In this document: piece after piece, positions 1-64,000 of the stretch
Numbering within the stretch: position 1 is the first letter of the stretch
How the letters are laid out: each line of letters starts with the position of its first letter
Origin: Candidatus Micrarchaeota archaeon
GTDB lineage: Archaea; Micrarchaeota; Micrarchaeia; Anstonellales; Bilamarchaeaceae
Assembly: GCA_038046765.1 (NCBI GenBank)
Contig: JBBSVN010000012.1
Span: 32,001 to 96,000 of the forward strand
DNA: 64,000 nt
Direction of reading: 5' to 3'
Translations under genes and position numbers: made by a program
Notes under the pieces: model-generated
Databases searched by the model: none
What the model was told of the DNA's origin: nothing
What the model saw: the letters and a program-made list of their open reading frames with translations, nothing else

Positions 1-135
1 TTTCTCTCTTCCATCTTCTGGATGTAAAAAGAAATCTCCTTCTATTTTTATTGAATTTATTGTTCTATCTTGCTCGTTGTAATCAAGCGTAATCTTAAGT
101 AATTTTCCAGCTTTGAAAATACTTTTACCAATCAT
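1..135 (-). CDS. Lipoate-protein ligase accessory subunit (LplB / LplA C-terminal domain), N-terminal part, runs off the window
   Basis: Manual translation MIGKSIFKAGKLLKITLDYNEQDRTINSIKIEGDFFLHPEDGREK has the IxGDFFxHPE motif. Its ATG overlaps the lipA stop (TAATG). Confidence 0.8.
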   Translation of the reverse strand, partial: MIGKSIFKAGKLLKITLDYNEQDRTINSIKIEGDFFLHPEDGREK

Positions 136-1103
136 TATTTTGCCTCTTTACGTGAATTTATTACATTCTTCAGGAAAAATTCTCCTGCTCTGTAACTACT
201 TCTGACAAATGGCCCAGAAGCTACATACAAAAATCCTTTTTCTTTTCCAATTTTTCCATATTCTGTATATTTTTCTGGAGCTACGTAATTTTGGATTGCT
301 ATATGTTTTTTACTTGGTCTTAGATATTGCCCAATTGTTAAAATATCGCAGTCAATCGCTCGCAAATCGTCCATTGTTTTTAGTATCTGTTCGTCCCCTT
401 CGCCTAAACCAAGCATAAGAGCGCTTTTTGTAAAAATTTTTGGGTTTATTTTTTTTGCAGTAACTAAAACACCTAATGATTGGTCATAGTTCGCTCGTAA
501 ATCCCGAACAGTTGCTTGAAGTTCTCTAACAGTTTCAACATTATGCGAAATAACTTCAGGTCCAGAATCAACAATTGTTTTTATGCAATTAACATCTCCA
601 CGAAAATCAGGGATTAATACCTCGATTATAACTTCGGGGGTTAATTCCTTTACTGCTTTTATGCACGCTGCAAAGTGTCCAGCACCTTGATCTGGTAAAT
701 CGTCCCGATCTACGCTTGTTAATACAATATAATCTAATTTTAGCTCCTTAACCGCTTGCGCAAGGTTGTGTGGTTCATCTGCCAATTCCAGCATCGAAAC
801 TCCTTGCCGAGCGCTTTTGGTTGAACAGAATCTGCAATATCTTGTGCAAATATCTCCCATTAGTAAAAATGTCGCAGTTCCAACGCTCCAGCATTCTAAA
901 ATATTCGGGCATTTTGCTTCTACGCAAATTGTATGGAGCTTCTTTGATTTTGTCAAAGCCTTTACATGTTCAAACTGCGCTGCTCCTTCTAAATTGGGCG
1001 CTCTTGTTCGTAACCAGTCTGGTTTTGGTAAGACTGGCACGGTGAATGGATTAACTGGAGTTGAAGTATTTGCATTCGTTTGATTAGTGTTGGAATTAGA
1101 CAT
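135..1103 (-). CDS. lipA: Lipoyl synthase
   Basis: CVEAKCPNILEC (Cx4Cx5C), CTRYCRFC radical-SAM motif, C-terminal GPFVRSSY. Confidence 0.97.
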   Translation of the reverse strand: MSNSNTNQTNANTSTPVNPFTVPVLPKPDWLRTRAPNLEGAAQFEHVKALTKSKKLHTICVEAKCPNILECWSVGTATFLLMGDICTRYCRFCSTKSARQGVSMLELADEPHNLAQAVKELKLDYIVLTSVDRDDLPDQGAGHFAACIKAVKELTPEVIIEVLIPDFRGDVNCIKTIVDSGPEVISHNVETVRELQATVRDLRANYDQSLGVLVTAKKINPKIFTKSALMLGLGEGDEQILKTMDDLRAIDCDILTIGQYLRPSKKHIAIQNYVAPEKYTEYGKIGKEKGFLYVASGPFVRSSYRAGEFFLKNVINSRKEAK

Positions 1104-1178
1104 AGGAATCTTAGAACTAATTTGCTTCGTAGCATTTAAAATAATGTTAGAAATAGGTTTGACGGATGACGAATACTA

Positions 1179-2057
1179 TTAAACCGCCGTTTGTTGATCG
1201 GATACGGACTTACCCAGATGTTTGACATAATTTCCGGTAGCTTCCTCTAATTTAAAACCCGAACGTTTGGCGGTAACATCGTACAATAATTTACCTGTGG
1301 TGGTTTGCCTTACCAAACTCCACATACTATTTTCTGCACTTTGAATTTCTATTGTTGGAATCCCATGTTCCTTTGCAAAAGCAACTGCGTGAGCAACTAA
1401 TGCTCGTTCCCATTTTAACGACCTAATCTTTTCATGTTGTCCATTTACTCCTTGGATTTGACAAATCGATAATCTGCCTTCGTTGACTTCAAAACCAAGA
1501 GATGCAACAATTTTTCCTTCATAAAGTAAACAGAATTGATATGGTACGTCCCAAAATTTATCCTCATAATCAAAATTAGTATGATTTCCAATACCATAAT
1601 CTAAGGCAAGAGAATATCTTTCGATCATATCAGTTGAAACAACATTTCCTTGTTTTACATATTGACTAAGTACGCGAGTTCCAAAATCAGGATCAACCGT
1701 ATGTTTATCAAATTCTTCAAGAGCAGTAGTTAACCGATCACTTTCTCTACCTAATAACATTTGAGCATCATGTTTAAATAATTCGCGTGTAACGATTGTT
1801 GTTTTTACTTCAACTGCTCCTAGATACTTTATGACTTTAGGTTTTTCTGGGGGAATTTCGGGTATATAACTTTTAACTAATTGTTCTAACCCTGAATTAT
1901 AAATTCCCAAATGCCCGGGGGTTAATTTTTCAACATCAGTATAAGAATGGGATCGGAATTTATAATCTTTATCGTCTCTTATTTCCCATTTTTGAGTAAA
2001 TTTCGGTTTTAGTTTGGAGAAAGAATTAGCTGGGTCTTTCTTGGTAATTACAGTCAT
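1179..2057 (-). CDS. Hypothetical protein with a C-terminal VirK/YbjX (DUF535)- or GNAT-like region
   Basis: 292-aa ORF; the VASLGF...LSICQIQG segment resembles DUF535. Confidence 0.45.
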   Translation of the reverse strand: MTVITKKDPANSFSKLKPKFTQKWEIRDDKDYKFRSHSYTDVEKLTPGHLGIYNSGLEQLVKSYIPEIPPEKPKVIKYLGAVEVKTTIVTRELFKHDAQMLLGRESDRLTTALEEFDKHTVDPDFGTRVLSQYVKQGNVVSTDMIERYSLALDYGIGNHTNFDYEDKFWDVPYQFCLLYEGKIVASLGFEVNEGRLSICQIQGVNGQHEKIRSLKWERALVAHAVAFAKEHGIPTIEIQSAENSMWSLVRQTTTGKLLYDVTAKRSGFKLEEATGNYVKHLGKSVSDQQTAV

Positions 2058-2181
2058 ACACTAATAAACATTCAAACTATTTAAAAACCTACGTTTTATT
2101 ACATAAAAAGTAACAATATTAAAAACAACTAAAAAACTCGAAATCAGTCAAAACCCAAAACGCTAGACAGGAAACGCATTA

Positions 2182-2253
2182 TGGACTCAGAGGGAATCGC
2201 ACCCTCGGCCTCTCGCGTGCAAGGCGAGCGCTATACTGCTTAGCTATGAGCCC
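2182..2253 (-). tRNA. tRNA-Ala(UGC)
   Basis: Reverse complement GGGCTCATAGCTAAGCAGTATAGCGCTCGCCTTGCACGCGAGAGGCCGAGGGTGCGATTCCCTCTGAGTCCA folds as a cloverleaf with anticodon TGC and a G3-U70 pair; CCA not encoded. Confidence 0.95.
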
Positions 2254-2447
2254 TTGTATAAACTTGGGTTGTTCTGCTTACTTAGAAAAAAGAGGCTTCT
2301 CTAAGTATTGACTGGTAGGGCAACGCACCATAATCTTTCAAATGGCGTTGCCAGAAAACCACGTGAATTTTATCAGATATTTGCTACCTGCTACAAGCCA
2401 CCAGCTACATGCTAGTAATTAATATACTATTAATGTAATAATTTATA

Positions 2448-2504
2448 AGCGATGATGTTAAAGGTATTTGGCCCACTTATGGCCGCAAGAGGATCAACTG
2501 AGCT
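2448..2504 (+). ncRNA. C/D box guide sRNA (candidate 23S H69-H70 targets)
   Basis: C box ATGATG at 2452, D box CTGA at 2498-2501, terminal stem AGC/GCT. Guides AAGGTATTTGGC and AAGAGGATCAA are antisense to a conserved LSU rRNA segment. Confidence 0.75.
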
Positions 2505-2648
2505 AACCTTAACTATTTATTCTTAGGTAGGTTGCCGGGCTAGTCTAACATTTGCTTCTAGACGCCCTTGTGGATGCAGATTTAACTAATAATATATATT
2601 TCAATCTGCATCAGAAATTTTGGCTACTCCTAGAAAATATTTTAGAAA

Positions 2649-2906
2649 TTAAAATACAAACGTAAGTAATCCAGAAGATATTTCCTGTATTTTCGGAGCT
2701 GCAACTGCTATTGCTGCAATTATTACTCCTCCTATAAGTATTGCTATTGAAGTATTTTGCCATTTACCTCGTACTTCTGGTGGCTGAGCCTGTGCTAAAC
2801 CATAAACTATTCCTGCTAAAGTAATCAAAATGATTGAAAGTGTCGGAGCTACGGTTCTTAAAAATAGTGCAATATTAGAAAGTGTTGTTTCTATTCCTAG
2901 TGTCAT
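2649..2906 (-). CDS. Small two-TM protein, TrbC/VirB2-pilin-like
   Basis: 85 aa; two hydrophobic helices joined by a short charged loop (PPEVRGKWQ). Confidence 0.5.
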   Translation of the reverse strand: MTLGIETTLSNIALFLRTVAPTLSIILITLAGIVYGLAQAQPPEVRGKWQNTSIAILIGGVIIAAIAVAAPKIQEISSGLLTFVF

Positions 2907-2979
2907 TAATAGTAAACTATAAGAAAAACTATTTAAATATAGCCGTTTACCTAAAAATCCTTTATTTTATTAAGCAATT

Positions 2980-3202
2980 TGGGCCCGTGGAGATTCTCAA
3001 GTTTTGCTTTCTGGGTTTCGTGTCTTAGGAAATACCTAGAAGGCTTTTGGATAAGACCTAGCCTTTTGCCATTAGAATATGCAAAATCAAAAGGCTTGGT
3101 TTTTGAACTCCAGACCTCCGGCTAACTCAGTCGTATACCTATAACCTGTATTAGAGGTGGACATATAAGACCGGCGCTCTAACCGAGCTGAGCTACGGGC
3201 CC
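2980..3202 (-). tRNA. tRNA-Ile(UAU) with two BHB introns (37/38: 3124-3163; 59/60: 2994-3101)
   Basis: Exons assemble to GGGCCCGTAGCTCAGCTCGGTTAGAGCGCCGGTCTTATA|AGCCGGAGGTCTGGAGTTCAAA|TCTCCACGGGCCCA. BHB central helices are CTTA/TGAG and TTCA/TGAG. Confidence 0.9.
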
Positions 3203-3330
3203 AATAGCAGTATGAAGCTAAGAAATAGGTACTTCTTAGAAATATAAATAAATATTTTTATTTTTTAATTGGAGTTATAAATAAAATATGAAAAAAATAA
3301 AAATTCATTTAGGATTTAGAAAAGACCTGG

Positions 3331-3426
3331 TTAACCATCTTCTGCTTCTCCTTCCTCGTCCCATTCTTCCTCGTCAAAGTCGTCGTCTTCCCATTCTTCT
3401 TCGTCATCCATTCTCATTGGTATCAT
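3331..3426 (-). CDS. 31-aa highly acidic small protein MIPMRMDDEEEWEDDDFDEEEWDEEGEAEDG
   Basis: GGTGA RBS just upstream of ATG; composition differs from the AT-rich flanks; below the ORF-track size cutoff. Confidence 0.65.
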   Translation of the reverse strand: MIPMRMDDEEEWEDDDFDEEEWDEEGEAEDG

Positions 3427-3561
3427 AGTTTCACCGCTATACGTTAAAATAAAATTAAAGAGTTTTAAGCTAAATAAATATGCAAAGGAATTAAAAGCTA
3501 ACTGTGGTGGGTTATGTAATTATCTTTAAACTTTTTCCCCCACATTTATATTTATACTATT

Positions 3562-4749
3562 TTACTTTATTAATTGTAGCTCCTTTCCGATCTTTTCTAT
3601 TTTTTCAATTGCAAAATCCAGATCTTCTTTACTATGTTCCGCAGTAATCATTGTCCGTATTCTTGCCTTATCTTTAGCGACCATCGGAAAAACAATCGGT
3701 AGCGCGTAAACTCCTTCTTCGAATAATCGCAAACTCATTACCCTTGCTTTACCAGAATCATACGTCATTATTGGTGTAATTGGTGTTTCGCTTTGCCCTA
3801 AATCAAATCCTAATTCAAGCAATCTCTTCTTATAATATTTCGTATTCTTCCAGAGTTTTTTGACTAATTTATCACTACTTTCTAGAAGTTCTAACGAAGC
3901 AATTGAAGCAGCAACAGTAGCTGGACCATGAGAACCAGTAAGTAGCCATGTTCGAGATTTATTTAGTAAATACTCCCTTCCAATTTTAGATGTTCCGATA
4001 TAGCCACCCATTGTTCCAAATGCTTTTGAAAAGGTTCCCATATCAAAATCTACTTTTCCGTCTAATTTGAAATGATTTGTAATCCCTCTGCCATTTTCCC
4101 CTAGAACTCCGTCCCCATGCGCGTCATCAATGTATGTTACTGCTTCGTATTGTTCTGATAGTTTTACGATTTGGTCTAAGGGTGCGATGTCACCATCCAT
4201 CGAAAATACGCCATCGCTTACAATAAGAATTCTTTTTGCGTTTTTAGTTTTCGCTTCTTTCAATTTTGCTTCTAAATCTTGCATGTTCTTGTGTTCGTAA
4301 ACTAATCGATCTGCTTTACTTAATCGTAGTCCATCTATTATCGATCCGTGATTTAGCGAATCTGAAATTACTGCATCGCCTTCTCTTAACAATGCGGGTA
4401 ACGCTCCGCTATTAGCTGTAAAACCTGTATTATAATATAGTGCTGCTTCTGTATGTTTAAATTTCGCGATTAATTCTTCTAGTTTTAAGTGTATGTCCAT
4501 TGTTCCAGCAATTGGCCTTACTGAACCGCTTCCAGCCCCATGCGTTCTTATTGCGTTTATTGCTGCTTTTCTAAGTGCTTTATGATTTGCTAATCCTAAG
4601 TAATTGTTTGAGCATAACATGACTACTTTCTTTCCGTCAATTGTGGATTGTGCCACTGATGGCCCGCCTAGTGTTCGTGGTTTCCACAATAAGTTATCTT
4701 TATCTAATAAATCGAGTTCGGATTTTAGTTCTTCTAATAATCGAGACAT
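3562..4749 (-). CDS. kbl: Glycine C-acetyltransferase (2-amino-3-ketobutyrate CoA ligase), class II PLP enzyme
   Basis: SNNYLGL, DSLNHGSIIDG, DGVFSMDGD, DDAHG, GTFSKAFG; tdh is nearby. Confidence 0.88.
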   Translation of the reverse strand: MSRLLEELKSELDLLDKDNLLWKPRTLGGPSVAQSTIDGKKVVMLCSNNYLGLANHKALRKAAINAIRTHGAGSGSVRPIAGTMDIHLKLEELIAKFKHTEAALYYNTGFTANSGALPALLREGDAVISDSLNHGSIIDGLRLSKADRLVYEHKNMQDLEAKLKEAKTKNAKRILIVSDGVFSMDGDIAPLDQIVKLSEQYEAVTYIDDAHGDGVLGENGRGITNHFKLDGKVDFDMGTFSKAFGTMGGYIGTSKIGREYLLNKSRTWLLTGSHGPATVAASIASLELLESSDKLVKKLWKNTKYYKKRLLELGFDLGQSETPITPIMTYDSGKARVMSLRLFEEGVYALPIVFPMVAKDKARIRTMITAEHSKEDLDFAIEKIEKIGKELQLIK

Positions 4750-4906
4750 TTAGAATCACCGTTAACATATAATCTATTCATTTTGATGTTTTAAATATCC
4801 TATTAAATTATTAAATCTGTTCGTGTAGAAAAATTCACATAAATATAAACTTATTGTTAATTTGACACTTTAGTATACTTTTAAATCTTGGTAGATTAAT
4901 TTAATT

Positions 4907-7078
4907 ATGGTAAATATTCCTTCATCACCAGATTTGCCTGATTTTATTCCAAAACTAAAGATACGCGACTTAAAGGGCGAACTACGAAGCGAAGCAGAAG
5001 ATATTCTCGAACAATTTTCAGAAGTTTCTACTGCAACTTTATCTAAAAATAGCACGATTGAATCAATGGTTAAACTATCAGCTAAACTTAACAAGAAGAG
5101 TAAAGGACATAAGAAACTAAAAAACAAGGTTGAAAACTTTGTCATGATGGCTAATGCGCTTAAAAGAGAAAACGTAGTTGTTGCTGTTGCAACTACAAGA
5201 AACGAAGAACGAAGATTTAGACCACCGACACAAGAAATTGAAGCAAGACGAATGTTATTAGGAAGATTTGAAATTCACGAAATACTTAAAGATAATGGGC
5301 AGATGGGGACAACTTATAAAGTTTGGGACAATGAAAAAAATCAGTTTGCAGTAGTTAAAGAAGTTTTAGAAAGAAATAGGGATGCAACTATAATTGCAAA
5401 AAGAGAATACAAACTTGGTAAAAGATTAAATCATTCTGGAATTTCGAGTTATTCTGAATTTATTGAAGATAAATCCGAGGGTATGATTTACGTTGTAAGA
5501 GAATGGGTTGAAGGAACTAATCTTAAGGATATTGGAACACAAAGCGAGCAGAAAATAAAACAATTCTTGGAGCAAATAATTGAAATCGTCAAATATGTAC
5601 ATTCCGAGGACATAATTTTGCGTGATTTAAAAATAAGTAATTTTGTTCTAACTAGTGATGGCAGACTTAAACTAATTGAAGTATGTGGTGCACTTGAAGA
5701 AGGTGAAGCTAAAATTCAGGAACGAAATCACGAATCAACAATGTTTCATGTAGGAAGTCCATTTTCAACTGCTCCTGAACTATTTAGTCCTTGTAAACAG
5801 TCTGATATTTGGTCAATCGGTTCGATTATTGCTGATTTGTACTTAGGTGATGGAAAGAAATGCCAAATCTCTTCAGATGAATATGATTTTAGTATAATTG
5901 AAAATAAAAAACTTAGAACAATCGTAGAAAAAGCCATGCAGTACAGGGTAAAATATCGATATCAATCTGTTGAAGAACTCGCTCAAGCGATTAGCGTAAA
6001 AGACGAATCGGTTGCTTTAAATAATGTGGAAAGACCTGGTGTTTTTGCTAGGATTAGGGCAAGTGTTATTTCATTTTTCAGTTACTCTGAAGCTACTATA
6101 ATTAAAAATTTAAAAGAATCAATCGAAACTAATTCGCTTCGTGCCAATGATCAAAGACTTCAAAATCTTACTCCTGAAGAAGCAGATAAACTTTTACAAT
6201 CCTTAGATGCTAAAAAAATTAGCAAAGGGGCGGATGTAAATGTTGTACTTTACATAATTTGTGAAAAAATTACTCAACTTCGTTCATTAGAAGTTGTTGC
6301 GGCTATAAAAAAATTACTTGAAATTGAAAGTTTTGGTGCTAAAATCATTAGTAATTCTGTTTTTGATTTTTTAATTGAGAACCTAAATTCCAAATCTGCT
6401 TCCCAGGGAATACTCGAATTTTCAAAGTTTGATTATTTTGCTGATCAGATACATGCCTTAATGAAAAAAATCGATAAAGAAATAGATGCATGTAATGCGT
6501 TAATCACAATTAAAAAAATGAAGAATAGAAACGAACTTGATCAAAAAGGCATTTTTAGACTCGCAGGAACGATTATTTCATCCGCAAATGCAGCTGATGT
6601 CATGGAAGCCGAAGGAGCTGATTTTGATGAAGCAACGATGGATACTTTGGCAAGAACAATTGCTAATGCGGGTAATCAAAATGATGCAAAGCGAGCGCTA
6701 TGGAAAAGAACAATTACTAAATATTATCCATGGATAGATGTTCTGGCAAAAACTATTGGGGCTGATTCGGCTAGTGCTTCACAAGTTCTAAGTACTATCG
6801 AAATAAACATTGGTGTTGGGTATTTTGAACCAAAATTAAGGACTTCTCTAAGTAATCTCGCAGAAAAAGTAAGCGAATCAGCACATGCGAAAAATGTTAT
6901 AATGAAATTCGGCGATGCTGAAAGAAGTCTTAGATGGATAAATACATGGTTAACTCCCGGATCTATTGGTACCTTAGTTGCTCAAGTAAATGTTCCACAG
7001 CACATACAGGAAATTTTGGCATATAGCCAAGCTCCCGAATCGATAAAAACCGAATTACGAAAAAAACTTAGAGAATAA
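4907..7078 (+). CDS. Ser/Thr protein kinase-like protein with degenerate catalytic motifs and a C-terminal helical region
   Basis: AVVKE, RDLKISN, APE and DIWSIG are present; DFG is replaced by EVC. Confidence 0.8.
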   Translation: MVNIPSSPDLPDFIPKLKIRDLKGELRSEAEDILEQFSEVSTATLSKNSTIESMVKLSAKLNKKSKGHKKLKNKVENFVMMANALKRENVVVAVATTRNEERRFRPPTQEIEARRMLLGRFEIHEILKDNGQMGTTYKVWDNEKNQFAVVKEVLERNRDATIIAKREYKLGKRLNHSGISSYSEFIEDKSEGMIYVVREWVEGTNLKDIGTQSEQKIKQFLEQIIEIVKYVHSEDIILRDLKISNFVLTSDGRLKLIEVCGALEEGEAKIQERNHESTMFHVGSPFSTAPELFSPCKQSDIWSIGSIIADLYLGDGKKCQISSDEYDFSIIENKKLRTIVEKAMQYRVKYRYQSVEELAQAISVKDESVALNNVERPGVFARIRASVISFFSYSEATIIKNLKESIETNSLRANDQRLQNLTPEEADKLLQSLDAKKISKGADVNVVLYIICEKITQLRSLEVVAAIKKLLEIESFGAKIISNSVFDFLIENLNSKSASQGILEFSKFDYFADQIHALMKKIDKEIDACNALITIKKMKNRNELDQKGIFRLAGTIISSANAADVMEAEGADFDEATMDTLARTIANAGNQNDAKRALWKRTITKYYPWIDVLAKTIGADSASASQVLSTIEINIGVGYFEPKLRTSLSNLAEKVSESAHAKNVIMKFGDAERSLRWINTWLTPGSIGTLVAQVNVPQHIQEILAYSQAPESIKTELRKKLRE

Positions 7079-7105
7079 ACAAATCAACAAACGAGGCGTT
7101 TAATT

Positions 7106-8140
7106 ATGTTGTCAGTTTGGAAAACAAAACCAGAAGAAGGACTTATAGTAAAAGAAACAGATGTCCCTAAAATCAAAGAAGACCAAGTTCTAATCAAAGT
7201 CAAAGCAACTTCAATATGCGGCACAGATATGCATATTTACAAATGGGATGAATGGGCGCAAAAACGAATCGGGAAAAATATTCCATATATTTTTGGTCAT
7301 GAAGTAGCTGGGGAAATTGCAGAAATGGGTAAAAGCGTAAAAGGCTTATCTATAGGAGATCACGTATCAGCTGAAACGCATATCTCATGCGGATATTGTT
7401 TCCAGTGTAAAACTGGAAATGAACATATTTGTCAGAATGTTAAAATTTTAGGAGTTGATACAAACGGAACTTTTGCAGAATATTTAGCACTACCCTATCG
7501 AAATGCATGGGTAAATGACAAGAAAATTCCTCATTCTGTTGCAACAGCACAAGAACCATTAGGAAACGCAGTCCATACTGTTTTTGATGGCGAAATTGTT
7601 GGAAAAACAGTTACGATATTTGGTATGGGCCCAATCGGAATTTGTGCAGTTGGACTATGCAAACTAGGTGGAGCAGAAAAGATAATTGCAATTGATAACC
7701 ATGGTAGCAGATTAAAAATGGCAAAAGATTTTGGCGCAGATGTACTAATTAATCCAAAGGAAAGCAATACACAAAAAGAAATAATGGATGCAACAAATGG
7801 ACTAGGCGCAGATGTATTTTTAGAAATCGCAGGAAGCGAAGCAGCAATGACTGATGGATTAGCAACAATTAAGGCAGGTGGGAGAGCTTCAATTCTGGGA
7901 GTTTTCTCGAAACCATTTACTGTTGATGTCACTAGAGACATTGTGTTTAAAGGCATCAAACTCACAGGGATTAACGGAAGAAAAATGTTTGATACTTGGT
8001 ATAAAACAAGATCTATTTTAGCTAGCGGAAAACTAGACCTAGCAAAACTCGTTACGCACAAGTTTAAACTAAAAGATATTGAAAAAGGATTCCAGGTTAT
8101 GAAAAAAAGAGAAGGAATGAAGATTGTTTTGGAGCCTTAA
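7106..8140 (+). CDS. tdh: L-threonine 3-dehydrogenase
   Basis: ICGTDMHIYKWDEWAQ, GHE, CGYCFQC...C structural Zn site, GxGPIG, GRKMFDTWY. Confidence 0.95.
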   Translation: MLSVWKTKPEEGLIVKETDVPKIKEDQVLIKVKATSICGTDMHIYKWDEWAQKRIGKNIPYIFGHEVAGEIAEMGKSVKGLSIGDHVSAETHISCGYCFQCKTGNEHICQNVKILGVDTNGTFAEYLALPYRNAWVNDKKIPHSVATAQEPLGNAVHTVFDGEIVGKTVTIFGMGPIGICAVGLCKLGGAEKIIAIDNHGSRLKMAKDFGADVLINPKESNTQKEIMDATNGLGADVFLEIAGSEAAMTDGLATIKAGGRASILGVFSKPFTVDVTRDIVFKGIKLTGINGRKMFDTWYKTRSILASGKLDLAKLVTHKFKLKDIEKGFQVMKKREGMKIVLEP

Positions 8141-8144
8141 TCGT

Positions 8145-8236
8145 CATTTATCACACAAAATTCTAAAAAATGTGTGGTAAGTTTTTCTCTCGTAATTTTT
8201 AGGCACACATTTAATAGTTAAAATGTGTGGTAAGTA
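8145..8236. terminator. Two related hairpins between convergent tdh and rad50
   Basis: CACACA/TGTGTG stems occur twice, and AAATGTGTGGTAAGT is directly repeated. Confidence 0.4.
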
Positions 8237-8261
8237 AATATATAAAATAAAAAGAAACTAC

Positions 8262-10562
8262 CTAAACCCTTTGCGCAATCGTCGGTCCCAAATTAGATTT
8301 GTCCCTGGTTAGTACATAATTCGTTGCAAAATCACTTCCAGTTAATCCTTCTTCATGGCTAATTATTAACGTCTGTTCGATAACGCTTGGAACTTTAAAT
8401 TGCAAAGTATTTGAAAGAAGTTCAATCGCTTCGCTATCTAAATTGTGTGTTGGTTCATCTAAAATTAACCAACTTAAATTTGGTGTTAAAACTGTCGCTA
8501 ATGCAACGCGCAAAGTTAATGCAACACAAGCTCTTTCTCCTCCGCTAGCAACTGTTTCTAATTCCTTCCAGCCATTTTCAAGTATTTCTACATTGTAATC
8601 TTTTTCAGTTACATTTATCCTAATTGCCTTGTAGTTTCTATGCGGGTAAAATATATTCCAAATCTCGTTCATCGCATTATTTATTGCTTCAATTAAATTT
8701 GTTCTAAGTGAAATCTGCGTTTCTAATAATGCGTCCTTGTAGATACTCAATTCATTTTCAAGCTTTGATAAGTACTTAATTTCTAAGTCTATTTCCTTAA
8801 GGTGAATTAGTTCTTTATCCGTAATCTCATATATCTGTTGATAATCACCAACTTGTTTTTTTAATACTGCTAATGATCCAAAAATCTTTTCATAGTTAAT
8901 CTTTACATTTTCAAGTAAAACTCTTTTTTCCTCAAATACCTTATCGTCAAATTTAACCAGAGCAAGTTTCGTATTTATTTCTTCTAAATTTTTAGTTGTA
9001 TTTTCTATTTCCTTTTTCTTCTTAATTTCTGACTCCATTTTATTTTGTTCTAAAATAAGTTTTTCAATCTGGCTAGTTAGCTCGCTTAGATTTTTTTGCA
9101 TCTGTAATTTATTGTCTTCAATTATTTTTTGGTTTTCTGTCTTTGTAGTTGTTTCTTTTATGACTAAAGCCTCATCTATGAGTCCTTCTTTAAGCGCTTT
9201 TATCCGATCTGTTAAAAGTTCAGCTGATTTTAAATCTTTTTCAATTGTTTCAATGCTACTTCTAATTTGGCTAATCTTTAGTTCGATTTTCGGTAAAATT
9301 TCGTTATTCTCCCTAACAATTTTTTCTCTTTCATTTTTTATGTGTGATATTTTATCTGGATTTAATTCGCAGTTACATACTGGGCATACTGCGGCACTAT
9401 CCTGTAATTGTATTTTATTTGCTATGTCCTGTAACTCCTTGATTTTAGCTTTTCTTACTCCAAGTTCGGCTGTTAGTTCTGATGACTCTTTTGAAAGGGG
9501 ATCTTTTTTCAACTTTAGATCTGGGATACTGGCATTTTTTAATATAAGTTTTAACGAACTATCATATTTTGCTATCAGTTCGACTGAATTTTTGTTATTC
9601 TTTATTTTCTGTTCATTTGCAGCGATTTGTTTACTTATTTCTAATGATGCCTGATCTAGTGGTTTAATTTTTTCCATTACTTCTAGTCTATTTTTCTGTG
9701 TCTCTGTTCTTCTTGTTTTTAGTTCTTCCAAAACTACCTCTTGAACTTCTACATATCCTTTTTTCAAATTTTCAATTATAGCAGTTAATTTTATCTGCTG
9801 GTTTTTCAAGATTTCAAAACTATCTTTTAGTAACTTTAATTGGTCATACTCATCTTGAAAGTCTTTTCTTTTTACGCTCAATTCCCCAATCTCTTTTTCT
9901 AGTTCAGTTGCCCTCTGTTTTCCCTTATCCATTTCTAAGATTATTGTTTGTTTCTTTTCTTCTAATTCCTTTATTCTTAAGCTACTAAATTTTTCTGATA
10001 ATGTTTTGTTGCCAGATTTTATTCTGTTTATTACAGAAATAAGGTTTGTTCTAGCTGTTTCAAACTTATCTAAACCCAGTAGGTTATCAAGTTCCTGCTT
10101 TCTTCTTCTTGGTTCAACAGATAAAAAATAATCTATGTTGTTCTGGTCGCTGTAAATTGCTCTTGTAAATAAATCGTAGTCCACTTGTAATAATTGTTCA
10201 ATATATTCATTTACTGCTACTGGACCCTTATCCATTAACTGATCTTTCTTGTATACATAAGCATCAGTACTGGTTCCTCTTTTATCTTTCTTTATAATTC
10301 GTTCTACCTTGTAATTTTCTCCCCTGCAGTTAAAATTAAGTTCGATTTGTGCAGAATTTTCATTTAGTCGCAGTGTGTTTTCTAAGTTTAATTTTCTTTT
10401 TTCTAAACTAGGAAAAGTTCCAAATAATGCAAAACAGATCGCATCAAGTACGCTTGATTTTCCACTCCCCATACTTCCAATTAAAAGATTAGTTCCTTTG
10501 CTAAACGCTAAGTTGCTGTTTGCATGCGATCGCCAGTTTGTAAGTTTGATGGAAGTAAGCAT
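8262..10562 (-). CDS. rad50: DNA double-strand break repair ATPase Rad50
   Basis: Walker A GSMGSGKS, coiled coil with CPVC zinc hook, SGGE signature, LILDEPT Walker B. Confidence 0.9.
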   Translation of the reverse strand: MLTSIKLTNWRSHANSNLAFSKGTNLLIGSMGSGKSSVLDAICFALFGTFPSLEKRKLNLENTLRLNENSAQIELNFNCRGENYKVERIIKKDKRGTSTDAYVYKKDQLMDKGPVAVNEYIEQLLQVDYDLFTRAIYSDQNNIDYFLSVEPRRRKQELDNLLGLDKFETARTNLISVINRIKSGNKTLSEKFSSLRIKELEEKKQTIILEMDKGKQRATELEKEIGELSVKRKDFQDEYDQLKLLKDSFEILKNQQIKLTAIIENLKKGYVEVQEVVLEELKTRRTETQKNRLEVMEKIKPLDQASLEISKQIAANEQKIKNNKNSVELIAKYDSSLKLILKNASIPDLKLKKDPLSKESSELTAELGVRKAKIKELQDIANKIQLQDSAAVCPVCNCELNPDKISHIKNEREKIVRENNEILPKIELKISQIRSSIETIEKDLKSAELLTDRIKALKEGLIDEALVIKETTTKTENQKIIEDNKLQMQKNLSELTSQIEKLILEQNKMESEIKKKKEIENTTKNLEEINTKLALVKFDDKVFEEKRVLLENVKINYEKIFGSLAVLKKQVGDYQQIYEITDKELIHLKEIDLEIKYLSKLENELSIYKDALLETQISLRTNLIEAINNAMNEIWNIFYPHRNYKAIRINVTEKDYNVEILENGWKELETVASGGERACVALTLRVALATVLTPNLSWLILDEPTHNLDSEAIELLSNTLQFKVPSVIEQTLIISHEEGLTGSDFATNYVLTRDKSNLGPTIAQRV

Positions 10563-10618
10563 ACATCAAGTAATTTATATGGTTAAAAATAAAGAGACAT
10601 CTGTTCTGCTGGTTTTTA

Positions 10619-11496
10619 CTATCTAAAAACAGTATATCTGCAAACTTCAGGGTCGTTTACCTTTGCAATAATTTCAGCGTTTCCTTCGTTTACAAGGCGT
10701 TCGTAATACGTATTTGTTGAAGCAAGGTCTAAACCAACTATGAAACTATTTTTATCTTTTAGTAATCCGCGTAACTTTGTTAAAAATTGTTTTACGAGTA
10801 CGGATCCGGTTTCGGGATTATGGAATTCTTTAATAAAGTGCATTACATTTGCGAGGAATATTCGGTCGAACTTACGACTTTTTAATTTTTCTAATCCTTC
10901 GGGTAATGTTGTCTGGATTATGTTATATCTGTCTGCAAGTATCTTCGCCCGAGTTTTTGCATAAATTTCTTCATTTTTTAAGTGTGGAAAGAAATGCGTT
11001 CCTATATCTTGTTCTTCTAAGGTGATGTTACAACTATCACTTACACGGTGATGTTCATTATTAACATCTAATCCCGCCTGATTGAAAATATCAATTAAGA
11101 TATCTCGTTCATGACTTGATAAACAATCTTTAAGAAACAGGATTGAATTGCTACGCAAGTAGTCATATGCTTGATTAAGATTTACTATAAACCTACTTGC
11201 TAACAATAATTTTAATAATTCGAGAAATTCCGCTCTGCTAAATTCAGTTGTAGCCATTCTTGTTAATCTGTTATAAATAATCTGCTCTTTACTTGCATCT
11301 ATCGCAACAACTTCCCTTACCTTTGGAAGCATAGCTAGTCCCAACCATAAGCTGCGATCGTTAGGACACTATGGTGTGGTTGTAAATCCATAATCTCGAG
11401 CGTTTTAGGAACTCGTGTTAGTGGGCAGCCCCAGCTGAGTCTGCCTTTGGCAATGTTTAATGGTTTAACTGGTTTAATTATCGGTTCTGCTACCAT
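10619..11496 (-). pseudogene. Frameshifted SAM-dependent methyltransferase-fold (DUF3419/BtaA-like) gene
   Basis: MVAEPII...VLTIAAYG continues in another frame as LGLAMLPKVREVVAID...FDRIFLAN; apparent 1-nt loss near 11343. Confidence 0.6.
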
Positions 11497-11570
11497 AAAT
11501 ATACTCCACAATATTAATCTAAACAACACTTTATAAATTCTTCTTACCTTATTATAATTGGTGAGATTAA

Positions 11571-12212
11571 ATGCAAGCACAACATTTACTAATTCCAGGT
11601 CAAAGAAGAATCAATAAAATGGAATATCCTGGTTTTAAGAATGACTTAAAAAAAGCTGGGTTTCGTGTTGAAGTTGGGTTAAATGAATTTAGTTATGGTC
11701 TAAAAACAAATCATTTTTTTCATGATCCTGGTTTTAATTTAGCTGTTAATGCCCTACATACTCCTGATAAAAAAGAAACAATTGTAAGCGCCGAATTGAC
11801 AATGGTGTGGAGACCAGCTCTCCAACTTAATAGTGTCATAATTGAAGGTTTTCAGGAAAAAGCACATACTGTAGATTTACCTAATGGATATCAATACGCT
11901 GCTTTTCTAGTCGTTCCAAAAACAGTTGAATTATTAGTTGAAAATGCCTTAAAATTAGGTAAATTTATTGCTGGACTAGAGGAACATCCATTAATTGAAG
12001 GTATTGAAGACAATCCGAAGGAAATTGTCTATAATAATCGTTGGTATAGTCAACGGATCCAAAACGCTTCAATTCCAGCTGAGGCTAAATCAATTGAGTT
12101 AGAGTGGGCTAGGGTACGAGATTTTATATGCGCTAGTATAGCTCATAAAGTCGGAGTTCTGCGACTCGACCAAAATTTAATTGAAGTTATGGCGTTTGTC
12201 ACAAATAAATAA
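11571..12212 (+). CDS. Hypothetical protein
   Basis: 213-aa ORF with GGTGA RBS. Confidence 0.7.
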   Translation: MQAQHLLIPGQRRINKMEYPGFKNDLKKAGFRVEVGLNEFSYGLKTNHFFHDPGFNLAVNALHTPDKKETIVSAELTMVWRPALQLNSVIIEGFQEKAHTVDLPNGYQYAAFLVVPKTVELLVENALKLGKFIAGLEEHPLIEGIEDNPKEIVYNNRWYSQRIQNASIPAEAKSIELEWARVRDFICASIAHKVGVLRLDQNLIEVMAFVTNK

Positions 12213-12226
12213 TTTTTGGTATTTTT

Positions 12227-13054
12227 ATGTCACAAACAAAATCACAAACATTTGCTCCTCACGTAAAACGAGAAGACGTTTATTCAAGACTTGGAGGGCC
12301 TACTTTAAGGTTGCTACAAAGACTTAAGGCGATTCCTGAGGAGAACGGTGCGGTTTCAAGATTCAAAGAAACTAAACTTGATCAATTGAATCTAGATGCA
12401 ATATCTCGTATTTGGTCAAGTGATCCAAATGAATTAGCAACAATTCATGAAAGAGTTTATAGCGAATTGGCTGATTCTAGAAGGTGCAAATCTTCCAGAA
12501 TGGATGAAGAAATTAAACGCGGAGTTTTAGAACTAACCGCGTTTCCATTTATCGTAGCTGATGTCGTCCTAGATCTAGCTTTAATGGACGAAGAAGAAAT
12601 AAAACGAAAATTTCCTTGTCCAAAATTCTTCACTCAAGATGAAAGAAATGTTTTTGCAGTTGCAATGCACTCTGCTATAGAAGCGACTGCTAAAGAAGAC
12701 CTTAAAAATTTCTTGAAAACTCATGTAAGCAGTTTTTACCCTCACAACTTCCCAGAAGTAGGGGTATTAAAGACCAGGATTGCTTTTCTTGAAAGTGTTG
12801 CTAATGATTTTACTGATCAAAAAACGCGCTACTTAATGCAAGACCGATATGATATGTGTAATCGTTTTCATATTAAGACCAAATCTACAGAAGATTTATA
12901 TGCCGACCTTAGTATGTATCCGCGAGGTGGAAGGCTAGCTTTAATAGAAGTTCTAAGTTGGAATGGGGGGCTTGACCGTGAATCTAGAATTAAGTTGGAA
13001 GCACTCGATCTTGAGTATCAGGTTCTTGGTCTAGGTCTTTCAAACAGTGATTAA
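12227..13054 (+). CDS. Hypothetical protein
   Basis: 275-aa ORF; no recognised motif. Confidence 0.7.
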   Translation: MSQTKSQTFAPHVKREDVYSRLGGPTLRLLQRLKAIPEENGAVSRFKETKLDQLNLDAISRIWSSDPNELATIHERVYSELADSRRCKSSRMDEEIKRGVLELTAFPFIVADVVLDLALMDEEEIKRKFPCPKFFTQDERNVFAVAMHSAIEATAKEDLKNFLKTHVSSFYPHNFPEVGVLKTRIAFLESVANDFTDQKTRYLMQDRYDMCNRFHIKTKSTEDLYADLSMYPRGGRLALIEVLSWNGGLDRESRIKLEALDLEYQVLGLGLSNSD

Positions 13055-13179
13055 TTTAGTTACTAGACAAAATTCTTCTTACATATGTTAACTATATCAT
13101 TTCGTCTTTCGTCGTATCTTCCAGCGTCAATCAACAATCTTTTTAAACCAATCTTAGCACATAAATACTGTTGATTTCT

Positions 13180-14274
13180 ATGCGCTTAGTCGTAAAACTC
13201 GGCAGTTCCTTAGTTACTGCAAAAAACGGAATAGATTCTCATTTAATAAAGAAAATCGCTGATGAAATCTGTTCTTTAAGCGAACACGATTTTGTCATTG
13301 TTACTTCTGGAGCAATATCTACTGGGATGCGTAAACTTGGGATAAAAGAAAAACCAAGAGACATTGCATTACATCAAGCACTGGCCGCAGTAGGCCAAGG
13401 TTCACTCATGCGAGCTTACGAGAGAATATTCGCAGATCGAAAAATTTTAGCCCAAGTTCTTTTAACAAATAATGACTTCTGTAACCGTTTACAATACCTA
13501 AACATTCAACACACATTAAACATGCTAATTTCAAAACATGTAGTTCCAATAATAAACGAAAACGATACGGTAACTGCCCAAGATATAAAGAAAGTCGCCT
13601 TTGGAGATAACGATTCGCTAGCAGCTCAAGTCGCAGTTGCTATAGATGCGGATATGCTAATTATCTTAACGGATGTTGATGGGTTATACGATCGAAATCC
13701 AAAAGATTCGCAAGCAAAATTAATTCGTGAAGTTAATGATTTTGACGATGCTTTTTTAGAATCTGCTTGTAGCACCTGTGGTGAACTAGGTCGAGGAGGA
13801 ATGTCTGCAAAAGTTAAAGCTGCAAAAATGGCAACATTAGGAGATGTAAAAGTTATTGTAGCTAAAGGAACAGAAATTAATGTGATTAAAAAAACAATTA
13901 ACCATGAAGTTGGTACTGCATTCTATCCACCTAAAAATAATGATCAATTATCTGCTCATAAAAACTGGATTGCGTTTGCTAGTGAAATAAAGGGGAAAAT
14001 ATTTGTAAAAGGAAGTACAGAAACAACTTGCAATTTAACTAGCGTAGTTTTGCCAAGCGAAGTAGTTTCTGCTGAAGGAGATTTTGAGAAAGGAGATGTA
14101 GTTGAAGTAATTTGTAATGAAAAGCGAATTGCAAGAGGAATGAGTAACTATTCCGTTTACGATCTAAACCGGGTTAAAGGATTGGAAGAAAATGATATTT
14201 TTAAAATCTTAGGCTATGCTTATAGGGAAGTAATTTCACAAAGTAATCTGGTGAAAACCAATGGAAAACATTAA
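13180..14274 (+). CDS. proB: Glutamate 5-kinase with PUA domain
   Basis: VVKLGSS, AAVGQ, INEND, FGDND, GGMSAK. Confidence 0.96.
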   Translation: MRLVVKLGSSLVTAKNGIDSHLIKKIADEICSLSEHDFVIVTSGAISTGMRKLGIKEKPRDIALHQALAAVGQGSLMRAYERIFADRKILAQVLLTNNDFCNRLQYLNIQHTLNMLISKHVVPIINENDTVTAQDIKKVAFGDNDSLAAQVAVAIDADMLIILTDVDGLYDRNPKDSQAKLIREVNDFDDAFLESACSTCGELGRGGMSAKVKAAKMATLGDVKVIVAKGTEINVIKKTINHEVGTAFYPPKNNDQLSAHKNWIAFASEIKGKIFVKGSTETTCNLTSVVLPSEVVSAEGDFEKGDVVEVICNEKRIARGMSNYSVYDLNRVKGLEENDIFKILGYAYREVISQSNLVKTNGKH

Positions 14275-15523
14275 CCAAGTCGATTCTTACGTAATTGATC
14301 TTCTTAAGCGAAGTAAATCTGCTAGTTCTTCCCTTGCATTACTTAGTACAAAAGAAAAAAATGAGTACTTAATGAAAATGGCCGATTCCTTAGAAAAAAA
14401 TAGCGAACAAATTCTAAAAGCAAATAGAATTGATGTAGAAAATGCAGTAAAAGAAAAAACTTCAGAAAGCTTAATTGATAGATTACGATTAACAAAAGAA
14501 CGTATATATTCAATTGCAAAAGATGTCCGATTTGTTGCGAGTTTAGCTGATCCTATTGGCGAAGGCGAAGTATGGAAAGTACCAAATGGATTGGAAATTA
14601 AACGATTACGCGTTCCACTTGGAGTTGTTGCGATTATTTATGAATCTAGGCCCAACGTAACAGTCGATGTTGCCTCGTTATGTTTAAAAACAGGTAATTC
14701 CTGCGTATTAAGAGGGAGTTCGAGTGCGCTTAATTCTAATCGAGCGATCGTTTCTGCGATTTCTAAAGTACTCCCATCTGATGCAGCACTTTTAATTGAT
14801 AGCGAAGATCGAAAAGTAGTCGATACGTTAATGCATGCCAGAGGCTATGTTGACGTTTTAATTCCGAGGGGCGGAGCGAATTTAATTAAACATGTAACAG
14901 AAAACGCAACTGTTCCAGTTATTGAAACAGGGAGCGGTAATTGTCATATATTTATTGATGAATCAGCAGATTTAGAAAAAGCAGAAAAGATTGTTCTTAA
15001 CGCTAAAACACAACGACCCGGAGTTTGCAATGCTGCTGAAAAATTATTAATTCATAAAAATGTTGTTAAAGAATTTTTACCTAAAGTTGCAAAAGCGTTA
15101 AACGACAAAAAGGTCGAGCTAAGAGCGGATAAAGAATGTAAAACGATTCTCGATTCGCAAAAAATCCCATGCAAGTTCGCAACAGAAGAAGATTGGCCAA
15201 AGGAATATTTAGATTTAATCATCGGCATAAAAGTTGTAAATAGTCTAGATGAAGCAATTGCTCATATTAACAAATATAACACAAAACATACCGAAGCAAT
15301 TCTAACGAACAACGTAACAAATGCGAATAAGTTTGCAAAAGAAATCGATGCTTCAACCGTAATGATTAATGCTTCAACAAGATTTACCGATGGCGGAGAA
15401 TTTGGTTTTGGTGCTGAAGTAGGAATTAGCACACAAAAAATGCATGCAAGGGGCCCAATGGGACTAAAGGAATTGACTACTTATAAATATGTTGTAACTG
15501 GAGAAGGACAAGTTAGGGGATAA
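14261..15523 (+). CDS. proA: Gamma-glutamyl phosphate reductase
   Basis: IYESRPNVT, PGVCNAAE, NASTRFTDG, STQKMHARGPMGL. Confidence 0.97.
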   Translation: MENINQVDSYVIDLLKRSKSASSSLALLSTKEKNEYLMKMADSLEKNSEQILKANRIDVENAVKEKTSESLIDRLRLTKERIYSIAKDVRFVASLADPIGEGEVWKVPNGLEIKRLRVPLGVVAIIYESRPNVTVDVASLCLKTGNSCVLRGSSSALNSNRAIVSAISKVLPSDAALLIDSEDRKVVDTLMHARGYVDVLIPRGGANLIKHVTENATVPVIETGSGNCHIFIDESADLEKAEKIVLNAKTQRPGVCNAAEKLLIHKNVVKEFLPKVAKALNDKKVELRADKECKTILDSQKIPCKFATEEDWPKEYLDLIIGIKVVNSLDEAIAHINKYNTKHTEAILTNNVTNANKFAKEIDASTVMINASTRFTDGGEFGFGAEVGISTQKMHARGPMGLKELTTYKYVVTGEGQVRG

Positions 15524-15525
15524 CA

Positions 15526-16392
15526 TTAATACAAATATCCCTTATACTGTCCTACAAAAACTTCAAACAGATACCTGATAAATGGTCTATACTTTTTATC
15601 GTAATCAAACTTCTGCAGCATCAAATAGTAAATTGTTTTTTGATCGTTAAAAATATTTAACAACGGATAGTTTGCTTTAAACAAAACAAAATTCATAAGT
15701 AGTCTTGCCATTCTTCCGTTTCCATCTCTAAATGGGTGAATCCGGACAAATTTTAAATGAACTAGAGAAGCTAGTTCAAAAGGATGAAGCTGACTCTTAG
15801 CTTGATTATGCCAGGAAATAAATTGCTGCATTAAAACAGGTACATCTGCAAAATTTGGACAAACGTAGTTTCCAACACGAACGTTTACATTTCTGTATTT
15901 TCCAGCATCATTCATTATTTCTTTTTGTTCGATGTAATGCAATTTTAAAATCATTTCCTCTGTCATTTCTCCTTGATAATCAAAAAGAAAATCAATACAT
16001 TCGCGCATATTTTCTACTTCTTTGATATCTCGTTCTTTCCCTTTAGTATTAATCTTCTTGCCAAGTAAAATTGTTTCTGTTTCCTCGATTGTAAGTGTAT
16101 TGCCTTCAATTGCATTTGTGTTGTAGATAAAACTCACAATACGTTCTCGCTCTTCCTTCCAAAGATTTTTGCTTATCGAATGTTTTTTTGAGTAATTGCT
16201 AGCTACTATTTTCAATATTTCTGTTTCTTTTTTTGTAAGTTTCGATTGAGCGATCTTTTTGGTTGGCAGTTGATTTGGTGGATGTGTTCCAATATATTTT
16301 CTTATTTTTTTAAATTTCCCGTCAACTCTTTTAGTTTCTGTTAAATAGTAATATGGCTTTCCTTTGATAATTTTCTTTTCCAAATATGTCAT
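15526..16392 (-). CDS. Fic family protein
   Basis: HPFRDGNGRMAR and TNAIEGN motifs; basic N-terminal domain. Confidence 0.93.
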   Translation of the reverse strand: MTYLEKKIIKGKPYYYLTETKRVDGKFKKIRKYIGTHPPNQLPTKKIAQSKLTKKETEILKIVASNYSKKHSISKNLWKEERERIVSFIYNTNAIEGNTLTIEETETILLGKKINTKGKERDIKEVENMRECIDFLFDYQGEMTEEMILKLHYIEQKEIMNDAGKYRNVNVRVGNYVCPNFADVPVLMQQFISWHNQAKSQLHPFELASLVHLKFVRIHPFRDGNGRMARLLMNFVLFKANYPLLNIFNDQKTIYYLMLQKFDYDKKYRPFIRYLFEVFVGQYKGYLY

Positions 16393-16401
16393 GAATAGTT
16401 A

Positions 16402-16437
16402 GGGGGCACAAGTATTTTAAATAGAATTGGGGGCACA
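16402..16437. promoter_or_regulatory. Direct repeat GGGGGCACA x2 flanking a TATA-like element upstream of fic
   Basis: Copies at 16402-16410 and 16429-16437. Confidence 0.45.
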
Positions 16438-16506
16438 GAAGTGGATAACTGATCGTTCCCAGTTTTGGGTTTAATGTTTTGGAATTTAGAAAGAATAAGA
16501 AAAAAT

Positions 16507-16890
16507 TTAAGATTTCATAAATTTAGGGTGCTCAGTCAAAAATTTCTGAACGATCGGATCCCCTATATCTGAAACATACAATCTAACTGAGGAAACTAAT
16601 AATTGATCTGCTGGATATATTGAATCTCCATCGAAGATGAGTCTAAATCCAAGTTCGGGGGTCCATTCAATTCCGTTCGTGCGACCTTCTGTTTTTTTAG
16701 GATCAGGGGTTATCCGCGTTACGCTAATTTTATTTTCTTCTATTTGAACAGAATAACTTATGGATTTGGGTTCTCCATCTGTTTTAGGAAGCCTAGTTCT
16801 CTTTGAAGGTGTACCTAACAAATAAGGTTGCTCTGGTGATTTAAGTTTTTCAAGTTTTTTAGGTCTGTGGTTTCTACCCATAGAAGTCAT
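16507..16890 (-). CDS. Hypothetical protein
   Basis: 127-aa ORF filling the intergenic space. Confidence 0.55.
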   Translation of the reverse strand: MTSMGRNHRPKKLEKLKSPEQPYLLGTPSKRTRLPKTDGEPKSISYSVQIEENKISVTRITPDPKKTEGRTNGIEWTPELGFRLIFDGDSIYPADQLLVSSVRLYVSDIGDPIVQKFLTEHPKFMKS

Positions 16891-17069
16891 CTATTACATA
16901 ACTTGGTTGAATCTGTTTTTAAACCCTTATTTTTCATAAAAAGAAACATAAAATATTCTTTGACACGAAATAAAAGCTTTCATTAGTAATGAATACTAGT
17001 TTGCAGCGGCAGTACACACTTTCGATAATGCTTAAAGTGCTATCTATCAATCTAATATCGCTGATATTT

Positions 17070-17846
17070 ATGTCAACAATCGGGATTATCGGAGCTGGAA
17101 GATTGGGAAGCGCATTTGCAGAAGCTTTTGCTAAAAGCTATAAAATAATTGTTAGTGATCCAAATAAAGAAAATCTTGAGCGATTTAAGAAAATCAAAAA
17201 CATACAAACAACTACTGATAATATCGAACTCGCTACTAAAAGTGATTTTGTACTAATTGCAGTCAAACCAAAAGATTTTGATTTAGTTGTTGCACCAATA
17301 GCAAAAGCACTAGAAAATAAACTACTTATTTCATTCGCTGCTGCAGTAAACATAAATCGAATCGAGTCCTTAGGAATAAAAAATGTTATTCGAGTTATGC
17401 CAAATATTTGCGTTTCTGTAGATGAAGGATTACTTGCTTATTCGCTTGGTAAACATGCGAGTACCTACGAAAAACAATTCTTAGACTCTTTTTCTAAAAT
17501 AGGAAAATGTCTAAAGATGGACGAAAAACTAATCGATCCAATAACTGTGTGTTCGGGTTCTGGCCCAGCTTTTATTGCATATTTTGCTGATGCAATCGCA
17601 GAAGAAGCGAAATCGAACGGATTAGATTACGAATTAGCGATGCAAGCAGTTGCCCAGACTTTAGTTGGAACCGGGAAACTTCTTCTATCTGGCAAGCGTG
17701 CGCAAGAAATAATTACACAAGTGGCTTCGCCAGGAGGAGTAACTGAAGAAGGATTAAAAATTCTTGATAAAAATCAGGTAAAAGAAAAAATTAAGGAATC
17801 AATTCGCTTTGCGATGAAAAAGACGATTGAGATGGGAAAGAAATAA
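17070..17846 (+). CDS. proC: Pyrroline-5-carboxylate reductase
   Basis: IGAGRLG, RVMPN, SGSGPAF, VASPGGVT; start moved to ATG 17070. Confidence 0.95.
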   Translation: MSTIGIIGAGRLGSAFAEAFAKSYKIIVSDPNKENLERFKKIKNIQTTTDNIELATKSDFVLIAVKPKDFDLVVAPIAKALENKLLISFAAAVNINRIESLGIKNVIRVMPNICVSVDEGLLAYSLGKHASTYEKQFLDSFSKIGKCLKMDEKLIDPITVCSGSGPAFIAYFADAIAEEAKSNGLDYELAMQAVAQTLVGTGKLLLSGKRAQEIITQVASPGGVTEEGLKILDKNQVKEKIKESIRFAMKKTIEMGKK

Positions 17847-18401
17847 TTAACTAGGTAATCTTTTGGCAGCTAATCTAGGTACGCGTATATTCGCTTCTGA
17901 TCTACTGCGATAACCCCTTATTATTATTTCAAAATTCGATCTTTTACTGTAAAGTTCGTCTAATGGAATTTTACCTTTCATAAAATCAGCACATTTTTCA
18001 TAAACTCCGTACTCTTTTAGTTTTGGTGCGTATAATTTCAATACTTCTTGCTTAGATAAATAGGCTGAAACTGCTCTAACTAAAGCGTTTAAATCTACTA
18101 TGGTAAAAACACGTCCATCAGCTACTTCGGTATTTACATATCTTAAAAATTCGGTAATCTTGGCTAATTGGTTCTGTTCGCTTATATTTGATTTATCGCA
18201 CGCGATTATGTGGTCTGGATTTACAATTCTGATTCCATGCTGATTGGATAATACTATTGACCATTTTTTGTTTGCTACATCATAACTCGATGCATCTACT
18301 CTATAAATATATTTTGAAATTTCCACTGGTTCTGCATCATCTACTACTGCCTGAACTATATTGAAAACCAGAGTACCAATACTAAACGGAGGGAAATTCA
18401 T
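17847..18401 (-). CDS. Hypothetical protein
   Basis: ORF; probable start at ATG 18401. Confidence 0.55.
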   Translation of the reverse strand: MNFPPFSIGTLVFNIVQAVVDDAEPVEISKYIYRVDASSYDVANKKWSIVLSNQHGIRIVNPDHIIACDKSNISEQNQLAKITEFLRYVNTEVADGRVFTIVDLNALVRAVSAYLSKQEVLKLYAPKLKEYGVYEKCADFMKGKIPLDELYSKRSNFEIIIRGYRSRSEANIRVPRLAAKRLPS

Positions 18402-18515
18402 TATAAATAAATGTTTAAAAGTGTTTTTAAATGCTAAGGAAAATCTATAAACGTGCGGATTCCAGACGAATCTTTTTAAAGTCAAAGTGAATAAACCTTC
18501 ACATAGGTAACTTTT

Positions 18516-19208
18516 ATGTTTAAAACTTGGTTAAAGTCATTTGGGTTTGTTCTGTTAGTTATGATTTCACTTCTTTTACTATATACTGCATACGATAAAC
18601 AAACAAAAACATTACAGTTTGAAAAAGTAATTACTGTACTTTCATTTAGTGATACGAAACTCTCTTTAAACGAATTAAATAAAATCACTGCGCTTGGTGC
18701 GATTGGAATCATTGCAATCGTATTCATGCTGGGTCCTTTATCCAAGTTTTTTCCAAAAATATTTGCGCATTATTTAATTTATAGAAAACCAGTCGGTCTA
18801 ATCGGGTTTGCATTTGCATTAATTCATAGCGTTTATTCTGCTTATGTTTTCTATAGTTTTAATCTAGATAAAATAATCTCGGGAGGAAGAATTATCCCAT
18901 TTACAGCAGGATTACTTTCTCTGTTTATATTTTTCCTTATGGCAGTAACTTCTACAGAGTCAGCAGTTAAAAAACTTGGATATAAAAACTGGAAAGTACT
19001 ACAAACATTCGGTTACATCGGTTTACTGTTCGCAGTTGTACATTTTTTTGTAATCGAAACAAAGCCAGTTATCGGGTTTGATGTCCGGCCTTATGGAGTT
19101 GCATTTTTTGTTATTGCGGTTGTCGCACTTTTACTAAGACTATTTTTGGTATTCGTGCAGGTAAAAGAAAGAAAAGCTTATCATGAACACTTTGGGCAGA
19201 AGAAATAA
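18516..19208 (+). CDS. Ferric-reductase-like transmembrane protein (MsrQ/YedZ-like)
   Basis: RKPVGL...ALIH, MAVTS...WKVLQ...Y...VH; about 6 TM helices. Confidence 0.8.
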   Translation: MFKTWLKSFGFVLLVMISLLLLYTAYDKQTKTLQFEKVITVLSFSDTKLSLNELNKITALGAIGIIAIVFMLGPLSKFFPKIFAHYLIYRKPVGLIGFAFALIHSVYSAYVFYSFNLDKIISGGRIIPFTAGLLSLFIFFLMAVTSTESAVKKLGYKNWKVLQTFGYIGLLFAVVHFFVIETKPVIGFDVRPYGVAFFVIAVVALLLRLFLVFVQVKERKAYHEHFGQKK

Positions 19209-19213
19209 TCGAA

Positions 19214-19744
19214 TTATCCTTTTTCTTCTAATCTGTTTACGGCGTCATGTAAAAATGAATGAAGATTTTCCGATTTTTGGTGTGCGCTAGTATAAGCTAC
19301 GTAAATTGAAAAAGGCAAAAATACACAGATGCTTACAGCAATCATATAGTTCCAACTGGAATTTGTTTGAGAATCCGAAAGGCCACTATGGGACAAAGAC
19401 GCAAAAGCACTAAATAGAAAAGGAGAAGCTGCCGCACAGGCAACCATGAGTGGACCAGAAGTATCTTGTTTGTTACTATTGCTTAGTTTCATATCAAGTG
19501 CAATTGAATATAATTTACCTTGTTCACCATTACTTAATTCCATTAAGCGAAGTACCGTTCTTCGTTTGCTCGCTCTTAGATTTTGCCTAAGCGCTTGATC
19601 CTTTAAACCACATAAGCTCTTGTAGTAAATTTCTCCAAAATACATAAATTCTCTTCGAATCGAATCTCGTTTCGCTTCGCTAACTATCGATCGCGTAAGT
19701 AGTACATCTACCTGTCTTTTTGAAAATGCATTTTTAGTTCGCAT
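19214..19744 (-). CDS. Hypothetical two-TM protein
   Basis: 176-aa ORF with two hydrophobic segments. Confidence 0.55.
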   Translation of the reverse strand: MRTKNAFSKRQVDVLLTRSIVSEAKRDSIRREFMYFGEIYYKSLCGLKDQALRQNLRASKRRTVLRLMELSNGEQGKLYSIALDMKLSNSNKQDTSGPLMVACAAASPFLFSAFASLSHSGLSDSQTNSSWNYMIAVSICVFLPFSIYVAYTSAHQKSENLHSFLHDAVNRLEEKG

Positions 19745-19751
19745 TAAGAAT

Positions 19752-20057
19752 TCACTTCTTAACTACTTTTTCCTCCTTTAGAACTACTTTGGCAATCATG
19801 AAAACTACGAATGCAATTATGACAAAGTTAATTAGTGCGCTTAAGAAAGCTCCCCACTTTAATGCAATTGGGCCAATATCTAATGTTGCTAGTTCCCAAC
19901 CTCCTTTTGGCATGAATCCCGTTATCGTTGGCATTATGATGTTGTTAACTAATGACTGAATTAGGTTTGTAGATGCAATTCCCATAATAACAGCAATAGA
20001 TAGTCCAATTACTTTGTACTCCATTAAAAATTCTTTAAATTCAGCAAATATTTTCAT
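19752..20057 (-). CDS. mscL: Large-conductance mechanosensitive channel
   Basis: EFKEFL, IAVIMG, SLVNNIIMP, WGAFLSALINF. Confidence 0.9.
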   Translation of the reverse strand: MKIFAEFKEFLMEYKVIGLSIAVIMGIASTNLIQSLVNNIIMPTITGFMPKGGWELATLDIGPIALKWGAFLSALINFVIIAFVVFMIAKVVLKEEKVVKK

Positions 20058-20272
20058 CGTTTTTCACCTAATTTATTTTTTAGTAACCTAAACTTTTGTA
20101 AATCGTTTTCGATTATTTCGAAAGAAAAACTTTTTTCACTACATTCTCGTAGATACGATTAACACTAATATTATTATCGACGCAAGCGAAAATCGCTTAC
20201 GAGCAAGTGTAAGTTTGAAGTTTGCGAGATTTGTTTTCTAGTAACAAATAAAATAACAAGTGTATATAAATT

Positions 20273-20406
20273 TATTAGATGATGACCAAGGTGATCGCTG
20301 AGCCAAGCCCTAAGCTAGTGCTTGATTTCGTGTCAAACGAGATTGAGACAGGAGTAATCCGGCCACGGCCCCATGGCAGTGAAGATTGACGTGCGGTCTG
20401 ATAATA
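20273..20406 (+). ncRNA. C/D box sRNA with a 77-nt structured insertion; predicted guide for 16S Cm1402
   Basis: C ATGATGA 20279, 12-nt guide, D' CTGA 20298, C' GTGAAGA 20379, 12-nt guide, D CTGA 20398, terminal stem TATTA/TAATA. Confidence 0.82.
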
Positions 20407-20554
20407 TTTTTGTTTCGAGTTTTGGGTCTAGTGTCTCGACGAAAAAGGTAGCGAGTTCTGTGTCCTGTGCGGGTAGTGACGAAAATAATCACTTGCAGAC
20501 CCAAAAGTTAAGTGTCATAAGTTTTAGAGTCTAATAATTTTATTGTGCCTTAAA

Positions 20555-21385
20555 TTAATACTTGGCATTTAATCTTATCAGTCTTTTATACTGCCACACT
20601 CTTTCTTTAGCAATCTTAACATTGATATCTGCAGAATTTGTAGATCTATAAATGGCTTGCAATGCATAATTAGCCGCAGCAATTGAATGAGTTTTAACAT
20701 GCGCAGTTGCCATAGCTTGACCAGCTGCACGCGCAGCAGAACGAGCTGCGTTCTCTTCGCCTACCTCTCTAGCTGCAGCATGAGCATCAAGTGAAGCTTT
20801 GCGTACATCTGCCATTTTGAAGTTGCCAGTTTTTATCCATTTTTGCAGTGTTTCAATAGCATTTCTAGGTCGTTTGTCTTTTTGGTGGCTATCTTCAAAA
20901 TAATGTAAAATTCTCTTAACACAAGTAATTGCCCATATTGCTAAAGTTTTCTTTTCTGTTTTTTTGACAAGATCTAAAAGATAAGGGTCTATTTGTGCAA
21001 GTGAAAACTTTGGTTTGTCCTTAGTTTTATTTTGGTCTACCCTGAATTTTACAATTCTTTTAACAAGTTCATATGGGATCGGTTTATTAATCGGAAACTG
21101 AATAGAACCCTTTGCTTGTTTATAACTTGTTAGTTCTTTTTTAAAAGTAATTATTGCAGATGGAGTTGGATAAAATCCAACATGATTTTTGAATGCAGCA
21201 AAATGTACCAGATTCCCATTTAACTTAAATGTCGGAATCCCGTAGCTTATGGTTTCTTGCGATTCTGGTGCTAAATGTCGTATTACTTTACGCAATTTTT
21301 GTAAAATTAATTGAACATTTTTTGGTAATGTAAATATATAACTTTCTATATCCTTGAAAACTCTTTTTCGAAGGGCATTTTTCAT
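20555..21385 (-). CDS. DUF1801 (YdhG-like) domain fused to an Imm5-like helical domain
   Basis: ETISYGIPTF...HFAAFKNHVGFYP, then DKRPRNAI...AHAAAR...AARAAGQA. Confidence 0.75.
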   Translation of the reverse strand: MKNALRKRVFKDIESYIFTLPKNVQLILQKLRKVIRHLAPESQETISYGIPTFKLNGNLVHFAAFKNHVGFYPTPSAIITFKKELTSYKQAKGSIQFPINKPIPYELVKRIVKFRVDQNKTKDKPKFSLAQIDPYLLDLVKKTEKKTLAIWAITCVKRILHYFEDSHQKDKRPRNAIETLQKWIKTGNFKMADVRKASLDAHAAAREVGEENAARSAARAAGQAMATAHVKTHSIAAANYALQAIYRSTNSADINVKIAKERVWQYKRLIRLNAKY

Positions 21386-21479
21386 ATGCTTAGAACAACC
21401 TAAAGCCTTAAAAAAGAAAGTAAAATTATTATTGGGGGTTTGATAAAGAATATAAATACTAACGCTCGAAAGAATTAAT

Positions 21480-21929
21480 ATGTCAAACAACAGCGTAACA
21501 TTGCATAGAGTCCTTAAGGCAACACCTGAAAAGGTTTATCGCGCCTTTACCGATCCTAATGCGCTTGCTTCTTGGATACCTCCCTACGGGTTTGTGTGTA
21601 TTATCCATAGTATGGAAGTAAAACCAGGCGGAGCTTACAAATCATCATTCATCAATTTTTCTACTGGAAAAAAACATTCTTTTGGCGGAAAATATCTTGA
21701 AATTAAACCAAATGAATTCTTAAAATACACTGATAAATTTGATGACCTTAACTTGCCTGGAGAAATGATTACTTCGGTTTGGCTTAAGAAAGTTTCAACT
21801 GGAACAGAACTTAAAATAATCCAAGAAGGTATTCCAGCAGTTATACCAACTGAAATGTGCTATTTAGGGTGGCAGGAGTCATTAGAAAAATTAAAAAAGT
21901 TAGTTGAACCAGAGATTTCAGATTCCTAA
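21480..21929 (+). CDS. SRPBCC/AHSA1-like protein
   Basis: LHRVLKATPEKVYRAF...CYLGWQESL. Confidence 0.88.
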   Translation: MSNNSVTLHRVLKATPEKVYRAFTDPNALASWIPPYGFVCIIHSMEVKPGGAYKSSFINFSTGKKHSFGGKYLEIKPNEFLKYTDKFDDLNLPGEMITSVWLKKVSTGTELKIIQEGIPAVIPTEMCYLGWQESLEKLKKLVEPEISDS

Positions 21930-22029
21930 TTTTGTTATAAATAATATCGATGGAATTATAGGGCAATAACGCCTTAAGACCAATCGTAATAATTATAAAT
22001 CTTATACAAATATATGAACGGGGGAGAAT

Positions 22030-22905
22030 ATGGCAAAACAAAAAATAGTTCCATGTTTATGGTTTGATAAGGAAGCAGTGGAAGCTGCCGAATTCTACAC
22101 TTTAGTCTTTAATGACGCAAAAATAATACACAAGTCAATAATACGTAATACTCCATCGGGCGATTGCGATATTGTTGGTTTTCAGATCATGGGTTATAAT
22201 TTTATGGCCATAAGCGCAGGTCCACTCTTCAAGACTAATCCTTCAATATCCTTTCATATTAAATGCAAGAGCGTTGATGAAGTAGATAAAATTTGGGCAA
22301 TGCTTTCTACTCAAGGAAAGATCATGATGGAACTTGGAGAATATCCATTTAGTAAGCGGTATGGCTGGGTAGAAGATAAATACGGGGTCTCATGGCAGGT
22401 TATTTACATGGAAGGTAATTTTAAGCAAAGAATAATGCCTGCGCTTATGTTTACCAAAGATTTATCTGGAAAAGCACAAGATGCGATTAGTTTCTACGAA
22501 TCCGTTTTCCCTGAATCAAAATCTCACGTCTTTATGCGCTACGCTAAAGGCGAGGAGCCAGATAAAGAGGGTACGGTGAAATATGCACAGTTGATTCTTG
22601 CAGGTCAGGAATTTGGTGTTATGGATTCTGCTCATGCACACAAATTCAAATTTAACGAAGCGGTTTCCCTTATGGTCAACTGTAACGATCAAAAAGAAAT
22701 CGATTATTTTTGGAACAAACTTTCTGCAGTTGCGGAATTCGAACAATGTGGTTGGGTAAGAGATAAATTTGGCGTCTATTGGCAGATAATGCCAGAAAAT
22801 ATGGCTGAACTGATGGGGAAAAATCCAGATAAAACGACTCCCGCAATGCTTAACATGAAGAAAATTATTATTGCAGACCTAATACAAGCTGGGGAAGAAA
22901 AATAA
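22030..22905 (+). CDS. VOC family protein (tandem PhnB/3-dmu-9_3-mt domains)
   Basis: PCLWFD, YGWVEDKYGVSWQ, CGWVRDKFGVYWQ. Confidence 0.88.
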   Translation: MAKQKIVPCLWFDKEAVEAAEFYTLVFNDAKIIHKSIIRNTPSGDCDIVGFQIMGYNFMAISAGPLFKTNPSISFHIKCKSVDEVDKIWAMLSTQGKIMMELGEYPFSKRYGWVEDKYGVSWQVIYMEGNFKQRIMPALMFTKDLSGKAQDAISFYESVFPESKSHVFMRYAKGEEPDKEGTVKYAQLILAGQEFGVMDSAHAHKFKFNEAVSLMVNCNDQKEIDYFWNKLSAVAEFEQCGWVRDKFGVYWQIMPENMAELMGKNPDKTTPAMLNMKKIIIADLIQAGEEK

Positions 22906-22925
22906 AAATAAAACGGTGAATAAAC

Positions 22926-23381
22926 ATGCAACAAAATGAAGTTGAATCAACTGGTCACAATCGACAAATCTTCGTTAATCTGGCCGTAAAAGATCTTAAG
23001 AAAACAATCGAGTTTTTTACAAAATTAGGTTTCAAATTTAATCCTCAATTTACTAATGAAAATGCAACCTGTATGATTATTGGAAAAGATTCTTATGTAA
23101 TGCTACTAGTTGAAAAATTCTTCAAAGGATTTATTCCAAATAAACAAATTTGTGATGCAAAAAAGAATACTGAAGTTCTTGTTGCACTATCCGCTGCAAG
23201 CAAAGAAGAAGTTGATCAAATGATAAACATAGCTATTGCAGCTGGTGGAAAAGAATATCGCGAAACCCAAGACTACGGATGGATGTATGGACGCGCTTTT
23301 GAAGATCTTGATGGCCACATTTGGGAACTAGGGTATATGGACATGGATAACCTTCCAGAAGAAATGAAAAATAAAAAGTAA
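22926..23381 (+). CDS. VOC/glyoxalase family protein
   Basis: IFVNLAVKDL, MYGRAFEDLDGHIWE. Confidence 0.88.
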   Translation: MQQNEVESTGHNRQIFVNLAVKDLKKTIEFFTKLGFKFNPQFTNENATCMIIGKDSYVMLLVEKFFKGFIPNKQICDAKKNTEVLVALSAASKEEVDQMINIAIAAGGKEYRETQDYGWMYGRAFEDLDGHIWELGYMDMDNLPEEMKNKK

Positions 23382-23413
23382 AAAACTTAAGAAAATAAAT
23401 AAGGACATTTGAG

Positions 23414-23827
23414 GTGAAAAATATGGTTATGAATCCAGTAGTACATTTTGAATTACCAGCAGAAGATAGAAAGCGATCAAGTAAATTTTATACCGAAGCT
23501 TTTGGTTGGCAGATGAATCATCTAGGAAAAGATATGGGAGAGTACATAATCGCCATGACAACTGAGTCTGATGAAAAAGGGCCAAAAAAATTAGGTGTAA
23601 TTAACGGCGGAATTTATCAAAAAACAAAAGAAATGCCACCTCAATATCCATCGGTTGTAATTTCAGTTGACAATATTCAAGAGTCAATGAAAAAAGTAAT
23701 CTTGGCTGGGGGTAAATTACAAGGGGAACCAATGGAAATTCCAGGTGTCGGACAATACGTTTCCTTTGTCGATACTGAAGGTAATAGGTTAAGTATGCTT
23801 CAGCCTGCACCAATGATGCAAAAATAA
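23414..23827 (+). CDS. VOC/glyoxalase family protein
   Basis: VVHFELPA, INGG, FVDTEGN. Confidence 0.88.
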   Translation: MKNMVMNPVVHFELPAEDRKRSSKFYTEAFGWQMNHLGKDMGEYIIAMTTESDEKGPKKLGVINGGIYQKTKEMPPQYPSVVISVDNIQESMKKVILAGGKLQGEPMEIPGVGQYVSFVDTEGNRLSMLQPAPMMQK

Positions 23828-23831
23828 AAAA

Positions 23832-24617
23832 TTAAATATTAATTTTTTCTAGTACAATCTTAAGTCCGTTTGCTGATAAAAAACCAAGTGAAAATGCGTG
23901 GAACGGATTTAGAATGAACATTGAATAAATAATGCCTAGCACCCATGCAGCAACCCCAAATATAATCTGGTGTTTTGTCTTAGTTGGGCTGGTTCTAGGT
24001 TCAGTTACCATAAAAAATGCTCCAAAAAACGGAAAGTATGCTAAACCTGCAGTTCCGGCCATTAAGAAGATCGTGATCGTATAAGTAATAAGATATGTCA
24101 CGCTCGCTGTAATTCTTTTTATTTTTATCGCAACAAGTAATCCCAGAATTACTAATGCTCCAGTTCCAATTAAATTCTGCAAGCTACTATTGCCCCAGCC
24201 TAGTAAAAATTGCTCTCCAGTTGTTAATACACCTGTTGCTGATAATAAAATAATTGCGCTAAACATTCCTAAAGAAGCTGGATTAAATATGGGTTTTTTT
24301 TCAAAGCGAATAATATGTTTTAGTAACATCGATATTGCTGAAACTGCGCCTATTAATAAGTACTGGCCAGGCATGATTATATTTGCAATTATTAATGCAG
24401 CGATAGTCGCTGAATCCCCATATATAATTTTCTTTGTCTTTATGTACGTAATCCCTATGTCAAATGCTTGGGCGATTATTACTGCCAAAATTCCTGAAAG
24501 TATGACTCTATCGTATCCGAAACTCGAAGCGTTTAGTAACGCAGTAACAATCAATGCTATTATAATTAACTTATACGCATCTGGTAATTTTTTTTCAATA
24601 TCTCTAAGTAATTTCAT
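23832..24617 (-). CDS. Stand-alone RnfD/NqrB-like membrane protein
   Basis: IFNPA and FFMVTEPRTSP motifs; multi-TM. Confidence 0.75.
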   Translation of the reverse strand: MKLLRDIEKKLPDAYKLIIIALIVTALLNASSFGYDRVILSGILAVIIAQAFDIGITYIKTKKIIYGDSATIAALIIANIIMPGQYLLIGAVSAISMLLKHIIRFEKKPIFNPASLGMFSAIILLSATGVLTTGEQFLLGWGNSSLQNLIGTGALVILGLLVAIKIKRITASVTYLITYTITIFLMAGTAGLAYFPFFGAFFMVTEPRTSPTKTKHQIIFGVAAWVLGIIYSMFILNPFHAFSLGFLSANGLKIVLEKINI

Positions 24618-24688
24618 TTTATCTACCTACAAATAGTTTGTTGATTTCTATTATTCTTATATAATCGTACTTTAGTTTAATTTAAAAA

Positions 24689-26683
24689 TCATCTATAAAA
24701 ATTCAAATCCTTCTTCTTTATTACAATGTATCCAATTATGATTGCTAAAACTACAAAGTATGACGATAGCGCGGCAAAGTCTGCAATCGGGTCTCCATTT
24801 GTTATCAAAACTACTTTGAATATGTTCGTTACGTGAGCTAGCGGAAGCAACTGCTGCAGGACTTGCGTATAATTTGGTAATAAATCAGGAGAAAATAAAA
24901 TATTTCCAAGGAAAAGCATTGGTATTGCGAGCATAAGAGCTCCTTGAATTGCTGCTGATTCTGTTTTAGCATAAAAACCAATCAAAAGTCCTATCGAAGC
25001 TAGTACTAATCCAGATATAATTATTCCAGTTAAAAGTAGTGATATATCATTTGGCATGCTTACACCAAATAGTCCGACTGCAATAATTATTATCAAAAAT
25101 ATCTGCCCTATTGAAAGCAATACTATTGTGATTAATTTTCCAAATATTAAACTTCCAAGAGAGCCTGGTGCCATTAACGCTCTGATTATTGTTCCGTTTG
25201 TTTTTTCCTTTACTAAGCTAATTGATGCTAGTAGGAAACAAGAAAGTAGTAGCGAAATTGATATTACCTGCGGCATTAGAAAATCAACAAAACTCGAACG
25301 AGTATACTGGTTTTCAAGTTTTACTGAAAGCGGTTCTGCAATCTGATCTGGATTTTTTCCTGTTTGTGTTGCGACTGTTTTTTGCAGTGATCCTATAAGT
25401 TTATCTACTGAACCTGTCTGATCAAGTATCTGGTCAAATACTTCATTTATATCTCCTATTGTGGAATTTATTCTTTCTAATACTGTTCGTAATTTGCTGA
25501 TTTGAAGTTGTGCGCTTGCAAATGAGCTGTTCAAGTTAGTCAGGCTTTGATCTGCTTTACCCAGCGTAGCTATTAGTTTTGCCTGTTCATTGCCGTTTAT
25601 TTGTTTTGTTAGGCTAATTTGTGTTGCGTAATTACTTATCTCTAGTTTAATTGATTGTAATGTTACATTTAACTGTTCTAATTGTATTGTTTCGTTTAGT
25701 GCATCCTTTCTTTGTTGCTCTGTACTATTTCTAAGTGCTTCTAATGAAAATATTTGGATGTCAAGTGCGGTCACAGTTATATTTGCCGAACTGCTGTTAG
25801 AATTTTGTACTTGCGCCCTTAGGAACTTAAGCGCACTAATCGATGTATTGAGGTTAGCGATATTCGTGTTTAAGTTTTTAGTTTGTTTTACTAATTTATC
25901 GTGACTATCTTCAAGTATTGTTATTGCCTGATTTACTGCCTTACTGGAATTATCTATAAAATTCTCGCTTTGATTAAATAATTGCTCGTTTTGCATCGAT
26001 GCATTTTGCAATTCTGCTTTTTGACTTGCTAATATCTCCTTAAGGTTAGTTGTCTGGTCTGCTGCACTTGTTATTGAGTTTTCAAGAGATCCGATATCCA
26101 GTGAACTGATGTTTTCCTTTATCTGATTTAAAATCAATTTAGTTTCCCTCATCCTAACCTGGCTTTGTGTTATTTGTGCTCCAAGCGATGCTGCAGTTGC
26201 ATTAAGAGATTTTAAGTCATTCCAAGCTGAACTTACATATGTTTTTGTTATGTTGACTGATGATGCTTGTACTACTGATGACATTGCTGAAATTATTGCC
26301 TGCTCAAGGGCAAGGTCGGAGTTATCAATTATAATTCTTATTTGGGATTTGTTTTCGGTTGATAGAGCATACTCAAAATTTTGAGGTATTACTATTAATG
26401 CTCTTAATTGCCCGTTTTTAAGTGTGTCCCGTGCCTCATCTTCCGTTGGAAATGATTTTACATTAAATGCCTTTGATTCATTTAACTCTTCTAAAAGTGC
26501 AGAACTAAATGTCGTATTTTCAGATGAAACTAATCCTATTGGCAATCCTTTTATATCGATTGAACGAAAAGAGCTGCCCATAAATAGCATTATAAAAATT
26601 GGAAAAATAATTAACGCAGTAAGCATAGTCTTGTCGTGCGATATTTCCCGAAATTCCTTTTTTATTGCCGATAAAAGCTTCAT
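24689..26683 (-). CDS. ABC-2 type permease with a large extracellular coiled-coil insert
   Basis: IKKEF, KEKTNGT, C-terminal TM bundle, heptad-rich middle. Confidence 0.85.
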   Translation of the reverse strand: MKLLSAIKKEFREISHDKTMLTALIIFPIFIMLFMGSSFRSIDIKGLPIGLVSSENTTFSSALLEELNESKAFNVKSFPTEDEARDTLKNGQLRALIVIPQNFEYALSTENKSQIRIIIDNSDLALEQAIISAMSSVVQASSVNITKTYVSSAWNDLKSLNATAASLGAQITQSQVRMRETKLILNQIKENISSLDIGSLENSITSAADQTTNLKEILASQKAELQNASMQNEQLFNQSENFIDNSSKAVNQAITILEDSHDKLVKQTKNLNTNIANLNTSISALKFLRAQVQNSNSSSANITVTALDIQIFSLEALRNSTEQQRKDALNETIQLEQLNVTLQSIKLEISNYATQISLTKQINGNEQAKLIATLGKADQSLTNLNSSFASAQLQISKLRTVLERINSTIGDINEVFDQILDQTGSVDKLIGSLQKTVATQTGKNPDQIAEPLSVKLENQYTRSSFVDFLMPQVISISLLLSCFLLASISLVKEKTNGTIIRALMAPGSLGSLIFGKLITIVLLSIGQIFLIIIIAVGLFGVSMPNDISLLLTGIIISGLVLASIGLLIGFYAKTESAAIQGALMLAIPMLFLGNILFSPDLLPNYTQVLQQLLPLAHVTNIFKVVLITNGDPIADFAALSSYFVVLAIIIGYIVIKKKDLNFYR

Positions 26684-27420
26684 TTAGTCACCTTTGATAC
26701 TCCCTCGGGTTTTACTAAATGTGCAAAAACATCTTCCATTTGTTTTAGTTTGTATTTTGTTTTTAACTCGTTAGGCGTTCCACTTGCAACTATTCTTCCA
26801 GCAAACATTATTGCAACTCTGTCGCAAAGTTCTTCAATTTCTTCCATGTAATGTGATGTAATAACTATTGTTTTTTTCAATTTATGAAGTTCTTTAATAA
26901 TTAACCAGATCTCCCTTCTTACAACTGGGTCAAGTCCAACTGTCGGTTCATCAAGAAATATTATCTTAGGTTCATGTATTAGCGAACAAGCCATATTTAA
27001 TCTGCGTTTCATTCCACCTGATAGATTGCTTGCAATGACATTTTTTTTGTCTGTTAATTTCATATCCTGCAAAAGTTTGCTTATTCTTGTTTTTATGTCT
27101 TTACCATTGACACCAAATTGCTCCGCAAAAAATTCAAGATTTTCCAATACGCTTAAAGTTTCATAAAATGAGTTTTCTTGAGTTACAAATCCGATATCTA
27201 GAGATGAAATTTCTCCGATATTTTTCCCAAGTATTGTAATTGACCCTGACGAGGCTGGAATTAATTTTGATAGCATGTTAAATGTCGTAGTCTTTCCAGA
27301 ACCATTTGATCCTAGCATTCCAAATATTTCTCCTTCTTCAACTGTAAATGAAATATTGTCTACAATTATCTTTTCTTTGATAATTTTGACTAGTTCTGTT
27401 ACGTGGACTGCAACTACCAT
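26680..27420 (-). CDS. ABC transporter ATP-binding protein
   Basis: GSNGSGKT, LSGGM, LDEPT. Confidence 0.95.
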   Translation of the reverse strand: MVVAVHVTELVKIIKEKIIVDNISFTVEEGEIFGMLGSNGSGKTTTFNMLSKLIPASSGSITILGKNIGEISSLDIGFVTQENSFYETLSVLENLEFFAEQFGVNGKDIKTRISKLLQDMKLTDKKNVIASNLSGGMKRRLNMACSLIHEPKIIFLDEPTVGLDPVVRREIWLIIKELHKLKKTIVITSHYMEEIEELCDRVAIMFAGRIVASGTPNELKTKYKLKQMEDVFAHLVKPEGVSKVTK

Positions 27421-27501
27421 ATATCTTATGGTACTTTTAGGGTTTTTAAATACCTCTTTTTTATAATTCTTTTATTAATCTTTGGCATACAAAGTAAATC
27501 T

Positions 27502-27945
27502 ATGCAAATCAAAACAGTCAATTCTACAAAAGAAATTCAAAGAATCGTTCCTGTGTTTATCAAAATATTTGGCTCCACACCATTTAATGAAAAATGGTCG
27601 ATAGATCAGGCATACAAACGACTTTTGTTCTTACACTCGCTTGGAAAAAAATTCTGCTTTTATATTGTCGAGTCTAACGAAATTCTTGGTTTTATGTTTT
27701 GTCGCGTTATGGTGTGGCCCGAAGGCTATCGCATTTTTGTTGAGGATATGGGCGTACTTCCAGAACATCAACATAAAGGTTTAGGCAAATTATTAATCGA
27801 AGAACTTGAAAAACAGGCTAGTATTTTTGGAATTAAAACAATCGAACTAGAAATTCTTGATGAATCAACTGGTGCTTCGTTTTGGCCTAAATTTGGGTAC
27901 AAATATTCTAAACGAAAGGTATTTTCTAAAACTATTATCCAATAA
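27502..27945 (+). CDS. GNAT family acetyltransferase
   Basis: VLPEHQHKGLG, FWPKFGY. Confidence 0.85.
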   Translation: MQIKTVNSTKEIQRIVPVFIKIFGSTPFNEKWSIDQAYKRLLFLHSLGKKFCFYIVESNEILGFMFCRVMVWPEGYRIFVEDMGVLPEHQHKGLGKLLIEELEKQASIFGIKTIELEILDESTGASFWPKFGYKYSKRKVFSKTIIQ

Positions 27946-27952
27946 GGATTAA

Positions 27953-28930
27953 CTAGCAGTAATCGCTCGTTTTACCTGCTGTACCATCTGCTCCTGGTAA
28001 GTTCCTTATAACTTTTTGGTCTTCAATGGGTAAGTTGTCAAACCAACATATCGCATGAAATGCGAACCATCTAATTGGCCAATGTTTTTGTCTGTAACTT
28101 GGATTCTTAGACGCCTGATTTTCTTTTCTTAGGTCATAAACGCCCCAATCGAAAAATACATTGTTTGGTAAACCCACTTTAATTGCAATAAGATCCCCCT
28201 TCTTAATCTGAATTGGAGGGGTGCTCGTAGTTCTAGAGTCCTGTTCTTTAGCTTCTGGAAAATCATTTGCTAATTTATTAAATTCTGCAGATAGTTCAAG
28301 AAGATGTCCTAAACGGTACATTATTCCACATGAATTAACTATATCAAAAGCGTATTGGATAGTTCCACCTTCTAAGTATCTAGCACCTCGCCAAACATAA
28401 CCATCAAAAGGTGCGCGAACCTCAATTTCATTATTTTTTTGGTTATCAAATCTAAATCCACCATGAGGTTTGTAATCATCCCCTGTGTTTACATTTTGTC
28501 CTCTATACTGACCCGGGTATAACATTGATGTTACTTTGCTTAGATCAGTTGGATTTTGAAATAGGACAGGCCCACAATCTGGCGGGTTTCCAGTTGGTAT
28601 CCAATTATTTCCAGAATAGTTATAATCCCATTCTACATTTTGATTCGTTATTTGTCCGATTATATTTTGTAGTTTAGGGATAAATTCTGGAAATATCATT
28701 TCTTGTGGCACGTTACTATTGCTTTGATTAATCTGGGATTTATTATCAGAACCATTTTGTGAGTAATTTTGAAAACTATTTTGCTCAATTGGGGAGCCCG
28801 TAATCGCCGATGTATTATTTGGTGCAATAAATTTGTCATTGTAATTATTTTGTTTAGGTACTGCTGCACAACCCATAAATAAAGTAGCTACAAGAAGCAA
28901 AATCAAAGTAACTGTAAAATTTCTTTTCAT
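27953..28930 (-). CDS. Putative lipoprotein with an M23-like (hybrid-motif) domain
   Basis: Lipobox FMGC; HGGFRF, VRAPFDG, YRLGHL, IKKGDLIA. Confidence 0.6.
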   Translation of the reverse strand: MKRNFTVTLILLLVATLFMGCAAVPKQNNYNDKFIAPNNTSAITGSPIEQNSFQNYSQNGSDNKSQINQSNSNVPQEMIFPEFIPKLQNIIGQITNQNVEWDYNYSGNNWIPTGNPPDCGPVLFQNPTDLSKVTSMLYPGQYRGQNVNTGDDYKPHGGFRFDNQKNNEIEVRAPFDGYVWRGARYLEGGTIQYAFDIVNSCGIMYRLGHLLELSAEFNKLANDFPEAKEQDSRTTSTPPIQIKKGDLIAIKVGLPNNVFFDWGVYDLRKENQASKNPSYRQKHWPIRWFAFHAICWFDNLPIEDQKVIRNLPGADGTAGKTSDYC

Positions 28931-28932
28931 GT

Positions 28933-31449
28933 TTATCCCTGCTTATTTTGACTAGTTTTTTTATTGTATAAAAATAAACCAATACCTAAAAATAAAAATA
29001 CATAAAGTAACGGACAAATTGTATTATTAAAAACTCTTTTAACTGGTGGTTTTGTCTCTGTTGTTTCATTTGTATCTGGATCATTTATTTCATTTGTAGT
29101 TCCAGTTTCTTTTTTACCTTCTGTTTGTAATCCTTTAGCCATAAATTTAACTGTACAAGCATCTCCAACAAAATCCCCATTTGAATCTTTTTGATCACTG
29201 TTTGAAATTTTAGGGCAGTTATCTAGTGTATCAACAATGCCATCTTTGTCAATATCGCTGCATCCTTCATCAATTAATCCATCGCCATCATTATCTTGCC
29301 CATCGCAAGCTTCGCCTAAAAATGGAACTAATGGTGGATATCTTTCATCAGTATCTTCGCTTATTTTTCCTAAATTATTTCTTATTGCGTTTAATTCCGG
29401 ACAGCTATTTTTAAGACTAGATAATCCAATCACATCATTTTCTGTCATAGTTCCGTTAATTCCATAATACGGGCAGCCGATAGGAAGTATGGCGTTTTTC
29501 CAGTCATTAGTTCCATTTAATTTAGTTAATGAACCATTTGCAGTGTCATATTCATTATCTCTATTTCCGTTTACGTTTACAGTCTGGCTTCCTGCAAAAT
29601 TACTATCGCAATTCCAGTCAACTGCTGAACCATTTAATCCAAACATAATCATTAAACTGGAATTTGTACGAGTGCGTCCAATTACACCATTTCCAAAAGC
29701 TGCGCTTCGTCCGTTGTTTGTACAAGTATAATAAGAAAGCGCCAGCGGATTAGATGAAATAATTCCATTTGTTTCACTTAAACCTGCATTCTCGTCAAGC
29801 GTGCTAAGTTTTTCATCTGAATAATCTAAATCATAAATAATTCCTAAAGGCGTATTTCGTGGAATCCCGCTAAATTGGAAATAGTAATTCATGATGCTTC
29901 GATAATTTGGTTTAAAGTGCGTGTTATCAAATGCAAGTTCTTTTTCTAACCTGCCGCCATGACCTAGCATCAATGTGTGCCCAAATTCATGCATTAACGT
30001 TCCTGCTACTGCAGTAGTATTTGAACCGTTGCGCATTGCAACAAAGAAATTTCCACCTACTGTTGCCTGGCCAGTTGTATTTTCCTTTTCATGCGTAAAT
30101 ATTCCGTAACGAAATATTCCCGCTCGATTTATATCAAAATTATCTTTTTTTATGTCAAACAAATATTTACTATTATTTGTATAAAATGCGCGCGCTTCGT
30201 TACTGTCATTTAAAGAAAACTGGTCCCATTCTGCCTGCGGTTGTTCTGTGATTGCATTTCCTTCGCCCCATTGTCCAATATCAATATGCAAAGTTATATC
30301 TCTATTAGCAAATGCGTTAACTACCATCTGTAACGATTCATTTGTTGGTTTATGTGTGTGAGAGCCATCTTCCATCCAATCAAGTTCTAAAAACAAATCC
30401 TTCTTTAGTGGGTTAGCCCCCATTGCGGGTAAATCTACCAGCGTTCGTCCATTTTTAACTAATCCATAAACTTCTAAACCATCGCTTAAGCCATCTGCAT
30501 CTGTATCTGCGTTCTTCGGGTCTGTTCCAAAAACGCTTTCATTTATATCGACAATTCCATCTTTATCACTATCAATTTTCATCCATGCGTCGGGGTCAGG
30601 AATTTCTATATTCCAGGAAACGCTCCAGGGTGTGCTGCCGTAAACTGATATTGGGCCTGCATATGTCAGTCCTCCAAAATCTACATTTGAATATCCTGAA
30701 ATTATACTCGCTTTCATCTGGTTTCCAGTTGGTTCAAGTGCTTTAAATGATCCGGAATAGGAAAACTGGTTTTCAGGATTTGCGTCAAACAATGTAATTG
30801 GGACGGAAAAAGTACCTGCAGTTAATCGTGAAAATGTTGTTGTTTGCCTCGCACCACTACAAACTGGATTTATATTTGGGGAAGTTTTAGTTACCTGCGT
30901 AATGTCTGTTTTAGTTACTGGAATTATTAATTTTCCAGCTAAAGAAAGTTCGGGATTTCCACTTAAGCCTGTTTTTTTGTAAATTAATTTTAAATCATAA
31001 CCTTTTAGGTGAATCAAATTCCCGTTTGAGTCTTTGCCGTTACCTGTGCTATATGGGACATTTAAGTTTGAAATTTTGTCGGACCCAGTAGCATTAACTT
31101 CTGTTATATATGCGCATTCCTTGCCCCCCGTATTAGTCTGCTGGTCAATACTCCACTCTACTGCCTCGTTCTGAAATTTAAAAGCCCGATCAGAATATCT
31201 AGTAAGGGAGTCAGAGTTCGGATCAATTTCTAAAAGATACCCAGAAATCTTAAAATTTAATTTTTGCTTTACTGAACCTGTGTTTGTTTGAACATTGTAT
31301 GGCCCAGTATAATCATAAACAAGCGTAATCGTGGTTAACTTATCTGAAACAGAATAATTTTTCGATGTATCGTTCTCAATTGCATAAGCAAAGTTCAATA
31401 TTAATAAAACAAAAACTCCAAAATAAGTCAATTTAGTTAAAAATCTCAT
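28933..31449 (-). CDS. Secreted, membrane-anchored zinc metalloprotease-like protein with Ca-binding repeats
   Basis: Signal peptide, HEFGHTLMLGH, SIMNY Met-turn, DxDxDG and TSP3-like DNCP repeats, C-terminal TM. Confidence 0.8.
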   Translation of the reverse strand: MRFLTKLTYFGVFVLLILNFAYAIENDTSKNYSVSDKLTTITLVYDYTGPYNVQTNTGSVKQKLNFKISGYLLEIDPNSDSLTRYSDRAFKFQNEAVEWSIDQQTNTGGKECAYITEVNATGSDKISNLNVPYSTGNGKDSNGNLIHLKGYDLKLIYKKTGLSGNPELSLAGKLIIPVTKTDITQVTKTSPNINPVCSGARQTTTFSRLTAGTFSVPITLFDANPENQFSYSGSFKALEPTGNQMKASIISGYSNVDFGGLTYAGPISVYGSTPWSVSWNIEIPDPDAWMKIDSDKDGIVDINESVFGTDPKNADTDADGLSDGLEVYGLVKNGRTLVDLPAMGANPLKKDLFLELDWMEDGSHTHKPTNESLQMVVNAFANRDITLHIDIGQWGEGNAITEQPQAEWDQFSLNDSNEARAFYTNNSKYLFDIKKDNFDINRAGIFRYGIFTHEKENTTGQATVGGNFFVAMRNGSNTTAVAGTLMHEFGHTLMLGHGGRLEKELAFDNTHFKPNYRSIMNYYFQFSGIPRNTPLGIIYDLDYSDEKLSTLDENAGLSETNGIISSNPLALSYYTCTNNGRSAAFGNGVIGRTRTNSSLMIMFGLNGSAVDWNCDSNFAGSQTVNVNGNRDNEYDTANGSLTKLNGTNDWKNAILPIGCPYYGINGTMTENDVIGLSSLKNSCPELNAIRNNLGKISEDTDERYPPLVPFLGEACDGQDNDGDGLIDEGCSDIDKDGIVDTLDNCPKISNSDQKDSNGDFVGDACTVKFMAKGLQTEGKKETGTTNEINDPDTNETTETKPPVKRVFNNTICPLLYVFLFLGIGLFLYNKKTSQNKQG

Positions 31450-31500
31450 AAAAATCTAGGACATCTGTAATTAAAATATCTTACTGCCTCTAGTTGTACT

Positions 31501-32373
31501 ATGGCAAAAAAGAAAAAAGGAATAATTTACTATGTTATTGCTTTTCTTGGACTAATTTTTAGTGCAGTCAAATTCCTTCTGACTGGAACTTTTAAAATTA
31601 TTAAATTTCTTGCTATTGCTACTTACAATTTTCTAAATTTTTTATTTAAATTTGCTCAAAATTCAATCCAAAAGTCAAATGAACTAAGAAAAGAAGTCGC
31701 AAAAGAAGTTATTCGTCCTATAATTACTGCAACATACTCTGCGTTTGTAGAATTAGAGGAAAAAGCAGGAAATTTACAAGATTTTGAAAATCACATCTAT
31801 TCTGATAAAAGTTCGGTTGGTTTGATTCTAGGCGCCCGGGGGTCGGGTAAAAGTGCAATTGGTTTACGCATTCTTGAAAATATTGTCGCAAAATCAAAGC
31901 GCAAGGCTTACGCTATGGGCTTTAATAAAGAAGATTTGCCAAAGTGGATCGAATCTATTAATTCTATTGAAGAAGTCAAAAATAACTCATTCTTGCTTGT
32001 TGATGAAGGTGGGGTAGAATTTTCTTCTAGGCAAACGATGTCAAATGCGAATAAATTACTAAGCGAATTACTTTTGATTAGCAGACACAAGGATCTAAAT
32101 GTTCTTTTTATTACTCAAAACTCTTCAAATATTGAAGTTAACGCAATAAGGCAAAGCGATTATCTTGTTCTTAAACCACCATCACTTTTGCAAATGGATT
32201 TTGAAAGAAAGAAAATAAAAGATATTTATGAAAGTGTTAAGGAAAAATTTACTTCCTACAAGGATCAGGTTGGTCTAACTTATATCTATTCTGACCGGTA
32301 CACTGGCTTTGTGAAAAATGATCTTCCTTCCTTTTGGAGTAAAAAGGTTAGTACAGCTTATAGCGCCAAATAG
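31501..32373 (+). CDS. Membrane-anchored P-loop ATPase, Zot N-terminal-like
   Basis: GARGSGKS, LLVDE, SRHK...FITQ. Confidence 0.65.
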   Translation: MAKKKKGIIYYVIAFLGLIFSAVKFLLTGTFKIIKFLAIATYNFLNFLFKFAQNSIQKSNELRKEVAKEVIRPIITATYSAFVELEEKAGNLQDFENHIYSDKSSVGLILGARGSGKSAIGLRILENIVAKSKRKAYAMGFNKEDLPKWIESINSIEEVKNNSFLLVDEGGVEFSSRQTMSNANKLLSELLLISRHKDLNVLFITQNSSNIEVNAIRQSDYLVLKPPSLLQMDFERKKIKDIYESVKEKFTSYKDQVGLTYIYSDRYTGFVKNDLPSFWSKKVSTAYSAK

Positions 32374-32883
32374 TTATTTTTTATAAGTTAATTGAACTAG
32401 TCCTGTCTCAAATTTCTCTGCTTTGATAAGTTTTAATTCCTTTCTTATTGCGCTTTCTTTGAACAAATTAATTCCTCTCCCAAGCAGTATCGGGTGGATT
32501 GAAATAATAAATTCATCAATTAAATTCTCTTTTAAAAATTCATAAATTAGTTCGCTTCCCCCGACCAACCAAATTTTTTTCTTTCCGTTCTTTTGCATGT
32601 CTAAAATAAATTTCCTAACACTATTTTTAACAAAAGTTACGTTTTCATCTTTTTCTCTTTTTTCTTTTTTAGAAAATACAAAACATTCTTTGTCTTTGTG
32701 TGGAAAAGTATCAAATGTCAAAGTTGTTTTGTATGTGTTGTTTCCCATAACTAGCACATCAATACTTTCATAAAACTTAGAGTATCCATAGTCCTGGTCT
32801 TGAAAAAGCCAGGCTATTTCACCATTTAGGTCAGCAATAAAGCCATCTAAGCTACATGCGATAAATAGTGCTATTTTAACCAT
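32374..32883 (-). CDS. Dihydrofolate reductase/RibD C-terminal family protein
   Basis: SLDGFIA, WLVGG, PILLGRG. Confidence 0.9.
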   Translation of the reverse strand: MVKIALFIACSLDGFIADLNGEIAWLFQDQDYGYSKFYESIDVLVMGNNTYKTTLTFDTFPHKDKECFVFSKKEKREKDENVTFVKNSVRKFILDMQKNGKKKIWLVGGSELIYEFLKENLIDEFIISIHPILLGRGINLFKESAIRKELKLIKAEKFETGLVQLTYKK

Positions 32884-32970
32884 AAACGATTGTAAAAGTT
32901 AAGAATAAAAATCCAGTGGCTGATACCACTAGTTTTTCATTTGCTGATGAAAATAAAAAAAAGTAAAAAA

Positions 32971-33420
32971 TTATCTGCAAGTTGGAGCCATCGTTAACAT
33001 TTTCTCTCCTCTCTTTTCCTTTAGGTGGCTTCCGATTATTTTTACAACTGGTCTTTCATCACTTGCTCGTGTGTAAAGCGTTCCATGCCATTCTTTAATT
33101 CCAAATTGATCGTTTAATAATTCTAAAACTGTATTAACGTCAAAGCATCTACAGGAATACAAGTCAAAGTAAAATTCGTTTGACCCATCCTTGTGAGTAA
33201 ATAAATGCATCGAACAATGGCTAGTTGTAATCATCTGTACAAAGCTCTGACCTGGAAAATCCAAATCAACTGCATCGGCCCAGTTTAATGGTCCTAGCGG
33301 CTTCATTTCTATTGCTTTTAGCAACCTATCCACAAAACGCTGTGCATCTTCCCTAGGCAAAGCCTTAAAAGAGGGCGAGATCTTCGCGTTAACCGTCAAA
33401 TGTATATGTTCTAACGACAT
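32971..33420 (-). CDS. S-adenosylmethionine decarboxylase-like (pyruvoyl-dependent) proenzyme
   Basis: ITTSHCSMH and DLYSC correspond to the SpeD ESHxSxH and DxxTC motifs. Confidence 0.7.
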   Translation of the reverse strand: MSLEHIHLTVNAKISPSFKALPREDAQRFVDRLLKAIEMKPLGPLNWADAVDLDFPGQSFVQMITTSHCSMHLFTHKDGSNEFYFDLYSCRCFDVNTVLELLNDQFGIKEWHGTLYTRASDERPVVKIIGSHLKEKRGEKMLTMAPTCR

Positions 33421-33701
33421 TTCAGATCCTTAATTATTTTTATTAAATTAGTATTTTTAAATATATGCCTAAAATTTTTATATTTTTATTTTTCAGACGT
33501 ATTTTTCATACCTTTTTAATAATTTTTTTCTAATTTTATTTTTTTATCCTCGATCATTTTTTGCAATTTTTGCATTTTTACGTGTCAAAAACTGATTTTG
33601 AAATCTAAAAATATAATTTGCACGCTATTTTTGGGTATTTTATTTTTTATAAAAAAATAATTTTCATATATTATTACTGTTATTCTCTTTTTAAATGTTG
33701 C

Positions 33702-34592
33702 TTAAAATGTCTGGTCTTGTCTTGCAAATATTATTCTATTAATTATTTCTGCAATTTCTGGTGCTGCTTCCAGTTCAGGATAAAATGCAGTTGGAGTAGG
33801 TTCTAGTTTTAATCGTTCTTTTTTATTTGCAAGACATTTTTCAATTAATCTTTTTGCCCTTGGATTATTCAAAATAATATCCAGCTCTCCGTTAATTACG
33901 GCAATCTTTCCCGGCAAGTCTATTTGGGCGCTTTCTAGGGCATGTTCTATTTTTGGGCCCGTCTGATTTAACTGGTTATAAAATAACCTGAGGGCGAGTC
34001 TATCTGTTGTCTTAAGCCCATGAAAAAATTCGCCTAAAAAATCTACTGAGCAGTTCGGCATTGCTCGTACGAATTTTAGTATTGGTGCAGCTAATTCAAA
34101 GGAGTGCAGCCTATTTGGTCCTAGGAATCTTACCAACCTATGCAACTGCGCTGGTAAAACGGATTCTAAACTTCCTATAATCGGGTTGATTAACATAAGG
34201 GACGCGAATTTATCTGCTACATTCGTTCCGTTTTCCATCATTTTTTGTATGTACTCTAAAAATAGAAATGCTCCTGCGTCCCTGGCTATTATATGTGGTC
34301 TGCTAATTTCAAATTCCAGGATCACTTGCCTAAGCGTGCGTGCGAACTCCTGACTAAAATCATCGGAAGTTTTGCTACTAAGTTTGTTTAATCCGTGACC
34401 TGGTAAATCAAAACCAATAAATGCACAATCATTTAGCGAAACTTCGGTAGCTAATGCAGCCCAGGTTTCTTTGTTTCCTCCAAATCCATGTATTGCAACA
34501 ATATTTCTGGAAGTTTTGCTTGAGGGAATCCCTCTCACTAAATAGTCTCGTTTTGCGTGCCTATGCTGTCTTAATATGTGCATATAGACCAT
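33702..34592 (-). CDS. Alpha/beta hydrolase-fold protein with an atypical catalytic site
   Basis: HGFGG and DLPGHG present; nucleophile elbow reads ARDAG. Confidence 0.75.
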   Translation of the reverse strand: MVYMHILRQHRHAKRDYLVRGIPSSKTSRNIVAIHGFGGNKETWAALATEVSLNDCAFIGFDLPGHGLNKLSSKTSDDFSQEFARTLRQVILEFEISRPHIIARDAGAFLFLEYIQKMMENGTNVADKFASLMLINPIIGSLESVLPAQLHRLVRFLGPNRLHSFELAAPILKFVRAMPNCSVDFLGEFFHGLKTTDRLALRLFYNQLNQTGPKIEHALESAQIDLPGKIAVINGELDIILNNPRAKRLIEKCLANKKERLKLEPTPTAFYPELEAAPEIAEIINRIIFARQDQTF

Positions 34593-34641
34593 TCTTCCTT
34601 ACTTCGCGCATAAATATAATCTTTCCCAATCATAATAACTC

Positions 34642-34709
34642 TGGTAATGATGATGACACTGTCCCAGAGGAGATTTTGTATGACCGGAAGAGTAGCTGCT
34701 GAGTTACCA
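34642..34709 (+). ncRNA. C/D box guide sRNA
   Basis: Terminal stem TGGTAA/TTACCA, C box ATGATGA 34650, D box CTGA 34699, degenerate internal D'/C'. Confidence 0.78.
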
Positions 34710-34870
34710 TTTAAGGAAATTTTATCCCAAGTCAACTAAAAAGTCCAGTGAACGACTATTCGTTTACTAGATCGTTCAAAACTTTGTTTTTGAATCTCGA
34801 CTTGATCTATTCAAAACCAACTAGAGAAACTTATAAATGTGCGATCGGTATTACTTATTTGGTTTTGAAT

Positions 34871-35389
34871 ATGAACGAGAAATTTAAGGGAATTTTAGAA
34901 ATCACATTTGCTGTTGTAATCGTTTTATTAACTTTCTTTTTCAAAGACCAGATTATACAATTAGGCGATTATGGTTACCTTGGTGTTTTCCTAATCTCAC
35001 TTCTAAGTTCTGCAACAATTCTTTTGCCAGCACCAGGTTGGGCAGTTGTATTTGCTTTAGGCAGGAGCCTTGACCCATTTTACCTAGCTTTATTCGCTGG
35101 TCTTGGTTCTGGTATCGGTGAACTTACTGCATATTTTGCAGGAAATGGAATTCAAAGTATAATTAAAAATAAACACCTGGAACAAATAAAACAATTTATT
35201 AAAAACTACGATATTTACGCAATTCTGATTCTTAGTTTTATTCCAAATCCTTTTTTTGATATTGCTGGTATTTTGGCAGGCAGTATGCGTATTAATCCAT
35301 TAAAATTTGTTCTTGTTTGTATTGTCGGCAGGATTCTTCGCTTTTTACTGCTAGCCTACTTCGGATTCCTAACCATTCGTTTTTTATAA
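34871..35389 (+). CDS. DedA/VTT domain membrane protein
   Basis: LPAPG, GSGIGELTAYFAG, IPNPFFDIAG, GRILRF. Confidence 0.85.
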   Translation: MNEKFKGILEITFAVVIVLLTFFFKDQIIQLGDYGYLGVFLISLLSSATILLPAPGWAVVFALGRSLDPFYLALFAGLGSGIGELTAYFAGNGIQSIIKNKHLEQIKQFIKNYDIYAILILSFIPNPFFDIAGILAGSMRINPLKFVLVCIVGRILRFLLLAYFGFLTIRFL

Positions 35390-35410
35390 CTTTTTGGTAT
35401 AATCAAAGCT

Positions 35411-36127
35411 ATGAAAACATTTTATTTCGCTTTACTCGTGTTAGTAATTTTTGCAATGTTCGGTTGCATCCGTAATAATGATCAAATTAAGATCGAGCAA
35501 GTAGTTGTTGCATCAAATAATTCTTCTCTTGAGGCTCTTAATGACACTCAAAACGATTCTACTACGAATACTCCTCTTTATCAGGTGAATGTTGGTCTTC
35601 CGATACCTCCAAATGTATCTGGTAATACAACTATAAATACAAATGAAACTACCAATAACAAGACTAACAATCTTACTAATACGACTACTTATCCAAATCT
35701 ACCTTCTCCACCTTGCGTAGATAGCGATGGTGCTAATATTTCTAGTTCTGGATCTGTTACTTTCCAGGGAAAAACATTTTATGATTTATGCACGGGTCAG
35801 GAAAATGTGAAGGAGTATACCTGCACTAATAATACGCTCGATAATTACATTACTCAGTGTCCATTCAATTACGAATGCAACCTTGGCGCATGTTCGCTCG
35901 TAAAACAAACCTGCACAGATAGCGATGGCGGGAAAGACGATCGCATAAGCGGTACGATAACAATAAAAGACTCATCTGGCAGGTTGCTTAAAACTACAGA
36001 TAAATGTAGCGGCATATACGATGTTCAGGAGTTTTATTGTAATGGTAATCAACTAGCTTATATAGTTACTCCTTGTACTGGAAACTATACGTGCAATGTT
36101 GATTCTGGCGCTTGTGATTTTAAGTAA
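35411..36127 (+). CDS. Putative lipoprotein with two Cys-rich CxDSDG repeats
   Basis: Lipobox MFGC, Asn/Thr-rich linker, CVDSDG and CTDSDG repeats. Confidence 0.7.
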   Translation: MKTFYFALLVLVIFAMFGCIRNNDQIKIEQVVVASNNSSLEALNDTQNDSTTNTPLYQVNVGLPIPPNVSGNTTINTNETTNNKTNNLTNTTTYPNLPSPPCVDSDGANISSSGSVTFQGKTFYDLCTGQENVKEYTCTNNTLDNYITQCPFNYECNLGACSLVKQTCTDSDGGKDDRISGTITIKDSSGRLLKTTDKCSGIYDVQEFYCNGNQLAYIVTPCTGNYTCNVDSGACDFK

Positions 36128-36150
36128 TTGTTTATTGTTCTTATCGTTAA

Positions 36151-37062
36151 ATGGTTACTCTTATGCCAAAATTCGATTTTATTGATGTAGTTACAAAAGA
36201 TAAACTACTTCTACCCGCATTAGTCTTTGAGCCAACAAGTTCTACTAAACGGACTGCGTTAATTTATGTTCATGGCTTGGGGGGAGATTTTTACAGCAAC
36301 AGCGAAAAAGCAAATGCGTTTGCAGAAGAATGCAATAAATATGGATTTGCTTTCCTTACCTTTAATAATCGCGGTTCGGGATACGATGCTGCAGTTAAAA
36401 AATTAGATTCTAAAACAGATAAAGGTTTTGTTAGGGTAGCTGCCGGAAGAACTTACGAAAAATTCTCTGATTGCGTTTATGACATTGGTGCGGTTATTAG
36501 TCAGGCAAAGAAACGTGGATACAATAAAATAATTCTAATTGGCCACAGTACGGGGGCGAATAAAGTCATTTATTATTTATACAAAAATCAAAATCAAAAA
36601 AATATTGTGGCATCAGTCCTTACCGGAGCTTTAAGCGATGTCCCAATACAAAGGAAACTTTCTGGAAAAAGCTATCCAAAAATTCTGGCTCTTGCAAAAA
36701 TGCTTTATAAAAAAGGCAAAGGAAGCGTACTTCTGCCAGAAGGCAGTAGTGATTCTCCAATTACTGCACAGCGTTTTCTAAGCCTATGTGTTGAAAAAAG
36801 CGAAGAGGATGTTTTCCAGTATTATTTACAAAACCCAGCATTTACCCAGTTAAAAAGTCTCAAAATTCCTGCTCTTTTTATAATTGGAGAAAAGGACGAG
36901 TATGCAACAACCAAACCGAATCAAATATTGAAAACTTATTCTAAACTAAAGAGTAATTTCGAAACTGTCCTGATTAAAGGATCATTACATTCTTTTAATA
37001 AAATGGAGAAAAAACTCGCAAAAATTGTATGTACTTGGATCAATAAAAAAGTTACACTCTAA
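36151..37062 (+). CDS. Alpha/beta hydrolase (DUF1749-like)
   Basis: HGLGG, GHSTG, GEKDE, LHSF. Confidence 0.85.
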   Translation: MVTLMPKFDFIDVVTKDKLLLPALVFEPTSSTKRTALIYVHGLGGDFYSNSEKANAFAEECNKYGFAFLTFNNRGSGYDAAVKKLDSKTDKGFVRVAAGRTYEKFSDCVYDIGAVISQAKKRGYNKIILIGHSTGANKVIYYLYKNQNQKNIVASVLTGALSDVPIQRKLSGKSYPKILALAKMLYKKGKGSVLLPEGSSDSPITAQRFLSLCVEKSEEDVFQYYLQNPAFTQLKSLKIPALFIIGEKDEYATTKPNQILKTYSKLKSNFETVLIKGSLHSFNKMEKKLAKIVCTWINKKVTL

Positions 37063-37063
37063 G

Positions 37064-38422
37064 TTAAATCAGCCTTATTTCTTTATTTTCCTTATCAAGT
37101 TGCATTAAACTAACTGTTGCACCATTTTTAGTTGCTTTTTTTATTGCAGGGTTTTGACACAGAACTTGCTTTAAGAAATTTAAAACTTCTGGATCAGAAT
37201 GTACAATCACAATATGTCCCGTACTTTTAACACAATTAACAGAAGCAAGTGCATATTCAATGCTTCCAAGTGCTTCTTCGCTTAATTCTGCGTTTTTCAA
37301 ACTAACCGCGAATAACTCGTTTAAATCTGCACCAAAGAACGTGCGGCCATTTGTTACATTGCCTAAATCTTTTGGATCGCTTAAAATTATCGCGTGAGCA
37401 TACTGTTCTGCAAAAGTTTTTCCTGCAATTTTAGCGTGCATGATCGCGATTCGCACTTCGGATGTGGTTTCTGAAACAAAATCAGATAATTCTCTTGTTT
37501 TAGAATAAGTAAGTCCTAAATCAGTTGTATTAAATCCGATTACTCCCGCATATACTTTTATTTTTCTTTCTCTTACAATATCTAAATTAGCTAATACTTC
37601 TCTTTGATATTCTGTGTTATTGATAAATATGTTGGGGTGACCAGAGCCTTTTATGTGGATTCGATCTAATAACCTATCAATGCTTTGGCTTTTTCCGCGG
37701 TGTTTATGTTCGTCTTTTTTAACTAAGCATGCTCCGCAACCAATGTGGCCAATAACAAAAATTTCGCCATTTTCCTTAAGTTTGTCTATTACTGCACGTA
37801 CTTCATCAGTTACTGCATTTCCCGCAATCTGTACAGTTGCTATGTGTTTACCCTCATAATGCCTAAGAGACGTAGCCTCACACCTGGAATCAGAACACAT
37901 TAATACAACTGCGTCATACTCTTTAGGTGTTTTTACTAAAGTACGTTCAAGTGCTCCTTTAGCTCCTGCAATTAAAATTTCTCTTGACGCTTTGATGTCA
38001 AGGAGTCCTTGTTTTGCTATTATTCTTTTTAAGTCATCTATATAAAACGGATTTTTTCTGCTTTCTCTTACTGAATCTGGAATAAGTAATCTTTCACTTC
38101 GAGTAAAACTTCTTGGTCGTGCTACTTCTTTATCTGTTTTTCTTGGGTCTTCTCTATGCTCTACTCCTCTTAATTTTTGTAACGAAAGAATAATATTTTC
38201 TGCATCTTTTAATCTTTTTTTAGCCGTTTTGTCCTTTTTGTTTTGAATCAGTTTTTCCTTAATCTTTTCTATATTGGCAACATTGAATTTCCGATCTCCA
38301 AGAATTAGCGTAGCTTCAGGAAAATTCTGCTTATTTAAGTCTAAGCAAAAATCAATTAATTCCTGGTGAAGCATAGGATCGGTAATCTGAATATTTTTTA
38401 ACTTCAAGTCCGGACACTTCAA
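37064..38422 (-). CDS. Beta-carbonic-anhydrase-like protein: N-terminal extension, intact CA domain, degenerate CA domain
   Basis: CSDSR (CxDxR), IAGN, GHIGCGA (HxxC); the second domain has GSIEYAL...HIVIVH but no Zn ligands. Confidence 0.8.
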   Translation of the reverse strand: MKCPDLKLKNIQITDPMLHQELIDFCLDLNKQNFPEATLILGDRKFNVANIEKIKEKLIQNKKDKTAKKRLKDAENIILSLQKLRGVEHREDPRKTDKEVARPRSFTRSERLLIPDSVRESRKNPFYIDDLKRIIAKQGLLDIKASREILIAGAKGALERTLVKTPKEYDAVVLMCSDSRCEATSLRHYEGKHIATVQIAGNAVTDEVRAVIDKLKENGEIFVIGHIGCGACLVKKDEHKHRGKSQSIDRLLDRIHIKGSGHPNIFINNTEYQREVLANLDIVRERKIKVYAGVIGFNTTDLGLTYSKTRELSDFVSETTSEVRIAIMHAKIAGKTFAEQYAHAIILSDPKDLGNVTNGRTFFGADLNELFAVSLKNAELSEEALGSIEYALASVNCVKSTGHIVIVHSDPEVLNFLKQVLCQNPAIKKATKNGATVSLMQLDKENKEIRLI

Positions 38423-38471
38423 TACATCGCCTAATTCTATGTCTTTTTTTATGTTTTAAAAACTTATAAAA

Positions 38472-39491
38472 CTATGCTAGAATAAAAGTTTGGCCATTCA
38501 TCTTGTTGAACTTCATCAGGGTAATTAGTTTTCCATTTTGGCTCTTTTCTTTTATTATTTTACTTTCAAGAATCTGTTTTTTTAATTCCTTAACTGTATC
38601 ACTATCTGTATGAAGTATCATTATATGTGGTGAGTCCTTAACTCCATGAACCTTTAATAGTGCATCTTCTATTGCTGCAATTGATACTGTAGCTATTTTC
38701 TTACCAAAGTTACTCACGCATATAATTTCGTTTAAATTTCCGTCAAAGATTATTCTGGGGTTGTTTACTAAACCTAGGTCTAGTGGGTCGCTTAAAATAA
38801 TTGTATGTGCATATGCTGCATTCAAATTTACTCCCTGGTTTTTAGCCTTTGTTAATCTGCTGCTTAAACTTCTTTTTAATCCGTTTATACTGTTGCTTGG
38901 TTTACCATCTTTTAGAAATCGTATTGGTTCAAGACTATTTGTAAAATCTGCAAGTACTGGTATTATTGCTGCTTTTTTAGATATTAAAATTTCGTTGTGT
39001 TTTAATTTTTCTACCTGGTTTATTGCATTTGCAGAGTATATATCTTTTGCAAAACTATCCTTTTTACCAATTTCCACGTGACTAATTAAATTATCTATGC
39101 TGTTACTAATTCCTCGGTTATTGCTTTCCTGTGCTTTTAAATCACATTCATAGCACATTAGCGATCCGCAGACAATTACTTCTCCATCTTGTTTTATTCT
39201 GATAAATCCGTTATCCAAATCATCTGTTACTATCTGCCCTGCAGTTTGTATGTTTAAAATTTTTTGTTCTAGGTAATCTGTTAGAATTGTTGGATCAGTG
39301 CGTGGTCCAGTTGATGAAACTAAAACTAAATCATATTCCGCCGGTTTAGCCAAGTTCGCTTTCTTTTGGGTTATTTGCCTTACAAATGCTGCGTTTCCTG
39401 CAATTAACAAATCAAGCGATTCTTTTACTAAAATTGGTTGCTGCGTTTGTACTTTCTTCATTACGACATCGAGTAATACCATCGAACGCAC
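38472..39491 (-). CDS. Degenerate tandem beta-carbonic-anhydrase-like paralog
   Basis: LIAGNAAFV; STGPR replaces CxDxR; GSLMC replaces GHxxC; shares YAH.IILSDP.DLG and NLNE blocks with its neighbour. Confidence 0.7.
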   Translation of the reverse strand: MRSMVLLDVVMKKVQTQQPILVKESLDLLIAGNAAFVRQITQKKANLAKPAEYDLVLVSSTGPRTDPTILTDYLEQKILNIQTAGQIVTDDLDNGFIRIKQDGEVIVCGSLMCYECDLKAQESNNRGISNSIDNLISHVEIGKKDSFAKDIYSANAINQVEKLKHNEILISKKAAIIPVLADFTNSLEPIRFLKDGKPSNSINGLKRSLSSRLTKAKNQGVNLNAAYAHTIILSDPLDLGLVNNPRIIFDGNLNEIICVSNFGKKIATVSIAAIEDALLKVHGVKDSPHIMILHTDSDTVKELKKQILESKIIKEKSQNGKLITLMKFNKMNGQTFILA

Positions 39492-39583
39492 CTCTGGTGG
39501 ATAATTAGTACTTTATAGTAATAGCTTATGCTAGTAAAGAATTAAAAAAAGGAAAGATTAAATTATTTGAAAAATATTTAAAA

Positions 39584-40126
39584 TTATTTTCTCATTTTCT
39601 TGGATTTTTCCTCTAAGATCATTCCCGCTTTAAGAAGTCCTGCCAGAAGTTGATACGGGTTAGGTGGGTTTCCAGGTACATTTACATCAACTGGTACAGT
39701 ATCTTCAACTTTTCCGCTTCCAGCTAATGCATAACTACCTTGATATGGAAAACCCGTAACTGCACCATCTCCTGCTGCGACAACTACGCGCGGGTCTGCC
39801 ATCGCATCATAACTTTTCTCAAGTGCAAGTTTCATATTCATTGTAACTGGACCTGTAACAATAATTACATCTGCATGCCTTGGCGAGGCTACATAGTGGA
39901 TTCCAAATCTTTCTGCATCTACACGCGGGTTCATCATCATCTGTTCTTCAAGTTCGACATCGTTTGGCGAACCAGCGTCAACCATTCTAACGTGTATTGA
40001 CTGCGCAAAAGGGTTAAGACTGCGTTTTTTAAGTAGTTCTGCAACCTCTCTAATATCTGGGTCATCTGAATTAGGATCTATACGGTCCGGATATTTTTCA
40101 AAAAGGAATTTGAATATTTCAAACAT
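39584..40126 (-). CDS. Ehr/HycG/NuoB-like small subunit lacking all Cys ligands
   Basis: DAERFGI, SPRHAD, VTGPVT, PVDVNVPGNPP; no Cys in 180 aa. Confidence 0.9.
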   Translation of the reverse strand: MFEIFKFLFEKYPDRIDPNSDDPDIREVAELLKKRSLNPFAQSIHVRMVDAGSPNDVELEEQMMMNPRVDAERFGIHYVASPRHADVIIVTGPVTMNMKLALEKSYDAMADPRVVVAAGDGAVTGFPYQGSYALAGSGKVEDTVPVDVNVPGNPPNPYQLLAGLLKAGMILEEKSKKMRK

Positions 40127-40135
40127 ATTTACACC

Positions 40136-41692
40136 TCACAAATCAGTACCTGCGTAAGACATATTAAAGCTTTTATTTATAAGCGGGAAATCTGGCACAA
40201 TATTTCCAGGAACTAAATTTTCCGCGCCACGCCAGTTACGAAAAGATGCTGTCCTGCATCTAAAACTTTTTATTGTTCCATTATCCATTAGTTCAATCAT
40301 GAATGTACAAGAACCTCTTGGTGCCTCTGCCCATCCTAAGCTCCATACACTTTTACGCGATTTTGAAACTGGTACTGGTGCAAGAATCTCGCCATTAGGC
40401 ATCTTGGCAATTACTGTCTTTATGATTTCAACTGCTTGTTTTACTTCTGCAATTTTTACTAGGAACCTGCATAATACGTCTCCTCCCTCTTCCTTCTGTT
40501 CGCTAAACTTGACCTTATCATAAAATTCGTAAGGGAAGTATTTTCTTACATCGCAGCTATATCCTGCTGCACGAGCGACAGGTCCAACTAAAGATAATTT
40601 TTGCGCAACCTCTGTTGTAACTATTCCTGTTGAATAAACCCGATCAAGATATGTTGAGTTTGTCAATGTAACTGTTTCAAGTGTGTTTAATCTATTGACA
40701 AAGTTGTCAAGTTCGCTAACTAAAACACTAATTTTAGTCTCATCTAAGTCTGCTTTTACCCCTCCTGGTGTACAAACTCCCCCTAAGAACCTATGGCCAG
40801 TTATTTTATTATTAAGGCGCATCATATCCTCGCGCAAAACGGCGAATCTAGATGCTGCGAAATAAAATCCGACATCTGTTGGCATTCCGCCTAAATCCGA
40901 TAAATGACTGTATATTCTTTCAAGTTCAGCTAAGATCACTCTTATTGCCTGCGCTCGTTCTGGAACTTTTATATCTAGCGCTTTTTCTACCGCTGTACAA
41001 TAGCCGATCATATTCGCAATTCGTTCATCTCCTGAAATCGATTCTATAAGTGGTATTGCTTCGGTTATATTTTTTCCTTCAACTAGTTTCTCAACCCCCC
41101 GATGAAGGTAGAACATTCTTGTTTCAAGTTTGTTTATTGATTCCCCGACCACGCTGAATCTAAAATGTCCTGGTTCGATTATACCTGCGTGAACTGGGCC
41201 AACTGGAATCTGGAATTCACCTTCGGCACCCGTCATCGGCATTTCGTAAACGTAATCTGCATTTTTACCCAATCTTTTCTTCTGACCTTCTATATTTTCT
41301 AATCCGCCATCAGGATGGAAAAGTATTGGACGTGAATCTGGAATGTTATCAAATCTAAGTCCGCTTAAATCCTGCATTTTCCTCTCATCCCATACTGCTG
41401 CGTTAACAACTGCAGAAACTGCATAAAATTCCTTGCCTTCTGCATATAATACTGCGAATGTTTCAAGAGCTGGCACACGAAAAACATATGATGCCTGAAA
41501 GTTTCCTTTTTCTAAATCACTTATAAATGAGCTATCGAATAATGCATTCTCTTTAATCATTTTTTCACTTAAACCTGGCAAATCTTTGGAATTACATTTT
41601 ATCCAGACTATTCCTGATTGTTCAACAGAAGAAATTTTTGCATTAGCAGATGACTCAAGCTGTTTTAAGAATTTTTCTAATTTAGAATCCAT
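40136..41692 (-). CDS. Ehr/HycE-like large subunit (NuoC-NuoD type) without NiFe-binding motifs
   Basis: GPVHAGIIEPGHFRF, HRGVEK, ESISGD, EAPRG, DFPLINKSFNMSYAGTDL. Confidence 0.92.
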   Translation of the reverse strand: MDSKLEKFLKQLESSANAKISSVEQSGIVWIKCNSKDLPGLSEKMIKENALFDSSFISDLEKGNFQASYVFRVPALETFAVLYAEGKEFYAVSAVVNAAVWDERKMQDLSGLRFDNIPDSRPILFHPDGGLENIEGQKKRLGKNADYVYEMPMTGAEGEFQIPVGPVHAGIIEPGHFRFSVVGESINKLETRMFYLHRGVEKLVEGKNITEAIPLIESISGDERIANMIGYCTAVEKALDIKVPERAQAIRVILAELERIYSHLSDLGGMPTDVGFYFAASRFAVLREDMMRLNNKITGHRFLGGVCTPGGVKADLDETKISVLVSELDNFVNRLNTLETVTLTNSTYLDRVYSTGIVTTEVAQKLSLVGPVARAAGYSCDVRKYFPYEFYDKVKFSEQKEEGGDVLCRFLVKIAEVKQAVEIIKTVIAKMPNGEILAPVPVSKSRKSVWSLGWAEAPRGSCTFMIELMDNGTIKSFRCRTASFRNWRGAENLVPGNIVPDFPLINKSFNMSYAGTDL

Positions 41693-41694
41693 AT

Positions 41695-43167
41695 TTAAAC
41701 ACCCCCGATTAAACTACCTGCATCTTTTATTAAATTAAGAACTGGTGCTGGAGGGAACAATGCTAATGCTATTGCAAGAAGCAAAAGCGCAATCACTGAA
41801 AATGACATGTAAGGACTTACTTCTATATGTTTTGGCATTTTTTCCGGCTTATTACCAAAGACCATATCTGAAGCTTTGTAGAGGAAACTTGCAAATGCAA
41901 TTACTGTAAATACGATTACAAAAAGAGCAACTAGGTATTGTCCCTTTGATAATGCGCCTCCTAGAAGTGCAATTTCAGAAAAGAACGTACCAAATGGGAT
42001 ACTTCCAGCCACTCCTAAAACAGCTAGTAAAAATAAAAGTCCAAAAACAGGTACTGCGCTTGCAGCTCCCTTTATATCTGGCATATTTTTAGTGCCATAT
42101 GCATTTGTTATAATTCCACCTAAAAGAAATGCTAATGGTTTAGCTAAAGAATGAGCAAGCATATGGAATAATGCTGCAAAAATTGCTATTGGTCCACCAA
42201 TTCCAGTAGCTAGTACAATAATTCCCATATTCTCTACGCTTGAATATGCTAAAAGTCGCTTAAGGTTATCTTGTGCAAAAAGACGAAGCGCGCCTACAAC
42301 TAGGGAAAGCACGCCAAATAGTATAAATAATCCTGACGCAAAACCTGCAATTTCTGGTGACAAGATTACAATTCCATATACTCTTAATATTCCATAAAGG
42401 GCTATATTTAATATAAGTCCGGATAGTAAAGCACTAACTGGAGTTGGTGCCTGACTGTGCGCATCTGGAAGCCACACATGCAACGGTACAAGACCAACCT
42501 TTGTCCCGTATCCAACTAAAACGAATACGAATGCAAGTTTAAGGTATAGTGGGTTTATTTTGGTAATATCAAACGGTGTTCCGTAAACTGGGGTTTCTAA
42601 ACCTCCCTGTGCAAATGCATAAAATAAAACAAGAATTCCAATAAATGCCAGTGTAAATCCAACAGAATTTATTGTAAAGTATTTCCATGCTGCTTCTATT
42701 GAAGCTTTGGTGTTGTAAAAACTTATCAAAAACACTGATGAGAGTGTTGTAAGTTCAACTGCTGCCCAAACGTGAATTGGGTTTGATGCTAAAAGTCCAG
42801 TTAGCATTGCAGCTAAAAACAGGGAAAGCTGTGCATAAAATCTTGCGAGCCTGTCTTCTTTAATTATTCCTTCTTCTACTTCATGGCGCATATATCCTAC
42901 AGAGTAAATAAATACCAGTAGTGAAACAACTGATGTAATTCCTATTAAAAATGCTGATAATGCATCCATTCTAAGTAGTTCTGAGAAATCTGAAATCGGT
43001 GCCCCGCTACTTATGAAAATTGATATTGAAAATAGTGCTGCACCAACTGCTCCAAGAGCGCCTAAACATGCAACTAATTCTGCAAGTCGCGGGTGTTTAC
43101 CTAAAAATACAGCAATTATTCCTGCAATTACCGGGAAAAGAATAATTAATTCAAGCATAAATATCAC
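41695..43167 (-). CDS. Antiporter-like membrane subunit (HyfF/EhrD-like)
   Basis: EAAWKY, GYGTKVGLVPLHVWLPDAHSQAP, KRLLAYSSVENMG. Confidence 0.9.
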   Translation of the reverse strand: MIFMLELIILFPVIAGIIAVFLGKHPRLAELVACLGALGAVGAALFSISIFISSGAPISDFSELLRMDALSAFLIGITSVVSLLVFIYSVGYMRHEVEEGIIKEDRLARFYAQLSLFLAAMLTGLLASNPIHVWAAVELTTLSSVFLISFYNTKASIEAAWKYFTINSVGFTLAFIGILVLFYAFAQGGLETPVYGTPFDITKINPLYLKLAFVFVLVGYGTKVGLVPLHVWLPDAHSQAPTPVSALLSGLILNIALYGILRVYGIVILSPEIAGFASGLFILFGVLSLVVGALRLFAQDNLKRLLAYSSVENMGIIVLATGIGGPIAIFAALFHMLAHSLAKPLAFLLGGIITNAYGTKNMPDIKGAASAVPVFGLLFLLAVLGVAGSIPFGTFFSEIALLGGALSKGQYLVALFVIVFTVIAFASFLYKASDMVFGNKPEKMPKHIEVSPYMSFSVIALLLLAIALALFPPAPVLNLIKDAGSLIGGV

Positions 43168-44840
43168 CTTTTTTCATTAAGTTCAGCAAGTTCTCCAGTG
43201 TCAACGGTTTTCGCAATACTCTGGATTTTAAGCGCTAAAACTACTGATACAACTACCAATACCAATATATCAAAAAGCGTAATTGCTTCGGATATAAGCG
43301 GGATGTCCACACCAAGCGCAACTGGTAAAAGTACAATTCCGTTTTCCATTATCAAAAATCCTAACATCTGTAAAAGAATGTGCGTTTTTGTTGAAATAAT
43401 TAAAAGACCTATTAAAATTATTGAAAGTGCAATTGGTAAAACTATTCCTGCAGTCAGGCTTGAACCCACTAAAAATGATACGGAAATAAGTAACACTGAA
43501 ATTACTAATGCTGTCGTAGTTGTAACTGGCGCATCGATAAATAATGGGTCGATATCGATTAAGCTTCTTAATTTCACATTCGTGTGCTTTAGTACATCGG
43601 TTATTCCCTCTGGTGTGAGGTTCGTTTTATCAAGTAAATTCTCTCCTTTTGCCATCTGGTTAAAAATTCGATATATCAAAAGCGGTAAAATTATTACCTT
43701 TAAAATTACTGTAATGCCTAGTCTTAAATAGCTGTCAACTGAACCTGTTTTAACTGCTATAAGTGCAAAAATTATTCCAAGTGCAACGTTTTGCAATAAA
43801 TATATCTCTATTCTTCTTTTGAACGTCGCTCCAAAAAGGAAATATAAATTGCTTATTAGCATTACGCAAAGTAATATTGGGACTGTACCGTTTGCGTTTG
43901 GGTCTGGATTAATATGTATTAAAAATGCGAATACTGCCAAATTCAAGGCAAAGACAAGAAGCTCGGCAACTTTAAATAATCTGACCTTGACGCTAAATGA
44001 TTCAACTATTGCTGTAATTACTCCCAAAACTAGTACTGTTGCTAAAATTGCGGCTGTTCGGGATATCGGGTCGCTAAATAATGCAAGCGGAAAAAATAAA
44101 TTTGCAAAAAGCGTGAAAAATAAAAACATTTTTGAAGCTTGCGCCCATTCTATAAGTCCAAGGCTTGGGCCAGAATTTTCAAGAATCATTGCCTCGTGGA
44201 CCATTGTTAGTTCTAGGTGTGTAGCTGGGTTATCAAAAGGAAGTCTGCCCATTTCAGCTAGCATCAATATAAATAATGCGGCAGCTGCTAAATAAAATGT
44301 TGGCGAACTAAGAATTCCGAACCAGTTGTTTGGTCCATTTGCAGTGAATATCATTAAGTTGGTACTTCCTGAAAATAATACTAAAAATAAAATTGCTGCA
44401 AAAAGGACTGGTTCAATTAAAACAGAATATAATGATTCCCTGCTTGAGCCTAATCCTCCAAATGCGCTAGCTGCATCCAGGCCAGATAAGATTACTACAA
44501 ATCTGCCTATTGCAAAAAGATAAACGAATATTATTATGTCTGCTACAAATGGCGGAACTGCGGTAAATATTGGTAAAAGTAATGTTGCAGCTACTGTTGA
44601 AACAAAAATAAAAATCGGTGTCGCTAAAAAGATCCATGAACTAATATCGCTTCTAACTGTTCCTTTACTAAATAATTTTACAAGGTCGAAATATGGTTGT
44701 ATTATTGAAGATCCGCTCCTACCCTGACAATATGCTTTGACTTTTCTTATGACTCCAACTAGGAGCGGTGAAAGCGCAAAAACAAATAAAATCTGTACAA
44801 TCATTCCTAAAACTGAAGATATCATTGTCATAAATATCAC
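43164..44840 (-). CDS. Fusion of HyfC (NuoH-like) and HyfE-like membrane subunits
   Basis: N-terminal QPYFDL, GSSRE, RLPFDNPATHLELTMVHEAM; C-terminal GFLIMENG. Confidence 0.85.
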   Translation of the reverse strand: MIFMTMISSVLGMIVQILFVFALSPLLVGVIRKVKAYCQGRSGSSIIQPYFDLVKLFSKGTVRSDISSWIFLATPIFIFVSTVAATLLLPIFTAVPPFVADIIIFVYLFAIGRFVVILSGLDAASAFGGLGSSRESLYSVLIEPVLFAAILFLVLFSGSTNLMIFTANGPNNWFGILSSPTFYLAAAALFILMLAEMGRLPFDNPATHLELTMVHEAMILENSGPSLGLIEWAQASKMFLFFTLFANLFFPLALFSDPISRTAAILATVLVLGVITAIVESFSVKVRLFKVAELLVFALNLAVFAFLIHINPDPNANGTVPILLCVMLISNLYFLFGATFKRRIEIYLLQNVALGIIFALIAVKTGSVDSYLRLGITVILKVIILPLLIYRIFNQMAKGENLLDKTNLTPEGITDVLKHTNVKLRSLIDIDPLFIDAPVTTTTALVISVLLISVSFLVGSSLTAGIVLPIALSIILIGLLIISTKTHILLQMLGFLIMENGIVLLPVALGVDIPLISEAITLFDILVLVVVSVVLALKIQSIAKTVDTGELAELNEKR

Positions 44841-46816
44841 ACCATAACTGCGTAAATAAGAATTGCAACCATGACAAATAGCATGTACATCAAGTAATGT
44901 AATAATTTTCCTGTCTGGAATATTGAAGACCTGGACGAAATTGCTCTAAATCCATTTTCTATTGGCTTATAAATAACTGCCTCGAAAAATGCAGGCCCAT
45001 ACGCATTCTTTTCTGTATTAAGCGGATTAAGCCATCTGTTTAATGCCCTTTGAATTGGCATTGAAATTCCTATTGGGGTATATTCCATTTTTGATTCTAC
45101 TTTATGTATTCCGCAATCCCATGTAACCCTAGTAACATCATTTGCTTTTGTAAATGCTCGAATAATCCAGAGGAATGCAAAAACTGCAATTGTCGCCCCT
45201 AATAAAACCAATACGATTCCAAATGAAGGAAGGGTAAATACAACTTTTGATGTTGCGCTCATATCGCTAATATTTAACTTTGCAAACATCGGGCTAATTA
45301 TCGAAAATATTATTGTTGGGAAAACTCCCGCTATAATACACGCAATTACTAGTATGATCATTCCTATGTGCATTAACGAACCTACTTCTTTAGCGTGTTC
45401 AACATGTTCGCTTCTAGGTAATCCTAAAAATACCATTCCAAATGCCTTAACAAAAGCTGCTAATGCCAGTGCACTTGTAAATGCGAGGACTAAAACAACT
45501 GCACCAAATAAGAATGCAATTAATTTAGGAAGTGCTAATCCTGACAAAAGTGCCTGGAACATAGTCCATTCGCTTGCAAAACCATTTAATGGTGGCAAAG
45601 CAGAAATTGCTGCTACGCCGACAAAGAACAAAATTGCAACTACTGGTAGTTTCTTTATCAACCCACCCATTGCGTTCATGTCTTTAGTGTGTGTTGCGTA
45701 AGCAACTGCTCCTGCTCCTGTAAATAAAAGACTTTTGAAAAGCGCGTGATTTAATGAATGGTAAAGTGCTGCAAATAATGCTAATGCTGCTAATGCGTCC
45801 ATGTTTAAACTATGAAATAATACTGCAGCTCCAATTCCTAAGAAGATAATTCCTATGTTTTCTACACTTGAATAAGCGAGAAGTCGTTTTAAATCTTTTT
45901 GAATTATCGCATATAATACTCCGAATACGCAGGACACTGCTGCTAATAATAATAATAAAATTCCCCACCAGAAATGGAATGGAGTTGCACCTAAAAAGTC
46001 AAATAATACCCGAATTATTCCGTAAATTGCTACTTTTAACATTACTGCGCTCATTAAAGCGGATATATTACTTGGTGCCTGGGGGTGTGCTTCTGGTAAC
46101 CATGTATGAAATGGCATTAAACCAGCTTTTGATGTAAACGCGATTACTGCCAACACAAAAATGATACTTGCTAACATGGGTGTTAAACTAATTGTTCTAA
46201 ATCCGGCAAAGTCCATGTTTCCTGAAAATCCAGTGAAAACCAGGAACATTAAAATTAATGCAACTGCACCGATATGCGTTATTAGTAAGTATATAAAACC
46301 AGCATCTTTTGTTTTTGCTTCCTTGCTTTCATATGTTACAAGGAAAAATGAGCTAAGTGCCATTAGTTCCCAAAAAATTAAAAAAAGAAGACCGTTTTGA
46401 GAAGTTACAACTGCAATCATAGACAAAATAAAAATATTATAAAGAAAACCAAATAACGCGTTACTATATCCTTTTTCCTGGTACTCTTTCATGTAATCTA
46501 TTGAATATATCGAAACTGCTAGTCCAACTAAAGAAATTAATAATATGAAAAATCCAGAAAGCGCGTCAATACTAAAAGTTAAATTTCCAATCGGGGCAAA
46601 ATTTCCCAAGTTTAATGGTGCAATATTTGTGCCCATCATTACCATAAGCCCAGCTATTACTCCAATAATGCAACCTAAGATTGCAAATAAAAATGAAAGT
46701 TGCCTGCATAAATTTTTCCATTTGGATAAAACAAGCGACACTAAAGAACCAAATAAAAATAAAACAAAAAGGCCTAATAAACTCTGAGCGGTAAAAAGTT
46801 CAATCAAATTAACCAT
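44837..46816 (-). CDS. Antiporter-like membrane subunit (HyfB/EhrA-like)
   Basis: FWELM, KAGLMPFHTWLPEAHP, AYSSVENIG, PPLNGFASEW, WDCG. Confidence 0.92.
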   Translation of the reverse strand: MVNLIELFTAQSLLGLFVLFLFGSLVSLVLSKWKNLCRQLSFLFAILGCIIGVIAGLMVMMGTNIAPLNLGNFAPIGNLTFSIDALSGFFILLISLVGLAVSIYSIDYMKEYQEKGYSNALFGFLYNIFILSMIAVVTSQNGLLFLIFWELMALSSFFLVTYESKEAKTKDAGFIYLLITHIGAVALILMFLVFTGFSGNMDFAGFRTISLTPMLASIIFVLAVIAFTSKAGLMPFHTWLPEAHPQAPSNISALMSAVMLKVAIYGIIRVLFDFLGATPFHFWWGILLLLLAAVSCVFGVLYAIIQKDLKRLLAYSSVENIGIIFLGIGAAVLFHSLNMDALAALALFAALYHSLNHALFKSLLFTGAGAVAYATHTKDMNAMGGLIKKLPVVAILFFVGVAAISALPPLNGFASEWTMFQALLSGLALPKLIAFLFGAVVLVLAFTSALALAAFVKAFGMVFLGLPRSEHVEHAKEVGSLMHIGMIILVIACIIAGVFPTIIFSIISPMFAKLNISDMSATSKVVFTLPSFGIVLVLLGATIAVFAFLWIIRAFTKANDVTRVTWDCGIHKVESKMEYTPIGISMPIQRALNRWLNPLNTEKNAYGPAFFEAVIYKPIENGFRAISSRSSIFQTGKLLHYLMYMLFVMVAILIYAVMV

Positions 46817-47184
46817 ATTCTAACCTACAGTTGGATTTTTTTGAATAATACCTAATACTTAGAAAGGTAAGTTTTTAAATTAAACACTTGGGCGTTTCGA
46901 GCTAAAAATTAGATTTTTTATATCTCGTTTATTCTAAAATCAATCAAAATCAAGATACGGTATCCAAACTAAATATATTTGGAACTGCTTATAAATACTT
47001 CGCTGATAAATCGCCACTAACTACAATTAAAAAGACAATGCATCAAAGTTTTATAAAATCGATAAACGAATTGAAAATAAAAATTAAAATTTGTGTATCA
47101 TCAATTTAACATAGGTTTATAAACACTTTTAGACAGAAATTATCATATATCTTTCAAACAAGTAAAATAAAACAAGGCAAGAAA

Positions 47185-48420
47185 ATGTCTGTAGATTTAA
47201 GAAGAATTAGTCACAAACTTAAATTAAGCGAAATGGATATAAGTGCAATCCCAAGTCTGCGTAGATCTACTACCCCGTTATCTATTCCTCAGTCTGCTTT
47301 TGAAATATTTCGTGGCTTTAGCCTATTTAATGAAAGGATTAGGCCAACTAAACTTCTAGGTGTACGTTTTGAACGAGTTGCTGGTCAGGCCTTTGACAAA
47401 AAGGATTTGCATTCCAGGGAAGCTATAAGAAGAAATTTATTAAGCATAAAACAAAAAGGTGCATTTTTAATTTTAGGTCATGGTGGGGAAATTGGTTGTG
47501 GTGCAATTAAGGGAAAGCAAAATCCAAATCCATCCCAACCTCAATTAGTAAAAGATTTAGTTGAGCATATATCCGAAAGAGTCATAGGATTAGATGATTT
47601 GCAGTATGCTGCTTCTATAGAAAATGCTTTATTTCAAGGCATAAAAATTTTACACGATCCTGAATTTGCAGCAATAATTAAAGAAAAAGATATTACTGTT
47701 GTTTATGCTGTTTGCAATGGTGATGCCAACTATTCCTATAATGCCTTAAATAAAGGGCTTAATGAAAATGCACTTCTATTTAAGCACCCAAAGTTACAGC
47801 AATTAAGAGAACAGTTCCAGCATGGGTTAGCTAAAGTTTCAGAATTTGGCATAGATCTTAAGAAACAGTATGCTTATGCTGCATTTGGTTATGATCCAGC
47901 TGAACTTGCATCTGTAATAGATAAATATAGCACTGAAATCGAACTAGGGGGGGTATGCTGTGTTGATTCAAGACTTCCACCACATACTGGTGTTTACTAT
48001 TTACTTCGAATTGAACCAAATGAAGCCTTTTCAGGAACATTTCATCATTCAATTAGGCCTGATGGTGTTTATCAACCAATAATTTCTAAATTAGCGGCTG
48101 GGAGTATAGAATTTGGTCTTCAAAATGTTTGTGGAATAAATAGTCTAAATCCCGATAATCCTGGAAATGGGCATTTAGTTATGCTTGCAACTAGTCTAGC
48201 TAATGCAAGAAAAATGAAAGAAACTGTACTTCAATTCTCTGGTACTGCTCGCGCAACAAAAGATGGAAAAACAATTTCACTACTTAGTTTTGATGGAAAA
48301 GAGTTAGTAATGCAAAATGATTCTCTTGGTTTTGATTTGGTTGCATCTTATGATTCTCCCGCTCAAATACTTACGCGACCTCCATCTGAATTTGCAGAAC
48401 TTATGGATCAACGAGCCTAG
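47185..48420 (+). CDS. Rearranged beta-carbonic-anhydrase-like protein
   Basis: RVAGQ and GHGGEIGCGA in the N-half; CVDSR and GSIEFGL...GHLVML in the C-half. Confidence 0.7.
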   Translation: MSVDLRRISHKLKLSEMDISAIPSLRRSTTPLSIPQSAFEIFRGFSLFNERIRPTKLLGVRFERVAGQAFDKKDLHSREAIRRNLLSIKQKGAFLILGHGGEIGCGAIKGKQNPNPSQPQLVKDLVEHISERVIGLDDLQYAASIENALFQGIKILHDPEFAAIIKEKDITVVYAVCNGDANYSYNALNKGLNENALLFKHPKLQQLREQFQHGLAKVSEFGIDLKKQYAYAAFGYDPAELASVIDKYSTEIELGGVCCVDSRLPPHTGVYYLLRIEPNEAFSGTFHHSIRPDGVYQPIISKLAAGSIEFGLQNVCGINSLNPDNPGNGHLVMLATSLANARKMKETVLQFSGTARATKDGKTISLLSFDGKELVMQNDSLGFDLVASYDSPAQILTRPPSEFAELMDQRA

Positions 48421-48429
48421 AATAAGTAA

Positions 48430-49626
48430 TTATAATCCAAAATTCTTCTTCATAATCTGCGAAACGATTTTTGGTTCTAAGCCTAATCTGATTAAAGTCG
48501 TATGTCCTCTTTGACCTTTTGTACTAGGTGTTGTCATAATTAAACCTAAGGTTTCTAAATCTTTTAAGTATTCATGATACCATCTAACGCTTCTAGCTCT
48601 CTTCTTTAATTTCTTACAAATTAGTTCGTATTCTTCGTAAACTTCGCCAGACATTAAGAAGTTTTCTTCTCCAACATCAAGCCTAGAATACTTTGTACCA
48701 TTTAAAATTAAATCTGAAATTGCCAGTAAAAGCATCTGGTGGTTTTCTGGTAAAGTTGCAAGTGTTTCCTGTGCAATATCTAATTCTACCTTTCGTCTTG
48801 CTGATTCAACTTCCTCATCAGTTACTTTTGTTTTATTATTTTGTTCAGCAGATTCTCCTGCTTTAAGGAGTATTTTTAACGCATATCTAGCATCCCCGCT
48901 TTCTTGCGCTGTTATTGCTGCTGCCAGATTTATTGCAGATTGCTGTACTACATTATCCTTAAATGCTTTTTCAGCGCGCTGTGCTAAAATCTTTTTTAAT
49001 TGCTCGCTAGTATAAGGAGGAAAAACTATTTCAGTTTCGTTTAAACTGCTTTTACTTCTTTGGTCTAAACCCTGCTTAAACGTAAGTTTGTTTGAAATTC
49101 CGATTAGCGATACGCCTCCTTTACGAAGTTCGTCATTTACCCTAGTTAATGTGTAAACCATGTCGTCAAGATCTTTTATTATATCAATTTCATCAAGTAC
49201 AACTATCATTACGATTCCTTTATCGCAAATCTCAATAAGTTTCTCGTATAAAAAGGTTAATCCAAATCCTGCTTTTTCAAGTTCTGGTACAAACTGCTTT
49301 AGGATTTTTTGCATTACCCTATATCTTGAATTATATATTCTGCAATTGACATAACTAATATACGCGTTATTTCTTGAAGAGCCAAATTTTTCCATCACAT
49401 GTTTTACTGTTGCTGTTTTTCCGCAACCTGTTTTGCCGTATATAAAAATGTTTTTTGATCTTTGGCCTTTAATCGCGGGACTAACTAGGGACATTATTTC
49501 CTTTATTTCTTTTCCACGAAACGGCAGTGCTTTTGGTACGAAGTGTGGTGAAAGTATCGATGCATCCTTAAATACTTTACTCTCTGTTAAAAATTCGTCA
49601 AAGGAGTCTTCGGTCATATTTTTCAC
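48430..49626 (-). CDS. cdc6: Orc1/Cdc6 replication initiator
   Basis: GKTGCGKT, YVNC, LDEID, PPYT, GDARYA, C-terminal winged helix. Confidence 0.94.
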   Translation of the reverse strand: MKNMTEDSFDEFLTESKVFKDASILSPHFVPKALPFRGKEIKEIMSLVSPAIKGQRSKNIFIYGKTGCGKTATVKHVMEKFGSSRNNAYISYVNCRIYNSRYRVMQKILKQFVPELEKAGFGLTFLYEKLIEICDKGIVMIVVLDEIDIIKDLDDMVYTLTRVNDELRKGGVSLIGISNKLTFKQGLDQRSKSSLNETEIVFPPYTSEQLKKILAQRAEKAFKDNVVQQSAINLAAAITAQESGDARYALKILLKAGESAEQNNKTKVTDEEVESARRKVELDIAQETLATLPENHQMLLLAISDLILNGTKYSRLDVGEENFLMSGEVYEEYELICKKLKKRARSVRWYHEYLKDLETLGLIMTTPSTKGQRGHTTLIRLGLEPKIVSQIMKKNFGL

Positions 49627-49690
49627 TGTTATTTTTGTATAATCCCTTTAGCTAGTAAGAAATATAAACTACTTTATCAAAGAATTTAAT

Positions 49691-49852
49691 TTAATCAAGC
49701 ATCTTTTTCTGCTGTTTTGACCATACTTGGTTGGGTGTTCTCTTAAGCCATGCAACGTATGCATCTATGAATCGTAATCTCTCTTCAAAATTTTTCTTTT
49801 GATCATTTCTTAGTTCATTGAGGTCTATATTAATGTTAAGATTTTTTTTCAT
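49691..49852 (-). CDS. 53-aa small protein coupled to the upstream nucleotidyltransferase-like gene
   Basis: MKKNLNINIDLNELRNDQKKNFEERLRFIDAYVAWLKRTPNQVWSKQQKKMLD; GGTGA RBS; overlaps the upstream stop. Confidence 0.7.
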   Translation of the reverse strand: MKKNLNINIDLNELRNDQKKNFEERLRFIDAYVAWLKRTPNQVWSKQQKKMLD

Positions 49853-50459
49853 AATCATCACCTAAATAACTTAACATCTGACTGGGAATTTTTAACACGA
49901 ATAGTGCTCCTTCAAATATTCTTCTATCAAGTTCCTTATTAAAAAGTTTATATAAAAATCTGGCATCTTCAATGTCTTTCTGAGCTCCTAAAAATAATTT
50001 GTATGCAATCTGAAGTTCAAAGGATGAAAAAAACATTCGATATTTGTTATTTAAGTTTATTTGATTTTTTGTTTTAAGTGTTAGCTTGTCAAAATCATTT
50101 TTTACAAACTTAAGTTCCATGTTTGGGATAAAGTTATTCTTTTCATAGAATCTTAATGAAGAATCATTGGATAAATACTCCTTGTAGGCATCCTCCTGAT
50201 TCTTAGCGTTCATACATTCAAATTTTTGCATTGTCAAACTCCAGAATTCCTGGAATTTTTTTGAGTCACAACGCTCTATTAAAATGTCAACGTCTTCTGT
50301 GTTCCTACTTCTACCAAAAAATATTCCGACATATCCTGATACTATTACGTAATCTATGCTTGATTTATCTAACAATTCTATAAACGCTAATACAAAGTTG
50401 TCCAAACTAAGAAGCTCTTTTCTAATACTTATGTTACCTTTTACGTATTCAATTTCCAT
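49836..50459 (-). CDS. Nucleotidyltransferase-fold protein
   Basis: YVIVSG...GRSRNTEDVD; K...KDIED. Confidence 0.75.
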   Translation of the reverse strand: MEIEYVKGNISIRKELLSLDNFVLAFIELLDKSSIDYVIVSGYVGIFFGRSRNTEDVDILIERCDSKKFQEFWSLTMQKFECMNAKNQEDAYKEYLSNDSSLRFYEKNNFIPNMELKFVKNDFDKLTLKTKNQINLNNKYRMFFSSFELQIAYKLFLGAQKDIEDARFLYKLFNKELDRRIFEGALFVLKIPSQMLSYLGDDYEKKS

Positions 50460-50533
50460 AATCTAATTGTTCCTTCTATGCTTATATTTTATTCGGTTAG
50501 CAGGTCAAAATTACAAATCTAAATAATCCGTAA

Positions 50534-51355
50534 TTATACTCTTTCTCCTGCCAAAAATCCAACTAAAAATCCTATAAACGCGGCAGCCAGTCCAATAACC
50601 ATCATTTCTAAGCCCGTTTTCCACCACGTTCCTAATGTAGTTTTACCTTTGTATGCGCCTATTGCAAATAGGCTAATTGCAGATACAAAAAGCGATACAT
50701 AAGACGCGCTAACAACATTCATAAAGAAAAATGGCGTAAGCGGAATTAATGAACCGACAAATGCCGAGATACCAACAACAATTCCTTCTTTTGTCGGGTT
50801 AATATCTGCGCTTTCGGATAATCCTAATTCTTCGGTCATCATTGTTTCTAACCAAAGTTTTTCATCGCTTATTATGTGCTTTACAATTCCTTCAAGGTCT
50901 TTTCCTTTAAATCCCTTTTTCATATAAATTAGTTTTATTTCCTCTTTTTCAACATCAGGGAATTCTTTTATTTCTTGTCTTTCGCGCTCTAGTTCTTTAT
51001 AGTAAAAATCCCTTTGAGCTTTTCCAGAGGTATATGCCACTGCGGCCATACTTATTGATTCGGCAAAAGTAGCAGCTAATCCACCTACAATTACTGCGCC
51101 CGCAGCAATGTTCGTGTTAACAATCGCAGCTGCGGCTAGTCCTAAAACAATTCCTAAAACATTTACTAAGCCGTCTTGTCCGCCTAGTATTACCTGACGT
51201 AGTAAAGAACCCTTGTCATTTTGAGGGTGTTCTTCTTTGTGAATAATATTTTTGTATGCCTGTTCTAAGGATTTTGCCATAATTAGTTTTTTGCAGTCCT
51301 CTTTTTTAAACATCTGGGTTTTTGCAGTCTTACTATAATATTTAAAAGCATACAT
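50534..51355 (-). CDS. VIT1/CCC1 family Fe/Mn transporter
   Basis: GGQDGLV, ISMA, MMTEELG; the true start may be 51280. Confidence 0.9.
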   Translation of the reverse strand: MYAFKYYSKTAKTQMFKKEDCKKLIMAKSLEQAYKNIIHKEEHPQNDKGSLLRQVILGGQDGLVNVLGIVLGLAAAAIVNTNIAAGAVIVGGLAATFAESISMAAVAYTSGKAQRDFYYKELERERQEIKEFPDVEKEEIKLIYMKKGFKGKDLEGIVKHIISDEKLWLETMMTEELGLSESADINPTKEGIVVGISAFVGSLIPLTPFFFMNVVSASYVSLFVSAISLFAIGAYKGKTTLGTWWKTGLEMMVIGLAAAFIGFLVGFLAGERV

Positions 51356-51434
51356 GAGATATTATTTGTAAGGTTATTTGGGTGTGTTTCCTAAAATAAC
51401 TAGTATGATCATAAAAATTTAAGGTGATTTTAAT

Positions 51435-51716
51435 ATGGCAGATGATAGTAAAACAATGGCAGCAGTAGCATATGTATTAACCTCGCTTACAGGCATATTG
51501 GTATTCTTCATGAAGAAGGATGATGCTTTTGCAAGATTCCACGCAGTTCAAAGTATTTTGCTTAGTGTCGTTATGATTGTTGTGTCAATGCTTACATTTG
51601 GTATTGGCGGTTTGATTCTATACGTATATGGATTATTCTGTGCATACAAGGCATACCAAGGAGAAAAGTATATGATTCCAGTAATTGGAAAATATGCTGA
51701 ACAATACGCTAAATAA
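51435..51716 (+). CDS. DUF4870-like membrane protein
   Basis: RFHAVQS, AYQGEKYMIPVIG. Confidence 0.8.
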   Translation: MADDSKTMAAVAYVLTSLTGILVFFMKKDDAFARFHAVQSILLSVVMIVVSMLTFGIGGLILYVYGLFCAYKAYQGEKYMIPVIGKYAEQYAK

Positions 51717-51740
51717 ATTTTAATTTTCTTTTTAATTTTT

Positions 51741-52376
51741 TTATTCTTTTATTTTTCTAATTTTTGAATTCTGAAGTATGGGGACATCTAAATTATAAGT
51801 TTTGCTAAATGTTTCTAGCCTTCTTATAAATAACTGCTTCAGTTCCTCTGAAAGTTTTTGTGAATTTAATTCTTCTAAGATATTATTCCAGTTAAGATTT
51901 GAATATAAAACCTCCATGTCGGGTAAATCTCTTTGTCTGCCTTCACTAGCTAGCCCTTTAAAGAGAAAAATATCTTCTTTTGAAAGCAAATAAACAGATA
52001 ATTTCGAATATGTTTTATATAATTCTGACCTACCTATCATCGATTCAGATATTGTGAGTTTTCCAACTACCTGGCGTATAAATAAGTCGAGATGAAACCC
52101 ATCTTTATTTTCGTACATTTTTACAGTATTGAGTTTTTCATGTTCGCTTTTTATTGTTCTTGGCTCGTAGTATTGCGCACCAAATAAAGCCCAGCAAAAT
52201 GCGTCATAATCTGTTTCATCCTTAAATACAATATCGATGTCCTTAGTAGTTTCTTTTAAATTCCTAAAGGACATTGCACATCCCCCTATAAGGTATATTG
52301 AAACCTGTCTTTGAATTCTTGAACCAATATTGTTTAGTTCATGGTCAATATAAGACGCATCGAATTGTCTATCCAT
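51741..52376 (-). CDS. DUF6036-like nucleotidyltransferase
   Basis: LIGGCAM...TKDID; K...RQRDLPD. Confidence 0.8.
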   Translation of the reverse strand: MDRQFDASYIDHELNNIGSRIQRQVSIYLIGGCAMSFRNLKETTKDIDIVFKDETDYDAFCWALFGAQYYEPRTIKSEHEKLNTVKMYENKDGFHLDLFIRQVVGKLTISESMIGRSELYKTYSKLSVYLLSKEDIFLFKGLASEGRQRDLPDMEVLYSNLNWNNILEELNSQKLSEELKQLFIRRLETFSKTYNLDVPILQNSKIRKIKE

Positions 52377-53349
52377 AGACTATCGCCTCAATTTCTTCCC
52401 AGGACGGGAACCCTATAAATGTTTTCGCTCCTTTAGATTCAATAAAGTCCATCAGATTCTTCAGACTTTGGTCGGTTATCCCAAACCGATACCTTACTTT
52501 TAAGAGTTGTTCATATTGGACTTTGTTTTTTAATATCAAACCGCATACATATGCTAAGCTCCTAACATCAAGCCATTTTTGAGGAATGTTGCCTACAGAT
52601 AAAGTTAGTATATGAATTATTACATTCTCTATCTTAGGTTTAATGTTCGTATAATAATTATTTTTTGTTCTTATCAAGTTTACACCATATTTAGATAATA
52701 AATTGTATGCAGTCAAATAGTAATTTTGGGGATGAATTTCCTCTTTGGTTACAAGGAGAATTTCCCATTTTGTTGGCCCCTTACATATATTGAAGGAGTT
52801 TGTAAAACCCATTTCTTTTTTTGCATATTCTAAATGTATTATATATAATAAAGAGGTGCAAAAAAGCGAGAGAGGTTCAATCTCATTACGCAGCTGGTAG
52901 ATCCCTTTTCTTTTCATAAATACAATTCCCAAACCCCTTAATCTTTTAATAATTCTTTTTGCACTGGCAGGAGCTAGCTCAGTATCCTTGATTTTAAATT
53001 CGACCATATTTCCGTTTTGCTTTAGATTAAAGTAGCTGATTATATATGGCATTTTTCCAATTAGAGAAGAATAGATTACCTCATCAATATTCGAGTTATT
53101 TAAAGTAGTGTCCTGAAGCAGCGGATTTCTTATTTTGTTATATTCAGAAAAAAAATATTGAGATATTGAAACCTTATTTTCTTTGCCTATTTTTTTTATT
53201 GCTATCAAGCCAAAAGAGTATAAATCTCTAATATATTTACTTAAATTGGTTTTCTTTAGATTTAACTCTAAACCTAGCTCAGATTGACCAAGCTCCTGCT
53301 TTTGCATAATTTTTTTAAGTAATTTAACATGTGTTGGTTTTAGAAACAT
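52369..53349 (-). CDS. HTH-domain protein paired with the nucleotidyltransferase
   Basis: N-terminal HTH (QSELGLELNLKKTNLSKYI); overlaps the downstream gene. Confidence 0.7.
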   Translation of the reverse strand: MFLKPTHVKLLKKIMQKQELGQSELGLELNLKKTNLSKYIRDLYSFGLIAIKKIGKENKVSISQYFFSEYNKIRNPLLQDTTLNNSNIDEVIYSSLIGKMPYIISYFNLKQNGNMVEFKIKDTELAPASAKRIIKRLRGLGIVFMKRKGIYQLRNEIEPLSLFCTSLLYIIHLEYAKKEMGFTNSFNICKGPTKWEILLVTKEEIHPQNYYLTAYNLLSKYGVNLIRTKNNYYTNIKPKIENVIIHILTLSVGNIPQKWLDVRSLAYVCGLILKNKVQYEQLLKVRYRFGITDQSLKNLMDFIESKGAKTFIGFPSWEEIEAIVYG

Positions 53350-53400
53350 AGTATCAATTAATATAACTATATTAATATAAAGTTATGTTTTTTGATACTA
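53349..53400. promoter_or_regulatory. Inverted repeat spanning the promoter of the HTH gene
   Basis: TAGTATCAA...TTGATACTA with inner ATAACT/AGTTAT. Confidence 0.55.
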
Positions 53401-53468
53401 TAAATTTTCTTCTTCTTTAGATGCTCAACTGTTTTTATTTGCCTATTTCATGAGTCTAGGGTATCTTC

Positions 53469-55016
53469 TTATTCGATCAATTCTACAATCGCTTTTTGCT
53501 GTCGTTCGCTTGCTGTAACGCGGAATCGTATATGCTTAAAAGTTGTATTATTTCCTATTCCAGCCCTTGCCTTTATTTTAGCTAGAGTTTCAAGATCAAA
53601 TTCTCTTTGTACAATAAGCAATTTTCCAGTCTCTGCTAGAAGTCCTTTCCAATGCTCTGCTGCATCATCATCGTGCTTTTCTCCACCTACTTCAGATAAT
53701 ACTCTTGCATTGTTGATATAAGGATAAATAATCGATCGTCTGCCTTCTGAAACAAAATCTGAAGGATAAAAAACAATATAATTACTGTGTGTTTCATTAA
53801 ATCTTATTAATTCTTCAACCTCGAATCGATGTATCAGTACAACTATCCCTCCACACTCAAAAATTCCGCTCTTTCCTTTAACATATTCTGCACGAAATAA
53901 CAGATCTTTAGGGTTCGAAAAATCGTAAAAATCTGTATTGATGTTTACATCTGCAATCTGCAGAATTGTAACTTGCGGTTCGCCGTTTTCTTCAATTATC
54001 GCAAATTCAATATACTGTGGTTTTCCAATCAAATTTTCCAGTTTTTTTAGTTTTTCAAATAACCAGACTAAATTTTTTTCCTGTATTGCATTGTCTGGTA
54101 CATCTATCTCTGATACTCCCCCATATTTTAAATTAATCGCCTCTCCTTTTTTATCATCCCTAGTTTTCAGGATTATTCTTTTAAGTTTTCGTAATTCATC
54201 TTCCTCAATTTTTTTCATTGATTTACTAACTGTTTTTAGTCCTAAACCCGGGCATATTTTTACGTAACCTTTACCTTGCGAAGTTGAAGTGTATGCTAAT
54301 CCACCATATGCTGGTGCAAAATAATTTTTTTCAAAATCCCCTGGTTTTGTTTCTGGTCTTTCTGAATAATCCTTCCAGAAATCATCTTCTCTTGCTTGAC
54401 CATAAACTGGTTCAATAATTATTGCCATTCCTTCTGCTAAACCCTTATCTTTTCTAAAAGTAATCGCATCTAAAGAAAATTCGCTTTCTAAAACGTTCTT
54501 AATTGAATCAACTAGGCTCTTTATTTCCCATCTCTCAAACTCGTCGTTATATTTCTTTAATAAAGGTATGCAAAATTCGCTTTGATATGTTCCGGTTCCT
54601 CGTGAATCCCCGTAAGCAGATGATCTGACTGCAACAGGTGTTCCTTTGAATTTCTCATCTAAAGAATTTATTATCGCCAATTCTTGTTCGTTAAAAGTTC
54701 CGTTTCTAATCAGTTGCTGAATTTCATTCGGACTAGCGCCTTGAGCTACTGCTGCGTTTATTCCATTTCGTTCTTTAAATCCTTCAAAAAACCCCATTGC
54801 TAGAACAGTTCTTGGATTCGCTACAAAACCCGCTTGAATTATTGCCCAGGTTTTTCTCATTAGTTCTTCTGCCTTATCTCCGATTGAACCCGAACCAATA
54901 ATTGTCCAATATTTTTCATTAAGCTTGGCTACTTGCGTTTGCCTGGCTACTAAAAGGTTTCTAAAATTTGAGCGATCTGTTGCTACTATTTGTTGTACTA
55001 ATCTAGAATTAGACAT
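53469..55016 (-). CDS. PEP/pyruvate-binding (PPDK N-terminal ATP-grasp) domain protein
   Basis: IGDKA, VAVRSSA, GTYQS, IEFA, ILQ. Confidence 0.75.
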   Translation of the reverse strand: MSNSRLVQQIVATDRSNFRNLLVARQTQVAKLNEKYWTIIGSGSIGDKAEELMRKTWAIIQAGFVANPRTVLAMGFFEGFKERNGINAAVAQGASPNEIQQLIRNGTFNEQELAIINSLDEKFKGTPVAVRSSAYGDSRGTGTYQSEFCIPLLKKYNDEFERWEIKSLVDSIKNVLESEFSLDAITFRKDKGLAEGMAIIIEPVYGQAREDDFWKDYSERPETKPGDFEKNYFAPAYGGLAYTSTSQGKGYVKICPGLGLKTVSKSMKKIEEDELRKLKRIILKTRDDKKGEAINLKYGGVSEIDVPDNAIQEKNLVWLFEKLKKLENLIGKPQYIEFAIIEENGEPQVTILQIADVNINTDFYDFSNPKDLLFRAEYVKGKSGIFECGGIVVLIHRFEVEELIRFNETHSNYIVFYPSDFVSEGRRSIIYPYINNARVLSEVGGEKHDDDAAEHWKGLLAETGKLLIVQREFDLETLAKIKARAGIGNNTTFKHIRFRVTASERQQKAIVELIE

Positions 55017-55137
55017 GTAATTAATTTTCTTAGGAATAATTTATAAAGTTGTATGGAAGTGCATCTTATGTAAATTAATCTCCAAAACATAGTTTTAAAT
55101 ACACGTTTGTGCACATTTGTTATACAATGGTGAAACT

Positions 55138-55431
55138 ATGGAATTTGTAAGTTTTAGAGCAGAAAAAGAACTAAAAATGCAACTAGAATTACTTGCTACT
55201 ATGGAAAATAAAAATAAATCTGATGAATATAGAGAAATTTTTCTCTTAGGTATGCAGGAAAAAAAGAAAGAAGTGTCCGTTAGAAAATACCGGTTGGGGG
55301 AGCTTAGCTTAGGTAAAGCATCTGAACTATCTGGTTTAACAAACTGGGAATTTCTACAGCTTTTAAGAGAGAAAAAAGTTCCTTTAAATCTTACAAAAGA
55401 AGAAGTTTTGGAAGGTGTTGAAAATTTATGA
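55138..55431 (+). CDS. UPF0175 family antitoxin-like protein
   Basis: YRLGELSLGKASELSGL..WEF. Confidence 0.85.
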   Translation: MEFVSFRAEKELKMQLELLATMENKNKSDEYREIFLLGMQEKKKEVSVRKYRLGELSLGKASELSGLTNWEFLQLLREKKVPLNLTKEEVLEGVENL

Positions 55432-55901
55432 AAGCAGTGATCGATTCAGTGTCATTAATTTTTCTTCTTAAAATTCCGAAGCTTGAGGAATTGCTTAATA
55501 CTTATGTGAACGAATTATTTGTTACCGATGAAGTCTGGCACGAAGTCTTTGAAAGCAAAATTTCTCATGAACTTAACCCAATATCCCAATTAAATTTAAA
55601 AGTTAAAAGAAAAAATCCACGGCAAAAAATCAAAACGAATCTTGGCGCCGGCGAATTATCTTCAATTTCCCTTGCCCTAGAAGAAAGAATATTTTTTTTA
55701 TCTGATGATCGAAAAGCAATTTTATTTGCCAAAAGTCTAAATTTAAATACAGCTACGACCTTATCTGTCCTAATCAGATCTAAGAAAGATAAACTAATTG
55801 ATGGGGGGGAAGCTAAAAAAATCCTTTTCGAACTTGTAGAAAAAGGTTTTTACATTAGTTCGGAACTCTTTGTCGAAGTTCTCAAAATTTTAGAAAGTTA
55901 A
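55428..55901 (+). CDS. PIN domain protein (DUF3368-like)
   Basis: VIDS, LGAGE, SDD, GFYIS. Confidence 0.85.
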   Translation: MKAVIDSVSLIFLLKIPKLEELLNTYVNELFVTDEVWHEVFESKISHELNPISQLNLKVKRKNPRQKIKTNLGAGELSSISLALEERIFFLSDDRKAILFAKSLNLNTATTLSVLIRSKKDKLIDGGEAKKILFELVEKGFYISSELFVEVLKILES

Positions 55902-55905
55902 TCTT

Positions 55906-58900
55906 TTAAACAAAATCCGCAAGTCCAAGTTGTCTGCTTTTTTCATCTTCGAAAATACTTCGTATTTCCTTTTTAACTAGAAGTAGTCTTTGCTTTAAAT
56001 AATCCGGTAATTCGTAATCTGCAATAATCTTTTCTGAAATTTCTAAGTATTTTTCAATTCCTCCCTTATTTATTGTTAAAATAAGATTTCCTCCACAGAA
56101 ATTGCATTTGCCCGATAACGGGACGCGTCTTAAACTTTCATTACAACTAGTGCATCTAAATGTTTGCCTTGAAAATGATCTTAAATTACCATATAAATCT
56201 GGTATAAAATGGCTAAGGATTAATCTTTCAGCAGCATTCTTCGCATCTACTGCCCTTATTTTTCCCTGTAATTTAAATTGCGTGGTTATCTTATCAGCCA
56301 TATTATCAAATGTTACATAAGCCGTTCGTAAATTTCCTTTATCTATATATCCGCCCGTATGCGTAAGCTGAATTTCAAATTGCTCGGGGGTTCCAAGTAA
56401 GTCCTTTACTGTTTTTAATTTTACTTCTGTTGGAGGTGTATACTTTAGTGTTGCCTCATAAAATTCTTTTGGATAAGAATTCACTACTTCAATACAGTGC
56501 GCTTCATCATCAACTTCTTTTGGGTCTAACTGAGGTGTTAAAACTAATGGCGCGTCCATTGTCCCCCCTCTTCGCTCAGTTAAATAATGCCTTGAAAAAT
56601 TAATCAGGGTGTCCATAAGAAGCATGACTGAGTCTTCATCACCATCACATTGATAAGTAGTTATTCCAGAACAAATAAGACTGTGGTACTTTTCTACCGT
56701 TACATTGTAAACAAATTTATCTTGGTTTTTGATCGTTTTTCTCTCAATAACCTGATCAATAAAAGTGTCTCCTAAATATTCTGTCCTAGATCCTTTTCTT
56801 TTTGTTTCCCACTTCTCCAAAAGTTTTTGCGCTTTTTCTTGCTTTAAACCAGAAAATCCTATGTTATCAATAAATTTTTTAGCTTCACTAGAATAAATTC
56901 TTATCTTATATGAATGAATATATTTGGGTCTGCCATAAAACTTTATAATCAGAGAACTTTTTACGTATCTATCTTCTTCATAAATCGAATGCTTAATTCC
57001 AAAGAAATTTAGCAAAATGGAAACTCCATCTATCAGTTCCTTATTTATAGAAGTTACATTCACCTCCAGGGTATTGCCTAAAGAACAAGAACCATCTCCC
57101 GTGAAGTAACCTTTTAGCAGTGCAATCACTTTTTTATTTGGCAAAGAATAGACAAAATCAGGTATTTTTTTAGTTTTTGCATTTCTACCTATTTTTAACT
57201 TTTCAAAGAGTTCGTAAATATATCTTGAACAAATTGTTATATGTGTTTTATTTACATGAGGTTTAATTCCAAAAACTTTCTCAATTTTTTCTTTTATTAT
57301 ATCTACTGCCCATTCTTTGGTAGCTGTCAAAGAAACCTGATAACAATCTATCTGCTTATTTTTAGTAAACCCCTCCGCTAAATAAAATCCGATTAAATAG
57401 AAGAAATCCTCATCAAGCTTTATTGTTGGCTTTAACAGAACCTTATCCCTCTTACTACCTAATATATATTTTTTACTCGCCAGTATGTCTGCTCTAAATT
57501 CTTTTACCAATTCCAACGGATAAGATTTTCTATATATATAATTAGTGAAAGTTTTGTAATTTAATCCAAAACTTCTACTTATTTGAGATAATTCTCCCTC
57601 TTCATTGAATAATTTCTCATCTGTTCTTATCATTGCATCTGTAATATTCAAACTAGAAATAAGTTCCATGTCTTCCCTATCTATAATTTCCCTTTGCAAA
57701 TTCCAAGGAATTATTAGTTCTTCAACTTCATTCGCGCTTACTTTTTCTCCTTTTGAATTCGGAAATTTATGGTCTGGCGTTACCGTTATTCTTCTGCCAG
57801 ATTTTGTTTTTAACTTTACTAAATTTTCTGGTGCAATATGTTTTGAAACATGCGTAATATTACATAATTCAAATTTTTTCATTTTCTTGTTCCAAGCATA
57901 TGTCTTTACTCCTTCTACTAGTTTATATTGAGTCCCAAAATCATCTATTTCTGTTTTTCCGACTAAATTACTTTCTACAAAATCCATTATTTTCGTAAGT
58001 TCTAGTGATCCGTTTCGCTCGACCAAAATTTTTTCTTTTCCATCAAAACAATTTCTCCTTCGCGCTGATATCAAATAAGGATGAGCATAAGATAAATTTG
58101 CCTTTGTAAAACCTACAATTCTGCAAAGAACTGCCGCGCTAGTGTGTGGCGAAAGACAAGCAGTTAGTTGTCCTATTAAGTCCTGTTTTGTTAATGCATT
58201 ATAAAACGGCGCAAGCCCGTAAACGTTTACTAATAAATCATCGATAAATTTTGCAGCCTGTAAGAAATATTCTCCATTCGCTTCTGGTATTACAATGTCC
58301 TGTATTTTAAGTGAAACAAGTTGGTTTTCGTTAGTTAATTCATTTCCATAATAATCTTTCAAATAGCCTAAACTTCTTAGTTTTGCAATACTAACCTGTG
58401 CTTCACTTGGTTTAAAATGAGTTAAAGGGACGTTACTGGCATCAAAGCGCATTGTTCCATCACGAAATACATAAACCCCATATTTCGCCCTTAAAAATCC
58501 TTTTTCTAAAAGTTCGGGCGTACGCTCTAAATTAGATAACCCCTTTATTCCCTTTACATCCTCAACGCTTATGTCTAGTTTTTTCTTTATTGAATCATAA
58601 AGTTCGATCATATCTATGGGTTTTTTTTCAAAGCATACTGTTTCCTTATCACAGTGTATTTTCATGTTAACTGGGTTGCCGCATACAACGCATTTTTTTT
58701 CAATAATTGTTTCGCCCTTACAAATTTCGCATGTAGATAAAAATGTAAGTTTTTTACAACTCGTACATCTTCTGTTTACAAGTTCAAGGTTAACTGTTCG
58801 TTCATCCCTACCACGAAGAGTTTTGTATATTTTTGTTATGCTTCTGTTTTTTTGTGATCCTGTCGGGAATAGAACGTTTGGTGAGCCATCCATCTTTCTT

Positions 58901-60666
58901 TCTTTTCCCTTTTCAGGCCTTCCCATTCTTGCGCCAATATAAGATGGTGATTTAATTCTCATCGTTATACCGCTGGTTTTAGATAAAATTTCCATAACGA
59001 GGCCGCTTGGGCTAATCGTAATTGCATCATCAAATGTTATCTGATTTTCACTAGTTTTTATTATTCCAAGACTAGCGAGTATCGCATATCCATATTCTTT
59101 CTCAACTATTATTTTGTTATCCACTACACGGTGTTCTATAAGCAAGTCTTCTAATATTGGCTTTGCGTCAAGGTTTTCAAAAACTATTTGTGTTATATTT
59201 TCATTGTCTTTATCTACTCTTGCCTTTTTACATTCTAGATAAAACATTTGTAATTGTTCTATGGTAATTTCATTCCACTCGTAAGTATAATCTGGGTGAA
59301 GGGGTAATTTATGTGCTAGACAAAATTCAAAAGCAGACTTGGCATCAAATATGCTTGGCATATTAATCCCTATTGCTTCGCATTCTTTTAGGAACCATTC
59401 TACGCACCAGCTCGAGGGCATAAGTGGCATATTCGCCTTAAGAAAATCACCATAAGGAACTAACATGTCCCCAAGAGAAAGAATCTCTGCAACATCTTTG
59501 TTTATTGCATATGCCATTTCAACTGTTTTTACTTTTACCACATCTCCATTTTTCATTTTTACTATTGGCGGTTCCATTTCTTCATACCCAGTTACTACAC
59601 ATCCTTTTCCTGGATATTCTATTTTCATGTGTGTCCCATATGCTAAAAAATTATCCAGGATAATCATTGTTGCTGGATGGACATTTTTTGCCATTAAGCT
59701 GTTTGTTTTGCTTTTTCCATAGCGCAACTTGAATCCGCCTTTTCTAGAAGGATAAGAAAATACTGGTCTGCCGGCAACTAAACCATCAAGATAAGTTTCA
59801 TCCTTTTTAAGGTTCTTTTCTTCTTTATTGTCCTTTTTGAGTTTGATTAGTTTTTCTAAAAAATCCCATCCAAGTTTTAGTTTTTTTGTATACTTGAAAA
59901 CTTTTGCTGCTTTTTGCGCAATTCCCTCGCATATAACTAACGGAGTTCCTCCTCGAATTCTGTTTGTTTCAACTCCTGGGACATTTCTAAATGCGCTAAC
60001 TTCTATTTCTTCAGTAGGATCGCCATCTATGCAAACCGGGCAGTTTTTAAGTATGTGTCTTATATCTTCTTCGCTTGGTTTATACTGCAAGTGTGCAACT
60101 CGTGATTCGTACATATTTATTTCTTCAAGATATCTTTCAATCTGAGTATCTGTTGCCCTATAATCCGCAAGCTTTAATACTCGCCTTGCAATATCTGCTA
60201 AAACAACGCTTAATGCAACTGCTGTGCCTCCTGCGCTTCTAATTGGTCCGGAGTAATAAACTGCGACAAAGTCGCTTCCGTCTGGATTACTTTTTATGCG
60301 AACTTTCGCAATTCCTTCGGTAGGCGCAACCAAAACCCCTTCAGTTAATATTCCTAGACCTGTTCGTACTGCCTGCTCGATTAATTCTTCAGGTGTTCCG
60401 CGGATTATTTCTCCAGCAGCTATTTTTCTAGCTATCTCAAAAGAAATATCCTCTCTTGCCATTCCGTTTTTTTCCATATTTCGGATTGTTTCGGCAACTC
60501 CCTTTGGTCCGACAATATTTTCTACTCTTGCTGCTACGTCCTTAGCAATTTTTACTTCAACTTCACGTTCAGGATCAAAACCTTTCTTACGGGCTTCGCT
60601 GGCGTAAGCGTAAGAACGTTGAAGTTCGTTTTTTAACATTTCAAAATAAGCTTCTATTTCGGACAT
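55906..60666 (-). CDS. polC: DNA polymerase D large subunit DP2, intein-containing
   Basis: GPIRSAGGT, RMGRPEK, RRN/CDGDED, GGTMDAPL, zinc fingers, C-terminal PIP box QLGLADF. Confidence 0.97.
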   Translation of the reverse strand: MSEIEAYFEMLKNELQRSYAYASEARKKGFDPEREVEVKIAKDVAARVENIVGPKGVAETIRNMEKNGMAREDISFEIARKIAAGEIIRGTPEELIEQAVRTGLGILTEGVLVAPTEGIAKVRIKSNPDGSDFVAVYYSGPIRSAGGTAVALSVVLADIARRVLKLADYRATDTQIERYLEEINMYESRVAHLQYKPSEEDIRHILKNCPVCIDGDPTEEIEVSAFRNVPGVETNRIRGGTPLVICEGIAQKAAKVFKYTKKLKLGWDFLEKLIKLKKDNKEEKNLKKDETYLDGLVAGRPVFSYPSRKGGFKLRYGKSKTNSLMAKNVHPATMIILDNFLAYGTHMKIEYPGKGCVVTGYEEMEPPIVKMKNGDVVKVKTVEMAYAINKDVAEILSLGDMLVPYGDFLKANMPLMPSSWCVEWFLKECEAIGINMPSIFDAKSAFEFCLAHKLPLHPDYTYEWNEITIEQLQMFYLECKKARVDKDNENITQIVFENLDAKPILEDLLIEHRVVDNKIIVEKEYGYAILASLGIIKTSENQITFDDAITISPSGLVMEILSKTSGITMRIKSPSYIGARMGRPEKGKERKMDGSPNVLFPTGSQKNRSITKIYKTLRGRDERTVNLELVNRRCTSCKKLTFLSTCEICKGETIIEKKCVVCGNPVNMKIHCDKETVCFEKKPIDMIELYDSIKKKLDISVEDVKGIKGLSNLERTPELLEKGFLRAKYGVYVFRDGTMRFDASNVPLTHFKPSEAQVSIAKLRSLGYLKDYYGNELTNENQLVSLKIQDIVIPEANGEYFLQAAKFIDDLLVNVYGLAPFYNALTKQDLIGQLTACLSPHTSAAVLCRIVGFTKANLSYAHPYLISARRRNCFDGKEKILVERNGSLELTKIMDFVESNLVGKTEIDDFGTQYKLVEGVKTYAWNKKMKKFELCNITHVSKHIAPENLVKLKTKSGRRITVTPDHKFPNSKGEKVSANEVEELIIPWNLQREIIDREDMELISSLNITDAMIRTDEKLFNEEGELSQISRSFGLNYKTFTNYIYRKSYPLELVKEFRADILASKKYILGSKRDKVLLKPTIKLDEDFFYLIGFYLAEGFTKNKQIDCYQVSLTATKEWAVDIIKEKIEKVFGIKPHVNKTHITICSRYIYELFEKLKIGRNAKTKKIPDFVYSLPNKKVIALLKGYFTGDGSCSLGNTLEVNVTSINKELIDGVSILLNFFGIKHSIYEEDRYVKSSLIIKFYGRPKYIHSYKIRIYSSEAKKFIDNIGFSGLKQEKAQKLLEKWETKRKGSRTEYLGDTFIDQVIERKTIKNQDKFVYNVTVEKYHSLICSGITTYQCDGDEDSVMLLMDTLINFSRHYLTERRGGTMDAPLVLTPQLDPKEVDDEAHCIEVVNSYPKEFYEATLKYTPPTEVKLKTVKDLLGTPEQFEIQLTHTGGYIDKGNLRTAYVTFDNMADKITTQFKLQGKIRAVDAKNAAERLILSHFIPDLYGNLRSFSRQTFRCTSCNESLRRVPLSGKCNFCGGNLILTINKGGIEKYLEISEKIIADYELPDYLKQRLLLVKKEIRSIFEDEKSRQLGLADFV
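56650..58050 (-). mobile_element. 467-aa intein with LAGLIDADG homing endonuclease
   Basis: Starts CFDGKE; block B TPDH; LIGFYLAEG and LLKGYFTGDG; ends VYNVTV...TTYQ before Cys+1. Confidence 0.95.
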
Positions 60667-60772
60667 AAAATTCGTATTAACTATTATACTTAAAAATTAA
60701 TAAAAAACAAACTGATTTAGCAAAAAGCTAAGGTCGTCAAGCTTTTTAAGTATTGCTTGTTCAAATAAAAAA

Positions 60773-62395
60773 ATGACCTCATTTCTCAAACAAATTGGAT
60801 TTCCAATAGTTGCATTTATGGTCGTCATCGCCGCTTTATACATTGGTGTTTCAACTTTTACTACTCCTTCTGTTAATGAAGCTTTGAAAAATAATTCTAA
60901 TCTTACAGTAGTAAAACCCTTAGATCCACTACAAAAAAGCACTAACAATCAGGTAGATGAAAAAGTAGTTCAAAAACTAATTGGTGCAAATGCAATTACT
61001 GTTGATACTTCAAAGCAGTACCAAAAAATGCTTGGATTTGGTGGTTTTATTTCTAGGTTTGATGAACCACATATGCTTTATGGACAAGGACAAGGAAATC
61101 CAAAAGATATTGTTCCAGAACAAGAAAAAGAAAAAATACTAGATGATGTTTATTCTGACCTATATCTAAACTCGATTACGCTTGGCATTGGACCAAGGGC
61201 AAGTCCCAGTTACAACTGGCTTAGTTCCTGGGAGTTACAAAATGACAATAACGATCCACAAACTATAAATTGGAATGCTCTTAGATTCAATCGTAACTAT
61301 TATGATAACTTATTCAAAACCATACAAAATGCAGAAAAAAAGATAACTGGTCGGGGCGATAAGTTAACCTTAATTTTTAAGCATTCCTGGGGCGTTGAGA
61401 ACTGGCTTTCAAATGAAGGTGGAAATACGGTAATAAAGCCAGCATTAGAAGAGGAATATGCGGAAAATCTGGTAATATTTATTTTGTGGATAAAAAATAC
61501 CTATGGTCTTGAAGCTGATTATATCGTACCAATGAACGAACCAGATGGAGCTGGCGGTATGGGTTATGAGCAATATGCAAGGATAATTAAATACCTTGGT
61601 CCGATGCTTGAAAAATATAATCTTTCAACTAAAATTTCCGGTCCTGAAACATATCTGCCAAGTACAGCACCTAGGTATCTTAAAGCAATTGCTGCTGATC
61701 CGCAGGCAGCAAAATACCTAAAACTGATAAGTTTCCATGGCTATGATCGAGATTTATCTGTAAATATTCATGGGGACGCTAATGCAAGAAAGGAAATTGC
61801 GAACTATGCCAAAATACTTGGAGCTGATGTAATCCAAGGAGAATTAAGCGCGTGCTGCAAAGAAAATCAAAAAACTTTTTGGAATAACAAATATACTCAG
61901 GCGATGGCATGGGCAAATGATTTTTACTTTGATATTACAAATGCAAACGCCGGCGCAGTTGATATGCAGTTATCATTTTGGCAGATTGATGACCCAAGTG
62001 CTTATGTTTTAATAAAATATGATCAAAACAAAAATTACCTTGGATATGAAAAGGCTAAATTCTATTATGTTCTTGGACAATTTATAAATTACATAAAGCC
62101 AGGTATGGTAAGGATAGATGCAAAATCAGGCGATGAAAAAGTTTTGGTTAGTGCATACCAAGATAGGCAAACTAAGCAAGTTGTAATCGTTGCAATAAAT
62201 AATGCAAAAGAAACAAAGAACTTTAAAATTGGTTTTGTGCAAAGTGCTAACTCCCCAAATCAAATTAGCGTAATTCGTTCATCAGAAACTGAAAATTGGA
62301 TTGATCTTGGTTTAGTCTCTAAGAATAAAGATGGAATCTTTGAAGTTACGCTTGCGCCATCAAGTGTGACGACTTATAGTGGAATTGGGAAGTAG
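60773..62395 (+). CDS. Membrane-anchored GH30-like glycoside hydrolase
   Basis: YQKMLGFG, NEP, FHGY, QGE, YIKPGMVR, C-terminal beta domain. Confidence 0.8.
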   Translation: MTSFLKQIGFPIVAFMVVIAALYIGVSTFTTPSVNEALKNNSNLTVVKPLDPLQKSTNNQVDEKVVQKLIGANAITVDTSKQYQKMLGFGGFISRFDEPHMLYGQGQGNPKDIVPEQEKEKILDDVYSDLYLNSITLGIGPRASPSYNWLSSWELQNDNNDPQTINWNALRFNRNYYDNLFKTIQNAEKKITGRGDKLTLIFKHSWGVENWLSNEGGNTVIKPALEEEYAENLVIFILWIKNTYGLEADYIVPMNEPDGAGGMGYEQYARIIKYLGPMLEKYNLSTKISGPETYLPSTAPRYLKAIAADPQAAKYLKLISFHGYDRDLSVNIHGDANARKEIANYAKILGADVIQGELSACCKENQKTFWNNKYTQAMAWANDFYFDITNANAGAVDMQLSFWQIDDPSAYVLIKYDQNKNYLGYEKAKFYYVLGQFINYIKPGMVRIDAKSGDEKVLVSAYQDRQTKQVVIVAINNAKETKNFKIGFVQSANSPNQISVIRSSETENWIDLGLVSKNKDGIFEVTLAPSSVTTYSGIGK

Positions 62396-62464
62396 CTCAA
62401 TGCAATTATTACTATTTTTACTCTTTCTATAACATTTATAAACTGTTCCAAACAGATTAATTAT

Positions 62465-63544
62465 ATGGCGATTCACAGAAGCGATAAAGATAACGGATCC
62501 GTTCCATCAGCTTTAGCTAAGGGACAAATTGAAAAAGGAGGAAAATCAGCAATAGTTCGATTAAGAAATGAACTAAGTGCTAGCAGGGATTTACTTATTG
62601 AAGAAAGTGCTAATCTATCCGGAAGGATAAATGAATCTAGAAAAGCATTAAATGAATCCCAAGAAAGGCTTGATTTAATTAAATCCAAAAAGGACATGGA
62701 AGCAAAACTTGCAACACTAAAGGAAAAACAAAGACAACTAAGCGAAAGAATTAACGAAATTTATAGTGGAATTGCAGAAGCTTTTGGGATTATTAATATC
62801 TTTAAATGCGTCGCAGACGGAAGAGTTGATCTAATTATTCAAAGCGGAAAAGAAGACATTATAAAAGCAATTCAGATGATTAATTCTGCACTTGCAGGAC
62901 ATATGTATGCTGGTGGGGATTATGAAATTAAAAATTTAAATGGTGACATAAGATTCATACGGGGGGGTATTTTAACTAATTATTGCACCCTACTTCAAAA
63001 TGCATTATCACAAGCATCGAATTCAGAGTCTAAGCAAGCTGCTCTTCAAAGAAAATTACGGGAACATTCTACTTATCTAAGCCTTTTCGCAGAATTTGAA
63101 TCAGTTAAAAGAGAAGGTCTTGAAATAGAATCCAAACTTGCAGCCTTTACTACTTATGCTTTAGAATGGCAAAGAATAACGGGAGTAGATAAAACAGAAA
63201 AAACATTTTCTTTAATTGAAAGAATCACTAAAGCAGGAGGTATTGTCGCTGCATTTGCTGCAATTCCAGCTGCTTTTCTTGGGAGTATCGAACTTGGTGC
63301 AACTATTGCAGCTGCTGCCGGGCTAGTACCTTTAGCTACAAAACTATCTATTAAATCTCTTCGTCCAAATCCAAATCTCTTACTTGAAGAAACAGAACTT
63401 GCGCTTAGAAGTATTTCTGAAAAGCAGGTTAAAGAACTAAGAGAAGCAATCAAAGATTTAAGTGAACAAAAACGAGCACAAGTTGAAGCACTAATTTCTG
63501 AAGAAAGGTCATTACGAGAATTAAGCGATGGAAAAGCGGAATAA
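62465..63544 (+). CDS. Hypothetical coiled-coil protein with a hydrophobic hairpin
   Basis: Heptad-rich, with an Ala-rich hydrophobic segment. Confidence 0.6.
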   Translation: MAIHRSDKDNGSVPSALAKGQIEKGGKSAIVRLRNELSASRDLLIEESANLSGRINESRKALNESQERLDLIKSKKDMEAKLATLKEKQRQLSERINEIYSGIAEAFGIINIFKCVADGRVDLIIQSGKEDIIKAIQMINSALAGHMYAGGDYEIKNLNGDIRFIRGGILTNYCTLLQNALSQASNSESKQAALQRKLREHSTYLSLFAEFESVKREGLEIESKLAAFTTYALEWQRITGVDKTEKTFSLIERITKAGGIVAAFAAIPAAFLGSIELGATIAAAAGLVPLATKLSIKSLRPNPNLLLEETELALRSISEKQVKELREAIKDLSEQKRAQVEALISEERSLRELSDGKAE

Positions 63545-63582
63545 ACGAAAACCTTAAATAACACGTAATACACATATATTAT

Positions 63583-63810
63583 GTGATAAATATGGTAAAC
63601 CTAACATTAACCGTACCCTCTGACTTAAAAAATCAGATGAACGAGTTTCCGGAAATAAACTGGAGCGAAGTAGCAAGACAATCAATTAGTTTAAAAATAC
63701 AAGAGCTTTTACTCGTCCGTTCAATACTAGCTAAAAGCCAGTTGACAGAAGATGATGCAATAAAAATAGGAGAAAAAATAAAGACTGCAATTGCAGAGAA
63801 ACACAAGTAG
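63583..63810 (+). CDS. Putative ribbon-helix-helix antitoxin
   Basis: NLTLTVP...INWSEVAR. Confidence 0.75.
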   Translation: MINMVNLTLTVPSDLKNQMNEFPEINWSEVARQSISLKIQELLLVRSILAKSQLTEDDAIKIGEKIKTAIAEKHK

Positions 63811-63819
63811 GCGAACATT

Positions 63820-64000
63820 GTGCACCTTATCGTTGATACGAATATAATAATTTCTGCATTAATAAGAAGGGCAATAACCTATGAAATAATTAAAATAGGA
63901 AATTTACACATTTATGTTCCCGAGCATTCAATACAAGAAATCGAAAGAAACAAACAAGAAATAATCGATAAGATGAAAGTATCTGCTGACGAATTTCAAA
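63820..64000 (+). CDS. PIN domain protein, truncated by the window end
   Basis: GTG start, HLIVDTNIIISALI...VPEHSIQEIE. Confidence 0.8.
   Translation, partial: MHLIVDTNIIISALIRRAITYEIIKIGNLHIYVPEHSIQEIERNKQEIIDKMKVSADEFQ

Follow-up and report, generated by a model that had tools for sequence, protein, structure and literature searches.

What does a complex I-like membrane complex do when the usual redox centres appear to have gone, and what is its relation to the carbonic anhydrase (CA)-like genes that surround it? Ehr complexes are defined by a large subunit without NiFe CxxC motifs (PMC6349859, PMC10432482). They are widespread and without settled function, and published ideas about them assume electron transfer. 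The window analysed here, a stretch of 64,000 nt (contig JBBSVN010000012.1 of GCA_038046765.1, positions 32,001 to 96,000, forward strand; genome G000), carries a redox-free form of Ehr with a cysteine-free small subunit, hereafter Ehr*, with EhrL* as its large subunit. Since the Ehr* clade would have no electron transfer through the usual centres yet is strongly conserved, it shows the part of the Ehr family that does not depend on redox chemistry.

An Ehr operon and its membrane subunits

Eight open reading frames, for five Ehr subunits and three CA-like proteins (CA1 to CA3), were found as the first-pass annotation had placed them:

44837..46816, minus strand: EhrA, HyfB-like antiporter-type subunit (NuoL/MrpA-like), 659 aa; NCBIfam hydrogenase 4 subunit B, E 6.9e-193
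43164..44840, minus strand: fusion of HyfC (NuoH-like) and HyfE (NuoK/J-like), 558 aa; Pfam NADHdh, 8.4e-38, and Oxidored_q2
41695..43167, minus strand: HyfF-like antiporter-type subunit (NuoM/N-like), 490 aa; NCBIfam hydrogenase 4 subunit F, E 5e-110
40136..41692, minus strand: EhrL, NuoCD/HycE-like large subunit without NiFe ligands, 518 aa; alignment to HycE 7z0s
39584..40126, minus strand: EhrS, NuoB/MbhJ-like small subunit with zero cysteine, 180 aa
39492..39583, minus strand: intergenic gap of 92 nt with a 7-T run, possible archaeal terminator between operon and CA2
38472..39491, minus strand: CA2, type A two-domain beta-CA-like protein, Cys-x-Asp and His ligands lost, 339 aa; 31% identical to CA1
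37064..38422, minus strand: CA1, type A two-domain beta-CA-like protein with C176-x-D178-x-R180 and H226-x-x-C229, 452 aa; Pfam Pro_CA, E 1.3e-7
47185..48420, plus strand: CA3, type B two-domain beta-CA-fold protein, divergent from the operon, 411 aa; AlphaFold2 pLDDT 91

The five operon genes are spaced by -4, -4, 2 and 9 nt, and their Pfam and NCBIfam assignments agree with the Ehr operon that had been proposed: two antiporter-like subunits, NuoH-like and HyfE-like subunits (HyfC and HyfE being fused), and hydrogenase-like large and small subunits. The antiporter-type motifs are conserved, as also claimed. E150, K230, H244, K261, H353, K361 and E416 of HyfB are invariant in the 20/20 relatives covered, and E138, K223, H237, H339, K343 and E398 of HyfF in 22/22. 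Conserved acidic residues of the HyfC-HyfE fusion are E135, E143, E196, D203, E210 and E216; this fusion is common to the Micrarchaeota loci, whereas bacterial loci mostly have a separate HyfC of ~318 aa. Oligo-T runs act as archaeal transcription terminators, and with the 92-nt gap and 7-T run after EhrS the CA genes probably lie outside the five-gene transcript. A scan for bacterial-type promoters and terminators did no better than chance on promoters (46 vs 49.5) and was left out of account.

Metal sites of EhrS and EhrL

EhrS contains no cysteine at all. Aligned to MbhJ and HycG, its four ligand positions read P54, V57, G121 and N153, and the ligand sites are replaced by a fixed motif, S-[PS]-N-D-V-E / G-D-G-A / G-N-P-P. 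Since small-subunit cysteine loss recurs in 111 of the best 120 homologues, it is, judging from these alignments, a trait of the clade and not of one genome. In EhrL, SGDE and SYAG stand at the positions of CGIC and CYSC of HycE, so that the NiFe CxxC motifs are absent. The former metal pocket is nevertheless conserved in the aligned sequences: H168, E173, D222, D266, R459, D501, N506-K507-S508, N510 and D517 are invariant in 21/21 Micrarchaeota rows, and 69-72 of the 72 rows from bacterial Ehr have them too. A search by regular expression, in a genome 89.7% complete, found no CxxCxxCxxxC ferredoxin motif among 1738 open reading frames. HypD was not found in 5/5 Ehr* genomes tested (completeness 89-92%). 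A motif match on contig C7 resembles an ankyrin-repeat protein by eye and was rejected. The NiFe ligands and Hyp maturation genes that mark a group 4 [NiFe] hydrogenase were hence not found here, nor were the four small-subunit cysteines for an N2-type 4Fe-4S cluster that mark the Hyq type. These absences support the earlier suggestion that electron transfer has been lost in the Ehr* complex.

As described for Ehr and Hyq, missing NiFe motifs and a missing NuoI are ordinary (PMC3357923), and the absence of NuoI, which the first-pass annotation had also put forward, was dropped as a special feature. The same source describes a Hyq small subunit that retains its four cysteines, all of which Ehr* has lost. 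By this comparison the cysteine-free small subunit is the only unusual trait with respect to Ehr/Hyq. Bacterial Ehr/Hyq otherwise share the subunit set and its order, the large subunit without NiFe cysteines and, for bacterial Ehr, the conserved pocket residues. They differ from Ehr* in mostly having a separate HyfC, in showing no CA-profile match among the flanking genes and in the large-subunit tree, where Ehr* forms its own clade (support 100, quick tree).

Ehr* and ordinary carbonic anhydrase rarely occur together

The exclusion of Ehr* and ordinary beta-CA (a protein of ~190 aa) was first seen on 10 genomes and then extended to the whole order (176 genomes), which is the new observation of this work. 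EhrL* occurs in 20/176 genomes and ordinary beta-CA in 124/176, both together in 1; ordinary beta-CA was thus found in 1/20 genomes with Ehr* vs 123/156 without. The pattern holds within genera: 0/5 vs 32/35 in genus g5, 0/6 vs 15/17 in g23 and 1/4 vs 3/3 in g30. Eight of the nine Ehr* genomes first met in the order-wide EhrL* search were also without ordinary CA. The stratified p of about 1e-9 is overstated because kin are not independent. On trees of eRF1 and glmS (the latter a quick tree) the Ehr*/CA label needs 6 changes, of which at least 3 and at least 4 are forced by well-supported branches, so that several switches are needed. In the single exception (G306) the ordinary CA lies on a 1.7-kb contig. 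Neither Ehr* nor ordinary CA was found in 33/156 Ehr*-less genomes of the order; ten CA-less genomes were searched with EhrL and one carries it. Both are also missing from 3/3 genomes of genus g15, two of which retain CA1/CA3-type genes. Two-domain CA-like proteins do not explain the loss of ordinary CA, because 29/34 non-Ehr* genomes with such a protein keep it.

Outside the order there are three Ehr* genomes, one of which (G147) has a Pro_CA protein elsewhere. Two rhizobial genomes with a cysteine-containing Ehr keep ordinary CAs, and among Elusimicrobiota Pro_CA was found in 0/9 Ehr genomes vs 30/112 others (p 0.11). Similar patterns have been described: MpsAB, which can be exchanged for CA, is said to 'rarely coexist' with it (PMC8552792), and archaeal SbtA shows the same one-or-the-other pattern with CA (PMC10880623).

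The exclusion is mirrored on the chromosome. Genomes of g5 without Ehr* have the gene order eRF1-purE-CA-(CA-like)-glmS, and two genomes with it (G331 and G324) have eRF1-purE-Ehr*-(CA-like)-glmS; at another locus, type C-CA-type D in G120 corresponds to type C-Ehr*-type D in G110. The Ehr* operon therefore occupies the chromosomal site of the ordinary CA gene in two families. In G000 and G194 it lies at another site, beside cdc6, and ordinary CA was still not found.

CA-like proteins beside the operon

Genes for CA-like proteins flank 16/20 Ehr* operons of the order, the remaining 4 ending at contig ends, which together with the exclusion supports the CO2/bicarbonate link suggested at the outset. 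The three proteins of the window are present as annotated, but their likeness to active enzymes is uneven. Only CA1 matches Pfam Pro_CA (32.4 bits vs a cut-off of 25.7) and unites the two Zn half-motifs in a single domain. CA2 reads STGPR and GSLMC at these positions; among 22 type A rows it alone lacks CxDxR, and it is a probable pseudo-enzyme. Most type A copies keep the full Zn motif. CA3 splits its motif: domain 1 carries H99/C105, C259-x-D261-x-R263 lies in an insert of domain 2, and both halves are kept in 16/16 type B rows; in its predicted model an extra strand (252-258) runs into C259. The predicted fold is that of a tandem beta-CA, the best structural match being 1ddz (Z 17.5, rmsd 3.6, 287 aligned), and type C models gave Z 19.0 to 1ddz and 14.7 to 8thm. 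No Foldseek match to the CA3 model reached E <= 0.001, 1ddz being top-ranked, and a homologue search with CA3 returned 2 proteins. No DabA chain was among the structural matches listed for the CA3 and type C models, a result that leaves room for DabA likeness. COS and CS2 hydrolases have the same fold as beta-CA, and CO2 hydration by CA1-3 is putative.

At least three CA-like types (A, B and C) alternate at Ehr* loci, and the first downstream CA-like gene is oriented toward the operon in 11/16 loci. At least 34 genomes of two families carry such proteins without a detected complex, 29 of them with ordinary CA (hand count). No hydrophobic or membrane segment was found in CA1, CA2 or CA3. Complex prediction for HyfB (18-row alignment) with residues 130-452 of CA1 (22 rows) scored 0.00 in two runs, no controls being folded, and was counted neither for nor against binding. 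The idea of a machine resembling DabAB keeps its CO2 link and is weakened as to CA-like proteins acting as catalytic subunits. Type D proteins and a 257-aa neighbour in G134 have no profile match to ordinary CA and were not counted as CA.

The expectation that cysteine loss goes with an adjacent CA gene fails outside this lineage, judged on the small number of readable loci. A scan of genome contigs gave at least 600 matches, mostly cysteine-containing bacterial Ehr, which served as controls; CA profiles matched at 0/78 bacterial Ehr loci and 0/8 Elusimicrobiota loci. Of 10 bacterial loci taken up for partial cysteine loss, 7 were short or chance matches. Because the other three (L174, L180 and L182), with long flanks, had no CA match, the association was rejected as a general rule.

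A proposed gradient-driven supply of bicarbonate

We propose, with a probability of about 0.6 and from comparative sequence evidence, that the Ehr* operon encodes a redox-free complex supplying bicarbonate at the expense of an ion gradient, in place of the ordinary soluble beta-CA. This role is favoured because the Ehr*/CA pattern mirrors that of MpsAB versus CA in staphylococci. The gradient, probably of protons from the A-type ATPase, would drive a flow into the cell by way of HyfB and HyfF, like complex I in reverse, and would be coupled through HyfE/HyfC to the cytoplasmic arm, where electrons cannot move. The uphill step would be chemical: either a proton is removed from water/CO2 to give one-way hydration, or HCO3- is released or imported under gating. 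Beside Ehr*, a free soluble CA would have no further use or would drain the bicarbonate pool, which we propose as the reason for its loss. An intact-looking CA1 would likewise drain the pool unless gated or inactive, which speaks against bicarbonate supply, as do G306 with both Ehr* and ordinary CA, the genomes with neither, the two rhizobial genomes and the Pro_CA protein of G147. As to where the uphill step takes place, our tentative preference, held at somewhat less than even odds, is the conserved former NiFe/N2 pocket of EhrL/EhrS as candidate site; that a two-domain CA-like protein docks on the complex and performs it seems doubtful. A bolder version appears slightly more doubtful still: the emptied NiFe/Fe-S pocket would itself be the catalytic site of a redox-free, ion-gradient-driven CO2 hydratase, and the whole Ehr family might form a third, widespread class of inorganic-carbon pumps, because bacterial Ehr has this same pocket and alphaproteobacterial Ehr lost the Fe-S cluster independently.

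Ehr* might instead be a secondary ion exchanger, a Mrp-like cation/H+ antiporter for pH or salt control, with CA dispensable only indirectly, through an alkaline cytoplasm or because the complex marks a high-CO2 niche, and with the L/S arm as a structural or regulatory cap. HyfB and HyfF are indeed MrpA/MrpD homologues, all redox ligands are gone, and high-CO2 habitats would acidify the cell and relax its need for CA. We consider this unlikely, as it accounts neither for an operon that takes the CA gene's place or has CA-fold genes around it at two different chromosomal sites, nor for the invariance of the L pocket and of the new S motif. Slightly less likely is an exclusion that arose as a by-product, Ehr* having overwritten CA as an exchangeable cassette while a two-domain protein such as CA1 does the CA job and Ehr* serves an unrelated role. 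Same-site replacement between conserved flanks, the Zn motif of type A copies and two genomes (G214 and G244) that carry genes of types A and B but lack both Ehr* and ordinary CA would fit it; the cdc6 site of G000 and G194, the 29/34 genomes that keep CA beside a two-domain protein and the recurrence of the switch on the marker trees do not. Cassette swapping between conserved flanks could in itself give same-site exclusion without equal function, a point against bicarbonate supply.

The complex could also run in the opposite direction, conserving energy or exporting acid, with dehydration or efflux of metabolic HCO3-/CO2 building a gradient that the ATP synthase would use. G000 showed no further subunits of complex I or a group 4 hydrogenase, yet the ATP synthase c subunit is present. 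This direction is nonetheless improbable: the gene replaced normally serves bicarbonate supply, 156/176 genomes of the order manage without the complex, and little energy can be stored in CO2 because CO2 crosses membranes freely. We regard as very improbable that Ehr* is still a redox pump, like the Hyq H2:quinone or FDH-Ehr systems, fed with electrons from a partner whose genes lie elsewhere or by way of a metal site without cysteine. Such functions have been proposed for cysteine-containing Ehr/Hyq (PMC3357923, PMC6349859), and the replacement motif, rich in Asp/Asn/Glu, could bind a metal; against it stand the cysteine-free EhrS, the negative ferredoxin motif and HypD searches described above, and a CA link that a redox pump would not lead one to expect.

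Comparison with known systems

Bicarbonate supply by Ehr* would resemble that by DabAB/MpsAB (DIC-accumulating complex, DAC), where a complex I-type antiporter subunit is tied to CO2/bicarbonate supply. Like Ehr*, MpsAB is described as nearly mutually exclusive with soluble CA (PMC8552792), and DabA as having two beta-CA-like domains with one Zn site (10.64898/2026.03.13.711513). Unlike DabAB, which has one NuoL-like subunit, Ehr* has two antiporter subunits and NuoH/K/CD/B homologues, and its CA-like proteins (about 340-450 aa) lack a hydrophobic segment comparable to the membrane finger of DabA, their link to the complex not being obligate. DabA (PF10070) gave no match in G000 or 4 relatives, a control matching in 2/14 genomes, and SbtA was not found in G000. 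The Mrp antiporter is likewise a redox-free complex with MrpA- and MrpD-like subunits, but Ehr* keeps a hydrogenase-derived cytoplasmic arm and a NuoH homologue; the Ehr* operon holds no MrpB/C/E/F/G open reading frames of at least 80 aa, and its gaps of at most 9 nt leave no room for these small-subunit genes. Cyanobacterial NDH-1 is redox-driven, from ferredoxin to plastoquinone, whereas Ehr* retains no redox centre, and to our knowledge Cup proteins are not beta-CA folds. NDH-1(3)/(4) with CupA/CupB nonetheless offers the same principle, a complex I scaffold for one-way CO2 hydration (PMC13684180). Tandem beta-CAs (1ddz of Porphyridium purpureum; carboxysomal CsoSCA, 8thm) share two beta-CA domains per chain with the proteins described here, but the latter, whose activity is putative, have one ligand set per chain (split in type B, lost in CA2) and are only 9-14% identical to them.

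The one-or-the-other distribution with ordinary CA gives the Ehr family a testable job. If bicarbonate supply is correct, Ehr would have a named function, and energy-coupled carbon pumps would gain a new architecture that is relevant to engineering carbon concentration. Complex I coupling machinery would be seen to drive chemistry with no redox step involved, and there would be an explanation for the source of bicarbonate for nucleotide synthesis in small-genome archaea; among bicarbonate/CO2 users, G000 encodes a CarB-size CPSase, PurE and a RuBisCO large subunit.

An Ehr complex without small-subunit cysteines

Ehr*, an Ehr complex without metal ligands, is encoded by five genes (HyfB, a HyfC-HyfE fusion, HyfF, the large subunit EhrL and the small subunit EhrS). 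Reading frames and family assignments of these genes and of the three flanking beta-carbonic anhydrase (CA)-like genes CA1, CA2 and CA3 were as the first-pass annotation had described them. The operon genes are spaced by -4, -4, 2 and 9 nt, the operon is separated from CA2 by 92 nt, and CA2 from CA1 by 49 nt. Each Ehr* subunit has a single copy in the host genome G000 (1.5 Mb, 89.7% complete), where no CxxCxxCxxxC motif was found in 1738 ORFs and no match to HypD was obtained. Most of the close homologues that bear a name carry the label Micrarchaeota, on which the taxonomic assignment of the window rests. The absence of Fe-S cysteines from EhrS and of both NiFe CxxC motifs from the large subunit, claimed from the sequence at the outset, was confirmed: the window EhrS contains 0 Cys, and in alignments to MbhJ and HycG the ligand positions are taken by P54, V57, G121 and N153. 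Ehr was reportedly first defined by Marreiros et al. in 2013. According to the description in PMC3357923, Ehr/Hyq complexes normally have neither NiFe motifs nor NuoI and keep four cysteines in the small subunit. Among the signs of missing cofactors initially put forward, the Cys-free small subunit, unlike that of Hyq, therefore kept its weight, whereas the lack of NiFe motifs and NuoI is normal for these complexes. The window complex resembles the Ehr family in subunit set and NiFe loss, differs from the Hyq type in its small subunit, and is assigned to Ehr, not to the Hyq type.

All four EhrS ligands were gone and a fixed motif stood in their place in 111 of the 120 top homologues (query counted; two of the 111 are partial sequences), the others being two with another cysteine-free pattern and seven with all four ligands. 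Judged from sequence, this loss is a conserved trait of a clade. The Ehr* small subunit was found in 13 of 301 genomes of the phylum, the only tallies to include the unpublished genomes G197 and G029, and the large subunit in 20 of the 176 genomes of the order (E < 1e-60). In a quick tree, 21 aligned Ehr* large subunits formed a single clade separate from bacterial Ehr (support 100). The channel residues of Ehr* are intact. In the large subunit, the pocket that has lost its metal shows no variation across 21/21 Ehr* rows and hardly any across 72 bacterial rows.

Some or all ligands were also lost, with variable substitutions, in about 29 of 120 matches of a second search, among Ehr of the alphaproteobacterial type, and we assign this loss a separate origin. 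The group concerned (P0119, P0126-P0154; L175, L179, L182, L183) shows Ser, Asp, Asn or Glu substitutions, its small subunits being 75-80% identical to cysteine-containing kin. A Melainabacteria small subunit (L089:9887-10432) keeps the first ligand cysteine alone, with GDGA and GNPP replacements as in the Micrarchaeota clade; ahead of its operon, inspection by eye suggests an ArsR-like gene and a gene for a small membrane protein. G219 has an Ehr-like operon of another, divergent kind (L043:671-5324), in which HyfC and HyfE are separate genes and at least the cysteine of GCPP is retained in the small subunit.

Near-complete mutual exclusion of Ehr* and ordinary carbonic anhydrase

An ordinary soluble beta-CA of about 190 aa (Pro_CA, E 1e-37) lies in relatives at the position taken by Ehr* in carriers. 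The gene order in genus g5 is eRF1, often purE, CA, CA-like and glmS, and in G331 and G324 it is eRF1, purE, Ehr*, CA-like and glmS; in genus g30, G120 has CA between types C and D (protein families described in the next section) where G110 has Ehr*. In G000 and G194, Ehr* lies at a different site, beside cdc6, and ordinary CA was likewise not found. The ordinary-CA profile matched 0 of the first 10 Ehr* genomes, and when 10 genomes in which no CA was found were queried with the large subunit, Ehr* turned up in one (G254) and not in the other nine. Over the whole order, ordinary CA was found in 1/20 Ehr* genomes versus 123/156 others, and in the two Ehr*-carrying families in 1/20 versus 104/121; every genome being incomplete (Ehr* carriers 53-92%), "not found" in these counts does not equal "absent". 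Within genera, the corresponding values were 0/5 versus 32/35 (g5), 0/6 versus 15/17 (g23) and 1/4 versus 3/3 (g30). Eight of the nine Ehr* genomes first met in the whole-order search gave no ordinary CA, and the sole Ehr* genome with one, G306, carries the gene on a contig of 1.7 kb. Marker trees limited to genomes with fetched loci (eRF1, 27 rows; glmS, 18 rows; quick tree) needed six label changes, of which strong branches forced at least three (eRF1) and four (glmS). Two-domain CA-like proteins do not explain the loss of ordinary CA, since, in the two Ehr*-carrying families, ordinary CA is kept by 29 of the 34 non-Ehr* genomes with such a protein (hand count; match E < 1e-14, frame of at least 350 aa). 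The link between Ehr* and CA is real and conserved, with better support than gene neighbourhood alone; the mechanism is a proposal.

In four genomes purE adjoins or sits inside the Ehr*/CA-like cluster (L037:12441-12926, L144:1880-2368, L163:15394-15831, L164:15147-15665), and in several others it lies beside ordinary CA. One ordinary beta-CA match (G013:C13:8026-8586) falls within an open frame of 850 aa that may be a fusion.

Two-domain CA-like proteins at Ehr* loci

Three related types of two-domain protein, A, B and C, recur at Ehr* loci. In type A (CA1, CA2) the Zn motif lies within domain 1. In type B (CA3) it is divided: domain 1 carries His/Cys, an insert within domain 2 carries CxDxR, and the two halves are retained together in 16/16 rows. 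Type C is absent from G000. Predicted structures of types B and C were confident (pLDDT 91), with the tandem beta-CA 1ddz as best structural match (Z 17.5 and 19.0). Domain 1 of type B (window 47185-48420 and 15 relatives) is without the CxDxR-bearing strand, and the domain 2 insert supplies a strand ending in CxDxR. Type B appears to build a single Zn site from two domains and is possibly a strand-swapped beta-CA variant.

The linkage on which the first-pass annotation had staked its proposal was seen in relatives: type A, B or C genes flank 16 of the 20 Ehr* operons of the order, three of the other loci ending inside or at the operon and the fourth (G350) having none downstream and a cut upstream side. 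Our own CA profiles gave 0 matches in the controls, 78 bacterial and 8 Elusimicrobiota Ehr loci, and types A, B and C had no match in any of the three Ehr* genomes outside the order.

Type D proteins (675-740 aa; L034:12563-14785, L040:5256-7304, L137:9637-11856, L144:2400-4427) carry C-x-D-x-R and H-x-x-C-like motifs and adjoin Ehr* or ordinary CA; they matched neither Pfam (two scanned) nor the ordinary-CA profile. In G134, from another order, the Ehr* operon faces a convergent gene of 257 aa (L038:6548-7321) whose C-x-D-x-K, NAGG and H...CG motifs recall those of beta-CA, with no Pfam or profile support. Types A and B lie beside cdc6, as in the window, in L125 (G214) and L133 (G244), where neither Ehr* nor ordinary CA was found. 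G331 and G254 have a fragmented HyfC-HyfE fusion, and in the former type C is likewise split in two (L163:11585-13248, 6482-7847; L172:3176-4730), which may reflect assembly errors or decay.

Proposed function of Ehr*

In a heterotroph, the main role of soluble CA is to provide bicarbonate for carboxylases. G000 encodes a CarB-size CPSase, PurE and RuBisCO, and neither SbtA nor DabA was found in it. In staphylococci, MpsAB and CA are described as seldom together and mutually replaceable (PMC8552792), and archaeal SbtA shows the same one-or-other pattern with CA, cytoplasmic CA causing leakage (PMC10880623). On this basis, we propose, with a probability of about 0.6, that Ehr* would be a bicarbonate supply driven by an ion gradient. 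The A-type ATPase would be the source of this gradient. Na+-type c subunits have Ser/Thr after the catalytic Glu; that of G000 does not, so that the ion is probably H+. In the chain that we infer, ions flowing inwards by way of both antiporter subunits would power the cytoplasmic arm, which would carry out a proton-coupled chemical step instead of transferring electrons. We lean towards a step in the conserved pocket of the large and small subunits over one in a docked CA-like protein, because the tie to the latter is loose: no CA-like type is universal at Ehr* loci, the first downstream CA-like gene is convergent on the operon in 11/16 loci, CA1-3 have no hydrophobic segment, and type A/B/C genes are also common in genomes without Ehr*. 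The window complex is no member of DAB/MpsAB and may, by analogy, work like it; published descriptions give DabA a pair of beta-CA-like domains with one Zn site, as well as a membrane finger (10.64898/2026.03.13.711513; PMC13684180).

Neither Ehr* nor ordinary CA was found in 33 of the 156 non-Ehr* genomes, including 3/3 of genus g15, which counts against bicarbonate supply, as do two rhizobial genomes that have ordinary Ehr and retain CAs. Growth of rhizobial hyq deletion strains was examined in PMC2650096 at 5% CO2, a level that would mask a defect in carbon supply. CA1 has the look of an intact catalyst and, unless gated, would let the bicarbonate pool leak. Elusimicrobiota showed a tendency in the same direction as the order, with Pro_CA in 0/9 Ehr genomes versus 30/112 others (p 0.11). 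We regard indirect control of pH by Ehr* as unlikely; slightly less probable is that the exclusion is a by-product of cassette exchange, a reading favoured by the shared site in g5 and g30 and weakened by the separate one in G000 and G194. Operation of Ehr* in reverse, in the energy-conserving direction, seems improbable. In the literature, Ehr is either assumed to carry out redox chemistry or described as being of unknown role (PMC6349859, PMC10432482, PMC2650096); a hidden redox role for Ehr*, with its emptied ligand sites, we consider very improbable indeed. A CPR Ehr clade has been noted for its large subunit in a report whose main text does not contain the word "carbonic" (PMC7304191). 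Our literature search, with most subscription journals outside its coverage, returned no paper tying Ehr to carbonic anhydrase or describing Micrarchaeota Ehr.

In G088 the Ehr* operon is followed, two genes further downstream, by the gene for Sua5 (threonylcarbamoyl-AMP synthase), a user of bicarbonate/CO2 (L041:5393-6475).

Other genes of the window

The second to fourth of the following genes had no tie to the Ehr*/CA cluster in relatives.

28933-31449: 838-aa protein, probably secreted and anchored at its C terminus; by eye, it has DxDxDG repeats like those that bind calcium and an HEFGH motif like that of metalloproteases
32971-33420: AdoMet decarboxylase-like gene
50534-51355: VIT1-family gene
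53469-55016: PPDK N-terminal-domain gene
55906-60666: 1586-aa ORF whose motifs suggest the large subunit of PolD, together with an intein and a homing endonuclease
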